A stretch of 61,595 nt of DNA, taken from assembly GCA_030637025.1 (NCBI GenBank), contig DAOVVV010000012.1:1-61595 (forward strand). The letters are read 5' to 3'. Under the pieces are notes generated by a model. It was given only the letters and a program-made list of their open reading frames with translations. It was not told the origin of the DNA and made no database searches. This DNA comes from Clostridia bacterium (GTDB taxonomy: Bacteria > CBDUZB01 > JAGLHV01). This document shows positions 1 to 61,595 of this stretch, in pieces; within the stretch, counting starts at the first letter, position 1; each line of letters opens with the position of its first letter. The position numbers were made by a program, and so were the translations under genes.

Positions 1-332
1 ATACCAAATAATAATTCTGAACCGATCATTATTTTCAGTGCGTCTTTGTTGCTATTGAAATATACAACAATTTATTTAACTGTCCCTTCAAGTGTAGCCC
101 AGATATCCTTTTCTGTAAAGAAAAAAATTTCATTTAGTATTTCATCTATTTTACCTGCTAAATCTAATAAAAGCTCAATATATAAATCTTCTTTATTCTT
201 AAAATAAAGATACAGTGTGCCCTGTGCTATGCCGGCTTTTTCGGCTATTTCTTTTATGCCGGCTGAATGAAAACCTTTATTAGCAATTACCTTTCTTGCA
301 CTTCTTAATATTTTTTCTCGCATAACAATCAT
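1..332 (-). pseudogene. TetR/AcrR family transcriptional regulator with premature in-frame TAA (72-74); runs off window start
   Basis: TetR HTH (KGFHSAGIKEIAEKAGIAQGTLYLYFKNKEDL). ATG at 332 with GGGAG RBS. After the TAA the same frame continues IVVYFNSNKDALKIMIGSELLFG to the window edge. Confidence 0.75.
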
Positions 333-351
333 TAATTTTCTCCCGCAATAA

Positions 352-371
352 ATGAATGAGCGTTCGTTCAT
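352..371. promoter_or_regulatory. Imperfect palindrome, likely TetR autoregulatory operator
   Basis: ATGAATGAGCGTTCGTTCAT, 20 bp upstream of the tetR start; typical TetR-operator geometry. Confidence 0.55.
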
Positions 372-717
372 ACTACTTTAGATTAGAGTACCTGTAAAAC
401 ATATTTTTCCCCAAGGACAAGTTGCGTACTAACTTGACTAATTGTAAAACTGTTGTTTTCCTTGAGCCATGCCAATAGCGAAAGCAAGGGCAGTGTTTGT
501 GAATTTAGGGATAGATTATCTTGGTTTAAGCGGAAGCAGGTTTGAAAAATAATTGAAAGTAAGTTCAGGTGGAATAAGCAAATTATACAGAAGAGGGGAA
601 GAAGCAATTAAAAACGAATCGGGAGGAATACAAATAATAATTAGTTCCTAAAGTACGCAACGTCTCCTATATCTATGTCCACAGAAATGAATTAAAATTA
701 GCGGTTATACATTTAAT

Positions 718-2298
718 TTACTTTTTATAATTTTTGGACTTAATTATTTTAAGAAATATTTTAACTATTTTCGGATCAAAGCGTGAATTAGAAGCTTCTT
801 CGATAATTTTCAACGCTTTTTTTTCCGAAAGAGCTTTACGATAGGGCCTATTAGAAATTAGAGCCTGATAAACATTGACAACAGAAATAATTCTTGACTC
901 TAAAGGAATCTCTGTTCCTTTCAATTGATGGGGATATCCAGAACCGTCAAACTTTTCACGATAAGAAAGTATAATCGGGACTACTTCTTTTAAAAAATAT
1001 ACACTTTTTATAATTTCTGCCCCTGTTTGAGGCGTTGTCTTTATTTGCTCATATTCATCCTCACACAGTTTACCCTTTTTATTCAAAAGCTGTTCAGAAA
1101 TTCCCATTTTACCCAAAATATGAAGTCTGGCGGCGTGTTTTAAATTTGTCATTTCTTTTTCCGGAAGATTCAAGTTTTTGCCTATTTGTTCACTAATAAG
1201 GACCATATTTTCCATTTGTTCATCCGTATATTTATCTTTGGCTCCTATAATTTTAGCAAAAGCATAAATTGATTGCAACATAGAGTGATTAACCCTTTCT
1301 TCCATTTTTAAAAATTTTTCTTTTAACTTAGATATATTTTTCTTTCCTCCGTTATTAGTTATTTCTTCCACTTCTTTTTTATTCATCATATCCAATGTAT
1401 ATATATTGCCTTTTTCCACTTCCTTTGCATAACGCAGAACCTGGTCAACTAAATCCAAAAGAGAGTCCTTTTCTGTAATCTTATCCTCCGGAAAACTGAC
1501 TATGCCCATAGTTGCCTTGATTTTTATCTTCCTGTCGTTTTTATCGAAAACATGTTTTTCCATATTTCTCTTTAACCTTTTCCCCACTTTCAAAGCACCT
1601 TTTTTATTAGTATCAGTTAAAATAAATATAAACTCTTCGCCTCCATATCTAACAATTATATCATTTTCTCTAGCAAAATTTTTAAAAAATTGTGCTAATT
1701 CTTTTAAGATATTATTCCCATATTGATGTCCGTATATGTCGTTTATAGATTTAAAATAATCTATGTCTAACATTATCAAAGAAAGTGACAACGAAAATCT
1801 TTTTGCCCTTTTAAATTCCGAAGAAAGCCTTTCTCTTAAATATCTATAATTATAAAGGCCTGTCAGTGAATCTTTTACACTCAACAGCTTTAATTTTTCA
1901 AGCAAATCCTTGTTGTCTAAACTAAGCTCCTGCATCTTAACAGCCCTTTTGATTATCAATTTTAATTGATCAATATTCAGAGGTTTTTGTATATAAGCAA
2001 AAGCCCCTTTATTTATTGCAGAAATTGAAGTTTCCAAAGAAGCATATCCTGTGAGGATTAATACTATTATATCCTCACTTATCCTCTTTGTCATTTCGAG
2101 TAAATCCAAACCTGATCCATCAGGTAATTTTAGGTCGGCTAAAATAATATTATAAAATCTTTTTTTTAAATTTTTTTTAGCAAGTGCAAGATTTTCAACT
2201 ATTGTTATTTTATAATTTTCGTTGCTCAGTATATCTTGTAATATCTCTCCGCCTTGAATGTCGTCATCGACTATAAGAATATAGGTATCTTTTTTCAT
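718..2298 (-). CDS. Response regulator receiver + GGDEF diguanylate cyclase + degenerate HD-GYP domain
   Basis: ILIVDDD/DLKLPD REC domain; RENDIIVRYGGEEF (I-site and active site); C-terminal DGSGYP domain. ATG 2298 follows CAGGAG. Confidence 0.92.
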   Translation of the reverse strand: MKKDTYILIVDDDIQGGEILQDILSNENYKITIVENLALAKKNLKKRFYNIILADLKLPDGSGLDLLEMTKRISEDIIVLILTGYASLETSISAINKGAFAYIQKPLNIDQLKLIIKRAVKMQELSLDNKDLLEKLKLLSVKDSLTGLYNYRYLRERLSSEFKRAKRFSLSLSLIMLDIDYFKSINDIYGHQYGNNILKELAQFFKNFARENDIIVRYGGEEFIFILTDTNKKGALKVGKRLKRNMEKHVFDKNDRKIKIKATMGIVSFPEDKITEKDSLLDLVDQVLRYAKEVEKGNIYTLDMMNKKEVEEITNNGGKKNISKLKEKFLKMEERVNHSMLQSIYAFAKIIGAKDKYTDEQMENMVLISEQIGKNLNLPEKEMTNLKHAARLHILGKMGISEQLLNKKGKLCEDEYEQIKTTPQTGAEIIKSVYFLKEVVPIILSYREKFDGSGYPHQLKGTEIPLESRIISVVNVYQALISNRPYRKALSEKKALKIIEEASNSRFDPKIVKIFLKIIKSKNYKK

Positions 2299-2718
2299 TG
2301 CCTTTTTCTCCTGATGTGTGATAATTAATAAATTATAACACATTATGAAATAAATTTCAAAAATTAATTTATGAAAGTAGTGTCAAGATTTATTCTGACT
2401 TTCATTTTTAAGGGAAACATAGGGGACATGATAGGGGTTCTCTTATGACATTTTTTATTATATAACGTAGCTCGAAGTTTTAAAGTATGAGTAGAAGAAA
2501 CGGGAAGTGTATTAGTTTTGTTGGCGAGTAAATATCTGAAGTAACCAGGTGTGAAGTTAGGGAAGTTCTTGGGGATTGGATCAGGTGCAAGAAATATAAC
2601 AAAAGAAAAAGGAAGTTTTTTTGTGTAGGAAAAAATGGATTGAAGGATAGACCCTTCGATAAATTAAAACTTTAAACAACATTCCCTATATGCTCCAAAA
2701 GACAGTTTGTTTTTTTTC

Positions 2719-2764
2719 TTGACAACCACCATAAAATATAGTTATATAAACATAAAATATGGTT
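2719..2764 (+). promoter_or_regulatory. Sigma70-like promoter overlapped by two 14-bp direct repeats (putative operators)
   Basis: TTGACA at 2719. CATAAAATAT(A/G)GTT at 2730-2743 and 2751-2764 (21-bp period). Confidence 0.55.
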
Positions 2765-2783
2765 GTAAAAATTGGAGGCAATT

Positions 2784-3110
2784 ATGCTTGAACCTATTTT
2801 AGGAAATAGTACTGTGGAAAAAATTCTTCTTTTTCTTTCTGTTTACGGCGAAGGATATGGTACAAAAATGTCGGATACATTTAAGATTTCATTAAATGGA
2901 ATACAGCAACAGTTAAAGCGATTGGAAGATGGAGGTGTTTTAGTAAGTCAATTAAAGGGAAAAACAAGAATTTATAAATTCAATCCCCGATATTTTTTTC
3001 TGAAAGAATTAAAAAGTCTTCTGGAGAAAGCTTTGAAAGTGTTATCTGAAACGGAATTAAAGAAATATTATCGCCAGAGAACAAGACCGAGAAGAAAAGG
3101 AAAACCGTGA
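2784..3110 (+). CDS. Winged helix-turn-helix DNA-binding protein (putative antitoxin/regulator)
   Basis: wHTH pattern SLNGIQQQLKRLEDGGVLVSQLKGKTRIYKFN; GGAGG RBS; overlaps next gene by GTGA. Confidence 0.75.
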   Translation: MLEPILGNSTVEKILLFLSVYGEGYGTKMSDTFKISLNGIQQQLKRLEDGGVLVSQLKGKTRIYKFNPRYFFLKELKSLLEKALKVLSETELKKYYRQRTRPRRKGKP

Positions 3111-3664
3111 AAAGAAAAATAAATTGGAGAAAGATAGACATAAAAGATTTAGCGTGTTTAATATCTGAGCATTTAAGAAAAAATAATATTGAAACTGTTC
3201 TTGTCGGGGAAGCTTGTGTTTCTATTTACTCCAACAATGAATATCTTTCATATGATCTTGATTTTGTAACGGAGAATACAATCAGAGAAATTAAACCAAT
3301 TTTAGAAGAAATAGGGTTTAAGCAAAAAAGTACGCGTCATTTTATAAGGAAAGATTGTTTATATTACATTGAATTGATTGCTTCTCCAGTAGCTATAGGG
3401 AACGATGAAGCAATAACAACATTTAAAAAGCTGAAAACAAAGAAAGGGGTGGTAGTATTGCTCACAGAAACTGATTGTGTTAAAGATAGGCTTGCAGCGT
3501 ATTATCATTGGAATGATCCTCAGTCATTAGAGCAGGCAGTAATGATAACTAAAAAACACGGGGTTGATTTGCAGGATATTAAAAAGTGGTCAGTAAAAGA
3601 AAAAGCAAAAGAAAAATTTGATAAATTTAAAAAGCTTTTAGATAACGAGAAAAAAGTCATTTAA
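3107..3664 (+). CDS. Nucleotidyltransferase-like protein (AbiEii-like; putative toxin)
   Basis: VLVGEACVSIY...SYDLDFV resembles the pol-beta NTase hG[GS]...DxD motif; translationally coupled to the wHTH gene. Confidence 0.6.
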   Translation: MKRKINWRKIDIKDLACLISEHLRKNNIETVLVGEACVSIYSNNEYLSYDLDFVTENTIREIKPILEEIGFKQKSTRHFIRKDCLYYIELIASPVAIGNDEAITTFKKLKTKKGVVVLLTETDCVKDRLAAYYHWNDPQSLEQAVMITKKHGVDLQDIKKWSVKEKAKEKFDKFKKLLDNEKKVI

Positions 3665-3712
3665 AAATAAATCGACAAAATAAGAAGAATTATGTTATAT
3701 TAAACATATTAA

Positions 3713-3817
3713 ACTAGGATTTGTTCTTCTTGCCAAACAGAAGTGCCATTTAAAGCAGGTTTCCGGGTTTCATCGTTAAAGTGTCCAAAATGCGGTAAGC
3801 TTATGGGTAAGAAATAA
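3713..3817 (+). pseudogene. Start-less fragment of a small zinc-ribbon protein
   Basis: Frame reads TRICSSCQTEVPFKAGFRVSSLKCPKCGKLMGKK* (two CxxC motifs); upstream in-frame TAA and no start codon. Confidence 0.4.
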
Positions 3818-4008
3818 ACTCTTCACAAGTATAAAAAGAAAGAAAAACAAAGGGGGGGGAAGCAACCGTCCCCTATGTTTTATGTCAGTAAAATTTTTTA
3901 TAAAGGCGGTAAAACTATGTAAAAAATTTTCTTGATTTTTTGTTACAGAAATTAAAAATATTTGTAGATAAGCAGAAAACTGTTTTTTTAAAAAAAAGGA
4001 GGTTTACC

Positions 4009-6105
4009 TTGGAAATTATCAAAAGAGCAGTACTGTTATTATTAATGTTGAATTTATTTACGCCGCGTGTATTTGCTAGCGGAGAAGGAGTATTTACGGA
4101 ATTAGCGCTTTTTGGAGAAGAAGATTTGGTAGTAACTGCAGCCCGGTATGAACAGAAAGCAAGTGAGGCCCCGGCAGTTATTGAGGTAATAACAGCGGAT
4201 GAGATTAAGAAAAGTGGCGCTACAAATTTAATTGATCTATTAAGTCACCTGCCAGGTGCTTTTGAATCTCTGGCTATGTCAGGACGTGTGGGTCTAATTT
4301 TTAGAGGACAGAACTTCGGAGCAATTAAGTTTATGATTGATGGACATCCAATCAATCAGCTTTTATACGGTGATTTTGACAATTGGGTCAAAATGGATTT
4401 AGATATAGTTAAGCAGATTGAGGTGATAAGGGGGCCTGGTTCTGCATTATATGGAACTGATGCATTTAGTGGAGTGATTAATATAATTACCAAAAAAGGC
4501 AGTGACATAAATGGGGTAGAGGTTAACATCAAAGGCGGAAGTTTTGAAACCGGGGGGGGAAGTATTCTTATTGGCAATAAGATCAAAGATGATTTAACTT
4601 ATAAACTTTTTTTTCAGCATACAAAAAGCGATGGTTCGGGGTGCGAATTAGAATACGATATTTTACAGGGGACACCTTTTACACTATGTCCGGGAAAAAT
4701 GCACGAAGGATTTGATATTACAACTGTATCCTTAGGTGTAGAAAATACTGATTTTTATGTGCGTGCTATGTATTTAAAATCGGCAAAAGACAACTTGATT
4801 GGTGCTATGTTTGCTTTGGTAGACGACTCGGAGGTTTCCACCAATGAATACTTTATTGAAGGGGCGTATGTTTTTAAAGTCAATGAAAATACAGCTTTTA
4901 CCCCCAAAGTATATTATCATTATTGGGACAATAAACAGCTGGATGGCGTACTTTTACCAAAGGGATATTATATGATCGTTCCTTCTATGCCCCCTTATAT
5001 TCCCCAAGATTTTAATGCAGATGGTATATTAGAGTATTGGCCTGAAGGTGCATTAGCTGTGGCTGGAGAGAAGGAGGAACTTTATGGAATAGAACTTAAA
5101 TTAGAAATGCCGTTAACTGATGCAGGGAAATTTATAGGAGGCATATTTTTTGAGGGAACTAAAGTCTTTGATGTTGTTACAAAGGCAAACATAGATCCGG
5201 TTTATTTTTTCAATTTAGGAACATTTATGGATATAAGCGACACCCGTAATTTTAATGCCGGGGGAGAAAGAACTGTATATGGTAGCTTTGCTCAGGTTGA
5301 CTGGAAATTAAAGGATAACCTGAGTACTATTGTAGGTGCCCGGTATGACCACTATGATGATTTTGGAGATACATTCAATCCCCGCTGCGGATTAGTTTGG
5401 GAATTTAATGAGAAAGGGAATGTCAAACTTCTCTATGGAAGTGCGTTTAGAGCGCCTACTTTCGGTCAATTATATAATCAGAACCAGCCGGTAGTTATGG
5501 GAAACAAAGACCTTAAGCCGGAAAAGATTCAGACTGGTGAAATATCTTTAAATTACACCCCTATAAATAAATTGAATACAGTTTTAACTGTTTTTAAAAG
5601 TACGATAAGGGATGGAATTGGAATGGATACTTCATCAAAAATTCTTCCCACAGATCCAGCTAAATGGGGCAATATTCTTGAATTAGATTCCAGCGGAGTA
5701 GAAACTGAAGCAAAATATTATCTTTGGGAAAAGACATATTTATACGGCAGTTTTACTTATATTGAGAGTGAAAAAGGAAGCGAAGAAATGGAAAATGTTC
5801 CACAGAATTCCGGAAGTTTCGGCCTAAATATTAACTTTGCTAAACATTACAACTGGAATACAATGCTGTACTATACAGGAGAGAAACCCAGGGATGTTGC
5901 TGGCGGAGATACAAGAGATCCGCTTTCTTCTTATACTTTAGTAGATACTGCTTTTTTGATTGAAGGTCTTATAAAAGATATGGATATTAAATTTATTGTA
6001 AAGAATCTGTTTGATGAGAAATATTACTATCCAGGCACAATAGCAACATCGGATTATACACGACCAGGAATAAGTTTCTATGCAAGCATGGGGTATAAGT
6101 TTTAA
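4009..6105 (+). CDS. TonB-dependent outer membrane receptor
   Basis: Plug motif VVTAAR...IEVIRGPGSALYG, GARYDHY, C-terminal MGYKF. TTG start after AGGAGG, followed by a signal peptide. Confidence 0.93.
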   Translation: MEIIKRAVLLLLMLNLFTPRVFASGEGVFTELALFGEEDLVVTAARYEQKASEAPAVIEVITADEIKKSGATNLIDLLSHLPGAFESLAMSGRVGLIFRGQNFGAIKFMIDGHPINQLLYGDFDNWVKMDLDIVKQIEVIRGPGSALYGTDAFSGVINIITKKGSDINGVEVNIKGGSFETGGGSILIGNKIKDDLTYKLFFQHTKSDGSGCELEYDILQGTPFTLCPGKMHEGFDITTVSLGVENTDFYVRAMYLKSAKDNLIGAMFALVDDSEVSTNEYFIEGAYVFKVNENTAFTPKVYYHYWDNKQLDGVLLPKGYYMIVPSMPPYIPQDFNADGILEYWPEGALAVAGEKEELYGIELKLEMPLTDAGKFIGGIFFEGTKVFDVVTKANIDPVYFFNLGTFMDISDTRNFNAGGERTVYGSFAQVDWKLKDNLSTIVGARYDHYDDFGDTFNPRCGLVWEFNEKGNVKLLYGSAFRAPTFGQLYNQNQPVVMGNKDLKPEKIQTGEISLNYTPINKLNTVLTVFKSTIRDGIGMDTSSKILPTDPAKWGNILELDSSGVETEAKYYLWEKTYLYGSFTYIESEKGSEEMENVPQNSGSFGLNINFAKHYNWNTMLYYTGEKPRDVAGGDTRDPLSSYTLVDTAFLIEGLIKDMDIKFIVKNLFDEKYYYPGTIATSDYTRPGISFYASMGYKF

Positions 6106-6326
6106 AATTTATTAATATTAGAGGACGGATAGATATTTGTGATATTTTACATCATTACTGTCATTGTCCAATTAATTTTTGTTTGGGATGGTATCTGAAA
6201 GCCGGAATAATCGTTTTTTCTCATGATTGACTGGTAGTTTTTTACCACAAAGCATGGCGGACAAATTGCCGGTTTGCCCGCCTATATTTCTATGTTTCAA
6301 TCTTTATATTTAAAGGAGGTTTTATT

Positions 6327-6920
6327 TTGCAATTTAAAGCTTTTGAGCAAGATATTGAAGTAAATGGTACGACTGTAAATGCAATAGTAGATGGTTTAGG
6401 TCGATATAAAAGCTTAGCAAAGAAATATTTATTAGGTGTAGGAATTGGTATAGAAGAAAATGGTGAGCTCAAAATTGAAAAGGAAGGATGGTATTCTCAT
6501 GATAGTTGGTTAAAATCATTTGAGGAAATAGCCAAAGAAATTGGTGATGCAACATTACAAATAATCGGCATGAAAATTCCTGAAAATGCAATTTTTCCTT
6601 CAGGGGTTAAGGACATTGATAGTGCGATAAAGTCAATAGATATAGCTTATCATCTAAATCATAGAAAAAATGGGAAGGTGTTATTTGATATTAATACAGG
6701 TAAAATGGAAGAAGGAATCGGTCATTATGGATATGAAAAAATTGAAAATAGAAATATGATAATTAGTGAATGTATGAATCCTTATCCTTGTGCATTTGAT
6801 TTTGGAATTATAATGGCAATGGCAAGAAAATTCGAAATAAAAGCAAATATTGCACATGACGATTCAAAACCATGTAGAAAAAATGGAGCTGACAGTTGTA
6901 CATACATTATTACATGGTAG
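6327..6920 (+). CDS. Conserved hypothetical protein, V4R-like small-ligand-binding fold
   Basis: NPYPCAFDFGII and C-terminal H..PCRKNGADSCTYIITW resemble V4R Cys motifs; AAGGAGG RBS. Confidence 0.55.
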   Translation: MQFKAFEQDIEVNGTTVNAIVDGLGRYKSLAKKYLLGVGIGIEENGELKIEKEGWYSHDSWLKSFEEIAKEIGDATLQIIGMKIPENAIFPSGVKDIDSAIKSIDIAYHLNHRKNGKVLFDINTGKMEEGIGHYGYEKIENRNMIISECMNPYPCAFDFGIIMAMARKFEIKANIAHDDSKPCRKNGADSCTYIITW

Positions 6921-7080
6921 AAAAAGCTCGTAGGAAAAAGGGTACGTTATTAAATAGTTAAATAACAATTTACATGAATTTGCTTAAATCTGATAGCCAA
7001 AAAATTAGTAGTTGAGGTAGTGAAATTAAAGAGAAATAGAAGGGGTAAAAATATTACATTTTACGGAGGATGATTTTTAC

Positions 7081-7923
7081 ATGGTTGAAATAGGAAAACT
7101 AAATAAGCTAAGGGTAGTCAAGAGAGTTGATTTTGGAATTTATCTTGACGGGGAAGATTTTGGTGAAATTTTACTTCCCCGCAGATATGTGCCGGAGAAT
7201 TGTGAAATCGATGACATTATAGAAGTTTTTGTCTATTTTGATTCCGAAGACCGTATTATTGCCACTACCGAAAAACCTTATGCGATGGTGGGTCAGTTTG
7301 CTTTGTTAAAGGTTATTTCGGTTAATTCTGTTGGGGCATTTATTGATTGGGGTTTACCCAAAGATTTGCTGGTACCTTTTCGTGAACAAAAGCAAAAAAT
7401 GGAAGAAGGCAAATCATATGTTGTTTTTATCTACCTCGACAAAAGTAAACGTATTGTCGCTTCTTCGAAACTGGATAAATTTCTTGACACTATGCCGATT
7501 AATTTTCAGGAAGGGCAGGAAGTGGAACTGTTAGTATGCTGTCAGACCGATATTGGTTATAAAGCAATTATTAACGGATGCCATGGTGGTATTCTTTATA
7601 AAAACGAAGTGTTTCAAATATTAGAAAAAGGACAGCAAATAAAAGGGTTCATTAAAAAAGTGAGAGATGATAAAAAAATAGATCTCTGTCTGCATAAACC
7701 CGGCTATGAAAAGGTTGGTGATTTGTCGGAAAGAATTATTGACACCCTGAAAAAACGAGATGGGTTTATTTCAGTAGGAGATAAAAGTTCTCCGAAAATT
7801 ATTTATGACATGTTTGGAGTAAGTAAGAAAACATACAAAAAGGCAATAGGAGTTCTTTATAAAAAAAGGTTGATAACTTTTGAGGATAACGGCATAAAAC
7901 TACAGAAAAAGAGGGACATTTAG
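7081..7923 (+). CDS. cvfB: CvfB/YitL family S1 RNA-binding protein
   Basis: GIYLDG...ILLP, GAFIDWGLPKDLLVP, C-terminal wHTH SKKTYKKAIGVLYKKRLI. Confidence 0.9.
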   Translation: MVEIGKLNKLRVVKRVDFGIYLDGEDFGEILLPRRYVPENCEIDDIIEVFVYFDSEDRIIATTEKPYAMVGQFALLKVISVNSVGAFIDWGLPKDLLVPFREQKQKMEEGKSYVVFIYLDKSKRIVASSKLDKFLDTMPINFQEGQEVELLVCCQTDIGYKAIINGCHGGILYKNEVFQILEKGQQIKGFIKKVRDDKKIDLCLHKPGYEKVGDLSERIIDTLKKRDGFISVGDKSSPKIIYDMFGVSKKTYKKAIGVLYKKRLITFEDNGIKLQKKRDI

Positions 7924-8006
7924 CTAAAAAATTAGTAGTTGAGAGAATAGAATTAAAAAGAAACAGAAGGGGTGGGAAAAACATTGCTTATTAAGGATAC
8001 AAATAG

Positions 8007-8740
8007 ATGAATATTATAAAATCAAAGTCCAATCCTAAAATAAAAAATTTAAAAAAACTGATTGCAGACAGAAAACACAGGTATTCGAATAAGGAATATG
8101 TTATCGAGGGCGTTCGGGCGCTTGATGATGTGGATGTTATTAAGGAAATATTTGTTTGTTAGGGAAGAGCTATACCCAGGGTAATAGCGGGAAAGATTTA
8201 TATCGTAGAGAAAAATTGTTTTAAATATGTATCTTCAACAGAAAACAGTCAGGGAGTGATCGCGGTTGTCCCTTTAAATGTGCTGAACAGTTCGGAGATT
8301 AGAAAAGATTTGAAATATGTTTTATTGGATCGCTTGCAAGATCCGGGAAATATGGGAACAGTTATCCGTACTGCAGCCGCATTCAACTTAAACGGTATAA
8401 TTCTTACTCCTGGATGTGTTGATCCTTTTTCTCCCAAGACGGCAAGGGCATCGGCAGGATATATAACCAAAACAAATGTTATAAATATAAAAATATGGAT
8501 GAAATTAAAGGTTTTAATATAATCGGTGCTGATTTGAAAGGAGAAGATATTGCAGGGTTTCAATGGCCTGGGGGTTTCATTCTTTGTATTGGCAATGAAT
8601 CAGCAGGGCTGTCCGGTGAAGTAAAATCTTCTGCCAAAGCAATGGTTTCTATTCCTATCTCGAATTCTGTAGAATCGCTCAATGCCGGCATTTCTCTGGG
8701 AATTATTTTATATTGTGCCACCAGGGAAAAAGTAAAATAA
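8007..8740 (+). pseudogene. TrmH/SpoU family RNA methyltransferase, disrupted
   Basis: MNIIKSKSNPKIK...VIEG start; in-frame TAG at 8160-8162; LQDPGNMGTVIRTA motif; frameshift near 8490; then GNESAGLS and VESLNAG motifs. Confidence 0.85.
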
Positions 8741-8848
8741 GGAAAAACGGATAATTAATTTGAATGTAGAAATATTTAATAAAAGATTTTTTTTTTAGTT
8801 ATTGTTTTTGTTTCTTCTACAAAATTATTAAGTGGGGATGAGATTATA

Positions 8849-9823
8849 ATGAGTACAAATAAAATTCCAATAATCTATACCCAAGAGTATGATATTGGTT
8901 TATTTAATATTGAAAAATTACATCCGTTTGACACAGCAAAATATAGTAAGGTTTACAAATATCTTCTTGAAGAATGTGGTATTTCTAAAGAACAATTTTT
9001 TATGCCCCAAATAGCTTCGGATGAAGATTTATTATTAATTCACACCTCCCAATATTTAAATTCCCTGAAAAAATCCAAAAATATAGCAGAAATTGCAGAA
9101 ATGGGGATTTTGTCAATTATTCCTAATTTTATTTTAAGAAAAACAATACTTAGACCTATGAAATATGCTACAGGTGGTACTATATTAGGTTGTAAACTTG
9201 CGTTAAAATACGGTTGGGCAATAAATTTATCAGGTGGTTATCATCATGCAAAAGTCGATTCAGGTAGTGGATTTTGCTTTTTTGCGGATATTCCTATAGC
9301 GGTAAATAGATTAAAGGAAAATAATCCAAATCTTAAAATTTTAATAATTGATTTGGATGCACATCAAGGTAATGGTCTTGAAAGTGTTTTCAAAGATGAT
9401 CCAAAAGTATATATATTTGATGTATATAATGGATTTATTTATCCTCAAGATCACCGGGTAAAAAAATATATAGATTTTAATTATCCTGTTGAGATGGGTA
9501 TTAATGATATGCAATATTTGTCAATATTGTATAATCATCTTGCAGATGCAGTTGAAAAGGTCAAACCGGATATTATAATTTATAATGCAGGCACGGATAT
9601 TTATGAAAAAGATCCATTAGGTGCTTTAAATATTTCTATGCAGGGGATTATAAAAAGAGACGAAATAATTTTTAGAGAAGCTGTAGATAATGAAATTCCA
9701 ATATTAATGGTTTTATCCGGAGGTTATACTAAACAAAGTGCAGAAATTATTGGTAAATCAATAGAAAATATACTTAACAATGTGATTGAATATAACAAGA
9801 GAGATAAAAGACAAAAGAATTAA
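8849..9823 (+). CDS. Zn-dependent histone deacetylase family protein (HDAC11/class IV-like)
   Basis: HPFDTAKY, NLSGGYHHA, GFC, DLDAHQGNG, YNAGTD, SGGY motifs. Confidence 0.92.
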   Translation: MSTNKIPIIYTQEYDIGLFNIEKLHPFDTAKYSKVYKYLLEECGISKEQFFMPQIASDEDLLLIHTSQYLNSLKKSKNIAEIAEMGILSIIPNFILRKTILRPMKYATGGTILGCKLALKYGWAINLSGGYHHAKVDSGSGFCFFADIPIAVNRLKENNPNLKILIIDLDAHQGNGLESVFKDDPKVYIFDVYNGFIYPQDHRVKKYIDFNYPVEMGINDMQYLSILYNHLADAVEKVKPDIIIYNAGTDIYEKDPLGALNISMQGIIKRDEIIFREAVDNEIPILMVLSGGYTKQSAEIIGKSIENILNNVIEYNKRDKRQKN

Positions 9824-10026
9824 TTTCCCTTTCCCAAATCTTCCCCCCTTTTTTATTTTCTCCGTTCCACTGCTTGACAAATAAAAAAATCTGGGATAAA
9901 TTTATTAATGTCCCCTAAATTTGTCCTGAAGATAGTTGTTGGGGAAATAGATTATAATTTAAAAATCAGATGAGATAAAGAGTAATTCTATTATAAAAAA
10001 GAAAGGGCTAAATTTACCAAGACATT

Positions 10027-11187
10027 ATGGAAAAGACAAAAATCACTATTGTAGGTGCGGGAATTATTGGATTAGCAATTGCTGCAGAGCTTTCTAAAGA
10101 ATATAGTGATATTGTGGTAATTGAAAAAAATTCCTCTTTTGGACAGGAAACAAGCTCACGGAATAGCGAGGTTGTCCATGCAGGAATTTATTATCCCGGG
10201 GATTCTTTAAAAGCGAAGTTGTGTGTAGAGGGAAAGGAGCTGCTTTATAAGTATTGTGAAAAGCACAACATTGGGCATAAAAGAATCGGTAAATTAATTG
10301 TGGCTGCTAATACTGATGAAGTTGGTAGACTGGAAATTCTTTTTAAACATGGTATAGAAAACGGGGTTACGGATTTAACACTTTTATCCGGAGGGGAAAT
10401 AAAAAAATTAGAACCCCACATAAGAGTTGTAGCAGCTATACATTCCCCTTCAACAGGAATTATAGATTCGCATGGGATGATGAAGAATTTTGTTTTAGAA
10501 TCTAAAAATCGGGATGTTCTGATTGCCTATGCTACGGAGTTAGAGGGTGTTGAAAAGCATAAAGATGGTTTTAAGGTCTCAGTCAGGGATGAGCGGGAGG
10601 GAAGTTTTATTTTTCTAACCGAAATCTTTATTAATGCCGCAGGACTTTGTTCCGATAAGGTTGCCAAGATGGTTGGTATTAACAAAAAGGAATATACTTT
10701 GAAGTACTGTAAAGGGGATTATTTCCGAGTCCATAATAATAAAGCAAGATTTCTTAATCATCTCATTTACCCTGTTCCGTCGGAACATAGTGTCAGTTTA
10801 GGCATACATACAGCATTAGATTTATCCGGTGGTTTAAGATTGGGACCTGATGCTGAATATGTAGATAAGGTTGACTACAATGTGGATGAGTCAAAGAAGG
10901 AAGCTTTTTATGAGAGTACGAAATATTTTTTACCGTTTATTGAACTGCAAGACCTAGGCCCGGATATGGCAGGGATAAGAGCAAAACTGCAGGGACAGGG
11001 AGAAGACGTTAGAGATTTTTTAATAAAAGATGAAAGCGATAACGATTTAGCAGGGTTTATAAATCTTATTGGTATTGATTCTCCGGGTCTTACCTGTTGT
11101 CTTTCTATTGCCAAAAAGGTAAAAGAGCTCGTAAAGGATTTTTTTAGGGGAGGAAAGGAAACAAATGGTATTGAGAATAGGACATAG
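10027..11187 (+). CDS. FAD-dependent oxidoreductase, L-2-hydroxyglutarate oxidase (LhgO) family
   Basis: GAGIIG, ETSSRNSEVVHAGIYY, GIDSPGLT motifs. Confidence 0.88.
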   Translation: MEKTKITIVGAGIIGLAIAAELSKEYSDIVVIEKNSSFGQETSSRNSEVVHAGIYYPGDSLKAKLCVEGKELLYKYCEKHNIGHKRIGKLIVAANTDEVGRLEILFKHGIENGVTDLTLLSGGEIKKLEPHIRVVAAIHSPSTGIIDSHGMMKNFVLESKNRDVLIAYATELEGVEKHKDGFKVSVRDEREGSFIFLTEIFINAAGLCSDKVAKMVGINKKEYTLKYCKGDYFRVHNNKARFLNHLIYPVPSEHSVSLGIHTALDLSGGLRLGPDAEYVDKVDYNVDESKKEAFYESTKYFLPFIELQDLGPDMAGIRAKLQGQGEDVRDFLIKDESDNDLAGFINLIGIDSPGLTCCLSIAKKVKELVKDFFRGGKETNGIENRT

Positions 11188-11845
11188 GGGTGCTGCAGGA
11201 TATGAACCGGAAAATACATTGCTTTCCTTTCAGAGGGGGCTACAGTTACAGGTTGATTTAATAGAGTTAGACGTGCAGGTGTGTAGTACGGGGCAAGTAC
11301 TTGTGATTCACGATGCTAAAGTTGATAGAACAACAAACGGAACAGGGTATATTGAGGAAAAGACATTCCGGGAATTAAGGTCATTAGATGCGGGCAAAGG
11401 GCAAAAAATTCCTACTCTTCAGGAAGTGCTGGATCTGGTAGATAGAAAAGCAAAAGTAAATATTGAAATTAAAGGAGAAGGCGCATCAAAGCAGGTTTTT
11501 GATGTTATAGAAATGTATGTTAGTAAAAGGGGATGGTTGTGGGATGATTTTCTTGTTTCTTCATTTAATCATTATGAATTACTGGAATTTAATCGATTAA
11601 CATCAAGGGTTAAAATCGGGGCAGTAATTGCAGGTATACCGCTTGGTTATGCAGAATGTGCGGAAAAACTAAATGCCTATTCACTGCATCCGTCTAAAGA
11701 ATTTATAAATAAAAATCTGGTTGACGATGCCCAGAGAAGGGGGTTGAAAGTATTTTCCTATACTTTAGATGAACCGGAGGACATAGAGAGAATTAAGTCT
11801 CTGGGGGTTGATGGAATATTTTCCAATTTTCCGGACAGGATATAA
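11165..11845 (+). CDS. Glycerophosphodiester phosphodiesterase
   Basis: IGHRGAAGYEPENT, IELDV, HD, NIEIK, DGIFSNFP. Confidence 0.92.
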   Translation: MVLRIGHRGAAGYEPENTLLSFQRGLQLQVDLIELDVQVCSTGQVLVIHDAKVDRTTNGTGYIEEKTFRELRSLDAGKGQKIPTLQEVLDLVDRKAKVNIEIKGEGASKQVFDVIEMYVSKRGWLWDDFLVSSFNHYELLEFNRLTSRVKIGAVIAGIPLGYAECAEKLNAYSLHPSKEFINKNLVDDAQRRGLKVFSYTLDEPEDIERIKSLGVDGIFSNFPDRI

Positions 11846-11952
11846 GGCTATTATAGATAAAAGTGACCATTGGAATATGTAGGAAAAAAAATGGATCGAC
11901 TATACATACCAATAATATGTCTTGGATTAAAGTTGAGGATTAGGGAGACGCA

Positions 11953-12348
11953 ATGAAGAGAACCTTATTTTTATTTTTCACTTTCATTTTAATAACTGCC
12001 ATTTTCAATAAAGCAGATGCTCTTATTCGTCCAGAGGAGCCTTTGCATAGAGCAGCTCAGGAAGGCAATTTAAAAAAAGTAAAAAGCCTTGTTGAAAAAG
12101 GTGCGGATGTCAATGCATTAGGTGAGAGATTAGGCAGATCCTCATTACATTGGGCAGTAGGAAGAGATTTGGGAGAAAGAGTATCATATCTTGAGGTTGT
12201 AAAGTATTTAGTAGAATGTGGAGCGAAAGTTGATATAAAAGCCGATAAGGGACATACCCCGATTGATTGGGCTGTAATTTATAAGACCAAAGATATAGAA
12301 CGCTATCTACGTGTACAGAAAAAAGGCATTTCAAAAATGGAGCACTAA
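11953..12348 (+). CDS. Exported ankyrin-repeat protein
   Basis: Signal peptide; PLHRAA/SSLHWAV/TPIDWA ankyrin repeats. Confidence 0.85.
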   Translation: MKRTLFLFFTFILITAIFNKADALIRPEEPLHRAAQEGNLKKVKSLVEKGADVNALGERLGRSSLHWAVGRDLGERVSYLEVVKYLVECGAKVDIKADKGHTPIDWAVIYKTKDIERYLRVQKKGISKMEH

Positions 12349-12868
12349 AAATTGCTAAAAAGATAGAGAATTGTGAGCCGGGGATGACCTGGTTGATATA
12401 AAAAAGAAAAATTAGTATTAAGTCGGTATGTAATAAATAGATTGTACAAAAAGAAGAGAGAACTGGGCAATCGGTGAAACACGCTATATTTTGAGAAAAA
12501 AGGTCTTTAGAGACTGATAAGGGTTCTTTTTATCTATTGACATTTATTATAGTATTGTCCCTCCTAATTATAAAAGTGAAACTTTTTCTATTCCTAAATT
12601 GTCTAATTAATCAAGAGCATAAAAAGCGTTTTGCATAAATGAGGATAATAAATATCGCGTATATTTTATTTTTTTATCAGGATATCGTAATTGATTGTAT
12701 TTATTCTGAGTGGATAAACTAAAGATTAAAACAAATTTTGGGAGTTCCGGGGAAATTTTCTTTTAAATAATAAGTTTATTGTTTTAAGGGACGCTGTACC
12801 GAAGAACTATATAACATTGCTAAGTCTGGAAATTTGATAAAATATCAAACAAAAAAAGGAGAATAACT

Positions 12869-13270
12869 ATGAACAAAAAGAACAAACTGGTGTTAAAAAA
12901 AACAATGGGGGTTGCCGTGGTTATGATTGTCGCAACTTTTGTGTTTGTCGGATGCAGGAAGCCGGTTGCAAATACGGAAAATGATAAGGTGTCTAAACAC
13001 AAGGCGAATAAAAAAGAGGTTGAAGAAGGGCACAAGCATGATTATTCGGTGGAAATTGAAGGAAAGAAAATGAAAACTTTAACCGTGCGGGAAGTGGCTG
13101 ACCTTTGGAAAATTAATCCGGAAACGCTTTTAGCAAAAATTATAGATGAATTTGATTTTAAGGGAAATTATACAACAGATACTGTTTTGGAAAAAATGAG
13201 GGAAGAATACAAATTTTCTCCATCGATAATCAAAGACATTGCCGAAGAGATAAAAACAAATAATGGTTAG
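12869..13270 (+). CDS. Hypothetical lipoprotein
   Basis: AAGGAG RBS; hydrophobic signal ending FVG-C (lipobox). Confidence 0.7.
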   Translation: MNKKNKLVLKKTMGVAVVMIVATFVFVGCRKPVANTENDKVSKHKANKKEVEEGHKHDYSVEIEGKKMKTLTVREVADLWKINPETLLAKIIDEFDFKGNYTTDTVLEKMREEYKFSPSIIKDIAEEIKTNNG

Positions 13271-13548
13271 ATGTTTTTGGGGTCTTCGTAAACCCATTCA
13301 AGACAACTGATCAACATTCCTCTACACTCGGGTGCCGGTAAATAATCCTGATTGACAGTATTTAGTTCTAGATTTGTTTTTTGAGTTACGTCGGGGCTAA
13401 TAAAAAAGAACAAAAATATAATTAATAAACTTACAGCGATAATAAATCTAACTCTTTTTAATAAAGTCGTTTTTTGTCCTCTTTATATTTTTAAAGTTTA
13501 CGGTATTCTATAAGTTTTTTACCGGAAAATTCAATATAATTTGGGATA
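13271..13548 (-). repeat. Diverged 278-bp copy of 23080-23357 (upstream region and 5' end of the GHL10-amidase gene)
   Basis: Colinear direct match; the start codon ATG has become ACG in this copy (13468-13470). Confidence 0.9.
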
Positions 13549-13670
13549 GGGAAGTTTGTAGGAAGAACTTGATTTTTTAATTAAGCGGATGTATTTTAGC
13601 AAGTAGATGTCAAGGAGGTATTTTATATTTTGAGGTGTTGTAAATAGTTTAAATAAAAAAGGAGTAGAAG

Positions 13671-13754
13671 ATGAAAAAAAGCAGTCTAAAAATTATCTTA
13701 TTCTCAACTCTGTTTGTTTTTATTTTATCTTTAGCGGTATTTGCTCATCAGTAA
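13671..13754 (+). pseudogene. Signal-peptide-only ORF, probable remnant of an exported protein
   Basis: AAAAGGAG RBS; MKKSSLKIILFSTLFVFILSLAVFA|HQ* stops just after an AxA cleavage site. Confidence 0.45.
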
Positions 13755-14006
13755 GAAAAAAGCCTAATAGAAACAGGGGAAACAATACAAAAAAACGACC
13801 CCAAAATTGTGGTTTTTCAAAAGTAGGGAGAAAATTATTATAAATTTATCCTTCTAATCTCTTCAAATTTACTTTACATAGAAAAATATATATGCTAAGA
13901 TAAAAAAGATATAATAATAATTATATATAAAAAATAGCAGTATTTGTAATGAAATTTAAACCATAAAAAATAATTTTTTTTGTTACTTAGACCTGTTTTA
14001 AATAAT

Positions 14007-14753
14007 ATGAATTTTATACCTATTATTATTATTCCGGCTACTATCTTTCTTTTTGAACGGTTATTTCCGCACCATAAGAATTTAGATAACAAAATATCAC
14101 ATGCTATATCAAATCTATCGATAGCTATAATCAATTTGTTTTTTACGACGGTATTTTATTTATTAGTAAATAAAAAATACTCTTTAGGGTTATTAAATAT
14201 ATTTGCGATGTCTGTTTATTTAGAGCTAATAGTGTCTGTTATTGTTTTTGATTTATGGATGTATATTTGGCATAGAGTAAATCATAAATTACGGTTTTTT
14301 TGGATTTTTCATAGAGCTCATCATAATGATATAAATATGGATAGCACTAGCGCATGGCGATTTCATCCGGTTGAAATAATATTATCTTCAATATTTAATA
14401 TAGTAGTTTTAATTATTATTGGCGTTAAATTTAAGTATTTTATACTTTATAAGTTTTTAATGCAGCCAGTTATACTTTTTCATCATAGTAATATTAATTT
14501 ATATGAGAAATATGACTCTATAATTCGCTTATTTATAGTAACTCCTAATATGCATAGAGTACATCATAATCGTTATTGGAAGGAGACACAGACCAATTTC
14601 TCAACAATTTTTTCTTTTTGGGATCGATTATTTAAGACCTTTAAAAAGAATGATAATACGTATAATATTGAATATGGTTTAAATTTATTTAGAGAAAAAA
14701 AATGGCAAAGTTTTTTAGGTTTCTTATTAATACCATTTAAAAAAGGGTCATAG
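14007..14753 (+). CDS. Sterol desaturase / fatty acid hydroxylase family protein
   Basis: His boxes WHRVNH, HRAHH, FHHSN, HRVHH; WDRLF. Confidence 0.9.
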   Translation: MNFIPIIIIPATIFLFERLFPHHKNLDNKISHAISNLSIAIINLFFTTVFYLLVNKKYSLGLLNIFAMSVYLELIVSVIVFDLWMYIWHRVNHKLRFFWIFHRAHHNDINMDSTSAWRFHPVEIILSSIFNIVVLIIIGVKFKYFILYKFLMQPVILFHHSNINLYEKYDSIIRLFIVTPNMHRVHHNRYWKETQTNFSTIFSFWDRLFKTFKKNDNTYNIEYGLNLFREKKWQSFLGFLLIPFKKGS

Positions 14754-14813
14754 AATAAGATTGAAAGGTGGTATATTATTATTAAAAATTATAAATATCT
14801 GTTGCGTGTTTTT

Positions 14814-15878
14814 ATGAAAAATTCCATATTCATGACTTTAGTTGTTTTAGGAGGGGCTATTTTAGTGACAAATATATTTTCTAATAATAAATATGAAGAA
14901 GCTATTTTTGCTGGTGGTTGTTTCTGGTGTATGGAACCTCCTTTTGAAAAGCTTGAAGGGGTTGTTAATGTAGTTTCGGGTTATATTGGAGGTATGGGAG
15001 AACATCCTACCTATGATAATTATGTTGAAAATAAATTTATAGAAGCGATACAAGTTATTTATGATCCTTCAAAAATAACATATAAAGAATTAATTGAAGT
15101 TTTCTGGCGTAATGTAGACCCCACGGATGCCGGGGGACAATTTGTTGACAGAGGAAATGCATATACTACAGTAATTTATTATACAAATGAAAATCAGAAA
15201 AAAATAGCTTTTGAATCGAAGCAAAATATTGAAAAATCTGGGAGGTTTGATAAGCCAATAGTTACTAAAATAGTTATAGCTTCAAAATTTTACAAAGCAG
15301 AGGATTATCATCAGGATTATTATAAAAAAAAGCCTTTGAAATACAAATATTATAGATATGGTTCTGGTAGAGATAGGTTTTTGAAAAAGTTTTGGGATGC
15401 TAGTTTGAAAATAGTAAAAACAGGAGATAAGTATATGAGTTTATCAGATAAAGATTTGAAAGAAAAATTAACTCCATTGCAGTATGAAATTACTCAAAAG
15501 AATGGTACAGAAAAAGCGTTTGATAATGAGTATTGGGATAATAAGAAAGAAGGGATTTATGTTGATATAATTTCAGGAGAACCTCTTTTTAGTTCTAAAG
15601 ATAAGTTTAAATCCGGCACTGGCTGGCCTAGTTTTACTAAACCACTTGAGAGTTTGAATATTGTTGAAAAGGAAGACAAAAGTTTTTTTCAAAAAAGAAT
15701 AGAAGTTAGAAGCAAAAAAGCAGATTCACATCTTGGACATCTGTTTAATGATGGGCCCGGAGCTGAAAAGCTTAGATATTGTATAAATTCAGCAGCATTA
15801 AGGTTTATCCCAAAAGAAGATCTTGATAAAGAAGGATATGGGGAATATAAAAAACTTTTTGAAAAAGCTGCTGATTAA
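14814..15878 (+). CDS. msrAB: Fused methionine sulfoxide reductase MsrA/MsrB, with N-terminal export signal
   Basis: GGCFWC and AEDYHQDYY (MsrA); GTGWPSF, HLGH and RYCINS (MsrB). Confidence 0.95.
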
Positions 15879-15938
15879 TATATGGAGATTAGTTTATTTT
15901 TTAAAAGGTATATTATGGAATTTAAAAGGGGGGTTAAA

Positions 15939-16145
15939 ATGATTAAGAATGTTGGAAATTTTGATAGGATTTTGAGATTTGTTTTTTCAGGTTTAGTTTT
16001 GGTTATGGTTTTATCAGGTAAAATAACAGGTCTAGTTGCATTAGTTTTAATAATTGTTTCAATAGTCCTTGTTATTACGGGTTTAATAGGATGGTGTGGA
16101 CTTTATAAATTATTGGGTATATCAACGGTTAAGAAAAATAAATAA
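15939..16145 (+). CDS. DUF2892 / YgaP-like small membrane protein
   Basis: KNVGNFDRILR...GLIGWCGLYKLLGIST pattern. Confidence 0.8.
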   Translation: MIKNVGNFDRILRFVFSGLVLVMVLSGKITGLVALVLIIVSIVLVITGLIGWCGLYKLLGISTVKKNK

Positions 16146-16239
16146 AATATATTGTGATGTTTATGAATTGGATACAATTTGTCTATCTAATTAATATGAT
16201 ATATGGCAAAAAGAGTCTGGATATTTAAAGAATACAAAA

Positions 16240-16490
16240 AATTGGGCATTTAGCTGTAAAAATAGGACAAGTACATGCACTTCGCTTGTATTTTTTAAAA
16301 CAAGAGAAGTTTGAGAGGTTAGCAACTCTTTATATTCAAAAGATAGTAATCTCACCAGAAGAAGTATTAAAGGATATTGATAGAAGTAATTTTAAGTATA
16401 TTAAAAATACGCCTTTAGCTTCTGCTTCCATCAGACAAGTTTATTCTGCACAATTAAATAATGGATAGAATGTAGTTTGAAAGATAGTAA
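16240..16490 (+). pseudogene. Decayed fragment of an ABC1/AarF/UbiB-like kinase
   Basis: AVKIGQ (other frame) then TPLASASIRQVYSAQLNNG*NVV*K, matching the PLASASIGQV..A.L..G..VVVK motif with a frameshift and stops. Confidence 0.7.
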
Positions 16491-16558
16491 AGAAAAGTTA
16501 GTATTAAGTCGGGGGAGAAGAAGTTTTTCTTCCTTAAAAATTGAGAGTGGTGGTTTTT

Positions 16559-18412
16559 ATGATTAGAGTGGAACGTTTTTCTAAGACATATGGAGCGCAA
16601 TGTCTTTTTGAAGATTTGAATTTTACTATAGCATCGGGTGAAAAAATCGGGTTGGTAGGCAGAAACGGGTACGGAAAGACTACACTTTTCCGGATGTTAT
16701 TAAAGAAAGTCGAGCCGGATTCAGGTACCGTTTCATTTCCCCGGAATTATAGTGTGGGATATCTTGAACAGCAGATACATTTTACTCAGGATACAGTGCT
16801 AAAGGAAGGTTGTCTTGGTCTGCGTACGGAAGAGCAGTCAAATAGCTGGAAAGTTGAAAAAGTTCTGACTGGACTGGGATTCAGTCAGGATGATATGCAT
16901 AGACCTCCGATGACATTTTCCGGAGGATACCAGATAAGGCTTAATTTAGCTAAGATATTAGTGTCTAATCCGGATTTGCTGTTGCTGGACGAACCGAATA
17001 ATTATCTGGATATTATAGCTATACGCTGGCTGGTTATTTTTCTGAAAAACTGGAAAAAAGAACTGCTGCTGGTTACTCATGACCGGATGTTTATGGACAG
17101 TGTGACGACGCATACTATGATTATTCACCGGCAGAAGGTACGCAAAATTAGAGGCAATACGCAAAAAATGTATCAGCAGATTGCTCTTGAAGAAGAGGTA
17201 TATGAAAAAACCCGGGTGAATGAGGAGAAAAAAAGAAAGCAATTGAAAGTTTTTATCAGTCGTTTTCGGGCCAAAGCCAGACTTGCCGGGATGGTACAGT
17301 CAAGGGTGAAAATGCTGCAGAAGCAGGAAGAGAGGGATGCACTGAAAAAAGGTGAAAATCTTGATTTTTCATTCCATTATATCAATTTTCCGGCTGCACA
17401 GATGCTGGCCGGGCATAATCTAAGGTTTTCCTACAATGGACAGGAACCGTGGCTGATTCAAAAACTTTCTTTTAATATAGGTAAAAAGGAAAGGATATGC
17501 GTCATTGGGAAAAACGGTAAAGGTAAATCGACATTATTGCGGATTATAGCAGGCGAGTTGCCGTTAACCGATGGTACGATAAAAAGTCATCCCTTGTTGA
17601 GGACTGCGTTTTTCGGTCAGACGACATTGATAGATCTTGACGAACAGAAAACCGTATTGGAAGAAATTATGAATGCTGATGTTAATTGCCTGCCTCAGCA
17701 GGCACGCGGTATATGTGGGGCAATGATGTTTGGCAGCGATCAGGCACTAAAACCTATTAGTGTACTCTCCGGAGGAGAAAAGAGTCGGGTGCTGTTGGGT
17801 AAAATGCTTGTTACTCCTGCTCATCTGTTGTTGCTGGATGAGCCAACCAATCATCTCGATTTGGAATCTTGCGAATCACTGCTGGAAGCTATTGAGGAAT
17901 TTCCCGGTTCGTTAATGATGGTTACCCATAATGAACGCTATTTACACCGGCTGGCAACCAGACTAATAGTGTTTGATCGTGGTAAAGTTATTGTTTTTGA
18001 AGGTACATATCAGGAATTTTTGGATAAAATCGGATGGGAAAATGAAAATGAGAAAAAGCAATCATCTATTAGAAGGAAAAAACCGGAAATTTACGGGAAG
18101 AAAGCAATAAAGCAAGAGAAAGCAAAATTAATTCAAGAAAAAACCAAAGTGCTCGGACTTTTAGAGCAGGAAATCAAAGAGCTGGAAACAGAAATTACCA
18201 GACTGGAAAAAAAATCGCATATGTGTACCGAAGGGATTATTAAAGCATCAGAGTCCGGGGATGCTGCAGCCATTGCGGAATTATCAAAACAGTCACATCA
18301 TTTGAGACCTGAGATAGAAAAATGCTATAATAAGCTTGATGTTGTGCTAAAGCAATATGAAACAAAATCACGCGAATATAAAGAAAAAATGGAAGTATTA
18401 AAACAGATCTAG
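16559..18412 (+). CDS. ABC-F family ATP-binding protein (ribosome-associated)
   Basis: Two ABC domains (GRNGYGKTT, LDEPNNYLD; GKNGKGKST, LSGGE, LDEPTNHLD), no TM segments, C-terminal coiled coil. Confidence 0.92.
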   Translation: MIRVERFSKTYGAQCLFEDLNFTIASGEKIGLVGRNGYGKTTLFRMLLKKVEPDSGTVSFPRNYSVGYLEQQIHFTQDTVLKEGCLGLRTEEQSNSWKVEKVLTGLGFSQDDMHRPPMTFSGGYQIRLNLAKILVSNPDLLLLDEPNNYLDIIAIRWLVIFLKNWKKELLLVTHDRMFMDSVTTHTMIIHRQKVRKIRGNTQKMYQQIALEEEVYEKTRVNEEKKRKQLKVFISRFRAKARLAGMVQSRVKMLQKQEERDALKKGENLDFSFHYINFPAAQMLAGHNLRFSYNGQEPWLIQKLSFNIGKKERICVIGKNGKGKSTLLRIIAGELPLTDGTIKSHPLLRTAFFGQTTLIDLDEQKTVLEEIMNADVNCLPQQARGICGAMMFGSDQALKPISVLSGGEKSRVLLGKMLVTPAHLLLLDEPTNHLDLESCESLLEAIEEFPGSLMMVTHNERYLHRLATRLIVFDRGKVIVFEGTYQEFLDKIGWENENEKKQSSIRRKKPEIYGKKAIKQEKAKLIQEKTKVLGLLEQEIKELETEITRLEKKSHMCTEGIIKASESGDAAAIAELSKQSHHLRPEIEKCYNKLDVVLKQYETKSREYKEKMEVLKQI

Positions 18413-18534
18413 CAAACGGGAAAAGGTATTAATGTGTTTGGCAGGGAAATAAGGGAGAAAGATTTATTGAGTGTAAGAAAAAGCAGGGGAAAGAGAAGTA
18501 TAGATTTATATTTAATTCGGGGGAAAATTAGGGG

Positions 18535-19023
18535 ATGTCTATGAAAATCCGAATTTTCTTTGTAGTTCTTATCTTTGCAGTTACCTTTGATATAAGCAGT
18601 TTGGCTCAAGAGAAACTTGAGAAAGGCCCAAAGAGTTTGAAAGCAAATTCATATTTTGAAGCAGGGGCAATTGTAGGATCACCAAGCTTTTTAAATGGTG
18701 CTGTTGGATATTGGTTTGGTCCGGTTGGATTACGTGTTTCAGGAGGATATTCAGATAGATTTCAGAATGGAATTCAATTCAATTTAGGATATAAATTATG
18801 TGATAATGATAGAATTCTTCGCAACCTGGGAATTGCAGTCGGAAGGTCACAGGATTTAGGTTGTGACTATTCCTATTGGTGACCGGTTTATGATTTAAAT
18901 AAGAAAAAATTTTTCCTGGAAATAGGAGTGGGAAGAGTATTCAACGTTAAAAGAGGAGACTTTAGTTCTTTACCGTATTGGATTATTTTTCAAATAGGGT
19001 ATATGTACCGGTTTACAATATAG
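18535..19023 (+). pseudogene. Small outer-membrane beta-barrel-like protein interrupted by in-frame TGA (18880-18882)
   Basis: Signal peptide and alternating aromatic beta-strands; the frame continues past TGA as PVYDLN...FQIGYMYRFTI*. Confidence 0.65.
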
Positions 19024-19122
19024 GGGAACTATCATTTACTCATTTATTCAGAAATCAGGGATACATGTATCAGGTTAGTAATTAGATAATTTTTTTAGTT
19101 TATCAAACAAAAGGGAAATAAA

Positions 19123-19914
19123 ATGTTTCGGATTAATAAATTATTTATATTAATTTTTATTCTGGCTAATTGCATTTTTGTTTTTAAAATAAAGGCAGCA
19201 GAACTCAATGCCGTCAATTATTCCCATGATGGCAATGCTTTGGATTTAGAACCTTTGACAGTTGTTGCTCCTCCTGGTATTATTCGGCCTAAGACTGAAA
19301 AATTATTTCCTTCGCTGGATGTAGCGGTTCTGGAGGCGGGGCAGGAAGAAGCTGGATTTCTTCAGCTTATTAATGAATATCGGGAACAAAACGGAGTACC
19401 TGTTTTAGCGATTAATTCTTATTTGCAGACTGCCGCGCAGTGGTTGAGTGAGGATATGGCTAATAAAAATTATTTTAGTCATACGGATTCTTTAGGGCGT
19501 GATGCTTTTCAGCGTATGGCGGAGTTTGGTTATGACATTGCAACTTTTAAAGGAGAGAATATTGCGGCGGGATATGCTACGGCAGTGAGTGTTATGGAGG
19601 CATGGAAAAATTCTCCGGGTCATAATGCCAATATGTTAAATTCAAACTATCATGTTATCGGTATTGGTTTGGCCTATGAAGAATCTTCTAACTATGGTTG
19701 GTATTGGACCACGGATTTCGGTGGTGTTCAGACTGATCCGGAATACAATAGCGGTGATGTGAATAACGATGGTCAAATCAACATCCATGATATCCAGGCT
19801 TGTGTGAACCAGATCTTATCATTACAGGATTGGGGAGATGCTGCGGATGCGAATGGAGATAGTTCTGTTAACCTCTTAGATGTACAATTTATAGTTGATA
19901 TAATCTTGAAATAG
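19123..19914 (+). CDS. Secreted CAP/SCP domain protein with C-terminal dockerin-like domain
   Basis: INEYR...YFSH...GENIAAG...WKNSPGHNANML (CAP); GDVNNDGQINIHD...ADANGDSSVNLLD (dockerin duplicated Ca loops). Confidence 0.88.
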   Translation: MFRINKLFILIFILANCIFVFKIKAAELNAVNYSHDGNALDLEPLTVVAPPGIIRPKTEKLFPSLDVAVLEAGQEEAGFLQLINEYREQNGVPVLAINSYLQTAAQWLSEDMANKNYFSHTDSLGRDAFQRMAEFGYDIATFKGENIAAGYATAVSVMEAWKNSPGHNANMLNSNYHVIGIGLAYEESSNYGWYWTTDFGGVQTDPEYNSGDVNNDGQINIHDIQACVNQILSLQDWGDAADANGDSSVNLLDVQFIVDIILK

Positions 19915-19920
19915 CAGAAA

Positions 19921-19947
19921 TAGATTCCTGCTTTCGCAGGAGTGACA
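19921..19947. repeat. REP-like palindrome
   Basis: TAGATTCCTGCTTTCGCAGGAGTGACA; near-identical reverse-complement copy at about 34816-34841. Confidence 0.65.
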
Positions 19948-19981
19948 TTGATTGATACCTCTTAGCTTGCTGTGGAGAGGT

Positions 19982-22900
19982 TCATTTGCTTTTTCGGGTG
20001 GATAATATTTTAGAATTATTTATTTTGTTTAGAAATTTTTCAATTCCTTTTATAATTGCTTCTGCTTGTTTTTTTCGAAATTCAGGGTCAAGCAGAAGAG
20101 CTTCTTCCTGGGGATTAGTAAGAAAAGCTTGTTCGATAAGAATAGCCGGTATTCGGGTAGTTCGAATAATTTTATAATTAAAGTTTCCTACCAGTCCGAA
20201 ATCGTTTAAACCTAAAAGATTGAGTTCTTGATGAACAAATTCCGCTAATAAGCGGCAATGATTGTGTTTATAGTAGGTGCTGACTCCGGAATAATCACTA
20301 AAAAATCCATGTGATAGATTTGCTGCATTTGCATGAATAGAAAGGATAAAATCAGCATTAGCTTCAATGGCACACTGCAATCTTTGAGTAAAAGAGGGAT
20401 ACGCGTCTACGGGACGCATAATAACGGTTTTTGCTCCTTTTTCTTCCAGTAGTTTTTTTAGCAATGTAGAAAAGTATAAGTTAATATCTTTTTCCTTGGT
20501 TCCCATTACTCCGATTGCTCCGGTGTTATGTGCTCCGTGTCCTGCCTCGATAGCAAAAACAAGTCCTTTTAGGGGAGAATTCGGTTTTTTAGCAATCAGT
20601 GGTGGTCTTTTAATAAATATGGTAAGTCCTGTATCATCTCTTTCTGCCCAATATCCCCAGATTTGATTAAATTTTAAGGGTATTCTGAGCTGATACCAAT
20701 TATCTTCAATTTGTTTCCCGGTGACGGAGCCTACGATGGTTGCGCTTGATTGGTGGACGAACCAGGTTGTGGCAAAATGACTGTTGAAAAAATCTATAAA
20801 CAAGCAGTTTTGCGGGTGGGTTTCTGAAGTTATATTATATATAATAGGTTCCCGGAAAGATATTCTTATGGTATCATATTTTTCGTCCCCGCTTATGGTA
20901 CATAAGGGAAAATGCATATGCGGAATAGGGGTGCTTGTTGGCAGGATTTGGACCTTTTTATCCGAGATCCACCCGGTTAAAGATTTAGACAGGCGTAGTT
21001 TATATTTATCTCCTCTTTTTCCAATGATTTCAAAGCGAGTTCCTTCTGGTACTTCTGCAACAAAAGGGCCGCCAAGCCTGACCCGGTGGTCGCCAAATTC
21101 AATAAATGATTTATTTTTTTTTGTTTCTCCTACCCGGGGATAAAGAGAGTTCCATACCTCAACTTTTGCCTTTGATGTTTTATTCATTTTTTTATTAAAA
21201 AAGGGAAAATTACTTTTTTGTTTCATTTTTACGGTCACAGGAAGTGGGCTTACAGAAAATCCTTCGGGTATTTTAAACCGGGCAAAATAAGTGCTGGTAA
21301 AAACATTATTTTCGTTTTTTGTTTCCATAAGTTTTATTTTTTTATTATAGTATTCTGCCCATCCTCGCCAGTCTGCCGGTCCGGTAACTTTAATTTCCAA
21401 AACATCGTTGGTTAATAAGATTAAATCTTTAGACGGTTCTAATATTTCAATAGATTCTTTCCGGTCTAAAGGTTTGGGCGGTATTCTGGTGACAGATAAA
21501 AGCCGTGTGGTAGTTTTTCCCCGGTGATTGGTAGCACTAATTTTAATTTTATTTTCTCCCATTTTAAGGGGGATGTTGTCCATAGCAAAAGCACCTGTAG
21601 AGAAAACCTCTACGGTGGTGGTAGCTATTTTTATTTTATAAGAAGGCAGGGTTCTACCCAGGAGATGAATTACCTCCTGGTCTGTTCGTGATTGATGTTT
21701 AGGGTGGAAAATATGAAAAAAAACTGTTTCTTTTGCTTGTTCTATCCCGGTTAGGCTAATATTTATTTTCCTGATTTCGCCCAGGTTTATTTTATCTACA
21801 TAAATTGATTTTTGTTCTGTTCCATCGTATTCTACAGTTAGTTTTAAAGGAATGGATGGAATCTGTAAAAAAGTAAATCGTCCATCAGCACTACTGGTAT
21901 TACATTGAGTAAATTTATTATGGTAAAGCTCTAGGTGCTTATTTGAGTCAGGTTTAATGGAAATCCAGGCGTCAACTAAAGGTTGTCCTTTTTCATCTGT
22001 AACTGTGCCCAGAATCATACCTTTCTTAGTATTGGATTTTCGGTCAAATTGAGGAACCGGTCTTTTTTTTCGGTAGACTGTTTTTTTTAATTCTTTAAAG
22101 GCATTTTTTGCTTTAGCCGAACTATAAGAAAAAATAATTGTTCCCGGTCCGCCTCGTTTACGGACAGCTTTTATTTGGGCAATGTTTTCTTTTACTTTCC
22201 TGTTTTTTCCATATATTTTTTGACCGGCAATAACATGTTTTAAGCCCACCCCTTGATAAAAATTATTGAGCAGGTCGTTGTGATTGGGTTTGGAAACAGA
22301 AATATCCCAGAAAAGTGTAGGTGTACAAAAATCTATAGCACCGAGGTTTATCCATTTCCAGCTATCCTGAAAATAATCGTAATAACCACTGCTAAATTGA
22401 TAGTAGTCCCTGGAAAAATAGGGATTATAAATCCCGGATACGGAAGAGGAGAGAACAACGCAGGGTTTTTCAGCAACAATTTCCGCATAAAGGTCGGTAA
22501 TAAACTTGTTCAATTGTTCTCTTTGCCAATCAGACCAATCTTTTCGGTTGGGATTGCCTCTGGTAAAAAATCGTGTTTTACTTACAGTATCCAGGCTGTA
22601 CTCTGCTCCCGGATATTGTAATTTAGCCAGATGTATCCCATCAATATTGTAACGGCGTACAAGATCAAGAATGATTTTGCGTAAATAAGCATGAACATGG
22701 GGAATACCGGGAGAAAGGTAATAATGTTTTTTATTTATGCTGTCCTTTGTTTTTCCTTTTTCGTCTATACAAATCCATGGGTTTTTTGATCCGGGTCCGT
22801 GTAAAGATAATAGATGATTGGGTGTAGTTTGTTTTTTTGTTTTTACCGTAATTAAAGACATTGTATCCATGTAGGCGTATAATTTAAGGTTTCGTTGGTG

Positions 22901-23278
22901 TGCTTCGGTTATCGCAAATTGTAAGGGGTCAAAGGGAAGAGATTTTTTTCCTATAAGTTGTGACCACGGTTCATAAGTGCTGGGATAAAGTACTTCTGCT
23001 CCGGCACGTACCTGAAAAACTACAACATTAAAGTTTGCCTTTTGTAAATCCTGCATAATATTAATAATATTTTGTTTACATGTTTTAGGGTCTTCGGAAA
23101 CCCATTCAAGACAACTAATTAACATTCCTCTAAACTCGGGTGCAGGGAAAGAATCTTGATTGATATTATTTAGTTCTAAATTTGTTTTTTGAGTTAAGTC
23201 GGGGCTAATAAAAAAGAACAAAAATGTAATGAATAAACTTATACCTATAATAAATATAATTCTTTTTAATAAGGTCAT
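19982..23278 (-). CDS. Multidomain envelope hydrolase: GHL10 (YddW/DigH-like) + carboxypeptidase-regulatory/Ig-like + N-acetylmuramoyl-L-alanine amidase (Amidase_3)
   Basis: EFRGM..., NFNVVVFQVR, DPLQFAITEAH (GHL10); C-terminal EAGHG, EKDIN, SIHANA, ILIEQAFLTN (Zn amidase). Confidence 0.88.
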   Translation of the reverse strand: MTLLKRIIFIIGISLFITFLFFFISPDLTQKTNLELNNINQDSFPAPEFRGMLISCLEWVSEDPKTCKQNIINIMQDLQKANFNVVVFQVRAGAEVLYPSTYEPWSQLIGKKSLPFDPLQFAITEAHQRNLKLYAYMDTMSLITVKTKKQTTPNHLLSLHGPGSKNPWICIDEKGKTKDSINKKHYYLSPGIPHVHAYLRKIILDLVRRYNIDGIHLAKLQYPGAEYSLDTVSKTRFFTRGNPNRKDWSDWQREQLNKFITDLYAEIVAEKPCVVLSSSVSGIYNPYFSRDYYQFSSGYYDYFQDSWKWINLGAIDFCTPTLFWDISVSKPNHNDLLNNFYQGVGLKHVIAGQKIYGKNRKVKENIAQIKAVRKRGGPGTIIFSYSSAKAKNAFKELKKTVYRKKRPVPQFDRKSNTKKGMILGTVTDEKGQPLVDAWISIKPDSNKHLELYHNKFTQCNTSSADGRFTFLQIPSIPLKLTVEYDGTEQKSIYVDKINLGEIRKINISLTGIEQAKETVFFHIFHPKHQSRTDQEVIHLLGRTLPSYKIKIATTTVEVFSTGAFAMDNIPLKMGENKIKISATNHRGKTTTRLLSVTRIPPKPLDRKESIEILEPSKDLILLTNDVLEIKVTGPADWRGWAEYYNKKIKLMETKNENNVFTSTYFARFKIPEGFSVSPLPVTVKMKQKSNFPFFNKKMNKTSKAKVEVWNSLYPRVGETKKNKSFIEFGDHRVRLGGPFVAEVPEGTRFEIIGKRGDKYKLRLSKSLTGWISDKKVQILPTSTPIPHMHFPLCTISGDEKYDTIRISFREPIIYNITSETHPQNCLFIDFFNSHFATTWFVHQSSATIVGSVTGKQIEDNWYQLRIPLKFNQIWGYWAERDDTGLTIFIKRPPLIAKKPNSPLKGLVFAIEAGHGAHNTGAIGVMGTKEKDINLYFSTLLKKLLEEKGAKTVIMRPVDAYPSFTQRLQCAIEANADFILSIHANAANLSHGFFSDYSGVSTYYKHNHCRLLAEFVHQELNLLGLNDFGLVGNFNYKIIRTTRIPAILIEQAFLTNPQEEALLLDPEFRKKQAEAIIKGIEKFLNKINNSKILSTRKSK

Positions 23279-23423
23279 TTTTCTGTCCTCTTTATATTTT
23301 TGAAGGTTACGGTATTATACAAATTTTTTGCCGGTAAATTCAATATAATTTGGGATAAAGCTGTCCTTCTAAATATAAATGAGATTTGACACAATTAATT
23401 TGATTTGGTATTATTTATACAAT

Positions 23424-23864
23424 ATGAAACAGAAAATTAGTAAAAAAAAGGTCTTATTTGTCTGTATATATAATTCAGTTCGTTCACAGCTGGCAGAAGG
23501 GATACTCAGGGGTTTATACGATTCTCACTATGAGGTTTATAGTGCAGGTATCTATGATTCAGGTATTAATCCCTGTGCTATAAAAGTGATGAAAGAAATA
23601 GGGATTGATATTTCCAGGCAATACTCAAAATCTTTGAAAAAGTTTGAAGGGTTAGGATTTGACTTTGTGGTGACTTTGTGTGATGAAGCAAAGCAAGCCT
23701 GTCCCTTTTTTCCCGGGGGAAAGAAATATTTGCATAAAAGTTTCCGGGATCCGGCTCAATTCAAGGGTTCACAAGACCGGGTTTTAAATGTTTTTAGACT
23801 TATCAGGGATGAAATTAAAGATTGGATAAAGGAAACTTTTTCCCCTGTAAGAACAAACAGGTAA
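23424..23864 (+). CDS. arsC: ArsC / LMW-PTP family arsenate reductase
   Basis: VLFVCIYNSVRSQLAEG P-loop; VVTLCD...ACPFFPG; DP motif. Confidence 0.82.
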   Translation: MKQKISKKKVLFVCIYNSVRSQLAEGILRGLYDSHYEVYSAGIYDSGINPCAIKVMKEIGIDISRQYSKSLKKFEGLGFDFVVTLCDEAKQACPFFPGGKKYLHKSFRDPAQFKGSQDRVLNVFRLIRDEIKDWIKETFSPVRTNR

Positions 23865-23917
23865 AAAAGATAATCCGGTTATACAATATTAATTATAGAA
23901 ATCGAGGTGTTTTTTTT

Positions 23918-24802
23918 ATGTTTAATATTCCTTACCAGGGTGTTGTAATAAGACCTCCCAGCGAAGCCAATAGCCTTATTTTTCAGATTACACTGGGGTG
24001 TTCGGATAACCATTGCATTTTTTGTCCTGCCTATAAAGATAAAAAGTTTGAAATTAAAGATTTGAAAGAGATTGAAAAAGAAATAAAATATGCTGCCCGG
24101 GTTTATCCTCAAACGAGAAGAATATTTTTTGCTGACGGGGATCCCCTGGTAGTAGAACAGGGGAAGCTGGTACAAATTTTTGAGCTTGTGCAGGATAACT
24201 TTCCAAAACTTACCCGAATTGGAATATACGGTTCTATCAAAAGTTTAGAGAATAAATCGGTTAATGATTTGTCTGAACTTAAAAAAAATAAACTGGGTAT
24301 TATCTATCTTGGATTTGAAACCGGTGATGAGGAAGTATATAAACAAATTAAAAAATATGGGTCACCTGCTGGGAATGTGGAAACTTGTATCAAGATAAAA
24401 GAAGCGGGAATAAAGGTAAATGTGACTATAATCTTAGGGCTTGGGGGAAAAGACCTGTCGGTTCAGCATAGTGCAAATACCGCAAAAATTTTAAATCTTG
24501 CCCGGCCACAGCAAATAGCCGCTTTGACTTTGATGGTCGTTCCGGGAACGCCTCTTTATCAAATGATAGAAAAGGATAAATTTAAACAGCTTGAGCAATT
24601 TGATTTTTTGGAAGAGCTCCGTTCTTTAATAGAAAAACTTGACGATTTTAAATGCCTGTTCTTTTCAAATCACGCTTCGAATTATTACTCCATAAGTGCG
24701 AGATTTCCTAATGACAAAGGCAGAATTTTAAAAGAACTTGAATGTATAATCAAGAAGAAACAGAAGGATATTCTGACCCCTGATTTTATGAGGGGCTTGT
24801 AG
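23918..24802 (+). CDS. Radical SAM protein
   Basis: RPPSEANS...GCSDNHCIFC, FFADGD, YLGFETG, SNHASNY. Confidence 0.88.
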   Translation: MFNIPYQGVVIRPPSEANSLIFQITLGCSDNHCIFCPAYKDKKFEIKDLKEIEKEIKYAARVYPQTRRIFFADGDPLVVEQGKLVQIFELVQDNFPKLTRIGIYGSIKSLENKSVNDLSELKKNKLGIIYLGFETGDEEVYKQIKKYGSPAGNVETCIKIKEAGIKVNVTIILGLGGKDLSVQHSANTAKILNLARPQQIAALTLMVVPGTPLYQMIEKDKFKQLEQFDFLEELRSLIEKLDDFKCLFFSNHASNYYSISARFPNDKGRILKELECIIKKKQKDILTPDFMRGL

Positions 24803-24880
24803 AATAATAGTATCATCTGTAAAATGGCTGTTGTTTCTGTTTAAGGATAATTGGAAGATATATAAAATAGGGGGGTAAAT

Positions 24881-25360
24881 ATGAAAAAATTATTTTTGTT
24901 GGTTTTATCTTTGAGTTTGTTAGCACTTTCGAGTTATGCAAATCAATTATTAGAAGGGGAAATTGCCTTTTTTTCTACCAGGGATAATGAACATGGAATT
25001 TATGTAATGCATTCTGATGGAAGTAATCAAAGAAAACTGGTTAAACCGGCAAAAGAGGAGTGGCCTATGCCGGCTATAGGCCTTTCCTGGTCGCCGGATG
25101 AAAAACACATAATTTTTAGTTCAAAGAGGGATGGAAATGGGGAAATTTATATTATGAATAGTGATGGAAGCAAACAACGAAACTTAACAAATAATCCTGC
25201 TGATGATAATTTCCCTGTTTGGTTTCCTGATGGGGAAAAATTAATTTTTAGAACAAATCGTGATGGAAACTGGGAAATTTACAGTGTGGATTTAAATGGG
25301 AAAAATCCAAAAAACTTAACAAATAATTCCGCTGATGATATGTTTTTAACCTGGCGTTGA
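24881..25360 (+). CDS. Exported TolB-like PD40 repeat protein
   Basis: Signal peptide; repeated WSPD..IIFSSKRDGNGEIYIMN.DG...NLTNN. Confidence 0.85.
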   Translation: MKKLFLLVLSLSLLALSSYANQLLEGEIAFFSTRDNEHGIYVMHSDGSNQRKLVKPAKEEWPMPAIGLSWSPDEKHIIFSSKRDGNGEIYIMNSDGSKQRNLTNNPADDNFPVWFPDGEKLIFRTNRDGNWEIYSVDLNGKNPKNLTNNSADDMFLTWR

Positions 25361-25529
25361 GATAAAATTGAGTGTTTGCTATAGTTTAAAATGTATAATT
25401 TTAAAGAATTATTTTTTAATAAATTTATATTTGGTGTATAAAAAACGGAGTTGTTGTATTTCTTTGAGAAATTTAAAATTTTATGAACAAACAATTGCAG
25501 TAAGTATAAAAGTTTAAAGGAGGACATAA

Positions 25530-27296
25530 ATGAAAAGGAAATATTTTTTGTTTTTGAAAACAGTATGGATTTTGGTAGGGGTTATGTGCTTGGGTTGTAT
25601 AAAAGCGGGAGCGGTGGGGACGCTGATTCCCCTTTCTTCAGCTACTTATAACGGAGGTAGCCAAGAAGATGCTTATTCTGTAGCTGTAGACGGAGATGGG
25701 AATGTTTTTGTTACCGGTACCCTTCAAAATGGAGCAAGTCTTGATTATTGTACTATAAAGTATAACAATGATTTGTCTTTAACACTCGCTTCGGTTGTTT
25801 TTAACGGTTCCGACAACAGAGATGACCGGGCTAGAGCAGTAGCCGTAGACGGGGACGGAAATATTTTTGTTACCGGGGAAAGTTATAGCGGAACAAATTT
25901 CGATTATTGTACTATCAAATATAACAATGACCTTTCCGTAATGCTGGCTTCGGCTACTTATCATGGTTCTATAAATGGATGGGAAAGGGCTTATGGATTA
26001 GCGATAGATAATACAGGGAATATTATTGTTACCGGACAAAATTGGAATGGGTTAAACCTGGATTATTGTACTATTAAATATAACAATGACCTTTCCGTAA
26101 TATTAGCTTCGGCTGTTTACGATAATTCCGGAGCTGATAATGCTTATGCGGTAGCTTTAGATACGGATGGAAATATTTTTGTTACCGGACAAAGCTGGGG
26201 TGGATCAAGTTATGATTATTGTACGGTTAAATATAACAGTGATCTTTCTGCAGTACTGGCTTCGACTACCTATGATGCTCCTGCAGGAGACTGGGATAGT
26301 GCTAAAGCAATAGACGTAGATAATGATGGAAATATTTTTGTTACCGGGACGTGTTCCGACGGAGTAATTTTTTATTGTTATACTGTAAAGTATAATAACG
26401 ATCTTTCTCTGGTGCTTGGTTCGGTTACTTATAATTGCCCTGTACCTGGTGATGATTCCGGCATGGGATTGACCATAGATTCGGGTGGAAATATTATTGT
26501 TGCCGGATATAGTTCTAATGGTGTAAATAATGATTATTTTAATTTCATCTATAACAATGATCTTTCCGTAATATTGGCTTCGGCTGTTTATGATAGTTCC
26601 GGAGCTGATAATGCTTATGCGGTAACTTTAGATGCAAACGGAAATATTTTTACTACCGGGTCTAGTTGGAGCGGTGGAGGTAATGATTATTTTACTATAA
26701 AATATAATGGTTCGCCGATGATTTCCTCTGTTTCTCCTACGGACGGAAATCATGGAGAAACCTTGGTATTTACTATAAACGGTTTAAATTTTTTTAGCGG
26801 AGCGAAAGTAGATTTTAGTGGTGAGGGAATAATAGTGAATTCCGTTAATTTTATAAATTCGACTCAAATTGAGGTAAATATTACTATTGTCCGGGGTGCT
26901 TTTTTAGGAGCGAGGGATATAACCGTTACTAATACCGATGATGTTAGTGCGACTCTATCAGCGGCATTTGAAGTCAGAGGATTATTATCAGGAGATGACG
27001 ATGAAATAGATGAAGTAAAGATTCAGGGAGGGGAGAACGGGTATGTAAGTTTTTCTAAAGGAGATGATGTTACAATTTATTTTAAAACTAGCGATCCCGG
27101 AGAGATTAAGCTAAAGGTTTATACCTTACGGGGGCAATTAGCATGGGAAGAAACTAAAGAAACCGATGGGGAGGAAGATTTTATTATTTGGGATGGGAAA
27201 AATACTGAGGGAACGGTTGTGGCTTCCGGGGTTTATGTGATTTTGATTGATGGTCCCGGGATAAACACTACTAATAAAATAGCTATTATAAAATAG
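25530..27296 (+). CDS. Secreted SBBP-type beta-propeller protein with IPT/TIG domain and FlgD-Ig-like C-terminal domain
   Basis: Seven ~52-aa repeats (AVDGDGNIFVTG...DYCTIKYNNDLS); PMISSVSP TIG domain; C-terminal WDGKN..G..VASGVY...KIAIIK. Confidence 0.85.
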   Translation: MKRKYFLFLKTVWILVGVMCLGCIKAGAVGTLIPLSSATYNGGSQEDAYSVAVDGDGNVFVTGTLQNGASLDYCTIKYNNDLSLTLASVVFNGSDNRDDRARAVAVDGDGNIFVTGESYSGTNFDYCTIKYNNDLSVMLASATYHGSINGWERAYGLAIDNTGNIIVTGQNWNGLNLDYCTIKYNNDLSVILASAVYDNSGADNAYAVALDTDGNIFVTGQSWGGSSYDYCTVKYNSDLSAVLASTTYDAPAGDWDSAKAIDVDNDGNIFVTGTCSDGVIFYCYTVKYNNDLSLVLGSVTYNCPVPGDDSGMGLTIDSGGNIIVAGYSSNGVNNDYFNFIYNNDLSVILASAVYDSSGADNAYAVTLDANGNIFTTGSSWSGGGNDYFTIKYNGSPMISSVSPTDGNHGETLVFTINGLNFFSGAKVDFSGEGIIVNSVNFINSTQIEVNITIVRGAFLGARDITVTNTDDVSATLSAAFEVRGLLSGDDDEIDEVKIQGGENGYVSFSKGDDVTIYFKTSDPGEIKLKVYTLRGQLAWEETKETDGEEDFIIWDGKNTEGTVVASGVYVILIDGPGINTTNKIAIIK

Positions 27297-27450
27297 AAAT
27301 AATAAAAAAAATCCTTACAACCCCGGATGGGTGTTTATTGGAAATTTATGAAGGATAACAAATTAGATATGGAAGGATTTGGGACAGAATGAATTTATCT
27401 GATTTAGACCCGTTTTTATTTAAGGTTTTATTTTTATAATATGATAACTT

Positions 27451-27646
27451 GGGAGATGCAAGCAGCCATTTTGAAATCTTCAGTTTGGTTCTGCGTATTG
27501 GCCTTCCATTGGTTTGTGCTCAGGCACGGTGAGGGTTCAACTCCCTAAAAAAGTTCTGTCTCTGAGGGTCAGCTTATGCAGCCAAATCAATAGCTTTGCA
27601 GGTTAAGACCTTCGCTATTGATTGGTAACCCTTGGAGGTAGAGCTT
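27451..27646 (+). ncRNA. Putative structured non-coding RNA / cis-regulatory leader of the slipin gene
   Basis: TATAAT at 27435. T-arm mimic AGGG-TTCAACT-CCCT (27532-27546). 18-bp stem 27551-27568/27629-27646 whose five non-Watson-Crick pairs are all G-U. Nested stems 27582-27594/27614-27625 and AGGT-TAAG-ACCT. Confidence 0.65.
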
Positions 27647-27660
27647 ATTATAAAGAAATT

Positions 27661-27791
27661 AATAATTTTGCAAAATAGCTTTTTATCTTTTTTGCCTGTC
27701 CTCTCCGCCTCATCCTCCGCCTCAGGCGGAGCGGAATGACCCGCCTTAAGGACTGGCGGACAGGCAGAATATTATATTTTGCAGAAGTCTA
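27661..27791. mobile_element. MITE-like insertion carrying REP-like GC-rich palindromes
   Basis: 11-bp direct repeat ATAAAGAAATT at 27650-27660 and 27792-27802; imperfect 16-bp terminal inverted repeats; right end recurs at about 33806-33840; internal palindromes recur at 34791-34907. Confidence 0.6.
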
Positions 27792-27823
27792 ATAAAGAAA
27801 TTGTAAAAGGAGGAAAATCGTAA

Positions 27824-28618
27824 ATGGCGCCTTTAATTATTACAAGTGTTATTTTAATTTTTATTATTAAGGTCTTGTATTTTAAAAGGATTACTATCTT
27901 TGAGTATGAAAGAGGATTGAAATATTCAAAGGGTAAATTCAAAAAAATTCTGAATCCCGGTCAATATTGGATTTTTACTTATTCCACCAGTATTAGAAAA
28001 GTTGATATAAGGCCTAAATTTGTATCGATAACCGGGCAGGAGATAATAAGTGCGGATAGTATTACTTTGAAAATTAGTATTGCTGCGAAATATGAAATAA
28101 TAAAACCTGATATTGCTGTTAACCATTCGGAAAATTATCAGGAAGCATTTTATTTAATATTACAATTAGCTTTGAGAGAAATTATTGGATTGGCAAAAAT
28201 TGATGAAGTTTTAGAAAAACGTAATTTATTTGGTGAAAAACTTATGCAGCTTACTACAACAAAAGTTGAAGAATTAGGCTTGAAACTATTATCGGTAAAC
28301 ATTAAAGATATTATGTTTCCCGGTGAATTAAAGAAAATGTTTGCTCAGGTAGTTAAAGCCCGGAAAGAGGGATTGGCGGCATTAGAAAAAACAAGGGGTG
28401 AAACGGCAGCATTGAGAAATCTGGTTAATGCGGCTAAGATGATAGAAAACAACCCAAATTTGATGCAATTAAGATTATTACAACTGATAGGGGAATCATC
28501 AGGGAATACTGTTGTTTTAGGTTCTTCCCCGGTGGTTGCACCTTTGCCGGTAAAGAATAAAAAAATTGGTAAGTCTAAAATTGAGAAATTAAAAAAGGCT
28601 AAAAAAGAGGAAGAATAA
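27824..28618 (+). CDS. Slipin family SPFH/band-7 domain protein
   Basis: IFEYERGL, GQEIISAD, ALREIIG, IKDIMFPG, RGETAALRNLVNAAKMIENNPNLMQLR. Confidence 0.9.
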   Translation: MAPLIITSVILIFIIKVLYFKRITIFEYERGLKYSKGKFKKILNPGQYWIFTYSTSIRKVDIRPKFVSITGQEIISADSITLKISIAAKYEIIKPDIAVNHSENYQEAFYLILQLALREIIGLAKIDEVLEKRNLFGEKLMQLTTTKVEELGLKLLSVNIKDIMFPGELKKMFAQVVKARKEGLAALEKTRGETAALRNLVNAAKMIENNPNLMQLRLLQLIGESSGNTVVLGSSPVVAPLPVKNKKIGKSKIEKLKKAKKEEE

Positions 28619-28759
28619 AGATGTGTTGAGAAAAACAAGTTACGGGGAAATAAATCCGATACCCTTCGTCTTCCTGTGGTCGTTCAGGGTCAATTCGACT
28701 ACAGAGTTTTTGTCAGCGGTCTGAAAAAACTCTAAGTCGCATTGAAATTAAACAAACAA

Positions 28760-29125
28760 ATGGATAAAATAACTTTTGAGAGATTAATAAACACTTCCCT
28801 GGAGAATTTGCCGGAAAAATTTCTCCGTAAAATGGAAAATATTATAATCGTAGTCGAAGATCTTCCTTCCCGGGAGGTAATGCTACAATTTGGGGTGAAA
28901 AATCCCCGGCATCTTCTGGGATTATATCATGGGGTACCACTGAGAAGTAGGGGAGTAAGGTATGGTAATGTTTTACCGGACAAGATATCAATATATAAAA
29001 AATCCATAGAAGCCTTATGTCGAACAGAAGAGGAAATATCGCTGAAAGTACGAGAGGTGGTAATGCACGAAATCGGGCATTATTTTGGTATGAGTGAGGA
29101 AGAACTGAGGAACGCAAAAATATAA
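28760..29125 (+). CDS. Zincin-like metallopeptidase (Zincin_1/DUF1025)
   Basis: LLGLYHGVPL, PDKISIY, VVMHEIGHYFG. Confidence 0.9.
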   Translation: MDKITFERLINTSLENLPEKFLRKMENIIIVVEDLPSREVMLQFGVKNPRHLLGLYHGVPLRSRGVRYGNVLPDKISIYKKSIEALCRTEEEISLKVREVVMHEIGHYFGMSEEELRNAKI

Positions 29126-29184
29126 GAGGGGTATATAAAAAAAATATAAAAGTTTTTTATCGATAGAGTGGTAAAAAAGACAGG

Positions 29185-29757
29185 ATGTATATAATGAATA
29201 AAAAAAAATTTATATTAGGAATTTTTATTACTGTTTTGGGTGGGGTTATTATGATAGTTAGTATGGTTCTGGGAATAGTTACTGTTGCTAAAGGATTGTA
29301 TGAGGATGTCTATGTTTTTCCAGTAACTTTGTCTATTTCTACGGAAAATTTAAAAACAAATTCCTTTACTGCAAAAAAAGGGAAGGGATTTTCTCTTTGG
29401 TTAAAAGTTCCCGACAGAAGAATGGAAAACAAAGATTTTCAAATTAGTGGTTCTTTTATTAATCAAAAAGCTGAGGTAATTGGCGATTTTAAAGAAAATT
29501 TTAAATTAGGATATCTTCGAAACAGTTTTGGCCGTGGGCAGTATTATAAATTAGGTGTTTGTCGTTTTGAAAGGGATTTTCAGGGGTGGATAAATTATAC
29601 AATAGGTGGTAAATGGAGTCCTCCCTATAATGGTTTTTTGGTAATAAGACAGCGGAAATCCTTTTCATTCCCAGTAAGGGAGATAGGTGTTTTTGGGGTA
29701 GGAATTTTATTGTTTATCATAGGCGTCGGAACGGTTGTAAAAAATAGGGTTGGTTGA
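29185..29757 (+). CDS. Hypothetical membrane protein (N- and C-terminal TM helices)
   Basis: Hydrophobic segments at both ends of a 190-aa ORF. Confidence 0.65.
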   Translation: MYIMNKKKFILGIFITVLGGVIMIVSMVLGIVTVAKGLYEDVYVFPVTLSISTENLKTNSFTAKKGKGFSLWLKVPDRRMENKDFQISGSFINQKAEVIGDFKENFKLGYLRNSFGRGQYYKLGVCRFERDFQGWINYTIGGKWSPPYNGFLVIRQRKSFSFPVREIGVFGVGILLFIIGVGTVVKNRVG

Positions 29758-29907
29758 GAATGAACATAAAACAAATTGACAAGTAGAGGACGATTAATAT
29801 ATAAATATATTGTGAAAAACAGGAATGGGTTATTAGGGAACACTTTTTTTTTAGATGTGTAATAGAGTGAAAGAATATATTAAAAAGGGGAGAAAGACGG
29901 GGTTAAA

Positions 29908-30399
29908 ATGAAGAAAGGATTAAAAGTGTTATTTATGCTTGTTTTTATATTTACAATAAAGGGGATAGTAATAGCATCTAATATGGCTAGCCATCAGGTA
30001 ACAATTAATATAGTTGCTGTTGATGAATTAATTATTTCGGGGGGGAATGTCACCCTGGCTGTTGATTCGTCAATTGAAGAAAATCCATTGAAGGATGTTA
30101 GTGATAATGCTTGCGCTCTTGATTGGATGACTAATTCCGCTACAAATAAAAAAATTACCGGGCAGTTGGATTCTGATTATTCCTGCGGTATTTCATTAGC
30201 AGTAAATGTTGGTGTTGCCGGTGGTAATAGCGTTAGCACAGGAGAGCAAACACTTATTAGTGGAAATGCTGTGGATATTGTTACCGGAATGCATAGTGAA
30301 AATGTTGGGGGTAGTATCATTGGTTATACAATGTCTGCACTTGCAGATTTTCCCGGCAGTGAGACCAGGGCAGTTATTTACACCATTACCGACTATTAG
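29908..30399 (+). CDS. Orphan pilin-like subunit, paralog of 36104 and 36860
   Basis: Shares HQVTINIVAVDELIISGG, CALDWMTNS, KKITGQLD, MH.E and C-terminal IYTITD with the two operon subunits. Confidence 0.8.
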   Translation: MKKGLKVLFMLVFIFTIKGIVIASNMASHQVTINIVAVDELIISGGNVTLAVDSSIEENPLKDVSDNACALDWMTNSATNKKITGQLDSDYSCGISLAVNVGVAGGNSVSTGEQTLISGNAVDIVTGMHSENVGGSIIGYTMSALADFPGSETRAVIYTITDY

Positions 30400-30449
30400 A
30401 AAAATGAAATGGTAACTATAATTTTTAATTATTTTTTAGGGAGAAAAAA

Positions 30450-31013
30450 ATGAGATTACAGAAAAGTGAAAATGTTATTTATGAATTGCGGCCGGAAGCA
30501 AACGTTTTAAAAATTTGGTTTTTTACCAAATGTTTGCCTATTGCTTTTGTAGGAGGATTTTTGAGCTTCTGGTGTTTTGGTTTTTTTGGCGGGATGGTTG
30601 CTGTGGCTATAAAGTCGGATTCTCCCTGGCCGATTATAGCCGGTGGTATTGTCGCCATTATTGCTATTCCTGTTCTTTTGGTTTTAGGATTAATTTATTG
30701 CCGTTATCTTCGGCAGACTTATGTTTATTATATTACCAATCAACGTTGTGTTTTCCACGGTGGAATTGTCAGAAGGGTTGAACGTTCTGTTCCTTATCAC
30801 AAAATTACCGATGTGGAGATGAGTCAGAATATTATTGAGAGAATCCTTGGAATTTCCACTGTTAAGATTTTTACCCCGGGAACAGGAAGCATGATGGTTT
30901 CTCCTTTTGGAGGACAACGCGCAGAAATAGCTTTTGAAGGACTTAAAGATAATGAAACTCCTGCGGCAGCTATTAATGAAATATTAAGAAAGTTTAGATC
31001 AACAGGGGAGTAA
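30450..31013 (+). CDS. Membrane protein with bacterial PH domain (bPH_2/DUF304)
   Basis: Two TMs, then YYITNQR...GGIVRRVERSVPYHKITDVEMSQNIIERILGI. Confidence 0.85.
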   Translation: MRLQKSENVIYELRPEANVLKIWFFTKCLPIAFVGGFLSFWCFGFFGGMVAVAIKSDSPWPIIAGGIVAIIAIPVLLVLGLIYCRYLRQTYVYYITNQRCVFHGGIVRRVERSVPYHKITDVEMSQNIIERILGISTVKIFTPGTGSMMVSPFGGQRAEIAFEGLKDNETPAAAINEILRKFRSTGE

Positions 31014-31067
31014 TATTTTATCCGGAACAGTGGTTTTTAAGTTTATTTAGTAAGAAAACGGGATGAT

Positions 31068-31826
31068 ATGGAAAAAAATAAAACGATAATAAACATTGAG
31101 CAGGTAACTAAGAAATATTTTCAGGAAAAATTCTTTTTTAAAAAAAGAGAGATTGTAGCTATTAGCAATCTTAGTTTACAAATTAAGCAAGGTGAAATAT
31201 TCGGTTTGATTGGACCAAATGGTTCCGGTAAAACGACAATTATGAATATGATTATTGGTTATATTAAACCAACTACCGGGGTTATAGATGTTTTTAACCA
31301 AAGAGTTAACAGTAATTGTTTGAACGATTTTAGGGAGAAACTGGGATATTTACCGGAAGGTAATACTTTACATGATTATTTTAGAGTAGAAGACTTATTG
31401 GATTTTTATGGTTCGTTTTTTAAATTAACCGATAAGCAAAAAAAAGAAAGGATAAATGTTCTCCTGGAGGAACTGGGACTGGAGCATAAAAGAAAAGAGA
31501 TTGTAAAGAATTTATCAATTGGCCAAAAGCGTGCACTTGGTTTGGCTCAGTCGTTAATTAATGATCCGGAATTGCTTATATTGGATGAACCAACTGTTTA
31601 TCTTGATCCGGTAATTTTAAACCGGTTCCGGTCGATGCTGATTAAGTTAAAAGAAAGGGGTAGAACTGTTTTTTTGTCTTCCCATATCCTTTCCGAGGTA
31701 GAAAAAGTATCTGATAGAGTAGCTATAATAAACAAAGGTAAATTAGTAGCTTTGAAACATACTCGGGAATTAACCCGACAGGGGTCACTGGATAAAGAAT
31801 TTTTGAGATTAATCGGTGTTGAATGA
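31068..31826 (+). CDS. ABC transporter ATP-binding protein
   Basis: GPNGSGKTT, LSIGQ, LILDEPT, SSH. Confidence 0.92.
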   Translation: MEKNKTIINIEQVTKKYFQEKFFFKKREIVAISNLSLQIKQGEIFGLIGPNGSGKTTIMNMIIGYIKPTTGVIDVFNQRVNSNCLNDFREKLGYLPEGNTLHDYFRVEDLLDFYGSFFKLTDKQKKERINVLLEELGLEHKRKEIVKNLSIGQKRALGLAQSLINDPELLILDEPTVYLDPVILNRFRSMLIKLKERGRTVFLSSHILSEVEKVSDRVAIINKGKLVALKHTRELTRQGSLDKEFLRLIGVE

Positions 31827-31835
31827 GGAATAAAG

Positions 31836-32627
31836 ATGCTCGATAGAATTAAAATAATTTATTTAATAGCTAAAAATGTGTTCAAGGCATCCTTACGGGA
31901 TAGAGTAATGTACGGACTTGTGTTTCTTTCTTTATTGTTTATTTCTATGGCTCATTTGCCTTTTGTGCTAAAGGAAATTCCGGGTTTTAAAGGGGAAATA
32001 CCGCTTAATATGGCTATTCAGATAGGTTTCTTTTTTATAACTATTTTCATGTTTTTGATAGTAGTTTTTGTATCTTTAGGAATACTACAGGACCAGTTGG
32101 AATCCGGTAAAATGCTATTGATCTTGTCTAAACCAATAAGAAGAGGGGAGGTACTCCTGGGAATTAATCTGGGACTGGTAGAGATACTTTTCTTAAATTG
32201 GTTGGTAATTACCGGTGGACTATGGTTAACCGCTTTTATTCATACCGGGCAGTTAAACCTTAATATATTTTTAGGGATGGGGGTTATTTTTTTGATGGCT
32301 GTTCTTTTTTTGTCACTTATAATAACCATATATACTTTTATTCCTTCCGGTTTGAGCGGTCTTTTAGCCTTTTTAGTCTTCCTGGGTAGTTTTGGAGCTG
32401 CTAATGCAATACATTTAACCCGGTGGATGGATTATCCCCTTTTACTAAACTCCACTAAAATTATTATTAAATGTTTCCCCAGGGTAGTTCCCTTATTGGC
32501 AGTTTCTATGAAAACATTGGGAATGATATCAATAGAGGTAAATTTTGTAGCGCCTATAGTGCATACTTTAATTTCTATAATTATTTTTAATTTGGTTGCA
32601 TTTTTTAAATTTAATCAGATAAAATAA
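31836..32627 (+). CDS. ABC-2 type permease
   Basis: About six TMs; ILSKPIRRGEVLLG motif; adjacent to the ATPase. Confidence 0.85.
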   Translation: MLDRIKIIYLIAKNVFKASLRDRVMYGLVFLSLLFISMAHLPFVLKEIPGFKGEIPLNMAIQIGFFFITIFMFLIVVFVSLGILQDQLESGKMLLILSKPIRRGEVLLGINLGLVEILFLNWLVITGGLWLTAFIHTGQLNLNIFLGMGVIFLMAVLFLSLIITIYTFIPSGLSGLLAFLVFLGSFGAANAIHLTRWMDYPLLLNSTKIIIKCFPRVVPLLAVSMKTLGMISIEVNFVAPIVHTLISIIIFNLVAFFKFNQIK

Positions 32628-32699
32628 AAAATGCATACAGTGAATTATTAAAGAGCATCAAGTTAGCTAAAATTAAAAAACGAGGAGGCAAAGTATCCG

Positions 32700-33797
32700 G
32701 TGGTTAATAAAAGTTGTATCATTAAATTACTAATTATTTTATTTTTATGTTCGGGTATTTGTACCGGTGTAGAAGAAAAATCATCTATTGATAAAGAAAA
32801 ACTTAAAAAACGTGTAGAATTGTTTTTAAAAGAAAATAATGTTACCCTGAGACGGAATGTAGAGGATGTTTTTTTATTGGCGGAAATTTATGAAAAAGAG
32901 GGGAAAGATAAAGATGCTATGTTTCTTTATCAGGAAGGATTGAGAGTCAATAGTTGGCGTTTGGATTATCAATTTAAGCTGGCACAGCTTATGTATAAGT
33001 ATGGGGATAAAAAACAGGCAGTAGAAAAAGTAAAGATCGTAAGTCAATATGCAGAAGATGAAGGGCTTTTGATAAAGGCGGAAGAATTTCTTTTTAACCT
33101 GGGGATGAACCCGGTTAAAAGTATAAATAAAACAGAAAGGAAATTGATTAAAGATCAGGAAATAGTTTTAGTTCCTATAGGGAAAGTGAATAAGTATCTT
33201 TTATCGGAAGTAAAACATAAACTGCAGGAAAAAATGGGTATAAGTTATTCTGTTATGGAAGAGGAAATTGACCCTGGAAAGTTTGACCGCAGTTATTTGG
33301 ATAAATATACGATAGATACAAAGAGGAAGTTACTGGTTAGCTTTTTGAGGTTAATCCCTGAACAGAACAAAAGGTTTGAAGAATTGGAAAATCAAGGACA
33401 ATTTAATGCTTCACGTTTAATTTTAGAACTAAAGGATAACTATATAATTGAGAAAGTTTCTAAGGTTAAAGGCTATCTGGGAATAACCCGGAAAGATATT
33501 TTTAATGGAAATAGTAATTTTCTTTTTGGTTGGGCCGGGAAAGACTACGGGGTAATGTCTTATCATCGCTTTTTAGCAACATTTAATCAGGAACCGCCTA
33601 ACCGTTCAAGGTTATGTGATCGTATAGTAAAACAAGGGGTATCCAGTTCGTTTTTTATTCTGGGTATTCCTCGCTGTACGAATCCTACCTGTATTAGGTC
33701 TTATCCCCATAATTTAACCGAACATGACCATAAAGGCATGGAATTATGTCCCTGGTGCCGGGAACAATTAAAGCTTATATTAGATAGAAAAAGATAA
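32700..33797 (+). CDS. Exported TPR + archaemetzincin (M54)-like protein lacking the HExxH motif
   Basis: TPR helices; GYLGITRKDIF...NFLFG; C..P.C...LC.WC Cys cluster. Confidence 0.7.
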   Translation: MVNKSCIIKLLIILFLCSGICTGVEEKSSIDKEKLKKRVELFLKENNVTLRRNVEDVFLLAEIYEKEGKDKDAMFLYQEGLRVNSWRLDYQFKLAQLMYKYGDKKQAVEKVKIVSQYAEDEGLLIKAEEFLFNLGMNPVKSINKTERKLIKDQEIVLVPIGKVNKYLLSEVKHKLQEKMGISYSVMEEEIDPGKFDRSYLDKYTIDTKRKLLVSFLRLIPEQNKRFEELENQGQFNASRLILELKDNYIIEKVSKVKGYLGITRKDIFNGNSNFLFGWAGKDYGVMSYHRFLATFNQEPPNRSRLCDRIVKQGVSSSFFILGIPRCTNPTCIRSYPHNLTEHDHKGMELCPWCREQLKLILDRKR

Positions 33798-33867
33798 GGA
33801 GGAATGGGCAGGAAGAATGTATTATTTTGCAGAAGTCTAAGAAATATTTTATAAAAGGGAGGTAAGT

Positions 33868-34590
33868 ATGCGTCGTTTGTTTGTTTTGCTGTTTTTTGGG
33901 GTGATTATGGTTTCTGGATATCTCTGGGGGGAGAAGGTTAAACCACTACGGGATGGAGTTAAGGTTTACCATGATAAGCTGGGGGTTAAAGGAAATGAAG
34001 TTATAGGAACTCTTACTCCTGCAGCATCGGTTAAGTCTATTGGAAGTAAGGGTGAATGGATAAAAATTAATTTAACGGGGTGGGTTATGAAAAATCAGAT
34101 GAAAAAAGATTCAAGTAAAGTTGTTTTACCTAAAGCAGTTATTAAAACAAATTATGGAAAGATTGTTGTAGAGCTCTTTATAGAGCGTGCTCCGCGTACT
34201 GTAGAAAATTTTATAAAACTTACAGAGAAAGGATTCTATAATGGAATTATTTTTCATCGGGTTATTCCGGATTTTATGGTTCAGACCGGAGATCCGACAG
34301 GAACAGGGCGGGGAGGACCAGGGTATAAATTTGCGGATGAATTTCATCCCCAACTTCGACACAATAAACCGGGAATACTTTCCATGGCCAATTCCGGTCC
34401 CAATACCAATGGCAGTCAATTCTTTATAATAGTTAAACCTACTTCCTGGTTAGACAATCGTCATACAGTATTTGGACAGGTTATAGAAGGAATGGATGTA
34501 GTAGATAAAATTGTTAATGTTTCCCGGAACAATCAGGATTGTCCGTTAGAAAAAGTAGTTATGGAAGAGGTTACAATTATAAGACAATAG
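33868..34590 (+). CDS. Exported cyclophilin-type peptidyl-prolyl cis-trans isomerase with N-terminal SH3-like domain
   Basis: [41 protein letters not shown]. Confidence 0.93.
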
Positions 34591-34626
34591 TTTTTAATAA
34601 ATAAGATGGGTTATTAAAAGGTGTTT

Positions 34627-34790
34627 AATAAAGGGAAAATATGTTTTTGTCTAAATGCGTAATTTTACCCTGTGGACACGCAAAAATAAGCTAAAAATGA
34701 GCAACTCGCTTTACTCAGACAGGCTCATTTTTTTAACGCATATTTTTACTAAAATTCGCTAAGTCGTTCAAAACTCATTTTGCCTTTATT
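34627..34790. repeat. 164-bp long-hairpin / MITE-like repeat, copy 1
   Basis: 21-bp terminal inverted repeats and nested internal stems; full copy at 49663-49826, right-end fragment at 51220-51265. Confidence 0.85.
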
Positions 34791-34907
34791 GCCTGCCCGC
34801 CAGTCCTTAAGGCGGGTCATTCCTGCGGAAGCAGGAATCTATTGATATTTTAAGAACATTATAGATTCCGCATCATCCTCCGCCTCAGGCGGATGAGGCG
34901 GAGCGGA
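34791..34907. repeat. Cluster of REP-like GC-rich palindromes
   Basis: GCCTGCCCGCCAGTCCTTAAGGCGGGTCATTCC is the reverse complement of about 27733-27766 (one mismatch); CATCCTCCGCCTCAGGCGGA is shared with 27711-27730. Confidence 0.75.
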
Positions 34908-34956
34908 AGGTGTTATTTAGCATAACTCTTAAAATCAATTTAAAAAGGAGGTTAGT

Positions 34957-35241
34957 ATGTCAACATTTTTTATGATGGGGAAGTATTCAGCATCAGCAGT
35001 AAACGGGGTTTCTTCCGGGCGTACAAATGAGGCGGTTGGTCTTATTGAGAAATTCGGAGGAAAAGTAAATTCTATGTATGCTTTGATGGGTGGATATGAT
35101 TTAGTGCTTATTGTAGATTTTCCCGGGGTAGGGGAAGCAATGAAAGCATCGATTGCCTTAAGTAAATTAACCGGGATTTCATTTTCTACCTTTCCGGCAG
35201 TAACGGTAGATCAGTTTGATAAAATGATTAATGAGTTGTAA
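34957..35241 (+). CDS. GYD domain-containing protein
   Basis: GGKVNSMYALMGGYDLVLIVDFP; AAGGAGG RBS. Confidence 0.85.
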   Translation: MSTFFMMGKYSASAVNGVSSGRTNEAVGLIEKFGGKVNSMYALMGGYDLVLIVDFPGVGEAMKASIALSKLTGISFSTFPAVTVDQFDKMINEL

Positions 35242-35307
35242 AATCTGTTGCTAAATTATGTTTCTGAGGCAGTAAAATAATAAATAGTATTATTATAATT
35301 TTTCACC

Positions 35308-35335
35308 TTGACAAATATTATAAAGGTGATATCTT
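35308..35335 (+). promoter_or_regulatory. Sigma70-like promoter for the riboswitch-pilus operon
   Basis: TTGACA-N16-TATCTT with extended TG. Confidence 0.5.
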
Positions 35336-35404
35336 TATATTGAAAGATGTGATAAAAGTCACAAAAAGATAAAACGGCAATTAAATAAAGCCGTTGTAAT
35401 TTAC

Positions 35405-35487
35405 TCTGATAAGGGCAAACTTCGGGAGACCGAAGGACGCAAAACTGCGGGTCCACAATTATAGTGGAAAGCCGGGTTACCAAAGAG
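35405..35487 (+). ncRNA. c-di-GMP-I (GEMM) riboswitch aptamer
   Basis: AAGGGCAAAC-TTCGG-GAGA-CCGAAG-GACGCAAAAC...GGGTC...AGCCGGGTTACC matches the GEMM consensus, including a GNRA loop and G20. Confidence 0.92.
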
Positions 35488-35502
35488 TGCAAAGAAGTAA
35501 AC

Positions 35503-35544
35503 CCGGGTTAACCGCAAAAAATGCGAAGTGACCCGGTTTTTTTT
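35503..35544 (+). terminator. Intrinsic terminator (riboswitch expression platform)
   Basis: CCGGGTTA...TGACCCGG stem followed by T8. Confidence 0.8.
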
Positions 35545-35571
35545 ATACAGACAAAAAGAGGAAATGAAAGA

Positions 35572-36003
35572 ATGAAAAAACGAATATTTATCTTTTTTGT
35601 GTTTTTTGTGCTTTTTATGTGGGGGAGCAATAGCTATGCTTCTTCTGTTGTTGAGGACAATTCTTTATTATCTGCAACTTCAGGCGATTTTTATCTTCGG
35701 GTAAAGATGCAATTTTTACCCCTTTATTTGGTTTTCCCTGATTTGGATGTTCGCGATGAAGAAAACAAGCCGTTAAAAGATTGCAAAGATTTGTTTTTGA
35801 ATACTATGAATTATAGGGATAATATTTTAAACGTTTGGGGGGTTATCAAAAAAAGACTAAAAATAGGGGATATAAAATTAACTATAATAAACTTAAACAA
35901 ATTACAAATTGCAAGATCCTTCAAATATACAGCATATTCGGATACTGCTGAATACCTTTCTAAAGAAGACCTTTCTTTAAAACTACAAGTTATTCTTTGT
36001 TGA
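35572..36003 (+). CDS. Hypothetical exported protein, first gene after the riboswitch
   Basis: AGAGG RBS; signal peptide MKKRIFIFFVFFVLFMWGSNSYA. Confidence 0.6.
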   Translation: MKKRIFIFFVFFVLFMWGSNSYASSVVEDNSLLSATSGDFYLRVKMQFLPLYLVFPDLDVRDEENKPLKDCKDLFLNTMNYRDNILNVWGVIKKRLKIGDIKLTIINLNKLQIARSFKYTAYSDTAEYLSKEDLSLKLQVILC

Positions 36004-36103
36004 AACCTCTTTTTCCTCAAGGACGTGTCTCTAAGTAAAATCCATTTAAAAAAGTACAAAGCAAAAAATTAAAAAAATAAAATGATTTAAAGGAGGTAGG
36101 AAA

Positions 36104-36595
36104 ATGAAAAAATTAACAATTCTCTTAATAGCAATTGGACTTATACTACAAATAAGCGGGATAGCAATGGCCGCTAACAATGATAATCATCTGGTCACCA
36201 TTACCATAGTTGCGGTAAATGAGCTGGCTATTACCGGGGGTGATATCACCCTGACCATTAATTCCGCAACAGCCGGAAGTGGATTGACTAATGCTACAGA
36301 CAATACTTGTGCACTTGACTGGACGACCAACTCCGGGACGAACAAAAAGATTACCGGGCAGTTAGATACTGATTATTCAGCAGGTATCTCATTATCCGTA
36401 AATGTTACTGTGGCTGGTGGTAATGGTGCTAGTCAGGGGAACCAAGCACTTACTAGTGGTAGTGCAGCGGATTTAGTTCGTGATATGCATAATGAGTTTG
36501 TAAGTGCCAATACTTTAGGTTATACTGCATCAGCTCCTACTGCTTCACCAGTTAGTGAGGCAAAGACTGTTACTTATACAATCCTTGATCAATAA
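36104..36595 (+). CDS. Pilin-like subunit 1 (putative major subunit)
   Basis: Strong AAGGAGG RBS; Sec signal (AMA|A); beta-rich 140-aa mature chain ending VTYTILDQ; followed by a terminator. Confidence 0.7.
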   Translation: MKKLTILLIAIGLILQISGIAMAANNDNHLVTITIVAVNELAITGGDITLTINSATAGSGLTNATDNTCALDWTTNSGTNKKITGQLDTDYSAGISLSVNVTVAGGNGASQGNQALTSGSAADLVRDMHNEFVSANTLGYTASAPTASPVSEAKTVTYTILDQ

Positions 36596-36618
36596 TTAAT
36601 ATATAGACTACAAGGGGG

Positions 36619-36651
36619 AAGGGGGGGGAGAAATCCCCCCTTTATTTTTTT
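36619..36651 (+). terminator. Intrinsic terminator after pilin-like subunit 1
   Basis: AAGGGGGG-loop-CCCCCCTT followed by a T-run. Confidence 0.7.
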
Positions 36652-36859
36652 ATATAGTTGCTGTCTATATAAAAACATTTGAATACTGCTGTTTACCTTT
36701 CTGGGAAAATCTTTCTTTAAAATTAAAATTTATTCTTTATTGAAATTGTTTTTTTCTCAAAAAATAGTTTTCAAAGAAAATAAATTTAAAAAAAAATACA
36801 AAGTAAACAAATTAAATGTTTGACTAAAAAAAGAAAAAATAATATAATTCGAAAAGAGG

Positions 36860-37357
36860 ATGAAAATGAAAAAACTGCTAATTATCTTGATAACAATAGG
36901 AATAGCGTTTCAAATAAACGGGATAGCAATGGCTGCTAATAATGATAATCATCAAGTATCCATTATGGTGGTTGCAATCAATGAATTGGCTATTACCGGA
37001 GGTAATATTACCCTGACCATTAATACCGCAACGGCCGGAAGCGGACTGAACAATGTTACAGATAATACCTGTGCCCTTGATTGGACCACTAACTCCGGTA
37101 CTAACAAAAAAGTTACCGGGCAATTAGATACTGATTATTTGGCGGGTATTACCTTAGCTGTGAATATTACTGTGGCTGGTGGTAACGGTACTAGTCAGGG
37201 GAATCAAACACTTATTAGTGCTTCTGCAGTAGACTTGGTTACGGGAATGCATAATGAATTTGTTAGTGGTAATACCCTTGGTTATACGGCATCAGCTCCT
37301 ACTGTTTCTCCGGTCAGTGAGACTAAGACAGTTACTTATACAGTTATTGACCAGTGA
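36860..37357 (+). CDS. Pilin-like subunit 2 (close paralog of subunit 1)
   Basis: Colinear with and highly similar to the 36104-36595 protein. Confidence 0.7.
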   Translation: MKMKKLLIILITIGIAFQINGIAMAANNDNHQVSIMVVAINELAITGGNITLTINTATAGSGLNNVTDNTCALDWTTNSGTNKKVTGQLDTDYLAGITLAVNITVAGGNGTSQGNQTLISASAVDLVTGMHNEFVSGNTLGYTASAPTVSPVSETKTVTYTVIDQ

Positions 37358-37393
37358 TTGGAGGTGTTTTCTTACCCTCAGGGGTAAGCAATA

Positions 37394-37867
37394 ATGAAGA
37401 AAAAAGTTTTTATTATATCAATTTTGTTATGCTGGTTTTTTATTTTTCCCCGGGGAATATTTGTTTTTGCTGCCTCTTTGAGCGTTACCGGGGGAGATAT
37501 TGTTTTAACTATTTCTACTGCCGTTGCCGGAGGAAATCCGGACCCGGTTACGAGTGAAGTTAACGGACTTAGCTATTGGGCAAATCCTCAAACATATAAA
37601 ATAACTGCAAAAACGAGTTTAGTCGCTCCTCTGTTTACTTTGAGGGTTCTGGCCAAAAATGTTCAAACCGGGGGTAGTGGTAGTGGTGGAACCGCTCAGG
37701 CCCAGATAACTCTGAGTACAACCGACCAGGATATTATTCTGGGTACTACCAGAGGTGTATTAGCTAATCCTCACACTTGTATTCTGGAGTATACTGCTTC
37801 GGCTACAGCAGTGCAGGGAACCGGAAGTGATGTTCATATTATTACTTATACTATTATAAGACAGTAG
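37394..37867 (+). CDS. Pilin-like subunit 3 (divergent; putative minor/tip subunit)
   Basis: Signal peptide; shares TGGDIVLTISTAVAG, KIT, YTASA and ITYTII with the other subunits. Confidence 0.62.
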   Translation: MKKKVFIISILLCWFFIFPRGIFVFAASLSVTGGDIVLTISTAVAGGNPDPVTSEVNGLSYWANPQTYKITAKTSLVAPLFTLRVLAKNVQTGGSGSGGTAQAQITLSTTDQDIILGTTRGVLANPHTCILEYTASATAVQGTGSDVHIITYTIIRQ

Positions 37868-37877
37868 ATAAAGGAAA

Positions 37878-38690
37878 ATGATGATAAAAAATATTGTTAA
37901 AGGGTTTATCTTTTTTTTATTTCTTATTTCAACGGAGGTTTATGCCGGTTTTTCGGTGATAGGGGAATTAACCAGGGAAAGAAATGTACAATGCGGAGAA
38001 AAATTCCAAGAAAGAATTCTTTTAAAAAATAAGGGAAATACTCCCGCTCATGTAAAGATTTATCAAACGGATTATCTTTTTTTTGCTGATGGAAAAAATA
38101 TCTATGGAGAACCAGGGGATATTTCCCGTTCTAATGGTAAGTGGATTACGGTAGATTCCAGTCGGCTTGTTATTCCTCCTAAAAATACTGCTTCTTTTAA
38201 TTACAGTGTCCGGGTACCTCAAAAAAGTGATTTAAAAGGGACATATTGGAGTATAATTATGGTAGAATCAATACCTGCGATAACTCCGGAAAAAGATGAC
38301 AATAAAAAAAGAAAAGGTGAATTCGGTATTCAGACGCGTATACGTTATGGAATACAAATTGTTACCCATATTATGGATACAGGAACCCGTAATATCAAGT
38401 TTTTAGACAAGAAACTAATTAGTAAAAAAGGAAAAAGGATTCTTCAATTGGACATTGGAAATACCGGAGAAAGGCTGCTTGTTCCTTTTGTTTGGGCGGA
38501 GTTTTATAATAAAAACGGTATAAATGTCGGTCGTTTTGAAAGTAAGAAGTTACGGATTTATCCGGAATGTTCGGTAAGGCATAGTATTGATTTAAGTACT
38601 GTGAAGAAGGGCAAATATAAAGTTTTAGTAATAGTTGATAATGAAGATGGATATGTTTTTGGAGCACGATATAATTTAAGGATTAAATAA
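37878..38690 (+). CDS. Putative periplasmic pilus assembly chaperone (PapD-like two-Ig-domain protein)
   Basis: Signal peptide; ILLKNKG, WITV..SRLVIPP, GTYWSIIMVE, RYGIQI, second domain NTGER; lies between the subunits and the large OM protein. Confidence 0.6.
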   Translation: MMIKNIVKGFIFFLFLISTEVYAGFSVIGELTRERNVQCGEKFQERILLKNKGNTPAHVKIYQTDYLFFADGKNIYGEPGDISRSNGKWITVDSSRLVIPPKNTASFNYSVRVPQKSDLKGTYWSIIMVESIPAITPEKDDNKKRKGEFGIQTRIRYGIQIVTHIMDTGTRNIKFLDKKLISKKGKRILQLDIGNTGERLLVPFVWAEFYNKNGINVGRFESKKLRIYPECSVRHSIDLSTVKKGKYKVLVIVDNEDGYVFGARYNLRIK

Positions 38691-41469
38691 TGAAAAGGAT
38701 GTTTTTTATTTTTTTTTTGTTTTATTTTTTTTAAATCCCGCCGAAAGTAAAGAACTTATAGTAAAAGTAAGGTTAAATTCTCCCGAACTTCTAAAAGTAA
38801 ACCCCGGAAAGATTGTTACCTGTAGTTTCCTTGTTTCTAATAATGCTAACCGTAAGGAAAAATTTTTTGAAAAACTAGATCTTCCCAGAGGATGGAAATT
38901 AATTGTTTTTGAACAAACCCCTTTTGAATTAAAATCAAAACAAAAACAGGTTAGAGTAATGGCTTTCTCTGTTCCTCTTTCCTGCCCTGCAGGTCGTTAT
39001 CAGATAACCTATTATGCCGGGAGCCATAGCAATTATAAAGTTACTGATAATGCTTCCTTTTCGGTGTTTGTTTTACCCGTAATAAAGTTGAAGATATTGG
39101 TAGAAAGTAAGCCAGAGGTAGTGGTGGCCGGTGATTCTTATAAAGTAAAATTACGCTTGGTTAATCAAGGCAATAGTAAAAGAGATTTGAAAGTAGAAGT
39201 AAAAGGAATTCCTGATTATCCGATAAAAATGGTGGTATCGGAGATGAGTCTTAAAGCCGGGGAATCTGTGCCGTTCGGGATTGTGGTAAAAACAGATAAA
39301 AGATTAAAGAAGGAAATAAAACATATTCTTACCGTTAAAGCCAGTACAAAAGAATTAAAAAAAGAGGTTGTTTCTAGAAGTACAAGCCAGGTGGTTTTAA
39401 CTGAAATTATACCCAGAGTAACCCGTAAATTTGATCCTTATAATAGAATTCCCTCCCAAATAAAGTTAATTGGTGTAAAGGAGGAGGAAGAGGCTTCTTT
39501 TCAAATAGAATTTTCCGGTTTGGGAAGGTTCGACCCGGAAGGAAAAACAGGAATTGATTTTTTATTTAGGGGAGATGATATTTACAATAAAAGTATTTAT
39601 GGGAAAAGAGATGAATATTATTTAAATTATTATTCTAAATGGTTGGATTTTTTTGTTGGTGACCGGAATTATTCTCTTTCTCCTTTAACCGAAAGGTATA
39701 AATATGGCCGGGGAGCAGAAATAAGTATTTATCCTGCAGATTTTAAATTAGGAACATTTTACTTGAAAAGTAGATGGGAAAATCCCCGGGAAGAAAGGGC
39801 AGGAACGTATATTGAATATAAATTTAATGATTACTTTAATCTAAAAGGAAATTTTTTAAAGAAAGATAAAGAATTATATAATGACAAAATTTGTAGTATC
39901 CAGACACAAATAAAACCGACTGAAAAATTAAATCTTGAGGTGGAATATGGTTATTGTAATAGCCGGCGGGAAGAAAGATCCAGTGATAATGCCTATATTA
40001 TAGATTTCGATGGGGAAGTTTATAACCGGGTATACTATACTCTTAAAAAAATTTATGCTAAACCAAATTTTTTTGGTTATTATAATAATATTGATTATAA
40101 TTCCCAAAGAGTGACTTTTCCGATTTATGATAAATTACGAGGAAATATATCCTACCACAAATATAAGAATAATCTTGACCGGGATGTTCTTCGGGAAGTA
40201 GCGGTAAGAGAAGAATCTTACGAAGCAGAAATCTTTTATCCATTTCAATATGGTATGACTATGTATTTGGATTATAAAGAGTTTAAAAGAAAGGATGAAC
40301 TCCTGCCGGCAGATTATGATTATGGGGAAAACTTATGGAGATTCAGGTTGGAACAGACTTTTCGTAAAGTCAGCATTCATTCTTATATAGAAAGAGGTAT
40401 TTTTGAAAATGAGCTTATAGATAACGAAAATAAATATTTGGAAAGATATTCTTTTTATGCCTATTTTCGTCCTAATTACAAACAATCCTATAGTGTTTAT
40501 ACAAAAATCGGACATGATAGTTTTTCAGGAAACCCTAAAAAAGCAAAAAGTAGCGGGGTTTTAGGCACCTGGCATATTAATAATTTTTATTTTAATTTAA
40601 ACTATAAACACTATAAATGTGATAATCTCCAACAGCATAATGTTTTTTCTAAATTGTTCTATACCCTTCCCAATAAACATTCTTTATCGTTAAGAGGCCA
40701 TTGGTTTAGATATGAAGAAATTAAAGAAGAAAAAACTTCTTTTTTTCTCGTCTATACTATTCCATGGGGAATACCAATAAAGAAAAAAGAATTTATCGGA
40801 AGTATTAAAGGAAAAATTTATGACGGGGAGAAGGGAGAAAAGGTACCTATTGTTAATGTAATTTTAAAAATTAACGGGGCAACGGCAATTAGCGATAAAA
40901 AAGGTAGATTTGTCTTTCCTTCTCTAAAACCGGGAAATTATTTTTTGATGATAGATAAAAGCTCTCTTGGTCCAAATCGCCTTACCGATAAAAAGTTACC
41001 GATGATGGTCCGGGTAAAAGGCGGTAAAGTTACTAAAATTGAAATCGGTATAGTCGATTCCGGCAATATTTCCGGTAAAATAATATTTTTTACGGCTGAA
41101 AAAAAAGGAAATAAAATTTTTAAAAATAATGTGTTTTTAAGCGGTTCCGGTAAAAATAATTATCTTGAAGGGTTTAGTAAGAGTGATCTGAGAAAAGTTG
41201 GGGCACTGAAGAATATACTGGTGGAGATTAATAATGACCGGGAAATTTTTCGTGAAAACACGAATAAAGAAGGAAAGTTTTATTTTAAGAATATAAGACC
41301 TGGAAAATGGACTTTAAAATTTTACGACTATAATTTACCTGCGTATCATTATTTTGAAAAAAATGAATTTCAGGTTGAATTGGAACCAGGAGGGAAAAAG
41401 CAATTTATAATAAGAGTTTTGCCTCAATTGAGACCGGTTAAAATTATTGATGAAGGAGAAATAAGATAG
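38690..41469 (+). CDS. Putative usher-like outer membrane protein; frameshifted in a T10 tract within the signal peptide
   Basis: ATG overlaps the chaperone stop (TAATG). One extra T in 38709-38718 fuses it to the long frame (about 926 aa). Ig-like N-domains, aromatic-rich beta-strand core, C-terminal carboxypeptidase-regulatory-like domains. Confidence 0.6.
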
Positions 41470-41530
41470 GAATTCAATATAAAGCGGGAAAGAAAAATTT
41501 TATTCGGTGATGAATAAAAAAAAGATTATT

Positions 41531-42271
41531 TTAACGAGCCATAAATAACATTGCTATTAAACTTAAACCAATACTTATTTTGGTAAGTGTTTTATTTTCT
41601 TCGTCCGATTTATTGGTTCTTTTTTTTGAGTCTTTCTTTGATTGGAGAGAAGTTTTAGAATATTGGTTGTCGGTTAAGGAAAGTTTAATTTCTTTCCGGA
41701 TAAGTTTTTTTAGTTTGGGAGATTTTTGAATAATTTTACTGATTTTTTTTTCGTTAATACCGGAAGATGGGTTTTCCAGAAGAGTCAGTTGATCTTTTAT
41801 AAAAGTGAGTTCTTTAACTGTTTGTTTGTGATGGGGCATCGTCGCCATTAACAGGGGAAGGTTTTTACGGACTTCTCCCATAATTATGTCCATATTATCA
41901 TTTTTTACCGTATTTTCCCCGGATTTATTTTTTTCTGTGCGTTGTATTTTATTTAATTGAGTTTTCAAAGTAACTATTTTTTTTAGTAATAGCTTTTGAT
42001 ATTGGGTTAATGTTTGATTGAGTTTGTTATATTCGTGTAAAGCTAAAAGTAAATCTTCTCTGGTAACCGTAGCCGTAGGCCGGAAATAACCGCTACCATA
42101 TTTATTTATAAATTTATCTAATACTTTTTGATTATCAAAATCTTTAACTGCTTTCTCTACTTCATGGCCTACATCCTTATAGTCTTTTGCATAAACATTA
42201 AAATTTAAAAGAAACGTACACAATACGGTAAAACCTGATATTAGTAATGTTTTCAGTAATATTTTTGGCAT
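41531..42271 (-). CDS. Exported SLH-like + coiled-coil protein with C-terminal membrane anchor
   Basis: YKDV...KYGSGYFRPTATVTREDLLLAL resembles the SLH motif; C-terminal ISIGLSLIAMLFMAR; paralog at 56154. Confidence 0.65.
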   Translation of the reverse strand: MPKILLKTLLISGFTVLCTFLLNFNVYAKDYKDVGHEVEKAVKDFDNQKVLDKFINKYGSGYFRPTATVTREDLLLALHEYNKLNQTLTQYQKLLLKKIVTLKTQLNKIQRTEKNKSGENTVKNDNMDIIMGEVRKNLPLLMATMPHHKQTVKELTFIKDQLTLLENPSSGINEKKISKIIQKSPKLKKLIRKEIKLSLTDNQYSKTSLQSKKDSKKRTNKSDEENKTLTKISIGLSLIAMLFMAR

Positions 42272-42344
42272 TTTTTACCTCCGTTAAACTTTTGAATTAT
42301 GTATTGCAATCAAAATCCGTCAAAGATAACCCGTATTTTGTGGG

Positions 42345-43388
42345 TTAAAAAAACTCTATGATTAGAGAAATTCTATGTTTATTTCCTAATCGATAAGCAC
42401 CAAAGGCATAGTTAAACTGAAAGCTATGCTTGAAAAATTTCATTTTAATCCCGGTTCCTAATGTCCAGTTGATATGGTTGTTTAATTGAGCTATGTTTCC
42501 ATATCTATCTTCAATGGTGATTTCATCTATGCCGGCTCTTAGACTCAATAAGGAAAGTTTAGAAGAAGGCAGTAAATAATTAAACTCACTGCCTAAATGA
42601 GCACATAATGGCTGTTTTCGAGTTTGTATTAAATCTATAGCACCTAATATAGAGGTTGATTTTTTCTTTAAAAATTTATAACTACTGCCTATTTTAATTC
42701 TTAATGGACTTTTATCTATATGTTGATTGTCCCATTTTAATTCTATTTCTTTTTGTAAAAGAATTCCTAATTTTAAATCCTGGGAGAAAGAATAAATTAA
42801 ACCGGCGTCTAATCCATAACCCAGAGCAGAAGCATCTTTTATTTTAGTAAATTTTTGGGTTATTATTTTTAAATTCCCACCTACTAAAAAATCGTTAGAG
42901 CTCATTAAGCCCAGTACACGGCCGTAAGAAATAAAATAAGCATTTTCCTGGTCACTAAGAGTATCTCTTACTATCTCTCCGGAAGAGTTTATCCAGGTAT
43001 AAGGAATATTGTTGAGACCGCAGTGAATCCAGCTAATGGCAAACGAACCTCCTATTTTTTTCAAACCAATCTTATCTGCGGGTAGTAAAATACTAATAAA
43101 TTGATATTTAGGGGTGATATCTTCTATTCCCTCCCACTTACTCCCGGCTAAAGACTGAATCATTGTGGTTAGAGTGATTTTATTTAAGGTTGCCAATCCG
43201 GCAGGATTCCAGTATGGGGCAGTGGCATCATCACTAAGAGATGTAAAAGCTCCTCCCATACCAAGGGCGCGTGCACCAACGCCAATATTTAAAAAAGCTG
43301 CTGCATTTGTTCCTGCCTGACAGGGGTGGATTGTAAAATATAAAATACAAAGGAAGAAAAATATTCCGGTTATATTTTTAAATTTCAT
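42345..43388 (-). CDS. PorV/PorQ (UPF0164) family outer membrane beta-barrel
   Basis: AAFLNIGVGARALGMGGAFTSLSDDATAPYWNPAGLA signature; C-terminal HRISLIIEFF. Confidence 0.9.
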   Translation of the reverse strand: MKFKNITGIFFFLCILYFTIHPCQAGTNAAAFLNIGVGARALGMGGAFTSLSDDATAPYWNPAGLATLNKITLTTMIQSLAGSKWEGIEDITPKYQFISILLPADKIGLKKIGGSFAISWIHCGLNNIPYTWINSSGEIVRDTLSDQENAYFISYGRVLGLMSSNDFLVGGNLKIITQKFTKIKDASALGYGLDAGLIYSFSQDLKLGILLQKEIELKWDNQHIDKSPLRIKIGSSYKFLKKKSTSILGAIDLIQTRKQPLCAHLGSEFNYLLPSSKLSLLSLRAGIDEITIEDRYGNIAQLNNHINWTLGTGIKMKFFKHSFQFNYAFGAYRLGNKHRISLIIEFF

Positions 43389-43400
43389 TTTTTATTATCC

Positions 43401-44471
43401 TCACTTTCTAAATAAAGCTAATGATTTGTGTTTTCTATGTTCACCGGTTTCATCTTTGGCTATAATTTCGCAAAGATAAATACCGCTGGCTAAATTTTGA
43501 CCGGCATAATCAGTTCCTTCCCATTTATCATTGATATGTTCGCCGACTGACCGTTGTTGTCCTTTGATTACTGTTTTTATTAATTTTCCTCCCATGTCAT
43601 AAATGTTAATAGTTACCCGGGCATTTTGGGATAAAACATATTTAATTACAATTGCCTCTTTATGCGGGTCAAAAGGACTGGGATAAGGAATCATATCGAC
43701 AATTGTCTTGTTTTTCACTGTAAATATTGCTGATTGTGTAGCAGACAGGGGTTCTTTATACCCTGTGTCTTCAACATAAACAGTTACTCTATATCTTTGC
43801 CCTGGTTCTAAGGCATTTTCTTCATATGTATATAAAATTGTTTTTTCGATTGAATTATAAATTTCAGGATGTTCGGATGCTCGAAGCACAAAGATATTAG
43901 TTTCCGGATATTTATCCATAGTTATTGTTAATGAATTTAGGTTTATTCCCATTCCTTCATCAAAAATATCGGCTTTAATAGATGGATGAATACTGGCACA
44001 GCCTTCGTTATCGGGTCGTAAATTAGTAATGCGGGGGGGGTGGTTAGTTTGGATATTTATTTTATACATGCCGGAATAAGGGCTTTCACTTTTAATTCTC
44101 CATTGAATGTAATTATTACTTCCCTCTTCAAAAAAGTCATTTGTTCCGTATATTTGAGTGGGTATAGTAATTTTAAAGCGAATTTGATTGGGTGAATAAG
44201 TGTTATCAACAATTGCATCATCACGCCAGCTATGCCAGTTTTCATAAGAATAACCACTATTGGATATACAGTATTCAATTTCGCTAGTATTTATAGCCGT
44301 GTCCTGCGTTACGGTTATTAGACAGGTTATATTAGTAGTGTTTTGCCATTGGGAGGAAGTAGGATATGGGTCGGTAAAGTTAACTTCAGCATAGGACAAA
44401 TTAGGGTTAAATAGTACTAACAAGAAAAATAAATTCATTTTCCCTAATATATAAAGTATTTTATTAAACAC
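43401..44471 (-). CDS. Secreted Ig-like protein with FlgD-Ig/T9SS-type C-terminal domain
   Basis: Signal peptide; C-terminal YPSPFDP...VTINIYDMGGKLIK...WEG...LASGIY. Confidence 0.8.
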   Translation of the reverse strand: MFNKILYILGKMNLFFLLVLFNPNLSYAEVNFTDPYPTSSQWQNTTNITCLITVTQDTAINTSEIEYCISNSGYSYENWHSWRDDAIVDNTYSPNQIRFKITIPTQIYGTNDFFEEGSNNYIQWRIKSESPYSGMYKINIQTNHPPRITNLRPDNEGCASIHPSIKADIFDEGMGINLNSLTITMDKYPETNIFVLRASEHPEIYNSIEKTILYTYEENALEPGQRYRVTVYVEDTGYKEPLSATQSAIFTVKNKTIVDMIPYPSPFDPHKEAIVIKYVLSQNARVTINIYDMGGKLIKTVIKGQQRSVGEHINDKWEGTDYAGQNLASGIYLCEIIAKDETGEHRKHKSLALFRK

Positions 44472-44512
44472 AGGTTATTTCTCCGTAAGATTGTTTACTT
44501 CTCATTAATTAT

Positions 44513-47500
44513 TTATTTTCCAAAAAGTGCCATAGATTTATACATCCTATGTTTACCATCTTCATTTTTAGCTATAATTTCACAAAAATAAATACCATTA
44601 GCTAAAGGTTGGTTGGCATAATCAGTTCCTACCCATTGATCTTTAGTATGCTCACCGGCTTCCCGTTCCTCGTTTTTAATTATTGTTTTTATTAATTTTC
44701 CGCTGATATCGTAAATGTTAATAGTTATTTTAGAATGTTTAGATAAGACATAGCGGATAGTAAGTGTAATTTTTAACGGGTCAAAAGGGGAAGGGTAAGG
44801 AATAAAATCAATAATTGCTTTTTCTTTAATTATAAAGTTAACTGATTTTTGAGTTTCTTTGGATTGGGAATATCCCAGATCTTTTACTGAAATAGTTACC
44901 GTATATTTTTTTCCGTTTTGTAAAGAACTATTTTGATATAAATAGGAAATTAATCCTTTCGTGGAATTATAAATTTCAGGATGTTCGGATCCGGTTACCG
45001 TGATTATATTACTGCCTTGATATTCATTTAGAATAATGTTTATTGAATCGGGGTCTATTCCTAATCCCTCATCAGATACGGCTGCTTGAATAAAAGGATG
45101 AGCGCCGCTACAGATATCTTCGTTTGGTTGCAGTATGGTTAATTGCGGAGGTTGATTGGTAATTATTTTTATTTGATATGGATTTGATATTCCCTCGTCA
45201 CCGTTGGTATTATTACATTTCCATTTAATGTAATTATTATTTCCTTCATTAAATCCGGTTATGCTAATTTTAAATCCGGCAGTGGTTGGGGTGGTATTAA
45301 TGCATTCAATGTTATTTTGATACCAGGTACCGGGAACAAAAAATGCTTCTATAGAGTTTTCTATCCGATATTTTATAGTGGTGGTATCAACAGCGTTACC
45401 AGTGAGATCAACTACGGTTATTTGGCAAGTTACGGTAGTGCTGTTTTGTTCCTGGGATGAAGTTGGTGATTCATCAGCAAAGTTTATAGGATAGACCAGC
45501 TTTATCCGGAAAGAATAATTTGTATTTACAGACATTAATTTATTTGTTTGGTCCCTTGCTCCGCTAATATTAAAATGATAATCACCGCTGTCGGCAGTGA
45601 TGATTTCACTTATAGTCAAAGTAGAAGTATAAATATCGTATCCTGCCCCTTGACTCCATACTCCTGAGGTAGTTAAAGTATAATCGGTATAAGGAATATT
45701 TTGTCCAAACCTTATTAAGGGGTTGATTGAAGTATTCATTTCTTCACTGAAACTAATGGTTATTTTTATATTCTGATAGCCACTAAAAGGGCTTGCCGGT
45801 TCAAGGAGAAGATTTGTTATGGACGGTATATCTGTATCGATGATAAAAGAGTAAGCAGTATTTTCTATCATAGTATTAGCATTTTCGTCTTTTGCCTGAC
45901 TGATATTAAAACGGTAGTTTCCGTTGCCGGCAGTGATAATTTCCGCTGTCGTCAAGGTAGTAGTGTAAATATCGTATCCCGGCCCCTGGCTCCATATTCC
46001 GACTGTACTTAAGGTGTAATTAGTATAAGGAGCATTATTGCCAAACCTAATTAAAGGATGAATAGATGTATCCATTTCTTCGCTAAAATCAATAGTTATC
46101 TGAATATTCTGGCTTCCGTCAAAAGGGCTGGGAGGATTCAAGCTAAGATTGTTGATTATCGGTTTCTCTCGATCGATGGTAAAAGTATAAATAGTATTTA
46201 CCAGCATAGTGTAATCGTTCTCGTCTTTTGCCTGAGAGATGTTAAAATGATAATTTCCAGTGTCGGCGGTGATAATTTCTGCTGTCGTTAAGGTTATAGT
46301 GTAAATATCGTATCCCGATCCTTGACTCCATACTCCGGCTGTACTTAAGGTATAAGTTTCATAAGGGTTGGTTGTCCCAAACTTTATTATTGGATTGACT
46401 GATGTGTCCATTTCTTTGCTAAAATCAATAGTTATCTGAATATTCTGGTTTCCGTTAAAAGGACTGGAAGGATTTAAACTAAGATTGTCGATTTCAGGTA
46501 AAATTATTGTGCAGCTAAAACTTATTTCTGTCCCTGCGAAACGGTTATTGGCTTTATCTTGAGCTTCTGCTTTAACATAATAGGTATCATTATCCCAAAG
46601 AGGTAAAACAATGTTGTCGTTCCAGGTTACTTCCGTATTGCTCGCGGTGGAGAGATGGGTTGTAGAAAGCCATATAGGAAGGAATGAAACCTGCCAATTA
46701 CTTCCGTCCCAATATCTATTATCACTTCCTCTTTTCAGGTAAAAAACAGTGCTGTTTGCGTTTAGTCCGAGTCCTCCGTTGTTATCAGCTGCTTTGCCTT
46801 CAAAAAAAGAAGGGATAGTATACTGAGTGTAATTTGCACCGTTAACCGGTATAGTTACTGAAGCAGTAATGGGTTGAATGCTATCTATGATTATTGTGCG
46901 ATGAGGACTCCAGGTAGAGGTAGCTGTATGAATGTCTTCTGCTTGTGCTCTCCAGTATCTTATTCCGTCACTTATACTACTGCCTGGTGTCCAGGAAGCA
47001 TTGTTTCCACTGGAAACCTGCGGCGAACTTCCATTATCCAAGATGGCGGTAAACCCGGCATCAGAAGCAATTTGAAAATTAATTTGCCCTATATTTACAT
47101 CAGGGTCGGAATAAAGGGCAGTTAAAGTGGGGGTATTATTATTGCTAATAAACCCGTTTACCGGACTTACCAGAGAAGGAATATCAGGGGCGTTGTTTTG
47201 AAACTCAAAAAGAATAGCCATATTATTTTCAAGGGAAGCGGTGTTATAAGAATATTGCAGGCCAGTATTACCAGTGTCATTTTCTATTCCCACTGTTGCG
47301 GAGAGACCATAATCCAGAAAAAAAGTATTAAAAATTACATCATCATATTGGAATTTTATTGCATTGGTTGTTTCGAATAATATTATTTGAAAGGTTATAT
47401 ACCGGTTGTCTCTATCTTTGTGATTAATTTTTTCGTATTGAATTAAAAGATATTTATCAGAGGCCCCTTCTTTTGTTTCGTAATAAATTGACCCGGCAGT

Positions 47501-47887
47501 GTCTAAGTCGTCCCAGAAGGGGACGATAATGTTGTTGGGTGCGTCACTATTAGGTATTGATTCGTTGGTATTAGGCAGGGATGCATTATTTAGCAGTATT
47601 CCACCGTTATTGCCGATGTAAAATGCTGTATAGTCATTTCCGTAGAAATTAAAAGTGAAACCAATGTCAAATGGGCCTTTGACTTCGTCGTCTGTACGTG
47701 TTCCGATATCAGTTCCTGTTGAGGAAATATCGTCCCAGGCATAAGTTGTTTTGGGTTCAGGATCGTTACTATCTGTCCATATATAACCATAAGCATCCGG
47801 CCCCCCCTGGCTGGCATTTGTTAGCTGGATATTAATGTTTAATCCGGTTATTATTACAGCTATCAAAATTGTTAGTTTTTTCTTCAT
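44513..47887 (-). CDS. Large secreted adhesin-like protein (GGPD..GY N-domain, Ig-like repeats, FlgD-Ig/T9SS-type CTD)
   Basis: Signal MKKKLTIL; GGPDAYGY and FGFTFNFYG/PFWDDL domain; three 112-aa repeats; C-terminal YPSPFDP...NGIYFCEI. Confidence 0.82.
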   Translation of the reverse strand: MKKKLTILIAVIITGLNINIQLTNASQGGPDAYGYIWTDSNDPEPKTTYAWDDISSTGTDIGTRTDDEVKGPFDIGFTFNFYGNDYTAFYIGNNGGILLNNASLPNTNESIPNSDAPNNIIVPFWDDLDTAGSIYYETKEGASDKYLLIQYEKINHKDRDNRYITFQIILFETTNAIKFQYDDVIFNTFFLDYGLSATVGIENDTGNTGLQYSYNTASLENNMAILFEFQNNAPDIPSLVSPVNGFISNNNTPTLTALYSDPDVNIGQINFQIASDAGFTAILDNGSSPQVSSGNNASWTPGSSISDGIRYWRAQAEDIHTATSTWSPHRTIIIDSIQPITASVTIPVNGANYTQYTIPSFFEGKAADNNGGLGLNANSTVFYLKRGSDNRYWDGSNWQVSFLPIWLSTTHLSTASNTEVTWNDNIVLPLWDNDTYYVKAEAQDKANNRFAGTEISFSCTIILPEIDNLSLNPSSPFNGNQNIQITIDFSKEMDTSVNPIIKFGTTNPYETYTLSTAGVWSQGSGYDIYTITLTTAEIITADTGNYHFNISQAKDENDYTMLVNTIYTFTIDREKPIINNLSLNPPSPFDGSQNIQITIDFSEEMDTSIHPLIRFGNNAPYTNYTLSTVGIWSQGPGYDIYTTTLTTAEIITAGNGNYRFNISQAKDENANTMIENTAYSFIIDTDIPSITNLLLEPASPFSGYQNIKITISFSEEMNTSINPLIRFGQNIPYTDYTLTTSGVWSQGAGYDIYTSTLTISEIITADSGDYHFNISGARDQTNKLMSVNTNYSFRIKLVYPINFADESPTSSQEQNSTTVTCQITVVDLTGNAVDTTTIKYRIENSIEAFFVPGTWYQNNIECINTTPTTAGFKISITGFNEGNNNYIKWKCNNTNGDEGISNPYQIKIITNQPPQLTILQPNEDICSGAHPFIQAAVSDEGLGIDPDSINIILNEYQGSNIITVTGSEHPEIYNSTKGLISYLYQNSSLQNGKKYTVTISVKDLGYSQSKETQKSVNFIIKEKAIIDFIPYPSPFDPLKITLTIRYVLSKHSKITINIYDISGKLIKTIIKNEEREAGEHTKDQWVGTDYANQPLANGIYFCEIIAKNEDGKHRMYKSMALFGK
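45500..46500 (-). repeat. Three tandem 336-bp intragenic repeats
   Basis: AAGATT(G/T) anchors at 46481, 46145 and 45809 (336-bp period); protein repeat NLSLNPSSPF.G.QNI.ITI.FS.EM.TS. Confidence 0.85.
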
Positions 47888-47916
47888 TTTAATTATTTTC
47901 CCTTTTAAAATGCATG

Positions 47917-47960
47917 AAAATAAAAATACCGGATTACCTTTAATATTTTCGGTAACCCGG
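47917..47960 (-). terminator. Intrinsic terminator built from the aptamer 3' strand
   Basis: Minus strand CCGGGTTACC-N12-GGTAATCCGG-TATTTTTATTTT. Confidence 0.75.
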
Positions 47961-48033
47961 CTATCCGTTATTACATAACAATGGATCACGAGGCTTTGCG
48001 TCTCTCAATTACTTGAGATTTGCCTTTTCGTTT
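47948..48033 (-). ncRNA. c-di-GMP-I (GEMM) riboswitch aptamer
   Basis: Minus strand GAAAAGGCAAA-TCTCAA-GTAA-TTGAGA-GACGCAAAGCC...GGATAGCCGGGTTACCG. Confidence 0.92.
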
Positions 48034-48064
48034 GATTGATTATTTATAGACATTCTTTATTATA

Positions 48065-48092
48065 ATTATAGCACAAATCTATAAATTGTCAA
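48065..48092 (-). promoter_or_regulatory. Consensus sigma70 promoter upstream of riboswitch 2
   Basis: Minus strand TTGACA-N16-TATAAT with extended TG. Confidence 0.75.
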
Positions 48093-48503
48093 TCAGGATA
48101 TAATCTGTGAGAAATAACGCCTTAAATCCGATATTGAAAAAAGGAGACAGCCGAGAAACGACAAAAAAGAATTCACCAAATAGGTAAAAAAGGCATAAAA
48201 ATCCCTCACTATTTAGTATAATAATATCCTAATCAAACATTGTTATACCGACAAACAAAAAAGAATAGAGAAGTAAATGTATTATGACAAAAAACGTATA
48301 AGAATTCAAGTTAAAATTTTTTGAATGTCAGAAGAATATCTGACACTATCTTCAAATAGTGTCATTTGCAAATTACAGGTAACGGACATTTATTGACAAA
48401 TTGAGATAATTTTGATAAGATTCGATTGTCCTGGTAAAGAAAAAACGATAAAGATTTGTTATTTAATTCATAGAAAGATAAATTTGAAAGGGTTGTTATA
48501 GTT

Positions 48504-49379
48504 ATGAAAGTAAGCGATATTATCAAAAGTAAAGAAAAAACTCTTTCTTTTGAGTTTTTTCCTCCCAAAACCCAACAGGGAGAAAGTATGTTTTTTGAAA
48601 CATTAAAAAAATTAAGTGTTTTTAAACCGGATTATGTTTCCATAACTTACGGTGCAGGTGGGACGACTAAGAATAAAACGATATCTATTGTAGAACGGAT
48701 TAACCGGGATAATACATTAGTTGTTGTTCCGCATTTAACCGGTATAGGGTGTGATAAAAAAGAAATAACCGATATTGTAGAGTATTATAAGAAAATCGGG
48801 ATAGAAAATATTTTAGCTCTTCGGGGCGATCCATGCCAGGAAACAAATAAATTACCCGAAGTAAAAAATGGGTTTAAATATGCGAAGGATTTAATTGGGT
48901 TTTTGAAGGATTTTAATCTTTTTTCTATTGGGGCAGGGGTTTATCCGGAGGGACATCCTGATGCAGCTGATTTGAATATGGATATGATTCATACCCGGCA
49001 AAAAGTAGCGGCAGGATCAGATTTTCTTATTACGCAGATGTTTTTTGATAATAGGGTTTTTTATGATTTTCTCCAAAGAGCAGATAAGGCAGGAATCAAT
49101 GTCCCTATTATTCCGGGGATTATGTTATTGAATAATTTCCCCAAAGTTAAACAATTAGCCGGTATGTGTAAAGCAACTATTCCTGTTGAGCTGGATAGAT
49201 TAATGACTAAGTATGCAGATTCACCGGAAAGTATAAAGAAAGCCGGTATCGATTATACTACTAACCAATGTGCAGATCTCATATCCCAGGGGATAAAGCA
49301 TTTTCATTTTTATACACTTAACCAGTGGGAATTTGCATCAAAAATAATAAACAACCTTTCCTTAGAAATAAAATCTTAA
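48504..49379 (+). CDS. metF: 5,10-methylenetetrahydrofolate reductase
   Basis: SFEFFPPK, SITYGAGG, LALRGDP, YPEGHP, ITQMFFD, HFYTLN. Confidence 0.95.
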   Translation: MKVSDIIKSKEKTLSFEFFPPKTQQGESMFFETLKKLSVFKPDYVSITYGAGGTTKNKTISIVERINRDNTLVVVPHLTGIGCDKKEITDIVEYYKKIGIENILALRGDPCQETNKLPEVKNGFKYAKDLIGFLKDFNLFSIGAGVYPEGHPDAADLNMDMIHTRQKVAAGSDFLITQMFFDNRVFYDFLQRADKAGINVPIIPGIMLLNNFPKVKQLAGMCKATIPVELDRLMTKYADSPESIKKAGIDYTTNQCADLISQGIKHFHFYTLNQWEFASKIINNLSLEIKS

Positions 49380-49419
49380 TTTTATAAAATGTTAAACAGG
49401 TCGATGAACATTTGGTAAT

Positions 49420-49667
49420 AAATTACCGGATATTTTTAGAAGAGATAAATAATTCTGCAACGGGAGAATATTTTCACCAATTCTAATAACGAAGATGTGG
49501 AGGTAATGATATTTGTAGTACGGGATAACTTACCACTAAACAGCGATACATCTTTAATCTGGGATGGTCGTAATAATAGTGGGAGTTGTGTAAGTGGTAA
49601 GGTATAGGTATATCAAATTAAAATAGGTGGTAAAGTGTTTAACGGGAGGGTAGTGGTGGCAAAATAA
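49420..49667 (+). pseudogene. Decayed remnant of an FlgD-Ig/gliding-motility-type C-terminal domain
   Basis: SLIWDGRNNSGSCVSGKV*VYQIKIGGKVFNGRVVVAK*; no intact upstream frame. Confidence 0.65.
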
Positions 49668-49826
49668 AGACAAAATATGTTTTTCTCTAAACGCGTAATT
49701 TTACCCTTCGGGCACATAAAAATAAGCTAAAAATGAGCAACTCGCTTTGCTCAGACATGCTCATTTTTTTAACGCATATTTTTATTAAAATTCGCTAAGT
49801 CGTTCAAAACACATTGTGTCTTTATT
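49663..49826. repeat. 164-bp long-hairpin / MITE-like repeat, copy 2
   Basis: Colinear with 34627-34790; terminal inverted repeats AATAAAGACA...TGTCTTTATT. Confidence 0.85.
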
Positions 49827-50010
49827 TTTATATGACATGAAAAAGTGTGACCCATTTTATGTCAAGACAGCTTTAATGTATTAAGGATATACAAAAATTC
49901 TCTACTTGCCAAAAATAAATTTTAAGTATATAATAACTTTTACCCAAAATTTTAAAAAAAATGAACACTTTAAATGTTAAAAAGATAATATTTGTGATGA
50001 GGGAGGTTTT

Positions 50011-50559
50011 ATGACACAAAATATGGTTCTTACTGCCGTGGGTAAAGACAGACCGGGAATAGTTGCGGCAGTATCCAGGGTTCTTTATGAGTCAGGATGG
50101 AATATTGAAGACTCCAGTATGAATTTATTAAAAGGAGAATTTGCTATGATATTAATTATATCCGGCAAAGAGGGTATTCCCCTGGCTCAATTTAATGAAA
50201 AATTTGATTCTTTAAGAAAGACATTGGAGTTGTCCATATATTTACGAGAGCTTTCTGCTGATGAATTAGTTCATAAAGTACAGGAGCAGGTAAGTCTTTA
50301 TGCTATTTCTGTTTATGGTACGGATAAACCCGGGATTGTATATGAAATAACAGAGTTATTGGCTAATAGAAATGTAAATGTTGTTGATGTTAATACTCAA
50401 ATTGCCGGAAGTAAAGAATCCCCGGTGTATGTTATGTTATTAGAAGCGGAGGTTCCGTTTGATATTAAAGAGGAACAGTTACGGGAAGACCTTCAAAGTA
50501 AAGGAAAAGAACTTGGAGTAAATGTTAGTATTCATTTAGTAGAAACTGAGGAATTATGA
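50011..50559 (+). CDS. GcvR-like tandem ACT domain protein
   Basis: GKDRPGIV and GTDKPGIV ACT repeats. Confidence 0.88.
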   Translation: MTQNMVLTAVGKDRPGIVAAVSRVLYESGWNIEDSSMNLLKGEFAMILIISGKEGIPLAQFNEKFDSLRKTLELSIYLRELSADELVHKVQEQVSLYAISVYGTDKPGIVYEITELLANRNVNVVDVNTQIAGSKESPVYVMLLEAEVPFDIKEEQLREDLQSKGKELGVNVSIHLVETEEL

Positions 50560-50560
50560 T

Positions 50561-51076
50561 ATGGCGGTGTTGAAGGTATTACAGTATCCTGATGAGATTT
50601 TAAAAGAAAAATGCATATTGATAAAAAAAATTGATTCTCAAATTAATCAATTAATTGATGATATGATAGAATCTTTGCAGTCTTTTCCGGGTTGTGTAGG
50701 AATTGCTGCTCCGCAGATAGGTTCTTCCGTACAACTTATTGTTGTAGATGTTGGCGGGCATAAAAAAACAACCATTTCTCATGGGTTAGTGGTTCTTTTA
50801 AATCCGGTTATCCGGATGCAGGAAGGGGAAATAATTAGTAGGGAAGGGTGTTTAAGCTTGCCGGATTATACAGGAAATGTAAAAAGGGCTGTAAAAATCA
50901 GGGTTTGTGCTCAAAATCGTCTTGGTCAACCCATAGAAATACAAACTGAAGGATTTGAAGCAATTGTTTTGCAGCATGAGATAGACCATCTTAATGGGAT
51001 TTTATTTGTTGACCGGATTATTTCCTTAAAAACAGATTTATTTCGCCGTAAATTTTATAAAAAACAGGAAAAATAA
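50561..51076 (+). CDS. def: Peptide deformylase
   Basis: GIAAPQIG, EGCLS, QHEIDHLNG. Confidence 0.96.
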   Translation: MAVLKVLQYPDEILKEKCILIKKIDSQINQLIDDMIESLQSFPGCVGIAAPQIGSSVQLIVVDVGGHKKTTISHGLVVLLNPVIRMQEGEIISREGCLSLPDYTGNVKRAVKIRVCAQNRLGQPIEIQTEGFEAIVLQHEIDHLNGILFVDRIISLKTDLFRRKFYKKQEK

Positions 51077-51219
51077 AGTGAAAATTATTTTAAAAAGTGA
51101 AAAGAAAGCAGGATAAATAATATATTAGTTAATCATTGAATCCAAGTATTCCTTCATTAAATATTAGTTAGATATATTTTTTCTGCTAATATAAAATTCA
51201 GGTTAAAGAGGTAGTTGTT

Positions 51220-51265
51220 TTCGCTAAAATTTGATAAATAGTTCAAAACACATTTTGCCTTTATT
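51220..51265. repeat. Right-end fragment of the 164-bp repeat
   Basis: GTTCAAAACACATTTTGCCTTTATT matches the right ends of both full copies. Confidence 0.7.
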
Positions 51266-51366
51266 TTTTCTGTTTTAGATTTAAGTTTTTAAATTTTAGT
51301 ATTTATAATTTCGAATTTAGAATTTATTAATTTGTAATCGTCTTTAGTCTTTCTCTTATTTGTGTC

Positions 51367-51397
51367 TATGGACTGTAGACTGTGGACTATGGACTGT
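51367..51397. repeat. Short heptamer tandem repeat
   Basis: TATGGAC TGTAGAC TGTGGAC TATGGAC TGT. Confidence 0.6.
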
Positions 51398-51490
51398 TTC
51401 CCGAATATAATTTGGTTGATTTTTAAACTGGTTTTTTGTACAAATAAAAATATTATACGGATTGAATTTTTGAATAAGGAATAAAAAACA

Positions 51491-53641
51491 ATGAAACAGG
51501 TGGTTCAGAATTATAAAACAGGCAAAATAAAACTGGAAGAAGTTTCTGTCCCTTTTTGTAAATCCGGTGGTGTTGTAGTGCGAAATATTTGTTCTGCGGT
51601 TAGCGTGGGTACAGAGAGGTTAATGATTGATATGGCTAAAAAGAGTTTACTGGGGAAGGCAATTGCCCGGCCGGATCTGGTTCGTTTAGCTTATCAGAAA
51701 GCATTAAAAGAAGGATTTATAAGTGTTTTTAAAGAGGCGATGAATCGTTTGGATGAGTCGATACCCATGGGATATAGTTCCGGTGGGGAGATTGTAGAAA
51801 TAGGGAAAGGAGTTAGTCGGTTTAAGGTGGGGGACAGGGTGGTTTGTGCCGGGGCAGGGTTTGCTGTGCATGCTCAATATATATGGATACCGGAAAATTT
51901 ATGTATTAAGTTTCCTGATATTCTGGATTTTGAGTCAGCATCTTTTGGAATGATAGGAGCAATTGCCGTTAACGGTATAAGAAAAGCCAATTTAACTTTT
52001 GGTGAAAATGTTGCGGTAATAGGGTTGGGATTAATCGGGTTAATTACTGTTCAGGTTTTAAAATCTTATGGATGTCGGGTGGTGGGTATTGACTTAGATA
52101 AAAACAAAGTAAATCTGGCAGAAGAATTGGGAGTTGATTTAGGTCTAAAGGTAGATAAAGATAATATTTTGTCTGAAGTAGAAAATTTTACCCGGAAGAA
52201 TGGTTTTGATGCAGTAATTATTACGGCGGCAAGCGGTGATACAAAACCTGTTCGATTGGCAGAAGATATTGTCAGGAGAAAAGGAAGAATAGTTTTAGTC
52301 GGTGTAGCTGATTTAAAATTAACCAGAAAAATTTTCTGGGAAAAAGAATTATCTTTTATTGTAGCCAGGGCAGCAGGTGAGGAAAATGATTATCATCCGG
52401 AAATTAATCGTTGGACACAGGGAAGGAATATAGAGCATTTTATCGATCTTTTAATCAAAAACAAAGTAAAAATGGATAAATTAATTACCCATTATTTTAA
52501 AATAGAAGAAGCCTTAAAATGTTATGATATGATTCTTAAAAAGAAAGAACCTCATATAGGGGTTGTTTTCAGGTATAGTGATAATTTAGAAATTAATGAT
52601 AGTGCAAAAAAAACAAGGCTGGTTTTTAAACAGGACAGCCTTAAAAAACAATTTTCCAGATTAAATGTTGGTGTTATTGGGGGAGGAAATTTCACTAAAA
52701 ATATTTTGTTGCCGGCTTTAAAAAAAGTTAACGGAATAAATCTGGTTGGTATAGCTACTACTAAAGGTATATCTTCCCAACAAGTCGGGAAAAAATTCGG
52801 ATTCAATTATTGCTCGTCAGATTATAAAGAAATTTTAACTGATAAATCGATAGGAAGTATTATTGTTTCTACCCAGCACAATCTTCATTCTATAATGATT
52901 ATAGATGGGTTAAAAGCGGAGAAAAATGTTTTTGTAGAAAAGCCCTTATGTCTTAATATTGCTGAGTTAAAAGAGATAGTAAAAATATTTAGCGGCTCAG
53001 GACAAAGGTTAATGGTAGGGTTTAATAGAAGATTTAGTTCTTTAACTATGCAAGCCAAGTCTTGTTTGGAAAAAAGAAGTACGGCATTAATGCTGAATTA
53101 TAGAGTTAATGCGGGAAATGTTGCCGATGGCCATTGGGTGAATGACATAGAGGTTAGCGGCGGAAGAATTATTGGCGAGATATGTCATTTTATTGATTTT
53201 TTTCAATTTATTACCAATGCTCACCCGCAAAAAATCTATGTTGAGTCTATAGGTGGAAACCAGGGTAAGTATTCCCATGGTGACAATGTTTGCTTAACTG
53301 TATGTCTTTCCGATGGTTCGGTAGGAACAATTATTTATAACACAAAAGGATCCAAAGCTTTTTCCAGAGAGAGGATAGAAATTTTCTCTGAAGATTCTGT
53401 GGTAATGATAGAAGATTTTAAAAAGTTAATAATGGTTAAAGGAAATAAGAAGAGACGGATTGTTAAAATGTCTCAGGATTTAGGTTATGTTAATGAATTG
53501 AATTGTTTTTTTGATGCGGATAGATTTAATCATGAGGATTTTTTTAAGCAATACTTATATACCTCTTTAGCTACTTTTAAAGCGTTAGATTCTCTTAAAA
53601 CAGGAAAGTGTGTTAAAATAGAATTGGAAGAAGTTTTATAA
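51491..53641 (+). CDS. Bi-domain oxidoreductase (MDR/Zn-ADH-like + Gfo/Idh/MocA) of polysaccharide biosynthesis
   Basis: SVGTE, GYSSGG, GLGLIG; second domain IGGGNF, VFVEKPL, VGFNRRF, GEICHFID. Confidence 0.88.
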   Translation: MKQVVQNYKTGKIKLEEVSVPFCKSGGVVVRNICSAVSVGTERLMIDMAKKSLLGKAIARPDLVRLAYQKALKEGFISVFKEAMNRLDESIPMGYSSGGEIVEIGKGVSRFKVGDRVVCAGAGFAVHAQYIWIPENLCIKFPDILDFESASFGMIGAIAVNGIRKANLTFGENVAVIGLGLIGLITVQVLKSYGCRVVGIDLDKNKVNLAEELGVDLGLKVDKDNILSEVENFTRKNGFDAVIITAASGDTKPVRLAEDIVRRKGRIVLVGVADLKLTRKIFWEKELSFIVARAAGEENDYHPEINRWTQGRNIEHFIDLLIKNKVKMDKLITHYFKIEEALKCYDMILKKKEPHIGVVFRYSDNLEINDSAKKTRLVFKQDSLKKQFSRLNVGVIGGGNFTKNILLPALKKVNGINLVGIATTKGISSQQVGKKFGFNYCSSDYKEILTDKSIGSIIVSTQHNLHSIMIIDGLKAEKNVFVEKPLCLNIAELKEIVKIFSGSGQRLMVGFNRRFSSLTMQAKSCLEKRSTALMLNYRVNAGNVADGHWVNDIEVSGGRIIGEICHFIDFFQFITNAHPQKIYVESIGGNQGKYSHGDNVCLTVCLSDGSVGTIIYNTKGSKAFSRERIEIFSEDSVVMIEDFKKLIMVKGNKKRRIVKMSQDLGYVNELNCFFDADRFNHEDFFKQYLYTSLATFKALDSLKTGKCVKIELEEVL

Positions 53642-53643
53642 AA

Positions 53644-54876
53644 ATGATAAAAGTATTATTGTTAACTGCGTATTTCCCTCCCGAAATTGGTTCTGCTTCT
53701 CACCTTTTTTACGAACTTGCAGAAAGTTTAGCCAAAAAAAAGTACAAGGTTACTTTAATTACAGGATTTCCCAGATATAATGTAGATAAAAAAATAGTGG
53801 ATTCTTATAAGGGTAAGTTTCTGGTACAGGAATTAGTAGCGGGAATTAAAGTTATCAGAGTAAGAATACCTGGTTTTTCCGGGAGCATTCCTTTATTTAA
53901 AGGATTAAATCAGTTTATTACTGCCTTTTGCTTTTTAGGTGTCGGCCTGTTTTTTAAGGCTGGTGACCTTATTCTTCTTTATTCACCCCCTCTTCCTTTA
54001 GGGCTTTCGGGATATTTTTTAGCTAAAATGAAAAAAATTCCTCTGGTAATTAATATTCAGGATTTATTTCCCCAGAGTGCAATAGACCTGCACGTTTTAA
54101 AAAACAGATATTTAATTAAATTCTTTGAAATTATAGAAAAATTTATTTATAAAAAGACAGACTTTATTACCGTTCATTCATCGGGAAATAAAAAGGATGT
54201 GATTAATAAAGGTGCTTTTCCTCAGAAAGTAGAGGTCATCCCTAATTGGGTGGATACGGATTTAATAAAGCCGTCAGACAGATTTAACCAATTTAGAAAA
54301 GACCATTGTTTGAATAATAGATTTATTGTTTCTTTTGTAGGTGTGATGGGGTATTCTCAGGACATGGAAATTATAATGGAAAGTGCTTTACAATTAAGAG
54401 ATTATGAGAAAATAGTATTTCTTCTGGTAGGAGGAGGGATTAAAAAAGAGGGATTAGAGAGAAAAGTAAAAATGAATAATTTGAATAATGTAATATTTGT
54501 TCCTTTTCAACCCAGAGAAAAATATCCTTCTGTTTTAGCTGCTTCGGATATTTGTCTGGTAACTCTCAAAGAAAAAGTAAAAACACCGGTAGTTCCTTCG
54601 AAAATAGTATCGATTATGAGTAGTGCCCGTCCTTTAATTGCCAGTATGAGTTCCCAAGGGGATGCTATTCGGATTATTAAGGAGGCTCAATGTGGACTTT
54701 GTGTCGAGCCGGGAAATTCGCAAATGTTGACACAGGCTATTATTAAATTATATAATAACCTTTCTTTAAGGAACCAATTAAGTAAAAATGGTAGAATGTA
54801 TGCCCAAAAGTATTTTGCCAGACATATTTGTATAGCTAAATACGATATAATATTTAAGAAAATTCTCAAACAATAA
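53644..54876 (+). CDS. GT4 family glycosyltransferase (WbuB-like)
   Basis: YFPPEIG, SPPLPL, IQDLFP, IPNWVD, VPSKI. Confidence 0.9.
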   Translation: MIKVLLLTAYFPPEIGSASHLFYELAESLAKKKYKVTLITGFPRYNVDKKIVDSYKGKFLVQELVAGIKVIRVRIPGFSGSIPLFKGLNQFITAFCFLGVGLFFKAGDLILLYSPPLPLGLSGYFLAKMKKIPLVINIQDLFPQSAIDLHVLKNRYLIKFFEIIEKFIYKKTDFITVHSSGNKKDVINKGAFPQKVEVIPNWVDTDLIKPSDRFNQFRKDHCLNNRFIVSFVGVMGYSQDMEIIMESALQLRDYEKIVFLLVGGGIKKEGLERKVKMNNLNNVIFVPFQPREKYPSVLAASDICLVTLKEKVKTPVVPSKIVSIMSSARPLIASMSSQGDAIRIIKEAQCGLCVEPGNSQMLTQAIIKLYNNLSLRNQLSKNGRMYAQKYFARHICIAKYDIIFKKILKQ

Positions 54877-54900
54877 AGGGGGGGGATTTTATTTAGGGTT

Positions 54901-55902
54901 ATGGTAAAAAATAATTTTTTAAAAGAATATAAAAATAAAAAAGTACTTATTACCGGTGGTGCCGGCTGTATCGGGAGTAATTTAATTTACGCTTTAGCTT
55001 AGTTGGAATTAAAAAAAATTGTTATTATAGATGATCTTTCTTCTTCTTCAAGATGGAATATTCCTGAAGTTTCCAATCTTGTTTTTGTTGAAGGGGATAT
55101 TTTAAATGAAACATTGTTAAAAGAACTTTTTTCGGAAAAGCCGGATTATGTGTTTCATTTAGCTGCTTTATTTGCCAACCAAAATTCTGTTGAACATCCT
55201 CAAAGAGATTTAATGGTAAGTGGGATAGGGACATTAAGGATTCTTCAGCAAGCTAATTTGTCAGGGGTAAAAAAAATTGTTTATGCTTCTTCCGGATGTT
55301 CTGTTTATGGTAATCATGCCCCCTTACCTCTAAAAGAAGATTATATATCAATAAATCTGGATACCCCTTATCAGGTTACTAAGTTAGTAGGGGAATTATA
55401 TTGTAATTTTTTTTACAATTATTATTCTTTACCGGTAGTAAGATTAAGGTTTTTTAATGTTTATGGTCCGGGAGAAATACCCGGCAAATATCGAAATGTT
55501 ATCCCTAATTTTATTTATTGGGCAATGCATAAGCATCCTTTGCCTATTACCGGGACAGGCAGGGAAACAAGGGATTTTACTTATGTAGAAGATATAGTCA
55601 AGGGTATTTTAGCTGCCGGGGTAATTCCTCAAGCAGTCGGTGAGGCAATAAACCTTGCTTCAGGAAAAGAAACGAAGATTATTGATTTAGCAAAATCAAT
55701 AAATAGTAGTTTAAATAATAAAGAAATAATTTTTCAGGAAAGAAGAAAATGGGATAAAGCAAGCTGTAGAAGAGCATCTATTGTCAAAGCAAGGAAAATT
55801 TTAGGGTATGAACCCAAAGTAGAGTTTTCCACCGGGTTAGAAAAAACAATTGATTGGATTAAGCAAAATATTACAAAAATAGAGCAGAGTGTAAAGTTTT
55901 AA
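54901..55902 (+). pseudogene. NAD-dependent nucleotide-sugar epimerase/dehydratase with in-frame TAG at 55000-55002
   Basis: ATG 54901 gives VLITGGAGCIGSNL (Rossmann motif), then TAG; the same frame continues HLAA, YQVTK, FFNVYGP, RDFTYV. Confidence 0.85.
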
Positions 55903-56153
55903 AATTAAATATTTTTTTTATATACACTAAAAATGTTATTCGTTAAAAGCTTTTAGCAGTAAAATAACTTTATAATTTAGTTTCTTACTGTAGATGGAAA
56001 ACAGTATTATTATTAGTATTATTTTATAAAAATTACAGTTTTTAGAAGACTAATTTATTAGAGAGAAGTAGACAGGCAAAATCTAATTGACAAAAGAATA
56101 TATTTATGATACTTTTATAAAGAAATAATTTGAAATATAGGGGGTAAGAATAA

Positions 56154-57023
56154 ATGAAACAAAGGATTTTAAAAGTAGTATTGATGTTAGGTCTGTTGAT
56201 TTTGCCAATGAAACTTAATGCTCAAGAGTATAAAGATGTCAAGCCTAAGATTAGAAATATAATTAGAAAGTTTAAAACGAATGGGGTGTTAAACAGTTTT
56301 ATTGGTAAATATGGAAAAGGATATTTTCGTCCAACAGCAACGATAAAAAGGGAAGATTTGCTAGTGGCTCTTTATGAATATGATAAATTTACTCGTACTT
56401 TAATGGAATATCAAAAAGTGTTGGATAAAAAAGTGCGTAATTTAACTACTCAATTAAATAAAACAAAACAGCAGTTGGCTGTTTTGCAAAAAGGAGGAGT
56501 AGGTAAAGAGAATATGGGTATGATATTATCTGAAATTAAAAAAGAATTACCATTGCTGGCAAAAGGCGGAGCTTTAACTCAAAAAACCGAACAGAGGATT
56601 GATCTTTTAGAGGAAAAAATAGATTTTTTAAGTGCAGGAAAAGGTGGAAAAACCACTAGTGTGGGTGCAATTAGCCGAATTATTCGTACTTCTCCTCAAG
56701 TTAAAATGGTGATAAGAAAAGAGGTTAAGGCAGTACTAGATAAAAGTTCTTCATCAATGCAGGTAAGGGGTTCGGTAGATATGAAAAAAATTATCAGAGA
56801 GGTTCGGAAAGATTTACCTCGTTTAATGGGTAATATTCCTATTCCTAAAAAAATACGGGCAGAATTTATTGCGGTGAAGGAAAAAATGAGTTTATTAGAA
56901 GAACTTAGTGAAGAAATAGGAGAAGATATGTTTGCTAATATGCTTAGTAATTCCCGTAAAGTTAAAAAAGCCCTGAGCAAAGAAGTTCGGAAAATTAATT
57001 CCAGAAGAAGAAAAAGAAAATAG
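56154..57023 (+). CDS. Exported SLH-like + coiled-coil protein, paralog of 41531-42271
   Basis: YKDV...KYGKGYFRPTATIKREDLLVALYEY; internally repeated helical module; basic C-terminus. Confidence 0.65.
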   Translation: MKQRILKVVLMLGLLILPMKLNAQEYKDVKPKIRNIIRKFKTNGVLNSFIGKYGKGYFRPTATIKREDLLVALYEYDKFTRTLMEYQKVLDKKVRNLTTQLNKTKQQLAVLQKGGVGKENMGMILSEIKKELPLLAKGGALTQKTEQRIDLLEEKIDFLSAGKGGKTTSVGAISRIIRTSPQVKMVIRKEVKAVLDKSSSSMQVRGSVDMKKIIREVRKDLPRLMGNIPIPKKIRAEFIAVKEKMSLLEELSEEIGEDMFANMLSNSRKVKKALSKEVRKINSRRRKRK

Positions 57024-57079
57024 TGTTTTAGAAAAAAAACGGTAATAAACAATTATTTTTTAAAAGAGCAGGGGGGGTA

Positions 57080-59341
57080 ATGTTTAAATTAGTGTTAAAG
57101 AAAAAAGCAGAAATTATTTTAGAATGTATTTTGGATGACCGGCAAATTGTTGTAGGTAGTGCGGAAGAGTGTGATATTAGAATTGAAGATAAGATGGTTT
57201 CTTTACAACATTGCATAATAAAGAAAGAAAATAGCCAGTTTGTAGTTCAGGATTTAAAAACCGCTTATGGGACTTTAGTGAACGGGAAAAAAATAGAAAG
57301 TAGTCAATTAAAAGTTAATGATGAAATTGGAATAAGTCCTTATTCTTTGGTTTTAAGAGAAAAAATTCAAAGAAGAAAAAAAGAATTAAAGTCGTATAAT
57401 TTGCTGGGTATTCATGGTGCTTTTGAAGGTAAAAAATATGAATTAGAGTATGGTGAAACGAGAATTGGAAGGAGTGATGTTTTTAATGAAATTATTCTCT
57501 GGGGAAATGTTGATCCCAGCGTTTCACGAAGACATGCGACTATTACTTTTCAGGATAACCAATATGTTTTAACTGACAAAAGAAGCAGAAACAGAACATT
57601 TGTTAATAAAAAAGAAGTAGGAGAAGATGAATCGATTCTTTTGCAGTCTAAGGATGAAATTCTAATCGGACGTACGATTTTCAGATTTGTAGAGGAAGAT
57701 GACCATGATTATTCTCCTCCTACCAAAGCAGGTATTTTTCTGGTGAGATTCAAATATCCTTTTTTTAAATTTTTATCAGCAGCGCTTGTTTTAACGGGCT
57801 TATTTTTATTTTATTTCGGAATAAGAGGAATTTTGATAATTAAACATAAGCCGAATATGTTTACGATGAAACTCTTTATGACTTTTAAAACGGATGAAGA
57901 AAGAGAAATTTTACAGCAGACTCCTGATTACTTTTCTTCAGAAGAAGTTTATGCAATTACTTCTTCTCCGGCAATAGGAGATTTGAATAACGATGGGCGA
58001 AATGAAATTGTCCTTGCTACGACCGGCGGATATCTTTATGCCTGGAGTGGTACAACAGGAGAAAAGATATGGGAAGAACCTGTTAAAATAGGAACTAAAA
58101 TAGTATCATCGCCTTCTTTGATAGATATGAATGGAGATGGTGCGAAAGACATTATTATTGGTTCGAATGATTCTTGCCTTTATATTATCGATGGGCCTAC
58201 CGGTAAATTGATTTATAAAAGTGAAATATTGGGGGGGAATTTGCGTTCTTCTCCGGTAGTTTATGACTTAGATGGGGATAACTGGCTGGATATAGTAATT
58301 TGTTCTGAACAGGGAAGGGTTTATTTTATTTATTCTCCTCTTTTTGAATCTAAAATAGAAATAAAAAATGTGGTAGGAAATATTTATTCTTCCCCTATGG
58401 TATTTGTAGAAAGGGGAAGTGCTAAAACAGTTGTTGGAACTATTGAGGGGAAATTGTATTTTTTTAATGGTAAAGCAGAGGTAGATAATATTATATACCT
58501 TACAGAAGTGATAAATAAAAATCTGGGTATTTATTTGCCGCTTAACGAAATAACTCCAACAGCAGCTGAGGGTGATTTGGATGGAGATCAAATCCCGGAT
58601 GTTGTAATTGCTGATAAACAATATTATGTATCTGTGGTGAGAGGAGATGATAAAGAATTACTTTGGGACCCTTATTATATTGAACCAATTTCAGAAAAAA
58701 TTTCTCCTTTTTATTATTCTTCACCGGTTTTAACAGATTTAGACGGCGATAACAATCTGGATATTATTGTTGCCAGTTGTAATGGGGGAATATTTGCTAT
58801 AAAGGGGATTTCCGGAGAGCTTCTTTGGAAGTATGATACGGGGGTAGAAAACAGAATAATTTCTTCACCTGCCCTGGCTGATCTGGATAAGGACGGAATA
58901 GCGGATATAATAATTGGTAATGAAGACGGAAGTTTATATGTTTTGAGAGGTAGAGCCAATCTTTCTGATAAAGTAAACCGTCTTTTGTTTAAAGAAAAAA
59001 TTTCGTCTATACCTATTACTGCTTCTGCTGTAGTAGGCGATGTGCAAGGAAATGGATATCTTGATATTGTAAGTAGTTGTATGGATAATAGAATAGGGGT
59101 TTATTCGACTAACACAAAAATATTTAAAAACCAGGTAGTTTGGCCTATGTTTCATTCCAATACCCGGCATTCAGGAAGATATTCTTTTGAAAATAAATTG
59201 TTTCCTTTTTGTATTAAATTTTTGGGAGGTTTTCTTTTAGTATTAATGACGATTTTTACAAATTTATTTATTATAAAAAGGAAAAAAAGAAAAAGACCCC
59301 AGGTTTTGTTCGAAAATAATAAAAACGAAAAAAGGAACTAG
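57080..59341 (+). CDS. Membrane protein: two FHA domains + TM + FG-GAP/PQQ-like beta-propeller + TM
   Basis: VSLQHC...DLKTAYGTLVNG and IGRS...VSRRHA...NRTFVN FHA domains; repeated SSP..GDLDGDG. Confidence 0.85.
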   Translation: MFKLVLKKKAEIILECILDDRQIVVGSAEECDIRIEDKMVSLQHCIIKKENSQFVVQDLKTAYGTLVNGKKIESSQLKVNDEIGISPYSLVLREKIQRRKKELKSYNLLGIHGAFEGKKYELEYGETRIGRSDVFNEIILWGNVDPSVSRRHATITFQDNQYVLTDKRSRNRTFVNKKEVGEDESILLQSKDEILIGRTIFRFVEEDDHDYSPPTKAGIFLVRFKYPFFKFLSAALVLTGLFLFYFGIRGILIIKHKPNMFTMKLFMTFKTDEEREILQQTPDYFSSEEVYAITSSPAIGDLNNDGRNEIVLATTGGYLYAWSGTTGEKIWEEPVKIGTKIVSSPSLIDMNGDGAKDIIIGSNDSCLYIIDGPTGKLIYKSEILGGNLRSSPVVYDLDGDNWLDIVICSEQGRVYFIYSPLFESKIEIKNVVGNIYSSPMVFVERGSAKTVVGTIEGKLYFFNGKAEVDNIIYLTEVINKNLGIYLPLNEITPTAAEGDLDGDQIPDVVIADKQYYVSVVRGDDKELLWDPYYIEPISEKISPFYYSSPVLTDLDGDNNLDIIVASCNGGIFAIKGISGELLWKYDTGVENRIISSPALADLDKDGIADIIIGNEDGSLYVLRGRANLSDKVNRLLFKEKISSIPITASAVVGDVQGNGYLDIVSSCMDNRIGVYSTNTKIFKNQVVWPMFHSNTRHSGRYSFENKLFPFCIKFLGGFLLVLMTIFTNLFIIKRKKRKRPQVLFENNKNEKRN

Positions 59342-59496
59342 TAGGGATATTTAAGATATGTTTTTAAAAAAGATTATACTTTAAGTAGAAAAGAAAAAGC
59401 AAAAATTGATATTTGTCCGGGATGGTTGAGTAATTTTTTTGTATTTTTTTTTAACTGAGAGTTGATAAGAAATAAGACAAAAGGAGAAATTTTTTT

Positions 59497-61014
59497 ATGT
59501 TGCTAAGAATGGCTTCCCAAACGGATGTAGGAAAGAAACGTTCTTTAAATGAAGATAAAATGGGAAAATATGTGCAAGAAAACCTTTATCTTGTTTGTGA
59601 TGGAATGGGTGGGCAATCGGCAGGTGATATAGCCAGTGCTGTAGCGGTAGAAACAATTATAAATTATATAAAACTCATTAAAAACGGAAATTTTTTGTCT
59701 TTACGGCCGGAATTAAAAAAATCTGCTCTTTCACTTAAAGCATGTAATTTAGTTGAAGCAATTCGTCTTGCTAATCGTAGAATATTTAGACTAGCTGTTA
59801 AATATCCTTATTTACGGGGTATGGGGACTACTGTTGTTGCAGTGGTTTTAGATGGAAACGATATTTGTGTTGCGCATGTGGGTGATAGTAGAGTTTATCG
59901 AATGAGAAAAGGGAAAATAAAAAGATTAACTCAAGATCATTCATGGGTTAATGAATTACTTCAGGATAAAGAAATAAATGAAGAAGAAGCCAGAAGTTTT
60001 AGACAAAAAAATGTAATTACACGTGCTTTGGGGACAAAAGGAATGGTTAAGGTGGATATCAGGATAGAACCTGTTTTTAGTGATGATTTGTTTATTCTTT
60101 GTTCTGATGGGCTTACGGCAGTAGTAGAAGATGAAGAAATTTGTAGTGCTGTCATGAACGCTAAAGGCGATATAAATTTAGCCTGCGAAAATCTTATTAA
60201 TTTGGCTAATGAAAAAGGAGGGCCTGATAATATTTCTGTTGAGATTTTATTGATAAAAAATGATAATAAAAAGGGGATAATTGATCGAAAGAATAATCCT
60301 CTTGAATCTATAATTACTATATCCGAAGAGGAAAATACTGTTTTGCAGCTGGAAGATGAATTATTAGCAAAGATGTATAGTGAATCGGATGATGAAAAAA
60401 TAGGTATATTAGTGAGTAATAAAAAAGTTTGGCAAAATCCTTTATTTTTTAGCGGAATGGTTTTATTTTCTAGTATGTTAATGGTGTTTTTGGTTTTAAT
60501 ATATAAAGGTTCAGGAAAGAAAGAGGAAGTAGAAAAAGTTTCATTTACTACTGAAGAAGAAGTTATTTCCGGCAAAGTAAAGATTGAAACCGTTCCTCCA
60601 GGAGCAATAGTGTTTGTTGATGGGCGTAAATCGATAAAAAGAACCCCTGCAGAATTAACTTTACCGGAAAGAAAAGAAAGACCTTATAAAATAGGTTTAA
60701 AAAGAATTGACTATAAAGAAAGAGTTGTCAGTGTATTTGTTGTGGCTAATGATGAAATTAAAATTTGTGAGACTTTAGTTCCTCAGGCGCAAATTAATTT
60801 TGTTTTAGGTTTTGAAAAAGAATTACCTCAGGGTTCAAAGATATATATAGATGATCAACGGGTAGACCTGGATATTAATCAGTTGTGTGTGATTCAAACA
60901 AAGGATTTGGCTGTAGGAATGCATTCGATTAAAATCAAAAAAGGAAATGAGGTTTTGTGGCGAGAATCATTTTCTCTTGCTCTGGATGAAGTTAAAAGTA
61001 TTGTTATTGAATAA
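59497..61014 (+). CDS. Stp1/PP2C-type Ser/Thr phosphatase with TM and PEGA domain
   Basis: TDVGKKRSLNED, CDGMGG, MGTT, HVGDSR, CSDGL, GGPDNIS; ETVPPGAIVFVDG PEGA domain. Confidence 0.92.
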   Translation: MLLRMASQTDVGKKRSLNEDKMGKYVQENLYLVCDGMGGQSAGDIASAVAVETIINYIKLIKNGNFLSLRPELKKSALSLKACNLVEAIRLANRRIFRLAVKYPYLRGMGTTVVAVVLDGNDICVAHVGDSRVYRMRKGKIKRLTQDHSWVNELLQDKEINEEEARSFRQKNVITRALGTKGMVKVDIRIEPVFSDDLFILCSDGLTAVVEDEEICSAVMNAKGDINLACENLINLANEKGGPDNISVEILLIKNDNKKGIIDRKNNPLESIITISEEENTVLQLEDELLAKMYSESDDEKIGILVSNKKVWQNPLFFSGMVLFSSMLMVFLVLIYKGSGKKEEVEKVSFTTEEEVISGKVKIETVPPGAIVFVDGRKSIKRTPAELTLPERKERPYKIGLKRIDYKERVVSVFVVANDEIKICETLVPQAQINFVLGFEKELPQGSKIYIDDQRVDLDINQLCVIQTKDLAVGMHSIKIKKGNEVLWRESFSLALDEVKSIVIE

Positions 61015-61086
61015 TAAGAGGCTATATTTGGTTTGAATTTTAAATAAATTGTAAGAGGGGTATAAAAAGTATTGGGGGGAGATATT

Positions 61087-61595
61087 ATGGGTAAGTGTAT
61101 ATTATGTAATAAAAAGGCAGATAAAATTATTGTATGTCAGGTCCTTAATGATAATATTTGCTTTGAATGTTGTTTTGCTATTTCCTCTGGTAGAGAAGGA
61201 GTCATTGATGAAGTCAGAGATAAATATAACCTTGATCGAGATGTTATCCTTTCTGGGTGTGATCGATGTATTTCCGGTAAGTCGATGCCGGGACCCCAGG
61301 AAGAAGGTGAAGGTGATAGGAAAATAGAACAGGTCTTTGAATTACAATCGGAAGGTAAAATATCAAAAGGGGGAGAGAAAGAAAAGGAAAAAGATAGTAA
61401 AAAAAGTAATCTTTTTGAAGGACTCAAGAAAGAAGCAAAGGAACGAAAAGAAATAAAGAATAAGCCCTCTGATAATAAGAAAGAAGAGGAAATGCGTAAG
61501 AAGGAAGAGGAAGAAAGAAAAGCCGCAGAGAAGAAAGAAGAGGAAATGCGTAAGAAGGAAGAGGAAGAAAGAAAAGCCGCAGAGAAGAAAGAAGA
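61087..61595 (+). CDS. Partial ORF: Cys-rich N-terminus followed by E/K-rich repeats (runs off window)
   Basis: GGGGGAG RBS; MGKCILC...CFECC...CDRC; open to the window end; not in the ORF track because it has no stop. Confidence 0.75.
   Translation, partial: MGKCILCNKKADKIIVCQVLNDNICFECCFAISSGREGVIDEVRDKYNLDRDVILSGCDRCISGKSMPGPQEEGEGDRKIEQVFELQSEGKISKGGEKEKEKDSKKSNLFEGLKKEAKERKEIKNKPSDNKKEEEMRKKEEEERKAAEKKEEEMRKKEEEERKAAEKKE
61477..61595 (+). repeat. Perfect 54-bp tandem repeat (KKEEEMRKKEEEERKAAE)
   Basis: Identical units at 61477-61530 and 61531-61584, plus a partial third. Confidence 0.9.

Follow-up and report, generated by a model that had tools for sequence, protein, structure and literature searches.

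The leaders of thrS and of ribosomal-protein mRNAs are translational operators that mimic tRNA or rRNA. The yjdF motif is an orphan riboswitch candidate that is tied to a single gene family, and such an association is unusual among metabolite riboswitches. YrlA, a bacterial Y RNA, is encoded beside rsr, the gene for the TROVE protein Ro60, and its 5′ and 3′ ends form a long stem that closes a tRNA-like domain. It was reportedly described in 2014 by Chen et al. as a Y-RNA-like tRNA mimic. An arrangement that includes a slipin-type gene is reported for Pelobacter carbinolicus (PMC3543383), where a mutated, non-functional tRNA (Pcar_R0061) separates rtcR from a stomatin-like gene, with rtcA and rtcB coming after the latter. 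A second report (PMC13086221) has an SPFH gene embedded in the rtc locus of P. aeruginosa.

We have analyzed a stretch of 61,595 nucleotides of DNA from a Clostridia bacterium (the window), in which a first-pass annotation had described a structured RNA with a tRNA T-arm mimic upstream of a slipin/SPFH gene. The features that it listed are all present, i.e. the TATAAT hexamer, the GC-enriched island, the hairpins, the T-arm, the long 3′ stem and the pair of GCAGCCA sequences. That observation is confirmed, and the interpretation placed upon it is, taken as a whole, partly supported.

Like YrlA, the slipin leader is a bacterial RNA other than tRNA that contains a T-arm mimic. It differs in having no Rfam match, no stem that closes its ends and no Ro60/TROVE gene in the genome (no TROVE/Ro60 match was found in the genome of the window, which is 97.8% complete), and in its position, that of a 5′ leader immediately at a ribosome-binding site. 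The consensus of helices P1 to P8 has no helix pairing the 5′ end with the 3′ end and forms two separate domains, and so the Y-RNA-like character that had been proposed is not borne out. In the way that it would work, the leader resembles the thrS and ribosomal-protein operators, with a mimic of a stable RNA beside the Shine-Dalgarno sequence, where a bound factor would compete with the 30S ribosomal subunit. Its target, however, encodes a membrane scaffold rather than a protein that binds tRNA or rRNA, and simple autoregulation by mimicry is therefore unlikely. Like the yjdF motif, it is a large, covarying 5′ UTR element of several helices, in which nucleotides of the junctions and loops are invariant, found across phyla with one gene, but it has no recognizable expression platform and it contains a complete tRNA-type T-arm.

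Fold of the leader RNA in the window

The positions of the features are summarized in Table 1. The slipin has an N-terminal hydrophobic helix and a lysine-rich C-terminal tail, and compared with NCBIfam it gave weak HflK-like matches that were below the cut-off. Upstream of the gene, the GC content is 0.43 to 0.49 at 27450-27649 compared with 0.24 to 0.31 in the flanks, creating a GC-enriched island. The + strand is predicted to fold with a minimum free energy of −77.3 kcal/mol (z = −4.25), and none of 200 shuffled sequences did as well; the fold of the − strand is weaker (−55.6 kcal/mol, z = −2.36). This fold, together with covariation in 59 of 62 pairs (see below), upholds the claim of an unannotated structured RNA on the + strand, which we infer to be transcribed. 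A consensus scan at the TATAAT hexamer gave no full sigma-70 match, so that the promoter is a putative one, and the transcript is predicted from the sequence to start near 27447.

The hairpin GTGC-TCAG-GCAC that had been singled out (27516-27527) is the inner part of the longer, lineage-variable hairpin. The T-arm is missing from the minimum free energy fold of the single window sequence, and it is conservation and the covariation of its stem that support it. Conservation is highest in the CC-bulged P8 hairpin, which ends the long arm of the 3′ junction and has the family form UGCAGGU-UNAG-ACCU-CC-GC. The near-invariant unpaired bases are the AUC triloop (27476-27478), U27490, A27580, U27597, U27604, A27606 and C27613. 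The sequence GCAGCCA occurs at 27462 and again at 27578, and each copy is complementary to 27486-27494. An open reading frame of 35 codons (27443-27549) overlaps the leader RNA.

Table 1. Positions of the leader RNA, its helices and the neighboring features in the window
Feature	Position	Strand	Remarks
TATAAT, −10-like hexamer	27435-27440	+	7-10 nt 5′ of the first conserved helix P1
Whole slipin-leader RNA	27447-27647	+	Model R1 141.2 bits, R2 143.5 bits, model positions 1-194
5′ domain	27450-27508	+	P1 and P1b around hairpin P2
P1	27450-27455 with 27503-27508	+	6/6 pairs covary, 82.8% of cells paired
P1b	27458-27459 with 27501-27502	+	Encloses P2 together with P1
P2	27462-27475 with 27479-27494	+	12/13 pairs covary, 90% of cells paired
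AUC triloop capping P2	27476-27478	+	Near-invariant, 95-97% of 67 copies
Lineage-variable hairpin TTGTGC-TCAG-GCACGG	27514-27529	+	Length and presence vary among homologs
T-arm mimic AGGG-UUCAACU-CCCU, canonical T-loop	27532-27546	+	Stem: 4/4 pairs covary, 83% of cells paired
3′ domain, three-way junction	27551-27646	+	Basal stem P5/P6, P6a, P7 and P8
Basal stem P5/P6	27551-27568 with 27629-27646	+	18/18 pairs covary, 91.4%
P6a, small tetraloop hairpin	27572-27579	+	95.6% paired in the family, weak in the window copy
P7 arm, 12-bp stem	27582-27594 with 27614-27625	+	12/12 pairs covary, 89%
P8 hairpin (4-6 bp)	27598-27603 with 27608-27615	+	100% paired; bulge 27612-27613; conserved loop U27604, A27606
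Inserted segment, leader to ribosome-binding site	27650-27791		Contains a dispersed repeat, palindromic and GC-rich (core 27697-27768)
Shine-Dalgarno AGGAGG of the slipin gene	27808-27813	+	Sequence
Slipin/SPFH (Band 7) gene, 264 aa	27824-28618	+	Pfam Band_7, E = 3.5e-27

Covariation, and comparison with known RNA families

RNAalifold analysis of seven MAFFT-aligned sequences from different phyla revealed compensatory changes in 42 of 50 predicted pairs. A structure of 62 pairs was defined, comprising P1 and P1b around P2, the T-arm, P5/P6, P6a, P7 and P8, and evaluated in two alignments. In alignment A3, made by MAFFT from sequence alone with 21 rows, 87.3% of cells are paired compared with a mean of 73.2% for shuffled alignments, and 55 of the 62 pairs exhibit double changes (shuffled mean 32.1). 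Alignment A5 contains 70 distinct rows fitted to the covariance model R2. Here 89.7% of cells are paired compared with 69.6% for the shuffled mean, and there are double changes in 59 of the 62 pairs. Not one of 500 shuffles reached the observed values in either alignment. Slid controls gave 42-49% for A3 and 36-48% for A5, a comparison in which the 62-pair structure has some advantage because it was partly derived from the same sequences. All of the helices covary, including P1 and the stem of the T-arm. The column pairs of strongest mutual information are helix pairs, and apart from the division into two sequence groups this measure shows no sign of a pseudoknot. A related strain from another study provides a further comparison. 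It has ten differences from the window within the RNA, and all four substitutions at paired positions keep a standard pair; C27519 is changed to T, with a U-G pair retained in the variable hairpin.

Of 67 distinct copies, 56 contain a hairpin with a TTCRANN loop (UUCRANN in the RNA), two of the 56 being doubtful, and with covariation of all four pairs of its stem this bears out the earlier recognition of a T-arm mimic. Ten of 64 full-length copies keep a hairpin with a 7-nt loop and lack the T-loop sequence, indicating that the T-loop is not strictly required. The surroundings of the T-arm vary. In one large soil group it is directly 3′ of P1 (CUGGUUCGAUUCCAG), with a second hairpin after it, and in the group to which the window belongs the variable hairpin precedes it.

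It had also been suggested that the RNA is bistable, 27499-27506 pairing with 27564-27571 and 27491-27497 with 27575-27581 so as to close off the tRNA-like domain in competition with the long 3′ stem. These helices can be drawn in the window, with 8 bp including two G-U pairs and 7 bp including one, and a 3-bp core (UGC/GCA) within the second helix is conserved (88.9%). Across the family, however, 56.3% of cells are paired compared with 56.5% in shuffled alignments, with 314 of 500 shuffles giving as high a value, and the main 8-bp helix is paired in just 52% of cells. In addition, the second copy of GCAGCCA is not conserved as a repeat. We consider a switch between these two folds to be very unlikely.

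The comparison with Rfam that had been proposed was made. No Rfam 15 family matches the window region or 20 homologous loci at the gathering threshold, and permissive scans of three copies (including 27250-27850 of the window) gave only noise. Elsewhere in the window Rfam identifies two c-di-GMP riboswitches. The earlier statement that the region is not a tRNA stands. ARAGORN detects neither a tRNA nor a tmRNA in the window, the tRNA model RF00005 gives no match on the region at E ≤ 10, and of the cloverleaf (acceptor stem, D-arm, 7-nt anticodon loop and T-arm) the T-arm is the sole feature. A tmRNA would have a tRNA-like domain with an acceptor/CCA, together with a reading frame for the tag peptide and pseudoknots. 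The only echo in Rfam was a local match of 13 nt to the T-arm of tmRNA (RF00023) in one homologous locus (L028), with a score of 6.8 bits. The leader is not the tmRNA of this organism, which sits on contig C72 (220 bits), nor is it the 6S RNA or RNase P RNA, since the genome's own copies of these lie elsewhere. The RNA is not described in the literature that we searched on SPFH, slipin, stomatin and band 7 proteins with RNA motifs, where supplementary tables of surveys might give it another name. For RtcB, the literature searched gave PMC3543383 and PMC13086221 as the only relevant reports. Neither Rfam 15 nor the papers open to searching thus gave us a description of the slipin leader.

A divergent housekeeping RNA might escape such comparisons. 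SRP RNA is universal, with one copy per genome and a conserved helix-8 motif, and three Rfam SRP models (RF00169, RF01854 and RF04183) find no SRP RNA in the genome of the window. Yet the same models give no match to the region at E ≤ 10. Moreover 147 of 150 sampled genomes gave no copy of the family, three genomes of the same genus gave none either, and the RNA always lies before a slipin gene. Its distribution and the lack of an SRP model match therefore rule out identity with SRP RNA. The 35-codon reading frame could point to a short protein-coding region, but the longest ATG-initiated reading frame within the motif has a median length of 8 amino acids over 67 copies, which rules this out. 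We see practically no prospect that either explanation is right. With its covariation and its position, the element resembles a conserved, structured aptamer in a 5′ UTR. We conclude that the region is almost certainly a member of a genuine, undescribed family of structured RNA of ~190 nt.

Association with slipin genes

Eight GenBank loci from other phyla encode slipins that are 43-77% identical to that of the window. They come from a Desulfococcaceae bacterium, a delta-proteobacterial MAG, two Planctomycetota, and members of the Omnitrophota, Anaerolineae, Chloroflexia and Hydrogenedentota, and most have recognizably similar sequence just 5′ of the slipin. The alignment of slipins was used to scan metagenomes, and the best 80 of 328 relatives were taken as loci. 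These 80 are included in a set of 88 slipin-anchored loci. A profile HMM of the RNA matches 81 of these 88, and the covariance model R1 matches 82 of 89 sources. Model R2 matches 84 of 91 sources; it matches 82 of the 88 anchored loci (with the best 80 of 328 relatives among the 88) plus the window, L107 and L108. Every match to R1 or R2 is on the strand of the slipin gene and directly 5′ of it. Among the loci that do not match R2 are six in which the contig ends less than 100 nt from the gene, so that upstream DNA is missing. L018 is the sole anchored locus that seems truly to lack the RNA, despite 3 kb of upstream DNA. The statement in the first-pass annotation that similar leaders precede slipin genes in distant phyla was thus correct, with 82 of 88 anchored loci (the 88 including the best 80 of 328 relatives) carrying one.

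The carriers include Planctomycetota, Chloroflexota, Omnitrophota and the delta-proteobacterial MAG, and one of them (L020) is a planctomycete with a complete chromosome. A protein-first search of 400 genomes of one phylum found two further members of the slipin subfamily, both with the RNA. The collection is mostly slipin-first. The RNA-first scans score 16 candidates per genome and are insensitive. Such a scan of 150 other genomes gave good matches in G029 and G121, both before slipin-like reading frames. A third match, in G057 (E = 8.5e-4), is weak and inside GC-rich DNA, and was judged to be false. RNA-first samples of the phyla to which G151 and G152 belong gave none in 150 genomes each. 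Each of five carrier genomes has one copy of the RNA, and it is single-copy in the genome of the window. No gene other than the slipin recurs beside the RNA across the loci, including the best 80 of 328 relatives.

BLAST searching of 61 genomes with the RNA sequence found just the window's own copy and none in the other 60, three of the same genus included; the family is too diverged for relatives to be found in this way. The three same-genus genomes lack an orthologous slipin and have only a paralog of 30% identity. Viral contigs gave four pattern matches to the P8 hairpin and none with the full motif. Three are short matches to the P8 part of the model alone and the fourth (L119) gives no model match; read from their flanks, they seem to lie within coding sequence. 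tBLASTn of plasmids found only slipins of ≤39% identity, from other subfamilies and in NfeD-linked or unrelated contexts, and PADLOC gave no defense-system match for the slipin or its neighbors. Given that the RNA is tied to the slipin in scattered lineages, the leader and slipin appear to form a rare and patchily distributed cassette, which has probably spread by horizontal transfer.

Position at the ribosome-binding site and possible function

In the relatives, the start codon mostly comes 14-22 nt past the end of the motif, and GGAGG is reached 0-5 nt past that end and its basal helix. There is no room for a promoter, and no intrinsic terminator is found between the leader and the slipin in the window. 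With a −10-like hexamer before P1 in the window, the simplest reading of the RNA is as a 5′ leader to the slipin mRNA. Since it ends 0-5 nt before the Shine-Dalgarno sequence in the relatives, a cis-acting leader is the most likely assignment, and we think it probable that the RNA acts in cis on the expression of one slipin (SPFH/Band 7) subfamily.

The copy in the window departs from this pattern, with 176 nt between the leader and the start codon. The palindromic repeat within this interval has 48 matches across the genome. In the contig of the related strain 27649 is joined directly to 27792, so that 142 nt are absent. The multiplicity of the repeat and the strain that lacks the segment indicate that it is a recent insertion at the junction of the leader and ribosome-binding site. 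A spacing of 176 nt is a poor fit to a steric mechanism in the window itself, where the coupling of leader and slipin may be weakened while the leader is intact.

At the foot of the basal helix the T-arm is on the 5′ side and, in the typical arrangement, the Shine-Dalgarno sequence is on the 3′ side. Any ligand or factor bound by the folded leader would then sit on the ribosome-binding site and could gate the initiation of translation. RNAduplex was used to search for sequences that would pair with the Shine-Dalgarno sequence, but the partners were scattered over 12 regions with no consistent one. Across the family we found no conserved alternative helix and no recognizable expression platform. 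Control by a bound factor or ligand for this reason seems likelier than a two-state hairpin switch. As the signal we would prefer a protein or enzyme that recognizes tRNA T-arms, followed by a small molecule or ion, making the leader an orphan riboswitch, with temperature or the stability of the RNA as the third candidate.

Alternatively the RNA could be a stand-alone or processed non-coding RNA that works with the slipin rather than regulating it, for example as the RNA partner of an oligomeric SPFH cage. The RNA keeps strictly to this one gene in all the phyla concerned, the window RNA is intact (143.5 bits on model R2) despite lying 176 nt from the gene, and the lysine-rich C-terminal tail of the slipin is in keeping with such a role. 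The SPFH-like shoulder domain of the eukaryotic vault protein, a carrier of vault RNA, also counts in its favor. Against it, the RNA abuts the Shine-Dalgarno sequence in nearly all relatives, leaving no space for a terminator or promoter, and it has no known processing site. Nor did we meet RNA binding by SPFH proteins in the literature surveyed. On balance we regard a partner RNA of this kind as improbable, and we prefer the cis-acting leader.

A search for RtcR in 400 genomes gave three matches, of which two are in complete loci (L130 and L131) and the third is on a contig of 831 nt without context. In both complete loci a tRNA-like element bearing a T-arm, a slipin-like gene (33-34% identical to that of the window) and RtcB lie divergent from rtcR. 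One of the RNAs scores 35.2 bits on the tRNA model and has an anticodon loop of 5 nt, and a long insert divides the other. Like the leader, they contain a canonical T-arm mimic and are co-oriented with, and 5′ of, a slipin-type SPFH gene. But they are near-complete cloverleaves, or a D-arm and T-arm split by an insert, whereas the leader has a T-arm with unrelated domains. They are next to rtcR and 5′ of rtcB, at a distance of 450-800 nt from the gene, whereas the leader abuts the ribosome-binding site. In contrast to the rtc setting, RtcB adjoins one of the 88 leader loci (including the best 80 of 328 relatives), and leader and rtc RNAs show no mutual match beyond the T-arm (2.6 bits on R2 with filters off). 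The rtc-linked tRNA-like RNAs are therefore a class of RNA different from the slipin leader, on the same theme. A scan starting from RtcB was uninformative, because RtcB is near-universal in the sampled phylum (185 of 201 genomes). In the genome of the window it is on another contig.

This bears on what had been proposed for the leader, that a tRNA mimic couples RNA or tRNA damage or processing to a slipin. A link of this kind, of a tRNA mimic with a slipin and RNA repair, is real in the rtc loci, i.e. in a separate arrangement adjacent to RtcR in two genomes, and is only a candidate for the slipin-leader family itself. Its location was said to be often near RtcB or Ro60, yet a fragment of RtcB is found at one of the 88 loci (L084; the best 80 of 328 relatives are among the 88), and there is no TROVE gene in the genome.

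The rtc parallel nevertheless makes a tRNA-damage reading attractive. The T-arm mimic could be a sensor of tRNA damage or processing, if T-arm enzymes, tRNA-targeting nucleases, repair enzymes or other tRNA-directed factors bind it, modify it or cut it, and the synthesis of slipin would conceivably then report the state of the tRNA pool. Such a system could, at a stretch, be an RtcR-independent cousin of the Rtc response. The conservation of a canonical T-arm in 56 of 67 copies is consistent with this, as is the order of an RtcR-adjacent tRNA-like RNA, a slipin-like gene and RtcB in both complete RtcR loci. The arrangement reported for Pelobacter carbinolicus (PMC3543383) is the same, and the P. 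aeruginosa SPFH gene is within the rtc locus (PMC13086221). The fragment of RtcB in L084 is directly 5′ of the leader. On the other side, RtcB adjoins just that one of 88 loci (including the best 80 of 328 relatives) with none within ~8 kb in L126 and L127, and the genome of the window lacks Ro60. The match of the leader model to the rtc-linked RNAs is limited to the T-arm at 2.6 bits, the rtc-linked slipins have 33-34% identity with that of the window, and the T-loop sequence is absent in some members of the family. We consider a sensor of this type unlikely, although less so than a partner RNA.

The leader might also be a decoy of the tRNA elbow or T-arm, reading the integrity or processing capacity of the tRNA pool, or attack by tRNA nucleases, and passing this to a membrane cage of slipin. 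We put this forward tentatively, as a less likely possibility. With similar caution, the decoy could be a portable, RtcR-independent module that uses the same logic as the tRNA-like RNAs preceding the slipins of rtc operons. A bolder variant has the RNA as a structural partner of the slipin cage. If the decoy reading is true, RNA damage would be linked to membrane remodeling.

If confirmed, the slipin leader would be a new class of structured leader RNA, one that is widely scattered and covaries unusually strongly, and among the few bacterial mRNA leaders in which a canonical tRNA T-arm is embedded. It would also be the first dedicated RNA regulator for the poorly understood SPFH/slipin proteins of bacteria, and would give a handle on when they are needed. 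Together, the slipin leader and the tRNA-like RNAs of the rtc loci suggest that tRNA mimicry or RNA damage is connected with membrane scaffolds in a way as yet unexplored.

The junction between leader and slipin gene

The locations of the features discussed here are collected in the table. The leader is separated from the ribosome-binding site of the slipin gene by one inserted copy of a GC-rich palindromic dispersed repeat. There are 48 matches to this repeat in the 2.36-Mb genome, on both strands and on many contigs, and the 142-nt segment that bears the junction copy is missing from a related strain. The leader is also overlapped by an ORF of 35 codons. This ORF is not conserved, the longest ORF per leader copy having a median length of 8 aa (67 copies). 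Only one close homologue of the slipin, at locus L018 (63% identity), is without a leader. In its place is a long perfect palindromic hairpin together with other repeats.

Features discussed in the text
Feature	Location	Strand	Remarks
Dispersed repeat, REP/MITE-like	window 27650-27791 (segment); 27697-27768 (core)		further copy at window 34790-34907
ORF with ATG start	window 27443-27549		overlaps 5' half of leader
Palindromic hairpin and repeats	L018 2800-2900		upstream of slipin
P8 loop	window 27598-27615		conserved
c-di-GMP-I-type riboswitch aptamer	window 35405-35485	+	63.5 bits, above Rfam gathering threshold
c-di-GMP-I-type riboswitch aptamer	window 47948-48034	-	64 bits, above Rfam gathering threshold
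3' end of RtcB homologue	L084 1-495		
RtcR locus	L130 about 3170-4660	-	phylum other than that of the window
RtcR locus	L131 about 7660-8860	-	phylum other than that of the window

The P8 loop and other RNAs of the genome

The loop of P8, the bulged hairpin of the 3' domain of the leader, has the sequence GGTTAAGACC. A similar hairpin, GGGTTAAGTCCC, is found near position 23542 of contig C18 in the same genome, within a conserved rRNA-like stretch that is presumably the 16S rRNA gene. The two may share a loop type, or the similarity may be coincidental. The window additionally contains two riboswitch aptamers, and searches of the genome (97.8% complete) recovered its tmRNA, 6S RNA and RNase P RNA. 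SRP RNA was not detected using the small bacterial, large bacterial and Bacteroidales SRP models; it may be unassembled or divergent.

RtcB genes and tRNA-like RNAs

Adjacency of rtc genes to the leader was observed in just one of 88 slipin-anchored loci. In this locus, L084, the 3' end of an RtcB homologue (35% identity to RtcB of the window's own genome) is found only ~60 nt upstream of the leader and in the same orientation. Separately, a single in-frame TGA is present in ~21 of the 150 RtcB matches listed for the phylum in which RtcB was surveyed. This suggests that some members of that phylum have RtcB in a selenocysteine or read-through form.

A distinct class of RNA is found at two RtcR loci, which have a common organization. 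The shared order, in an array divergent from rtcR, begins with a sigma-54-like promoter region and a tRNA-like RNA; a long untranslated interval then leads to a slipin-like gene, and RtcB comes last. Both RNAs have a T-arm, and neither is called by ARAGORN. In that of L130, ~280 nt lie between the D-arm-like and T-arm parts, a spacing reminiscent of Y-RNA-like tRNA mimics.

Follow-up and report, generated by a model that had tools for sequence, protein, structure and literature searches.

Two convergent surface gene sets led by c-di-GMP-I riboswitches of predicted opposite logic, one encoding an unnamed chaperone-usher-type pilus, in an uncultured seafloor bacterium

Do two sets of surface-protein genes that meet tail to tail, each headed by a c-di-GMP-I riboswitch, form one attachment system under one second messenger? 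A first-pass annotation of the 61,595-nucleotide window (the whole stretch of DNA analysed) read the locus at 35308–48092 in this way, as a self-contained unit pairing an atypical pilus with secreted adhesins. The arrangement is real, yet it is not a self-contained, co-activated system: the atypical pilus, the T9SS-like proteins and the c-di-GMP-I leaders of that interpretation stand, but self-containment, conserved pairing and joint activation are not supported. Three features merit further attention: a chaperone-usher family that has no name and an unusual usher, a frameshift of slippage type that is conserved, and two riboswitches of the same class predicted to act as OFF and ON switches. 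The host (G000; Clostridia bacterium assembly) is an uncultured seafloor bacterium with a genome of 2.36 Mb (97.8% complete), and belongs to a phylum of four genomes, all of one genus (G000 and its congeners G001, G002 and G003). The best read matches to the host came from cold-seep metagenomes, four of which possibly supplied the DNA analysed here, with weaker ones in two further studies. Omp85 is present in G000, and the host is therefore considered diderm.

The anatomy given in the first-pass annotation was confirmed with respect to aptamers, promoters, ten genes and convergence. Two c-di-GMP-I riboswitches bracket the locus, both passing Rfam gathering scores in a covariance-model check, and an Rfam search of the window returned exactly these two RNAs and no class II c-di-GMP riboswitch. 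Six plus-strand genes face four minus-strand genes near 41.5 kb, their ends lying 61 bases apart (41469 and 41531). A shared bidirectional terminator at this junction was rejected, as the best folds reached only −5.5 and −4.8 kcal/mol. Two gene starts were corrected: the first plus-strand gene likely begins at 35572 and the large minus-strand gene at 47887. A promoter scan returned 63 sites against 53.4 ± 6.6 in shuffled sequence, a count so near that of the shuffles that only position, score and conservation carry weight for individual sites. Sigma-70-type promoter-like sites with an extended −10 are found at both outer ends, at 35308–35335 on the plus strand (10/12; −35 hexamer invariant in all four genomes of the genus) and at 48092–48065 on the minus strand (12/12). 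Directly after the left promoter lies a perfect TGTGA-N6-TCACA palindrome (35348–35363), presumably a CRP/FNR-type operator, both half-sites of which are invariant in all four genomes; the host genome contains three perfect copies against 0.42 expected, and two of these precede an RS1-type leader.

Two descriptions of this anatomy held in part. The claim that all ten products are exported is borne out for the nine checked by crude hydropathy, each of which has a basic and then hydrophobic N-terminus; for the usher, which had been counted after frame correction, the ATG is out of frame and the frameshift itself is conserved. The phrase “two operons” correctly describes two convergent gene sets but overlooks signals within each. 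On the plus side, a terminator-like hairpin follows pilin 1 (36618–36652, hairpin 36618–36643; hairpin present in all four genomes, T tract directly behind it in three), and an internal promoter-like site without a riboswitch (36820–36848; 11/12, hexamers and spacing invariant in all four genomes) precedes the genes from pilin 2 to the usher. On the minus strand, a promoter-like site (42323–42296; 10/12) precedes the SLH-like gene, which may thus have its own promoter.

The plus side begins with ORF A (35572–36003), a 143-aa exported protein with no Pfam or NCBIfam match; its paralogues lie behind other riboswitches of the genus (contig C69 and loci L030–L033), and it was not found in 21 pilus loci of other lineages. 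It is followed by major pilin 1 (36104–36595; 163 aa), modelled as an incomplete Ig fold with a free N-terminal donor strand, by major pilin 2 (36860–37357; 80% identical to pilin 1), and by a minor subunit without the donor strand (37394–37867), which the pilin profile matches from position 40 only. This minor protein is the probable tip or initiating subunit, and a gene of at least 140 aa occupies its place in 14 of 17 other loci. A third, stand-alone copy of the major pilin (29908–30399, plus strand; 54–56% identical), with orthologues in G001 and G002, lies outside the range first described. The profile matches four genes in G000, none of them on the minus side of the locus. When the pilin was modelled as a trimer, a donor-strand polymer was obtained with a score of 0.84 against 0.00 for the best control, a model score and not a measurement. 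No Pfam match was found for the pilin subunit, and its profile retrieved nothing among sequences of solved structures (best E 0.056); its relatives nevertheless comprise 2,738 subunit clusters at 50% identity, occurring in records titled Zixibacteria, Ignavibacteria, Nitrospirae, Deltaproteobacteria, Opitutaceae and Chlamydiae.

The next gene encodes a chaperone-like protein of 270 aa (37878–38690, plus strand), which has pilin and usher genes beside it in 20 of the 21 loci and whose position and size fit a chaperone. It has no Pfam match over cut-off, PapD included; its Atlas neighbours are unnamed, and in one such cluster 14% of members carry PF11797 (WxLIP_HBD). The usher-like outer-membrane protein (38690–41469, plus strand) follows, its ATG at 38690 lying out of frame with a 916-codon body. 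An in-frame relative (P0037, 78% identical) was modelled as two Ig domains, 26 consecutive strands and two sandwich domains (pTM 0.62), the barrel sequence being uninterrupted by any further domain, and a structure search with this model gave FimD and PapC as top matches. The fimbrial usher profile PF00577 has no match in G000 (control positive in 2/14 genomes) and is not among the families listed (25 of 27) for any of 33 relatives. The atypical pilus survives scrutiny in the sense that its subunit and usher models are of chaperone-usher type and its sequence families are unmatched. Judged by these models, the plus side encodes a chaperone-usher pilus that is divergent and of an unnamed kind, and no description of this family was found in the open-access literature.

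How is the usher expressed if its start codon lies out of frame? The ATG overlaps the chaperone stop, and 19 bases later a T10 tract (38709–38718, plus strand), a candidate slippage site, lies in the signal-peptide region. The frame opened at 38690 is one base off the main frame and closes after 14 codons. In three of the four genomes (G000, G001 and G003) the ATG is displaced from the main frame by one base; G002 has it in frame, owing to an extra base outside the T10. The tract itself is invariant in all four. The host genome contains 42 A/T runs of length 10 or more against 1,749 of length 8, and this is its only T10 with a frameshift signature. Over the 80 codons from the T10 to the first internal ATG there is no stop and no gap, and dN/dS is 0.21–0.62 over six pairs. 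Among ushers of other lineages (n = 19; L055 and L028 left out), 16 are in frame, one shows the same layout with a T8 (L043), one is ambiguous (L037) and one is broken elsewhere (L056). The frameshift is likely shared by descent; G000 is the most distant genome in pairwise metF and usher distances, those of chaperone and cyclophilin being not clear-cut. Gene callers cut such ushers short, as in the 836-aa calls P0036 and P0038, a truncation that the frameshift illustrates.

Several sources of the frameshift were considered and rejected. An assembly error does not account for a feature that three genomes, distinct at species level and differing in the bases around the tract, have in common; contigs of runs X1 and X4 also cross the frameshift without a gap, although those runs possibly supplied the DNA analysed here. 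A start at the internal ATG 38959 would lose the export signal and leave 80 conserved codons upstream, and genome-wide decay at homopolymers was not seen: runs of at least 9 bases gave 11 loose candidates, of which only one is a T10. A more serious alternative is that the T10 is a DNA-level phase switch, or the site of an old loss-of-function indel, most cells being usher- and pilus-negative and the three assemblies having been caught in the OFF state. Phase-variable surface genes classically carry a homopolymer where the signal peptide is encoded, and the placement of the T10 fits this; the in-frame state of G002 also speaks for a switch. Contigs, moreover, drop rare variants, and 38696–38736 was skipped as a repeat in the read comparison. 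A phase switch, however, is not what a run of exactly 10 bases in all four genomes, in-frame G002 included, would indicate, and an old pseudogene is at odds with a full-length body intact in all three frameshifted genomes at synonymous divergence of up to 0.36. Conserved run length serves as a criterion for purposeful transcriptional slippage, exemplified by Shigella mxiE (PMC1088944), and by that criterion the conserved length of the T10 favours transcriptional slippage over a phase switch. The pattern thus suggests that usher expression depends on slippage, and we regard switching or decay at the DNA level as unlikely.

The minus side opens with an adhesin-like protein of 1124 aa (44513–47887), composed of an N-terminal domain, three 112-aa repeats, a module common to the next gene and a T9SS type A-like tail. 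The N-terminal domain retrieved nothing among sequences of solved structures, and the number of repeats varies, with a 1574-aa frame in G001, whereas a contig of run X6 is one repeat short. The second gene (43401–44471) encodes a 356-aa exported protein, 46% identical to the C-terminal third of the first, which ends in a type A-like tail (TIGR04183, 28.2 bits against a cut-off of 23; FlgD_ig also over cut-off). The T9SS-like exported proteins claimed for this strand are thus borne out, since TIGR04183 exceeds its cut-off in both; PF18962 does so in one and falls just under in the other. The third gene encodes a PorV/PorQ-like barrel (42345–43388; NF033709, E 7.6e-23, 81.6 bits, below the cut-off of 90) for which the PorV equivalog is far below cut-off. 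The last (41531–42271) encodes an exported protein with a weak SLH match below cut-off (E 0.0087), a charged helical middle and a hydrophobic C-terminal tail; it has only eight relatives, 48–100% identical, and a paralogue at 56154–57023, and is a possible envelope tether. Elsewhere in the genome, a SprA-like gene is indicated on contig C73 by a 1734-aa frame that matched in four pieces, all below cut-off (best E 2.6e-17), and GldM and the PorU peptidase (Peptidase_C25) had no match in a search in which the positive controls were silent too. By their architecture, the minus-side proteins may be adhesive.

RS1 (35405–35485, plus strand) has orthologues in all three congeners and scores 67.5 bits with RF01051 (gathering cut-off 35) and 63.5 bits with the GGC-variant model RF03167, yet has A at position 47. 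RS2 (47948–48034, minus strand) scores 64 bits with RF01051 against the same cut-off and has an orthologue in G001. Motif mapping showed that the ligand-contact bases are canonical (G20, A47, C92 in Vc2 numbering) in both. Specificity for cGAMP was rejected for both aptamers: each has G20, and the effect of G20A is such that A20 marks cGAMP binders (PMC7288161).

The expression platforms differ. Behind RS1, a terminator hairpin with a T8 (35501–35544, plus strand) stands alone when the downstream sequence is folded by itself (−17 kcal/mol; −15 to −17 kcal/mol across all four genomes), and its 5' arm can alternatively pair with the aptamer. Folded transcription intermediates showed the aptamer paired with this arm as an antiterminator, and a hexamer of the aptamer covaries with the complementary bases of the hairpin: CTGCGG and CCGCAG in RS1 (5/6 in G000), and CTACGG with CCGTAG or CTGTAG in five paralogues. 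Since the antiterminator uses the aptamer and the terminator is free-standing, ligand would free the terminator, and RS1 is predicted to be an OFF switch. Behind RS2, the terminator arm (47917–47947, minus strand) pairs only with the aptamer's own 3' strand; the downstream sequence folds at −0.7 kcal/mol by itself, and 10/10 pairs form with the aptamer 3' strand in both G000 and G001. Ligand would therefore block this terminator, and RS2 is predicted to be an ON switch. Points against opposite logic are a weak T tract in G001, one ON-like switch with a 5/6 hexamer match, and the use of folding without kinetics. Nevertheless, platforms predicted to act oppositely speak against joint activation under one messenger, and because the two RNAs look oppositely wired, the cell probably exchanges one coat for the other at its surface rather than turning both on together. 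The conserved hairpin after pilin 1 and the conserved promoter before pilin 2 further suggest that RS1 governs only ORF A and pilin 1.

The comparisons do not support the two sides as a conserved pair. The usher–SLH–PorV junction is present on one contig in G001 and G003, while the G002 contig ends inside the usher; a contig of run X4 has the junction too, but this run possibly supplied the DNA analysed here. Among the congeners, G001 alone yielded the large adhesin and RS2, which were not found in G002 (89% complete) or G003 (86%), and no aptamer was present in the 807 bases upstream of metF in G002. A synteny check covered 21 loci with the same cassette in other lineages (flanks up to 10 kb, some shorter), of which two have a PorV-like gene, five a tail-bearing gene and none both; a c-di-GMP riboswitch was found in none of the 16 scanned (L053–L056 left out), nor in the whole genomes G038 and G007. 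By these comparisons, the pairing of pilus and adhesin appears to be genus-level at most. Nor is the locus self-contained. The genome contains 16 c-di-GMP-I aptamers (19, 18 of them over cut-off, 13 and 13 in the congeners), 32 PorV-family matches corresponding to about 30 loci, many beside their own cargo, the SprA-like gene on C73 and the third pilin copy at 29908–30399. Motif searches identified seven GGDEF and four HD-GYP frames. From a reading of translations, 15 of the 16 aptamers lie upstream of PilX-like, Tad-like, pilin-like or tail-bearing genes, and for 11 of the 16 another aptamer lies no more than 15 kb away (random mean 2.2; P ~1e-4). Other operons of the genome combine tail-bearing genes with pilin-like and chaperone-like ones. 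On contig C58 the same convergent layout between two riboswitches recurs, with subunits that are unrelated. The locus is one of several riboswitch-led surface islands within a genome-wide regulon.

These data led us to propose a model in which two independently evolved surface cassettes stand side by side, with a slippage-rationed usher and opposite c-di-GMP control, a reading that we consider moderately probable. It starts from what was computed, namely aptamers, gene anatomy, folds, frameshift conservation and platform base-pairing, from which we infer ligand binding, switching direction, slippage, secretion route and adhesion. Pilus subunits would be exported by Sec and held by the periplasmic chaperone until joined at the usher, where the N-terminal strand of one subunit would fill the groove of the next, the fibre being started by the subunit without a donor strand. 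Only those transcripts, or chromosomes, in which the T10 has acquired an extra base would yield the usher, which would hence be scarce. The two tail-bearing proteins would leave by a reduced type-IX-like route consisting of the SprA-like pore encoded elsewhere and a dedicated PorV-like partner. At high c-di-GMP, RS1 would terminate, lowering ORF A and pilin 1, and RS2 would read through, so that adhesin is made; at low c-di-GMP both outcomes would be reversed. In its most ambitious form, a widespread unnamed chaperone-usher branch with a 26-stranded, plug-less usher rationed by slippage and toggled against a motor-less SprA–PorV adhesin by an OFF/ON class I pair, amounting to an RNA-only coat switch, the proposal is tentative and, taken as a whole, rather doubtful.

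Two other explanations join what this model keeps apart. Were the locus a self-contained attachment unit, c-di-GMP would turn pilus and adhesin on together and selection would keep them linked. Canonical ligand bases in both leaders, the usher–SLH–PorV junction shared with G001, G003 and run X4 (with the caveat already given for X4), and the repeated geometry on C58 would all be expected, but opposite platforms, a terminator and promoter within the plus side, the absence of the pairing from 21 loci and of the riboswitch from the 16 scanned, and the patchy occurrence of adhesin and aptamer among the congeners would not, which makes such a unit quite improbable. Still less probable, in our view, is that both sides build a single machine, in which the adhesive tip or anchor of the pilus comes from the tail-bearing proteins or from the PorV/SLH pair. 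The pilus cassette has no two-domain tip adhesin, and other operons do mix the same types of gene; the pilin profile, however, matches nothing on the minus side, in all 21 other loci the cassette stands without such neighbours, and opposite regulation would part the two sides in time. Independent cassettes under opposite control therefore remain our preferred explanation.

The larger result is the pilus family, as its 2,738 clusters carry no Pfam name and are overlooked by the standard usher profile. If the barrel truly works without an inserted plug, it offers a natural test of usher gating, and the chaperone may link classical and WxL-type donor-strand systems. For the reciprocal control of surface structures in an uncultured phylum, the pair of same-class riboswitches with opposite platforms provides a model that is compact and directly testable. 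The convergent layout by itself matters little. The earlier statement that no description of the arrangement is known agrees with our finding none in the open-access literature.

How do these parts compare with known systems? The T10 resembles the runs in Citrobacter tssM, a tested slippage case (PMC4256274), and Shigella mxiE (PMC1088944), in that a homopolymer of 9–11 bases joins two frames of a secretion-related gene; here, however, the run falls where the signal peptide of an usher is encoded, the product without a shift is a peptide of 14 residues, and slippage is a prediction. The minus side shares with type IX secretion its type A-like C-terminal tails, a PorV-like barrel and a SprA-like gene (both below cut-off), but differs in its roughly 30 PorV-family loci, in GldM and PorU not being found (controls silent) and in its lineage, a phylum of four genomes. 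Chaperone-usher pili share with the plus side the gene order subunit-subunit-chaperone-usher, an Ig-like subunit with an N-terminal donor strand, and a large barrel followed by two sandwich domains, the nearest class by subunit fold being the alternate one (CFA/I, CS1/CS17); the differences here are the missing two-domain tip adhesin, two N-terminal Ig domains in the usher and an identity of 8–10%. Classical ushers such as FimD and PapC have a 24-stranded barrel with an inserted plug domain, in contrast to the 26 predicted strands without an inserted domain here.

The WxL/Elr pilus of Enterococcus faecalis offers a second point of reference. Its donor-strand exchange is guided by a non-PapD chaperone, and the system is reported as confined to Bacillota, with a chaperone anchored in the membrane and a sortase anchor but no usher (bioRxiv 10.64898/2026.10.17.759780). 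The nearest named Atlas cluster to the pilin is WxL (0.91) and PF11797 lies near the chaperone, a likeness that comes from the Atlas only, with no Pfam match here to WxL (PF13731) or DUF916/DUF3324; the present system differs from the one described in having an usher and a chaperone without a membrane anchor. Finally, the c-di-GMP regulon of Clostridioides difficile (PMC6200980) likewise has 16 predicted riboswitches and both OFF and ON responses. There, direction splits by class, class I switches being OFF and class II ON (PMC6200980), whereas here both directions are predicted to arise from class I aptamers through different expression platforms.

The genome of the window (G000) carries a second convergent island, on contig C58 (5002–15397), which is likewise flanked by two c-di-GMP-I aptamers. 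A tail-bearing 822-aa gene (one whose product has a T9SS-like tail) and a PorV-like gene lie on its plus strand, and pilin-like, chaperone-like, tail-bearing and OmpA-like genes on its minus strand; the window pilin profile found no match among the subunits of this island. Pilin-like and tail features are also combined in a minus-strand operon on contig C5 (27023), where two genes come after a pilin-like gene of 199 aa: one of 581 aa that shares its N-terminal strand but has a T9SS-like tail, and one of 1246 aa with a pilin-like domain at its end. Among loci of other lineages with the chaperone-usher pilus cassette, L053–L056 (three records titled Chlamydiae and one without a name) contain additional pilin-family genes 3' of the usher within the cassette, one of which sits in an 800-aa protein.

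The usher of L043 has a T8 run in its signal-peptide region (5612–5660), and, just as in the window usher, its start codon does not lie in the frame of the body. The L037 usher also has a T8 run in that region (3700–3780), with an ambiguous frame layout, and the L056 usher has a frame break without a long homopolymer run.

On the minus-strand side, the large adhesin is variable within seep populations at 46132–46469 and 46865–47194 of the window: a contig of sequencing run X6 skips one 336-base repeat of the gene, and substitutions in X1 and X4 are bunched near 46.9–47.2 kb. A 38% paralogue of the SLH-like protein (56154–57023) is encoded upstream of genes for an FHA-domain protein and a PP2C phosphatase. 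The multi-copy intergenic repeats of the window (about 34620–34930, 48120–48260 and 49660–49830) have many matches in all three congeners.

Perfect TGTGA-N6-TCACA boxes occur at 35348–35363 of the window, C69:2336–2351 and C6:7418–7433, and two of the three precede riboswitch leaders of the type found before ORF A, the first gene behind the left aptamer; they are a candidate second control layer, acting at the protein level.

The seven GGDEF domains found by motif search in G000, one of which is missing the usual G-D, all have N or D after the GH motif, never the S/T that is the signature of a cGAMP synthase; thus no obvious cGAMP synthase is present among them. Position 20 is A in three of the 16 c-di-GMP-I aptamers of the genome (C58:5002, plus; C1:23957, minus; C77:21733, plus), a base that marks 3'3'-cGAMP binders.
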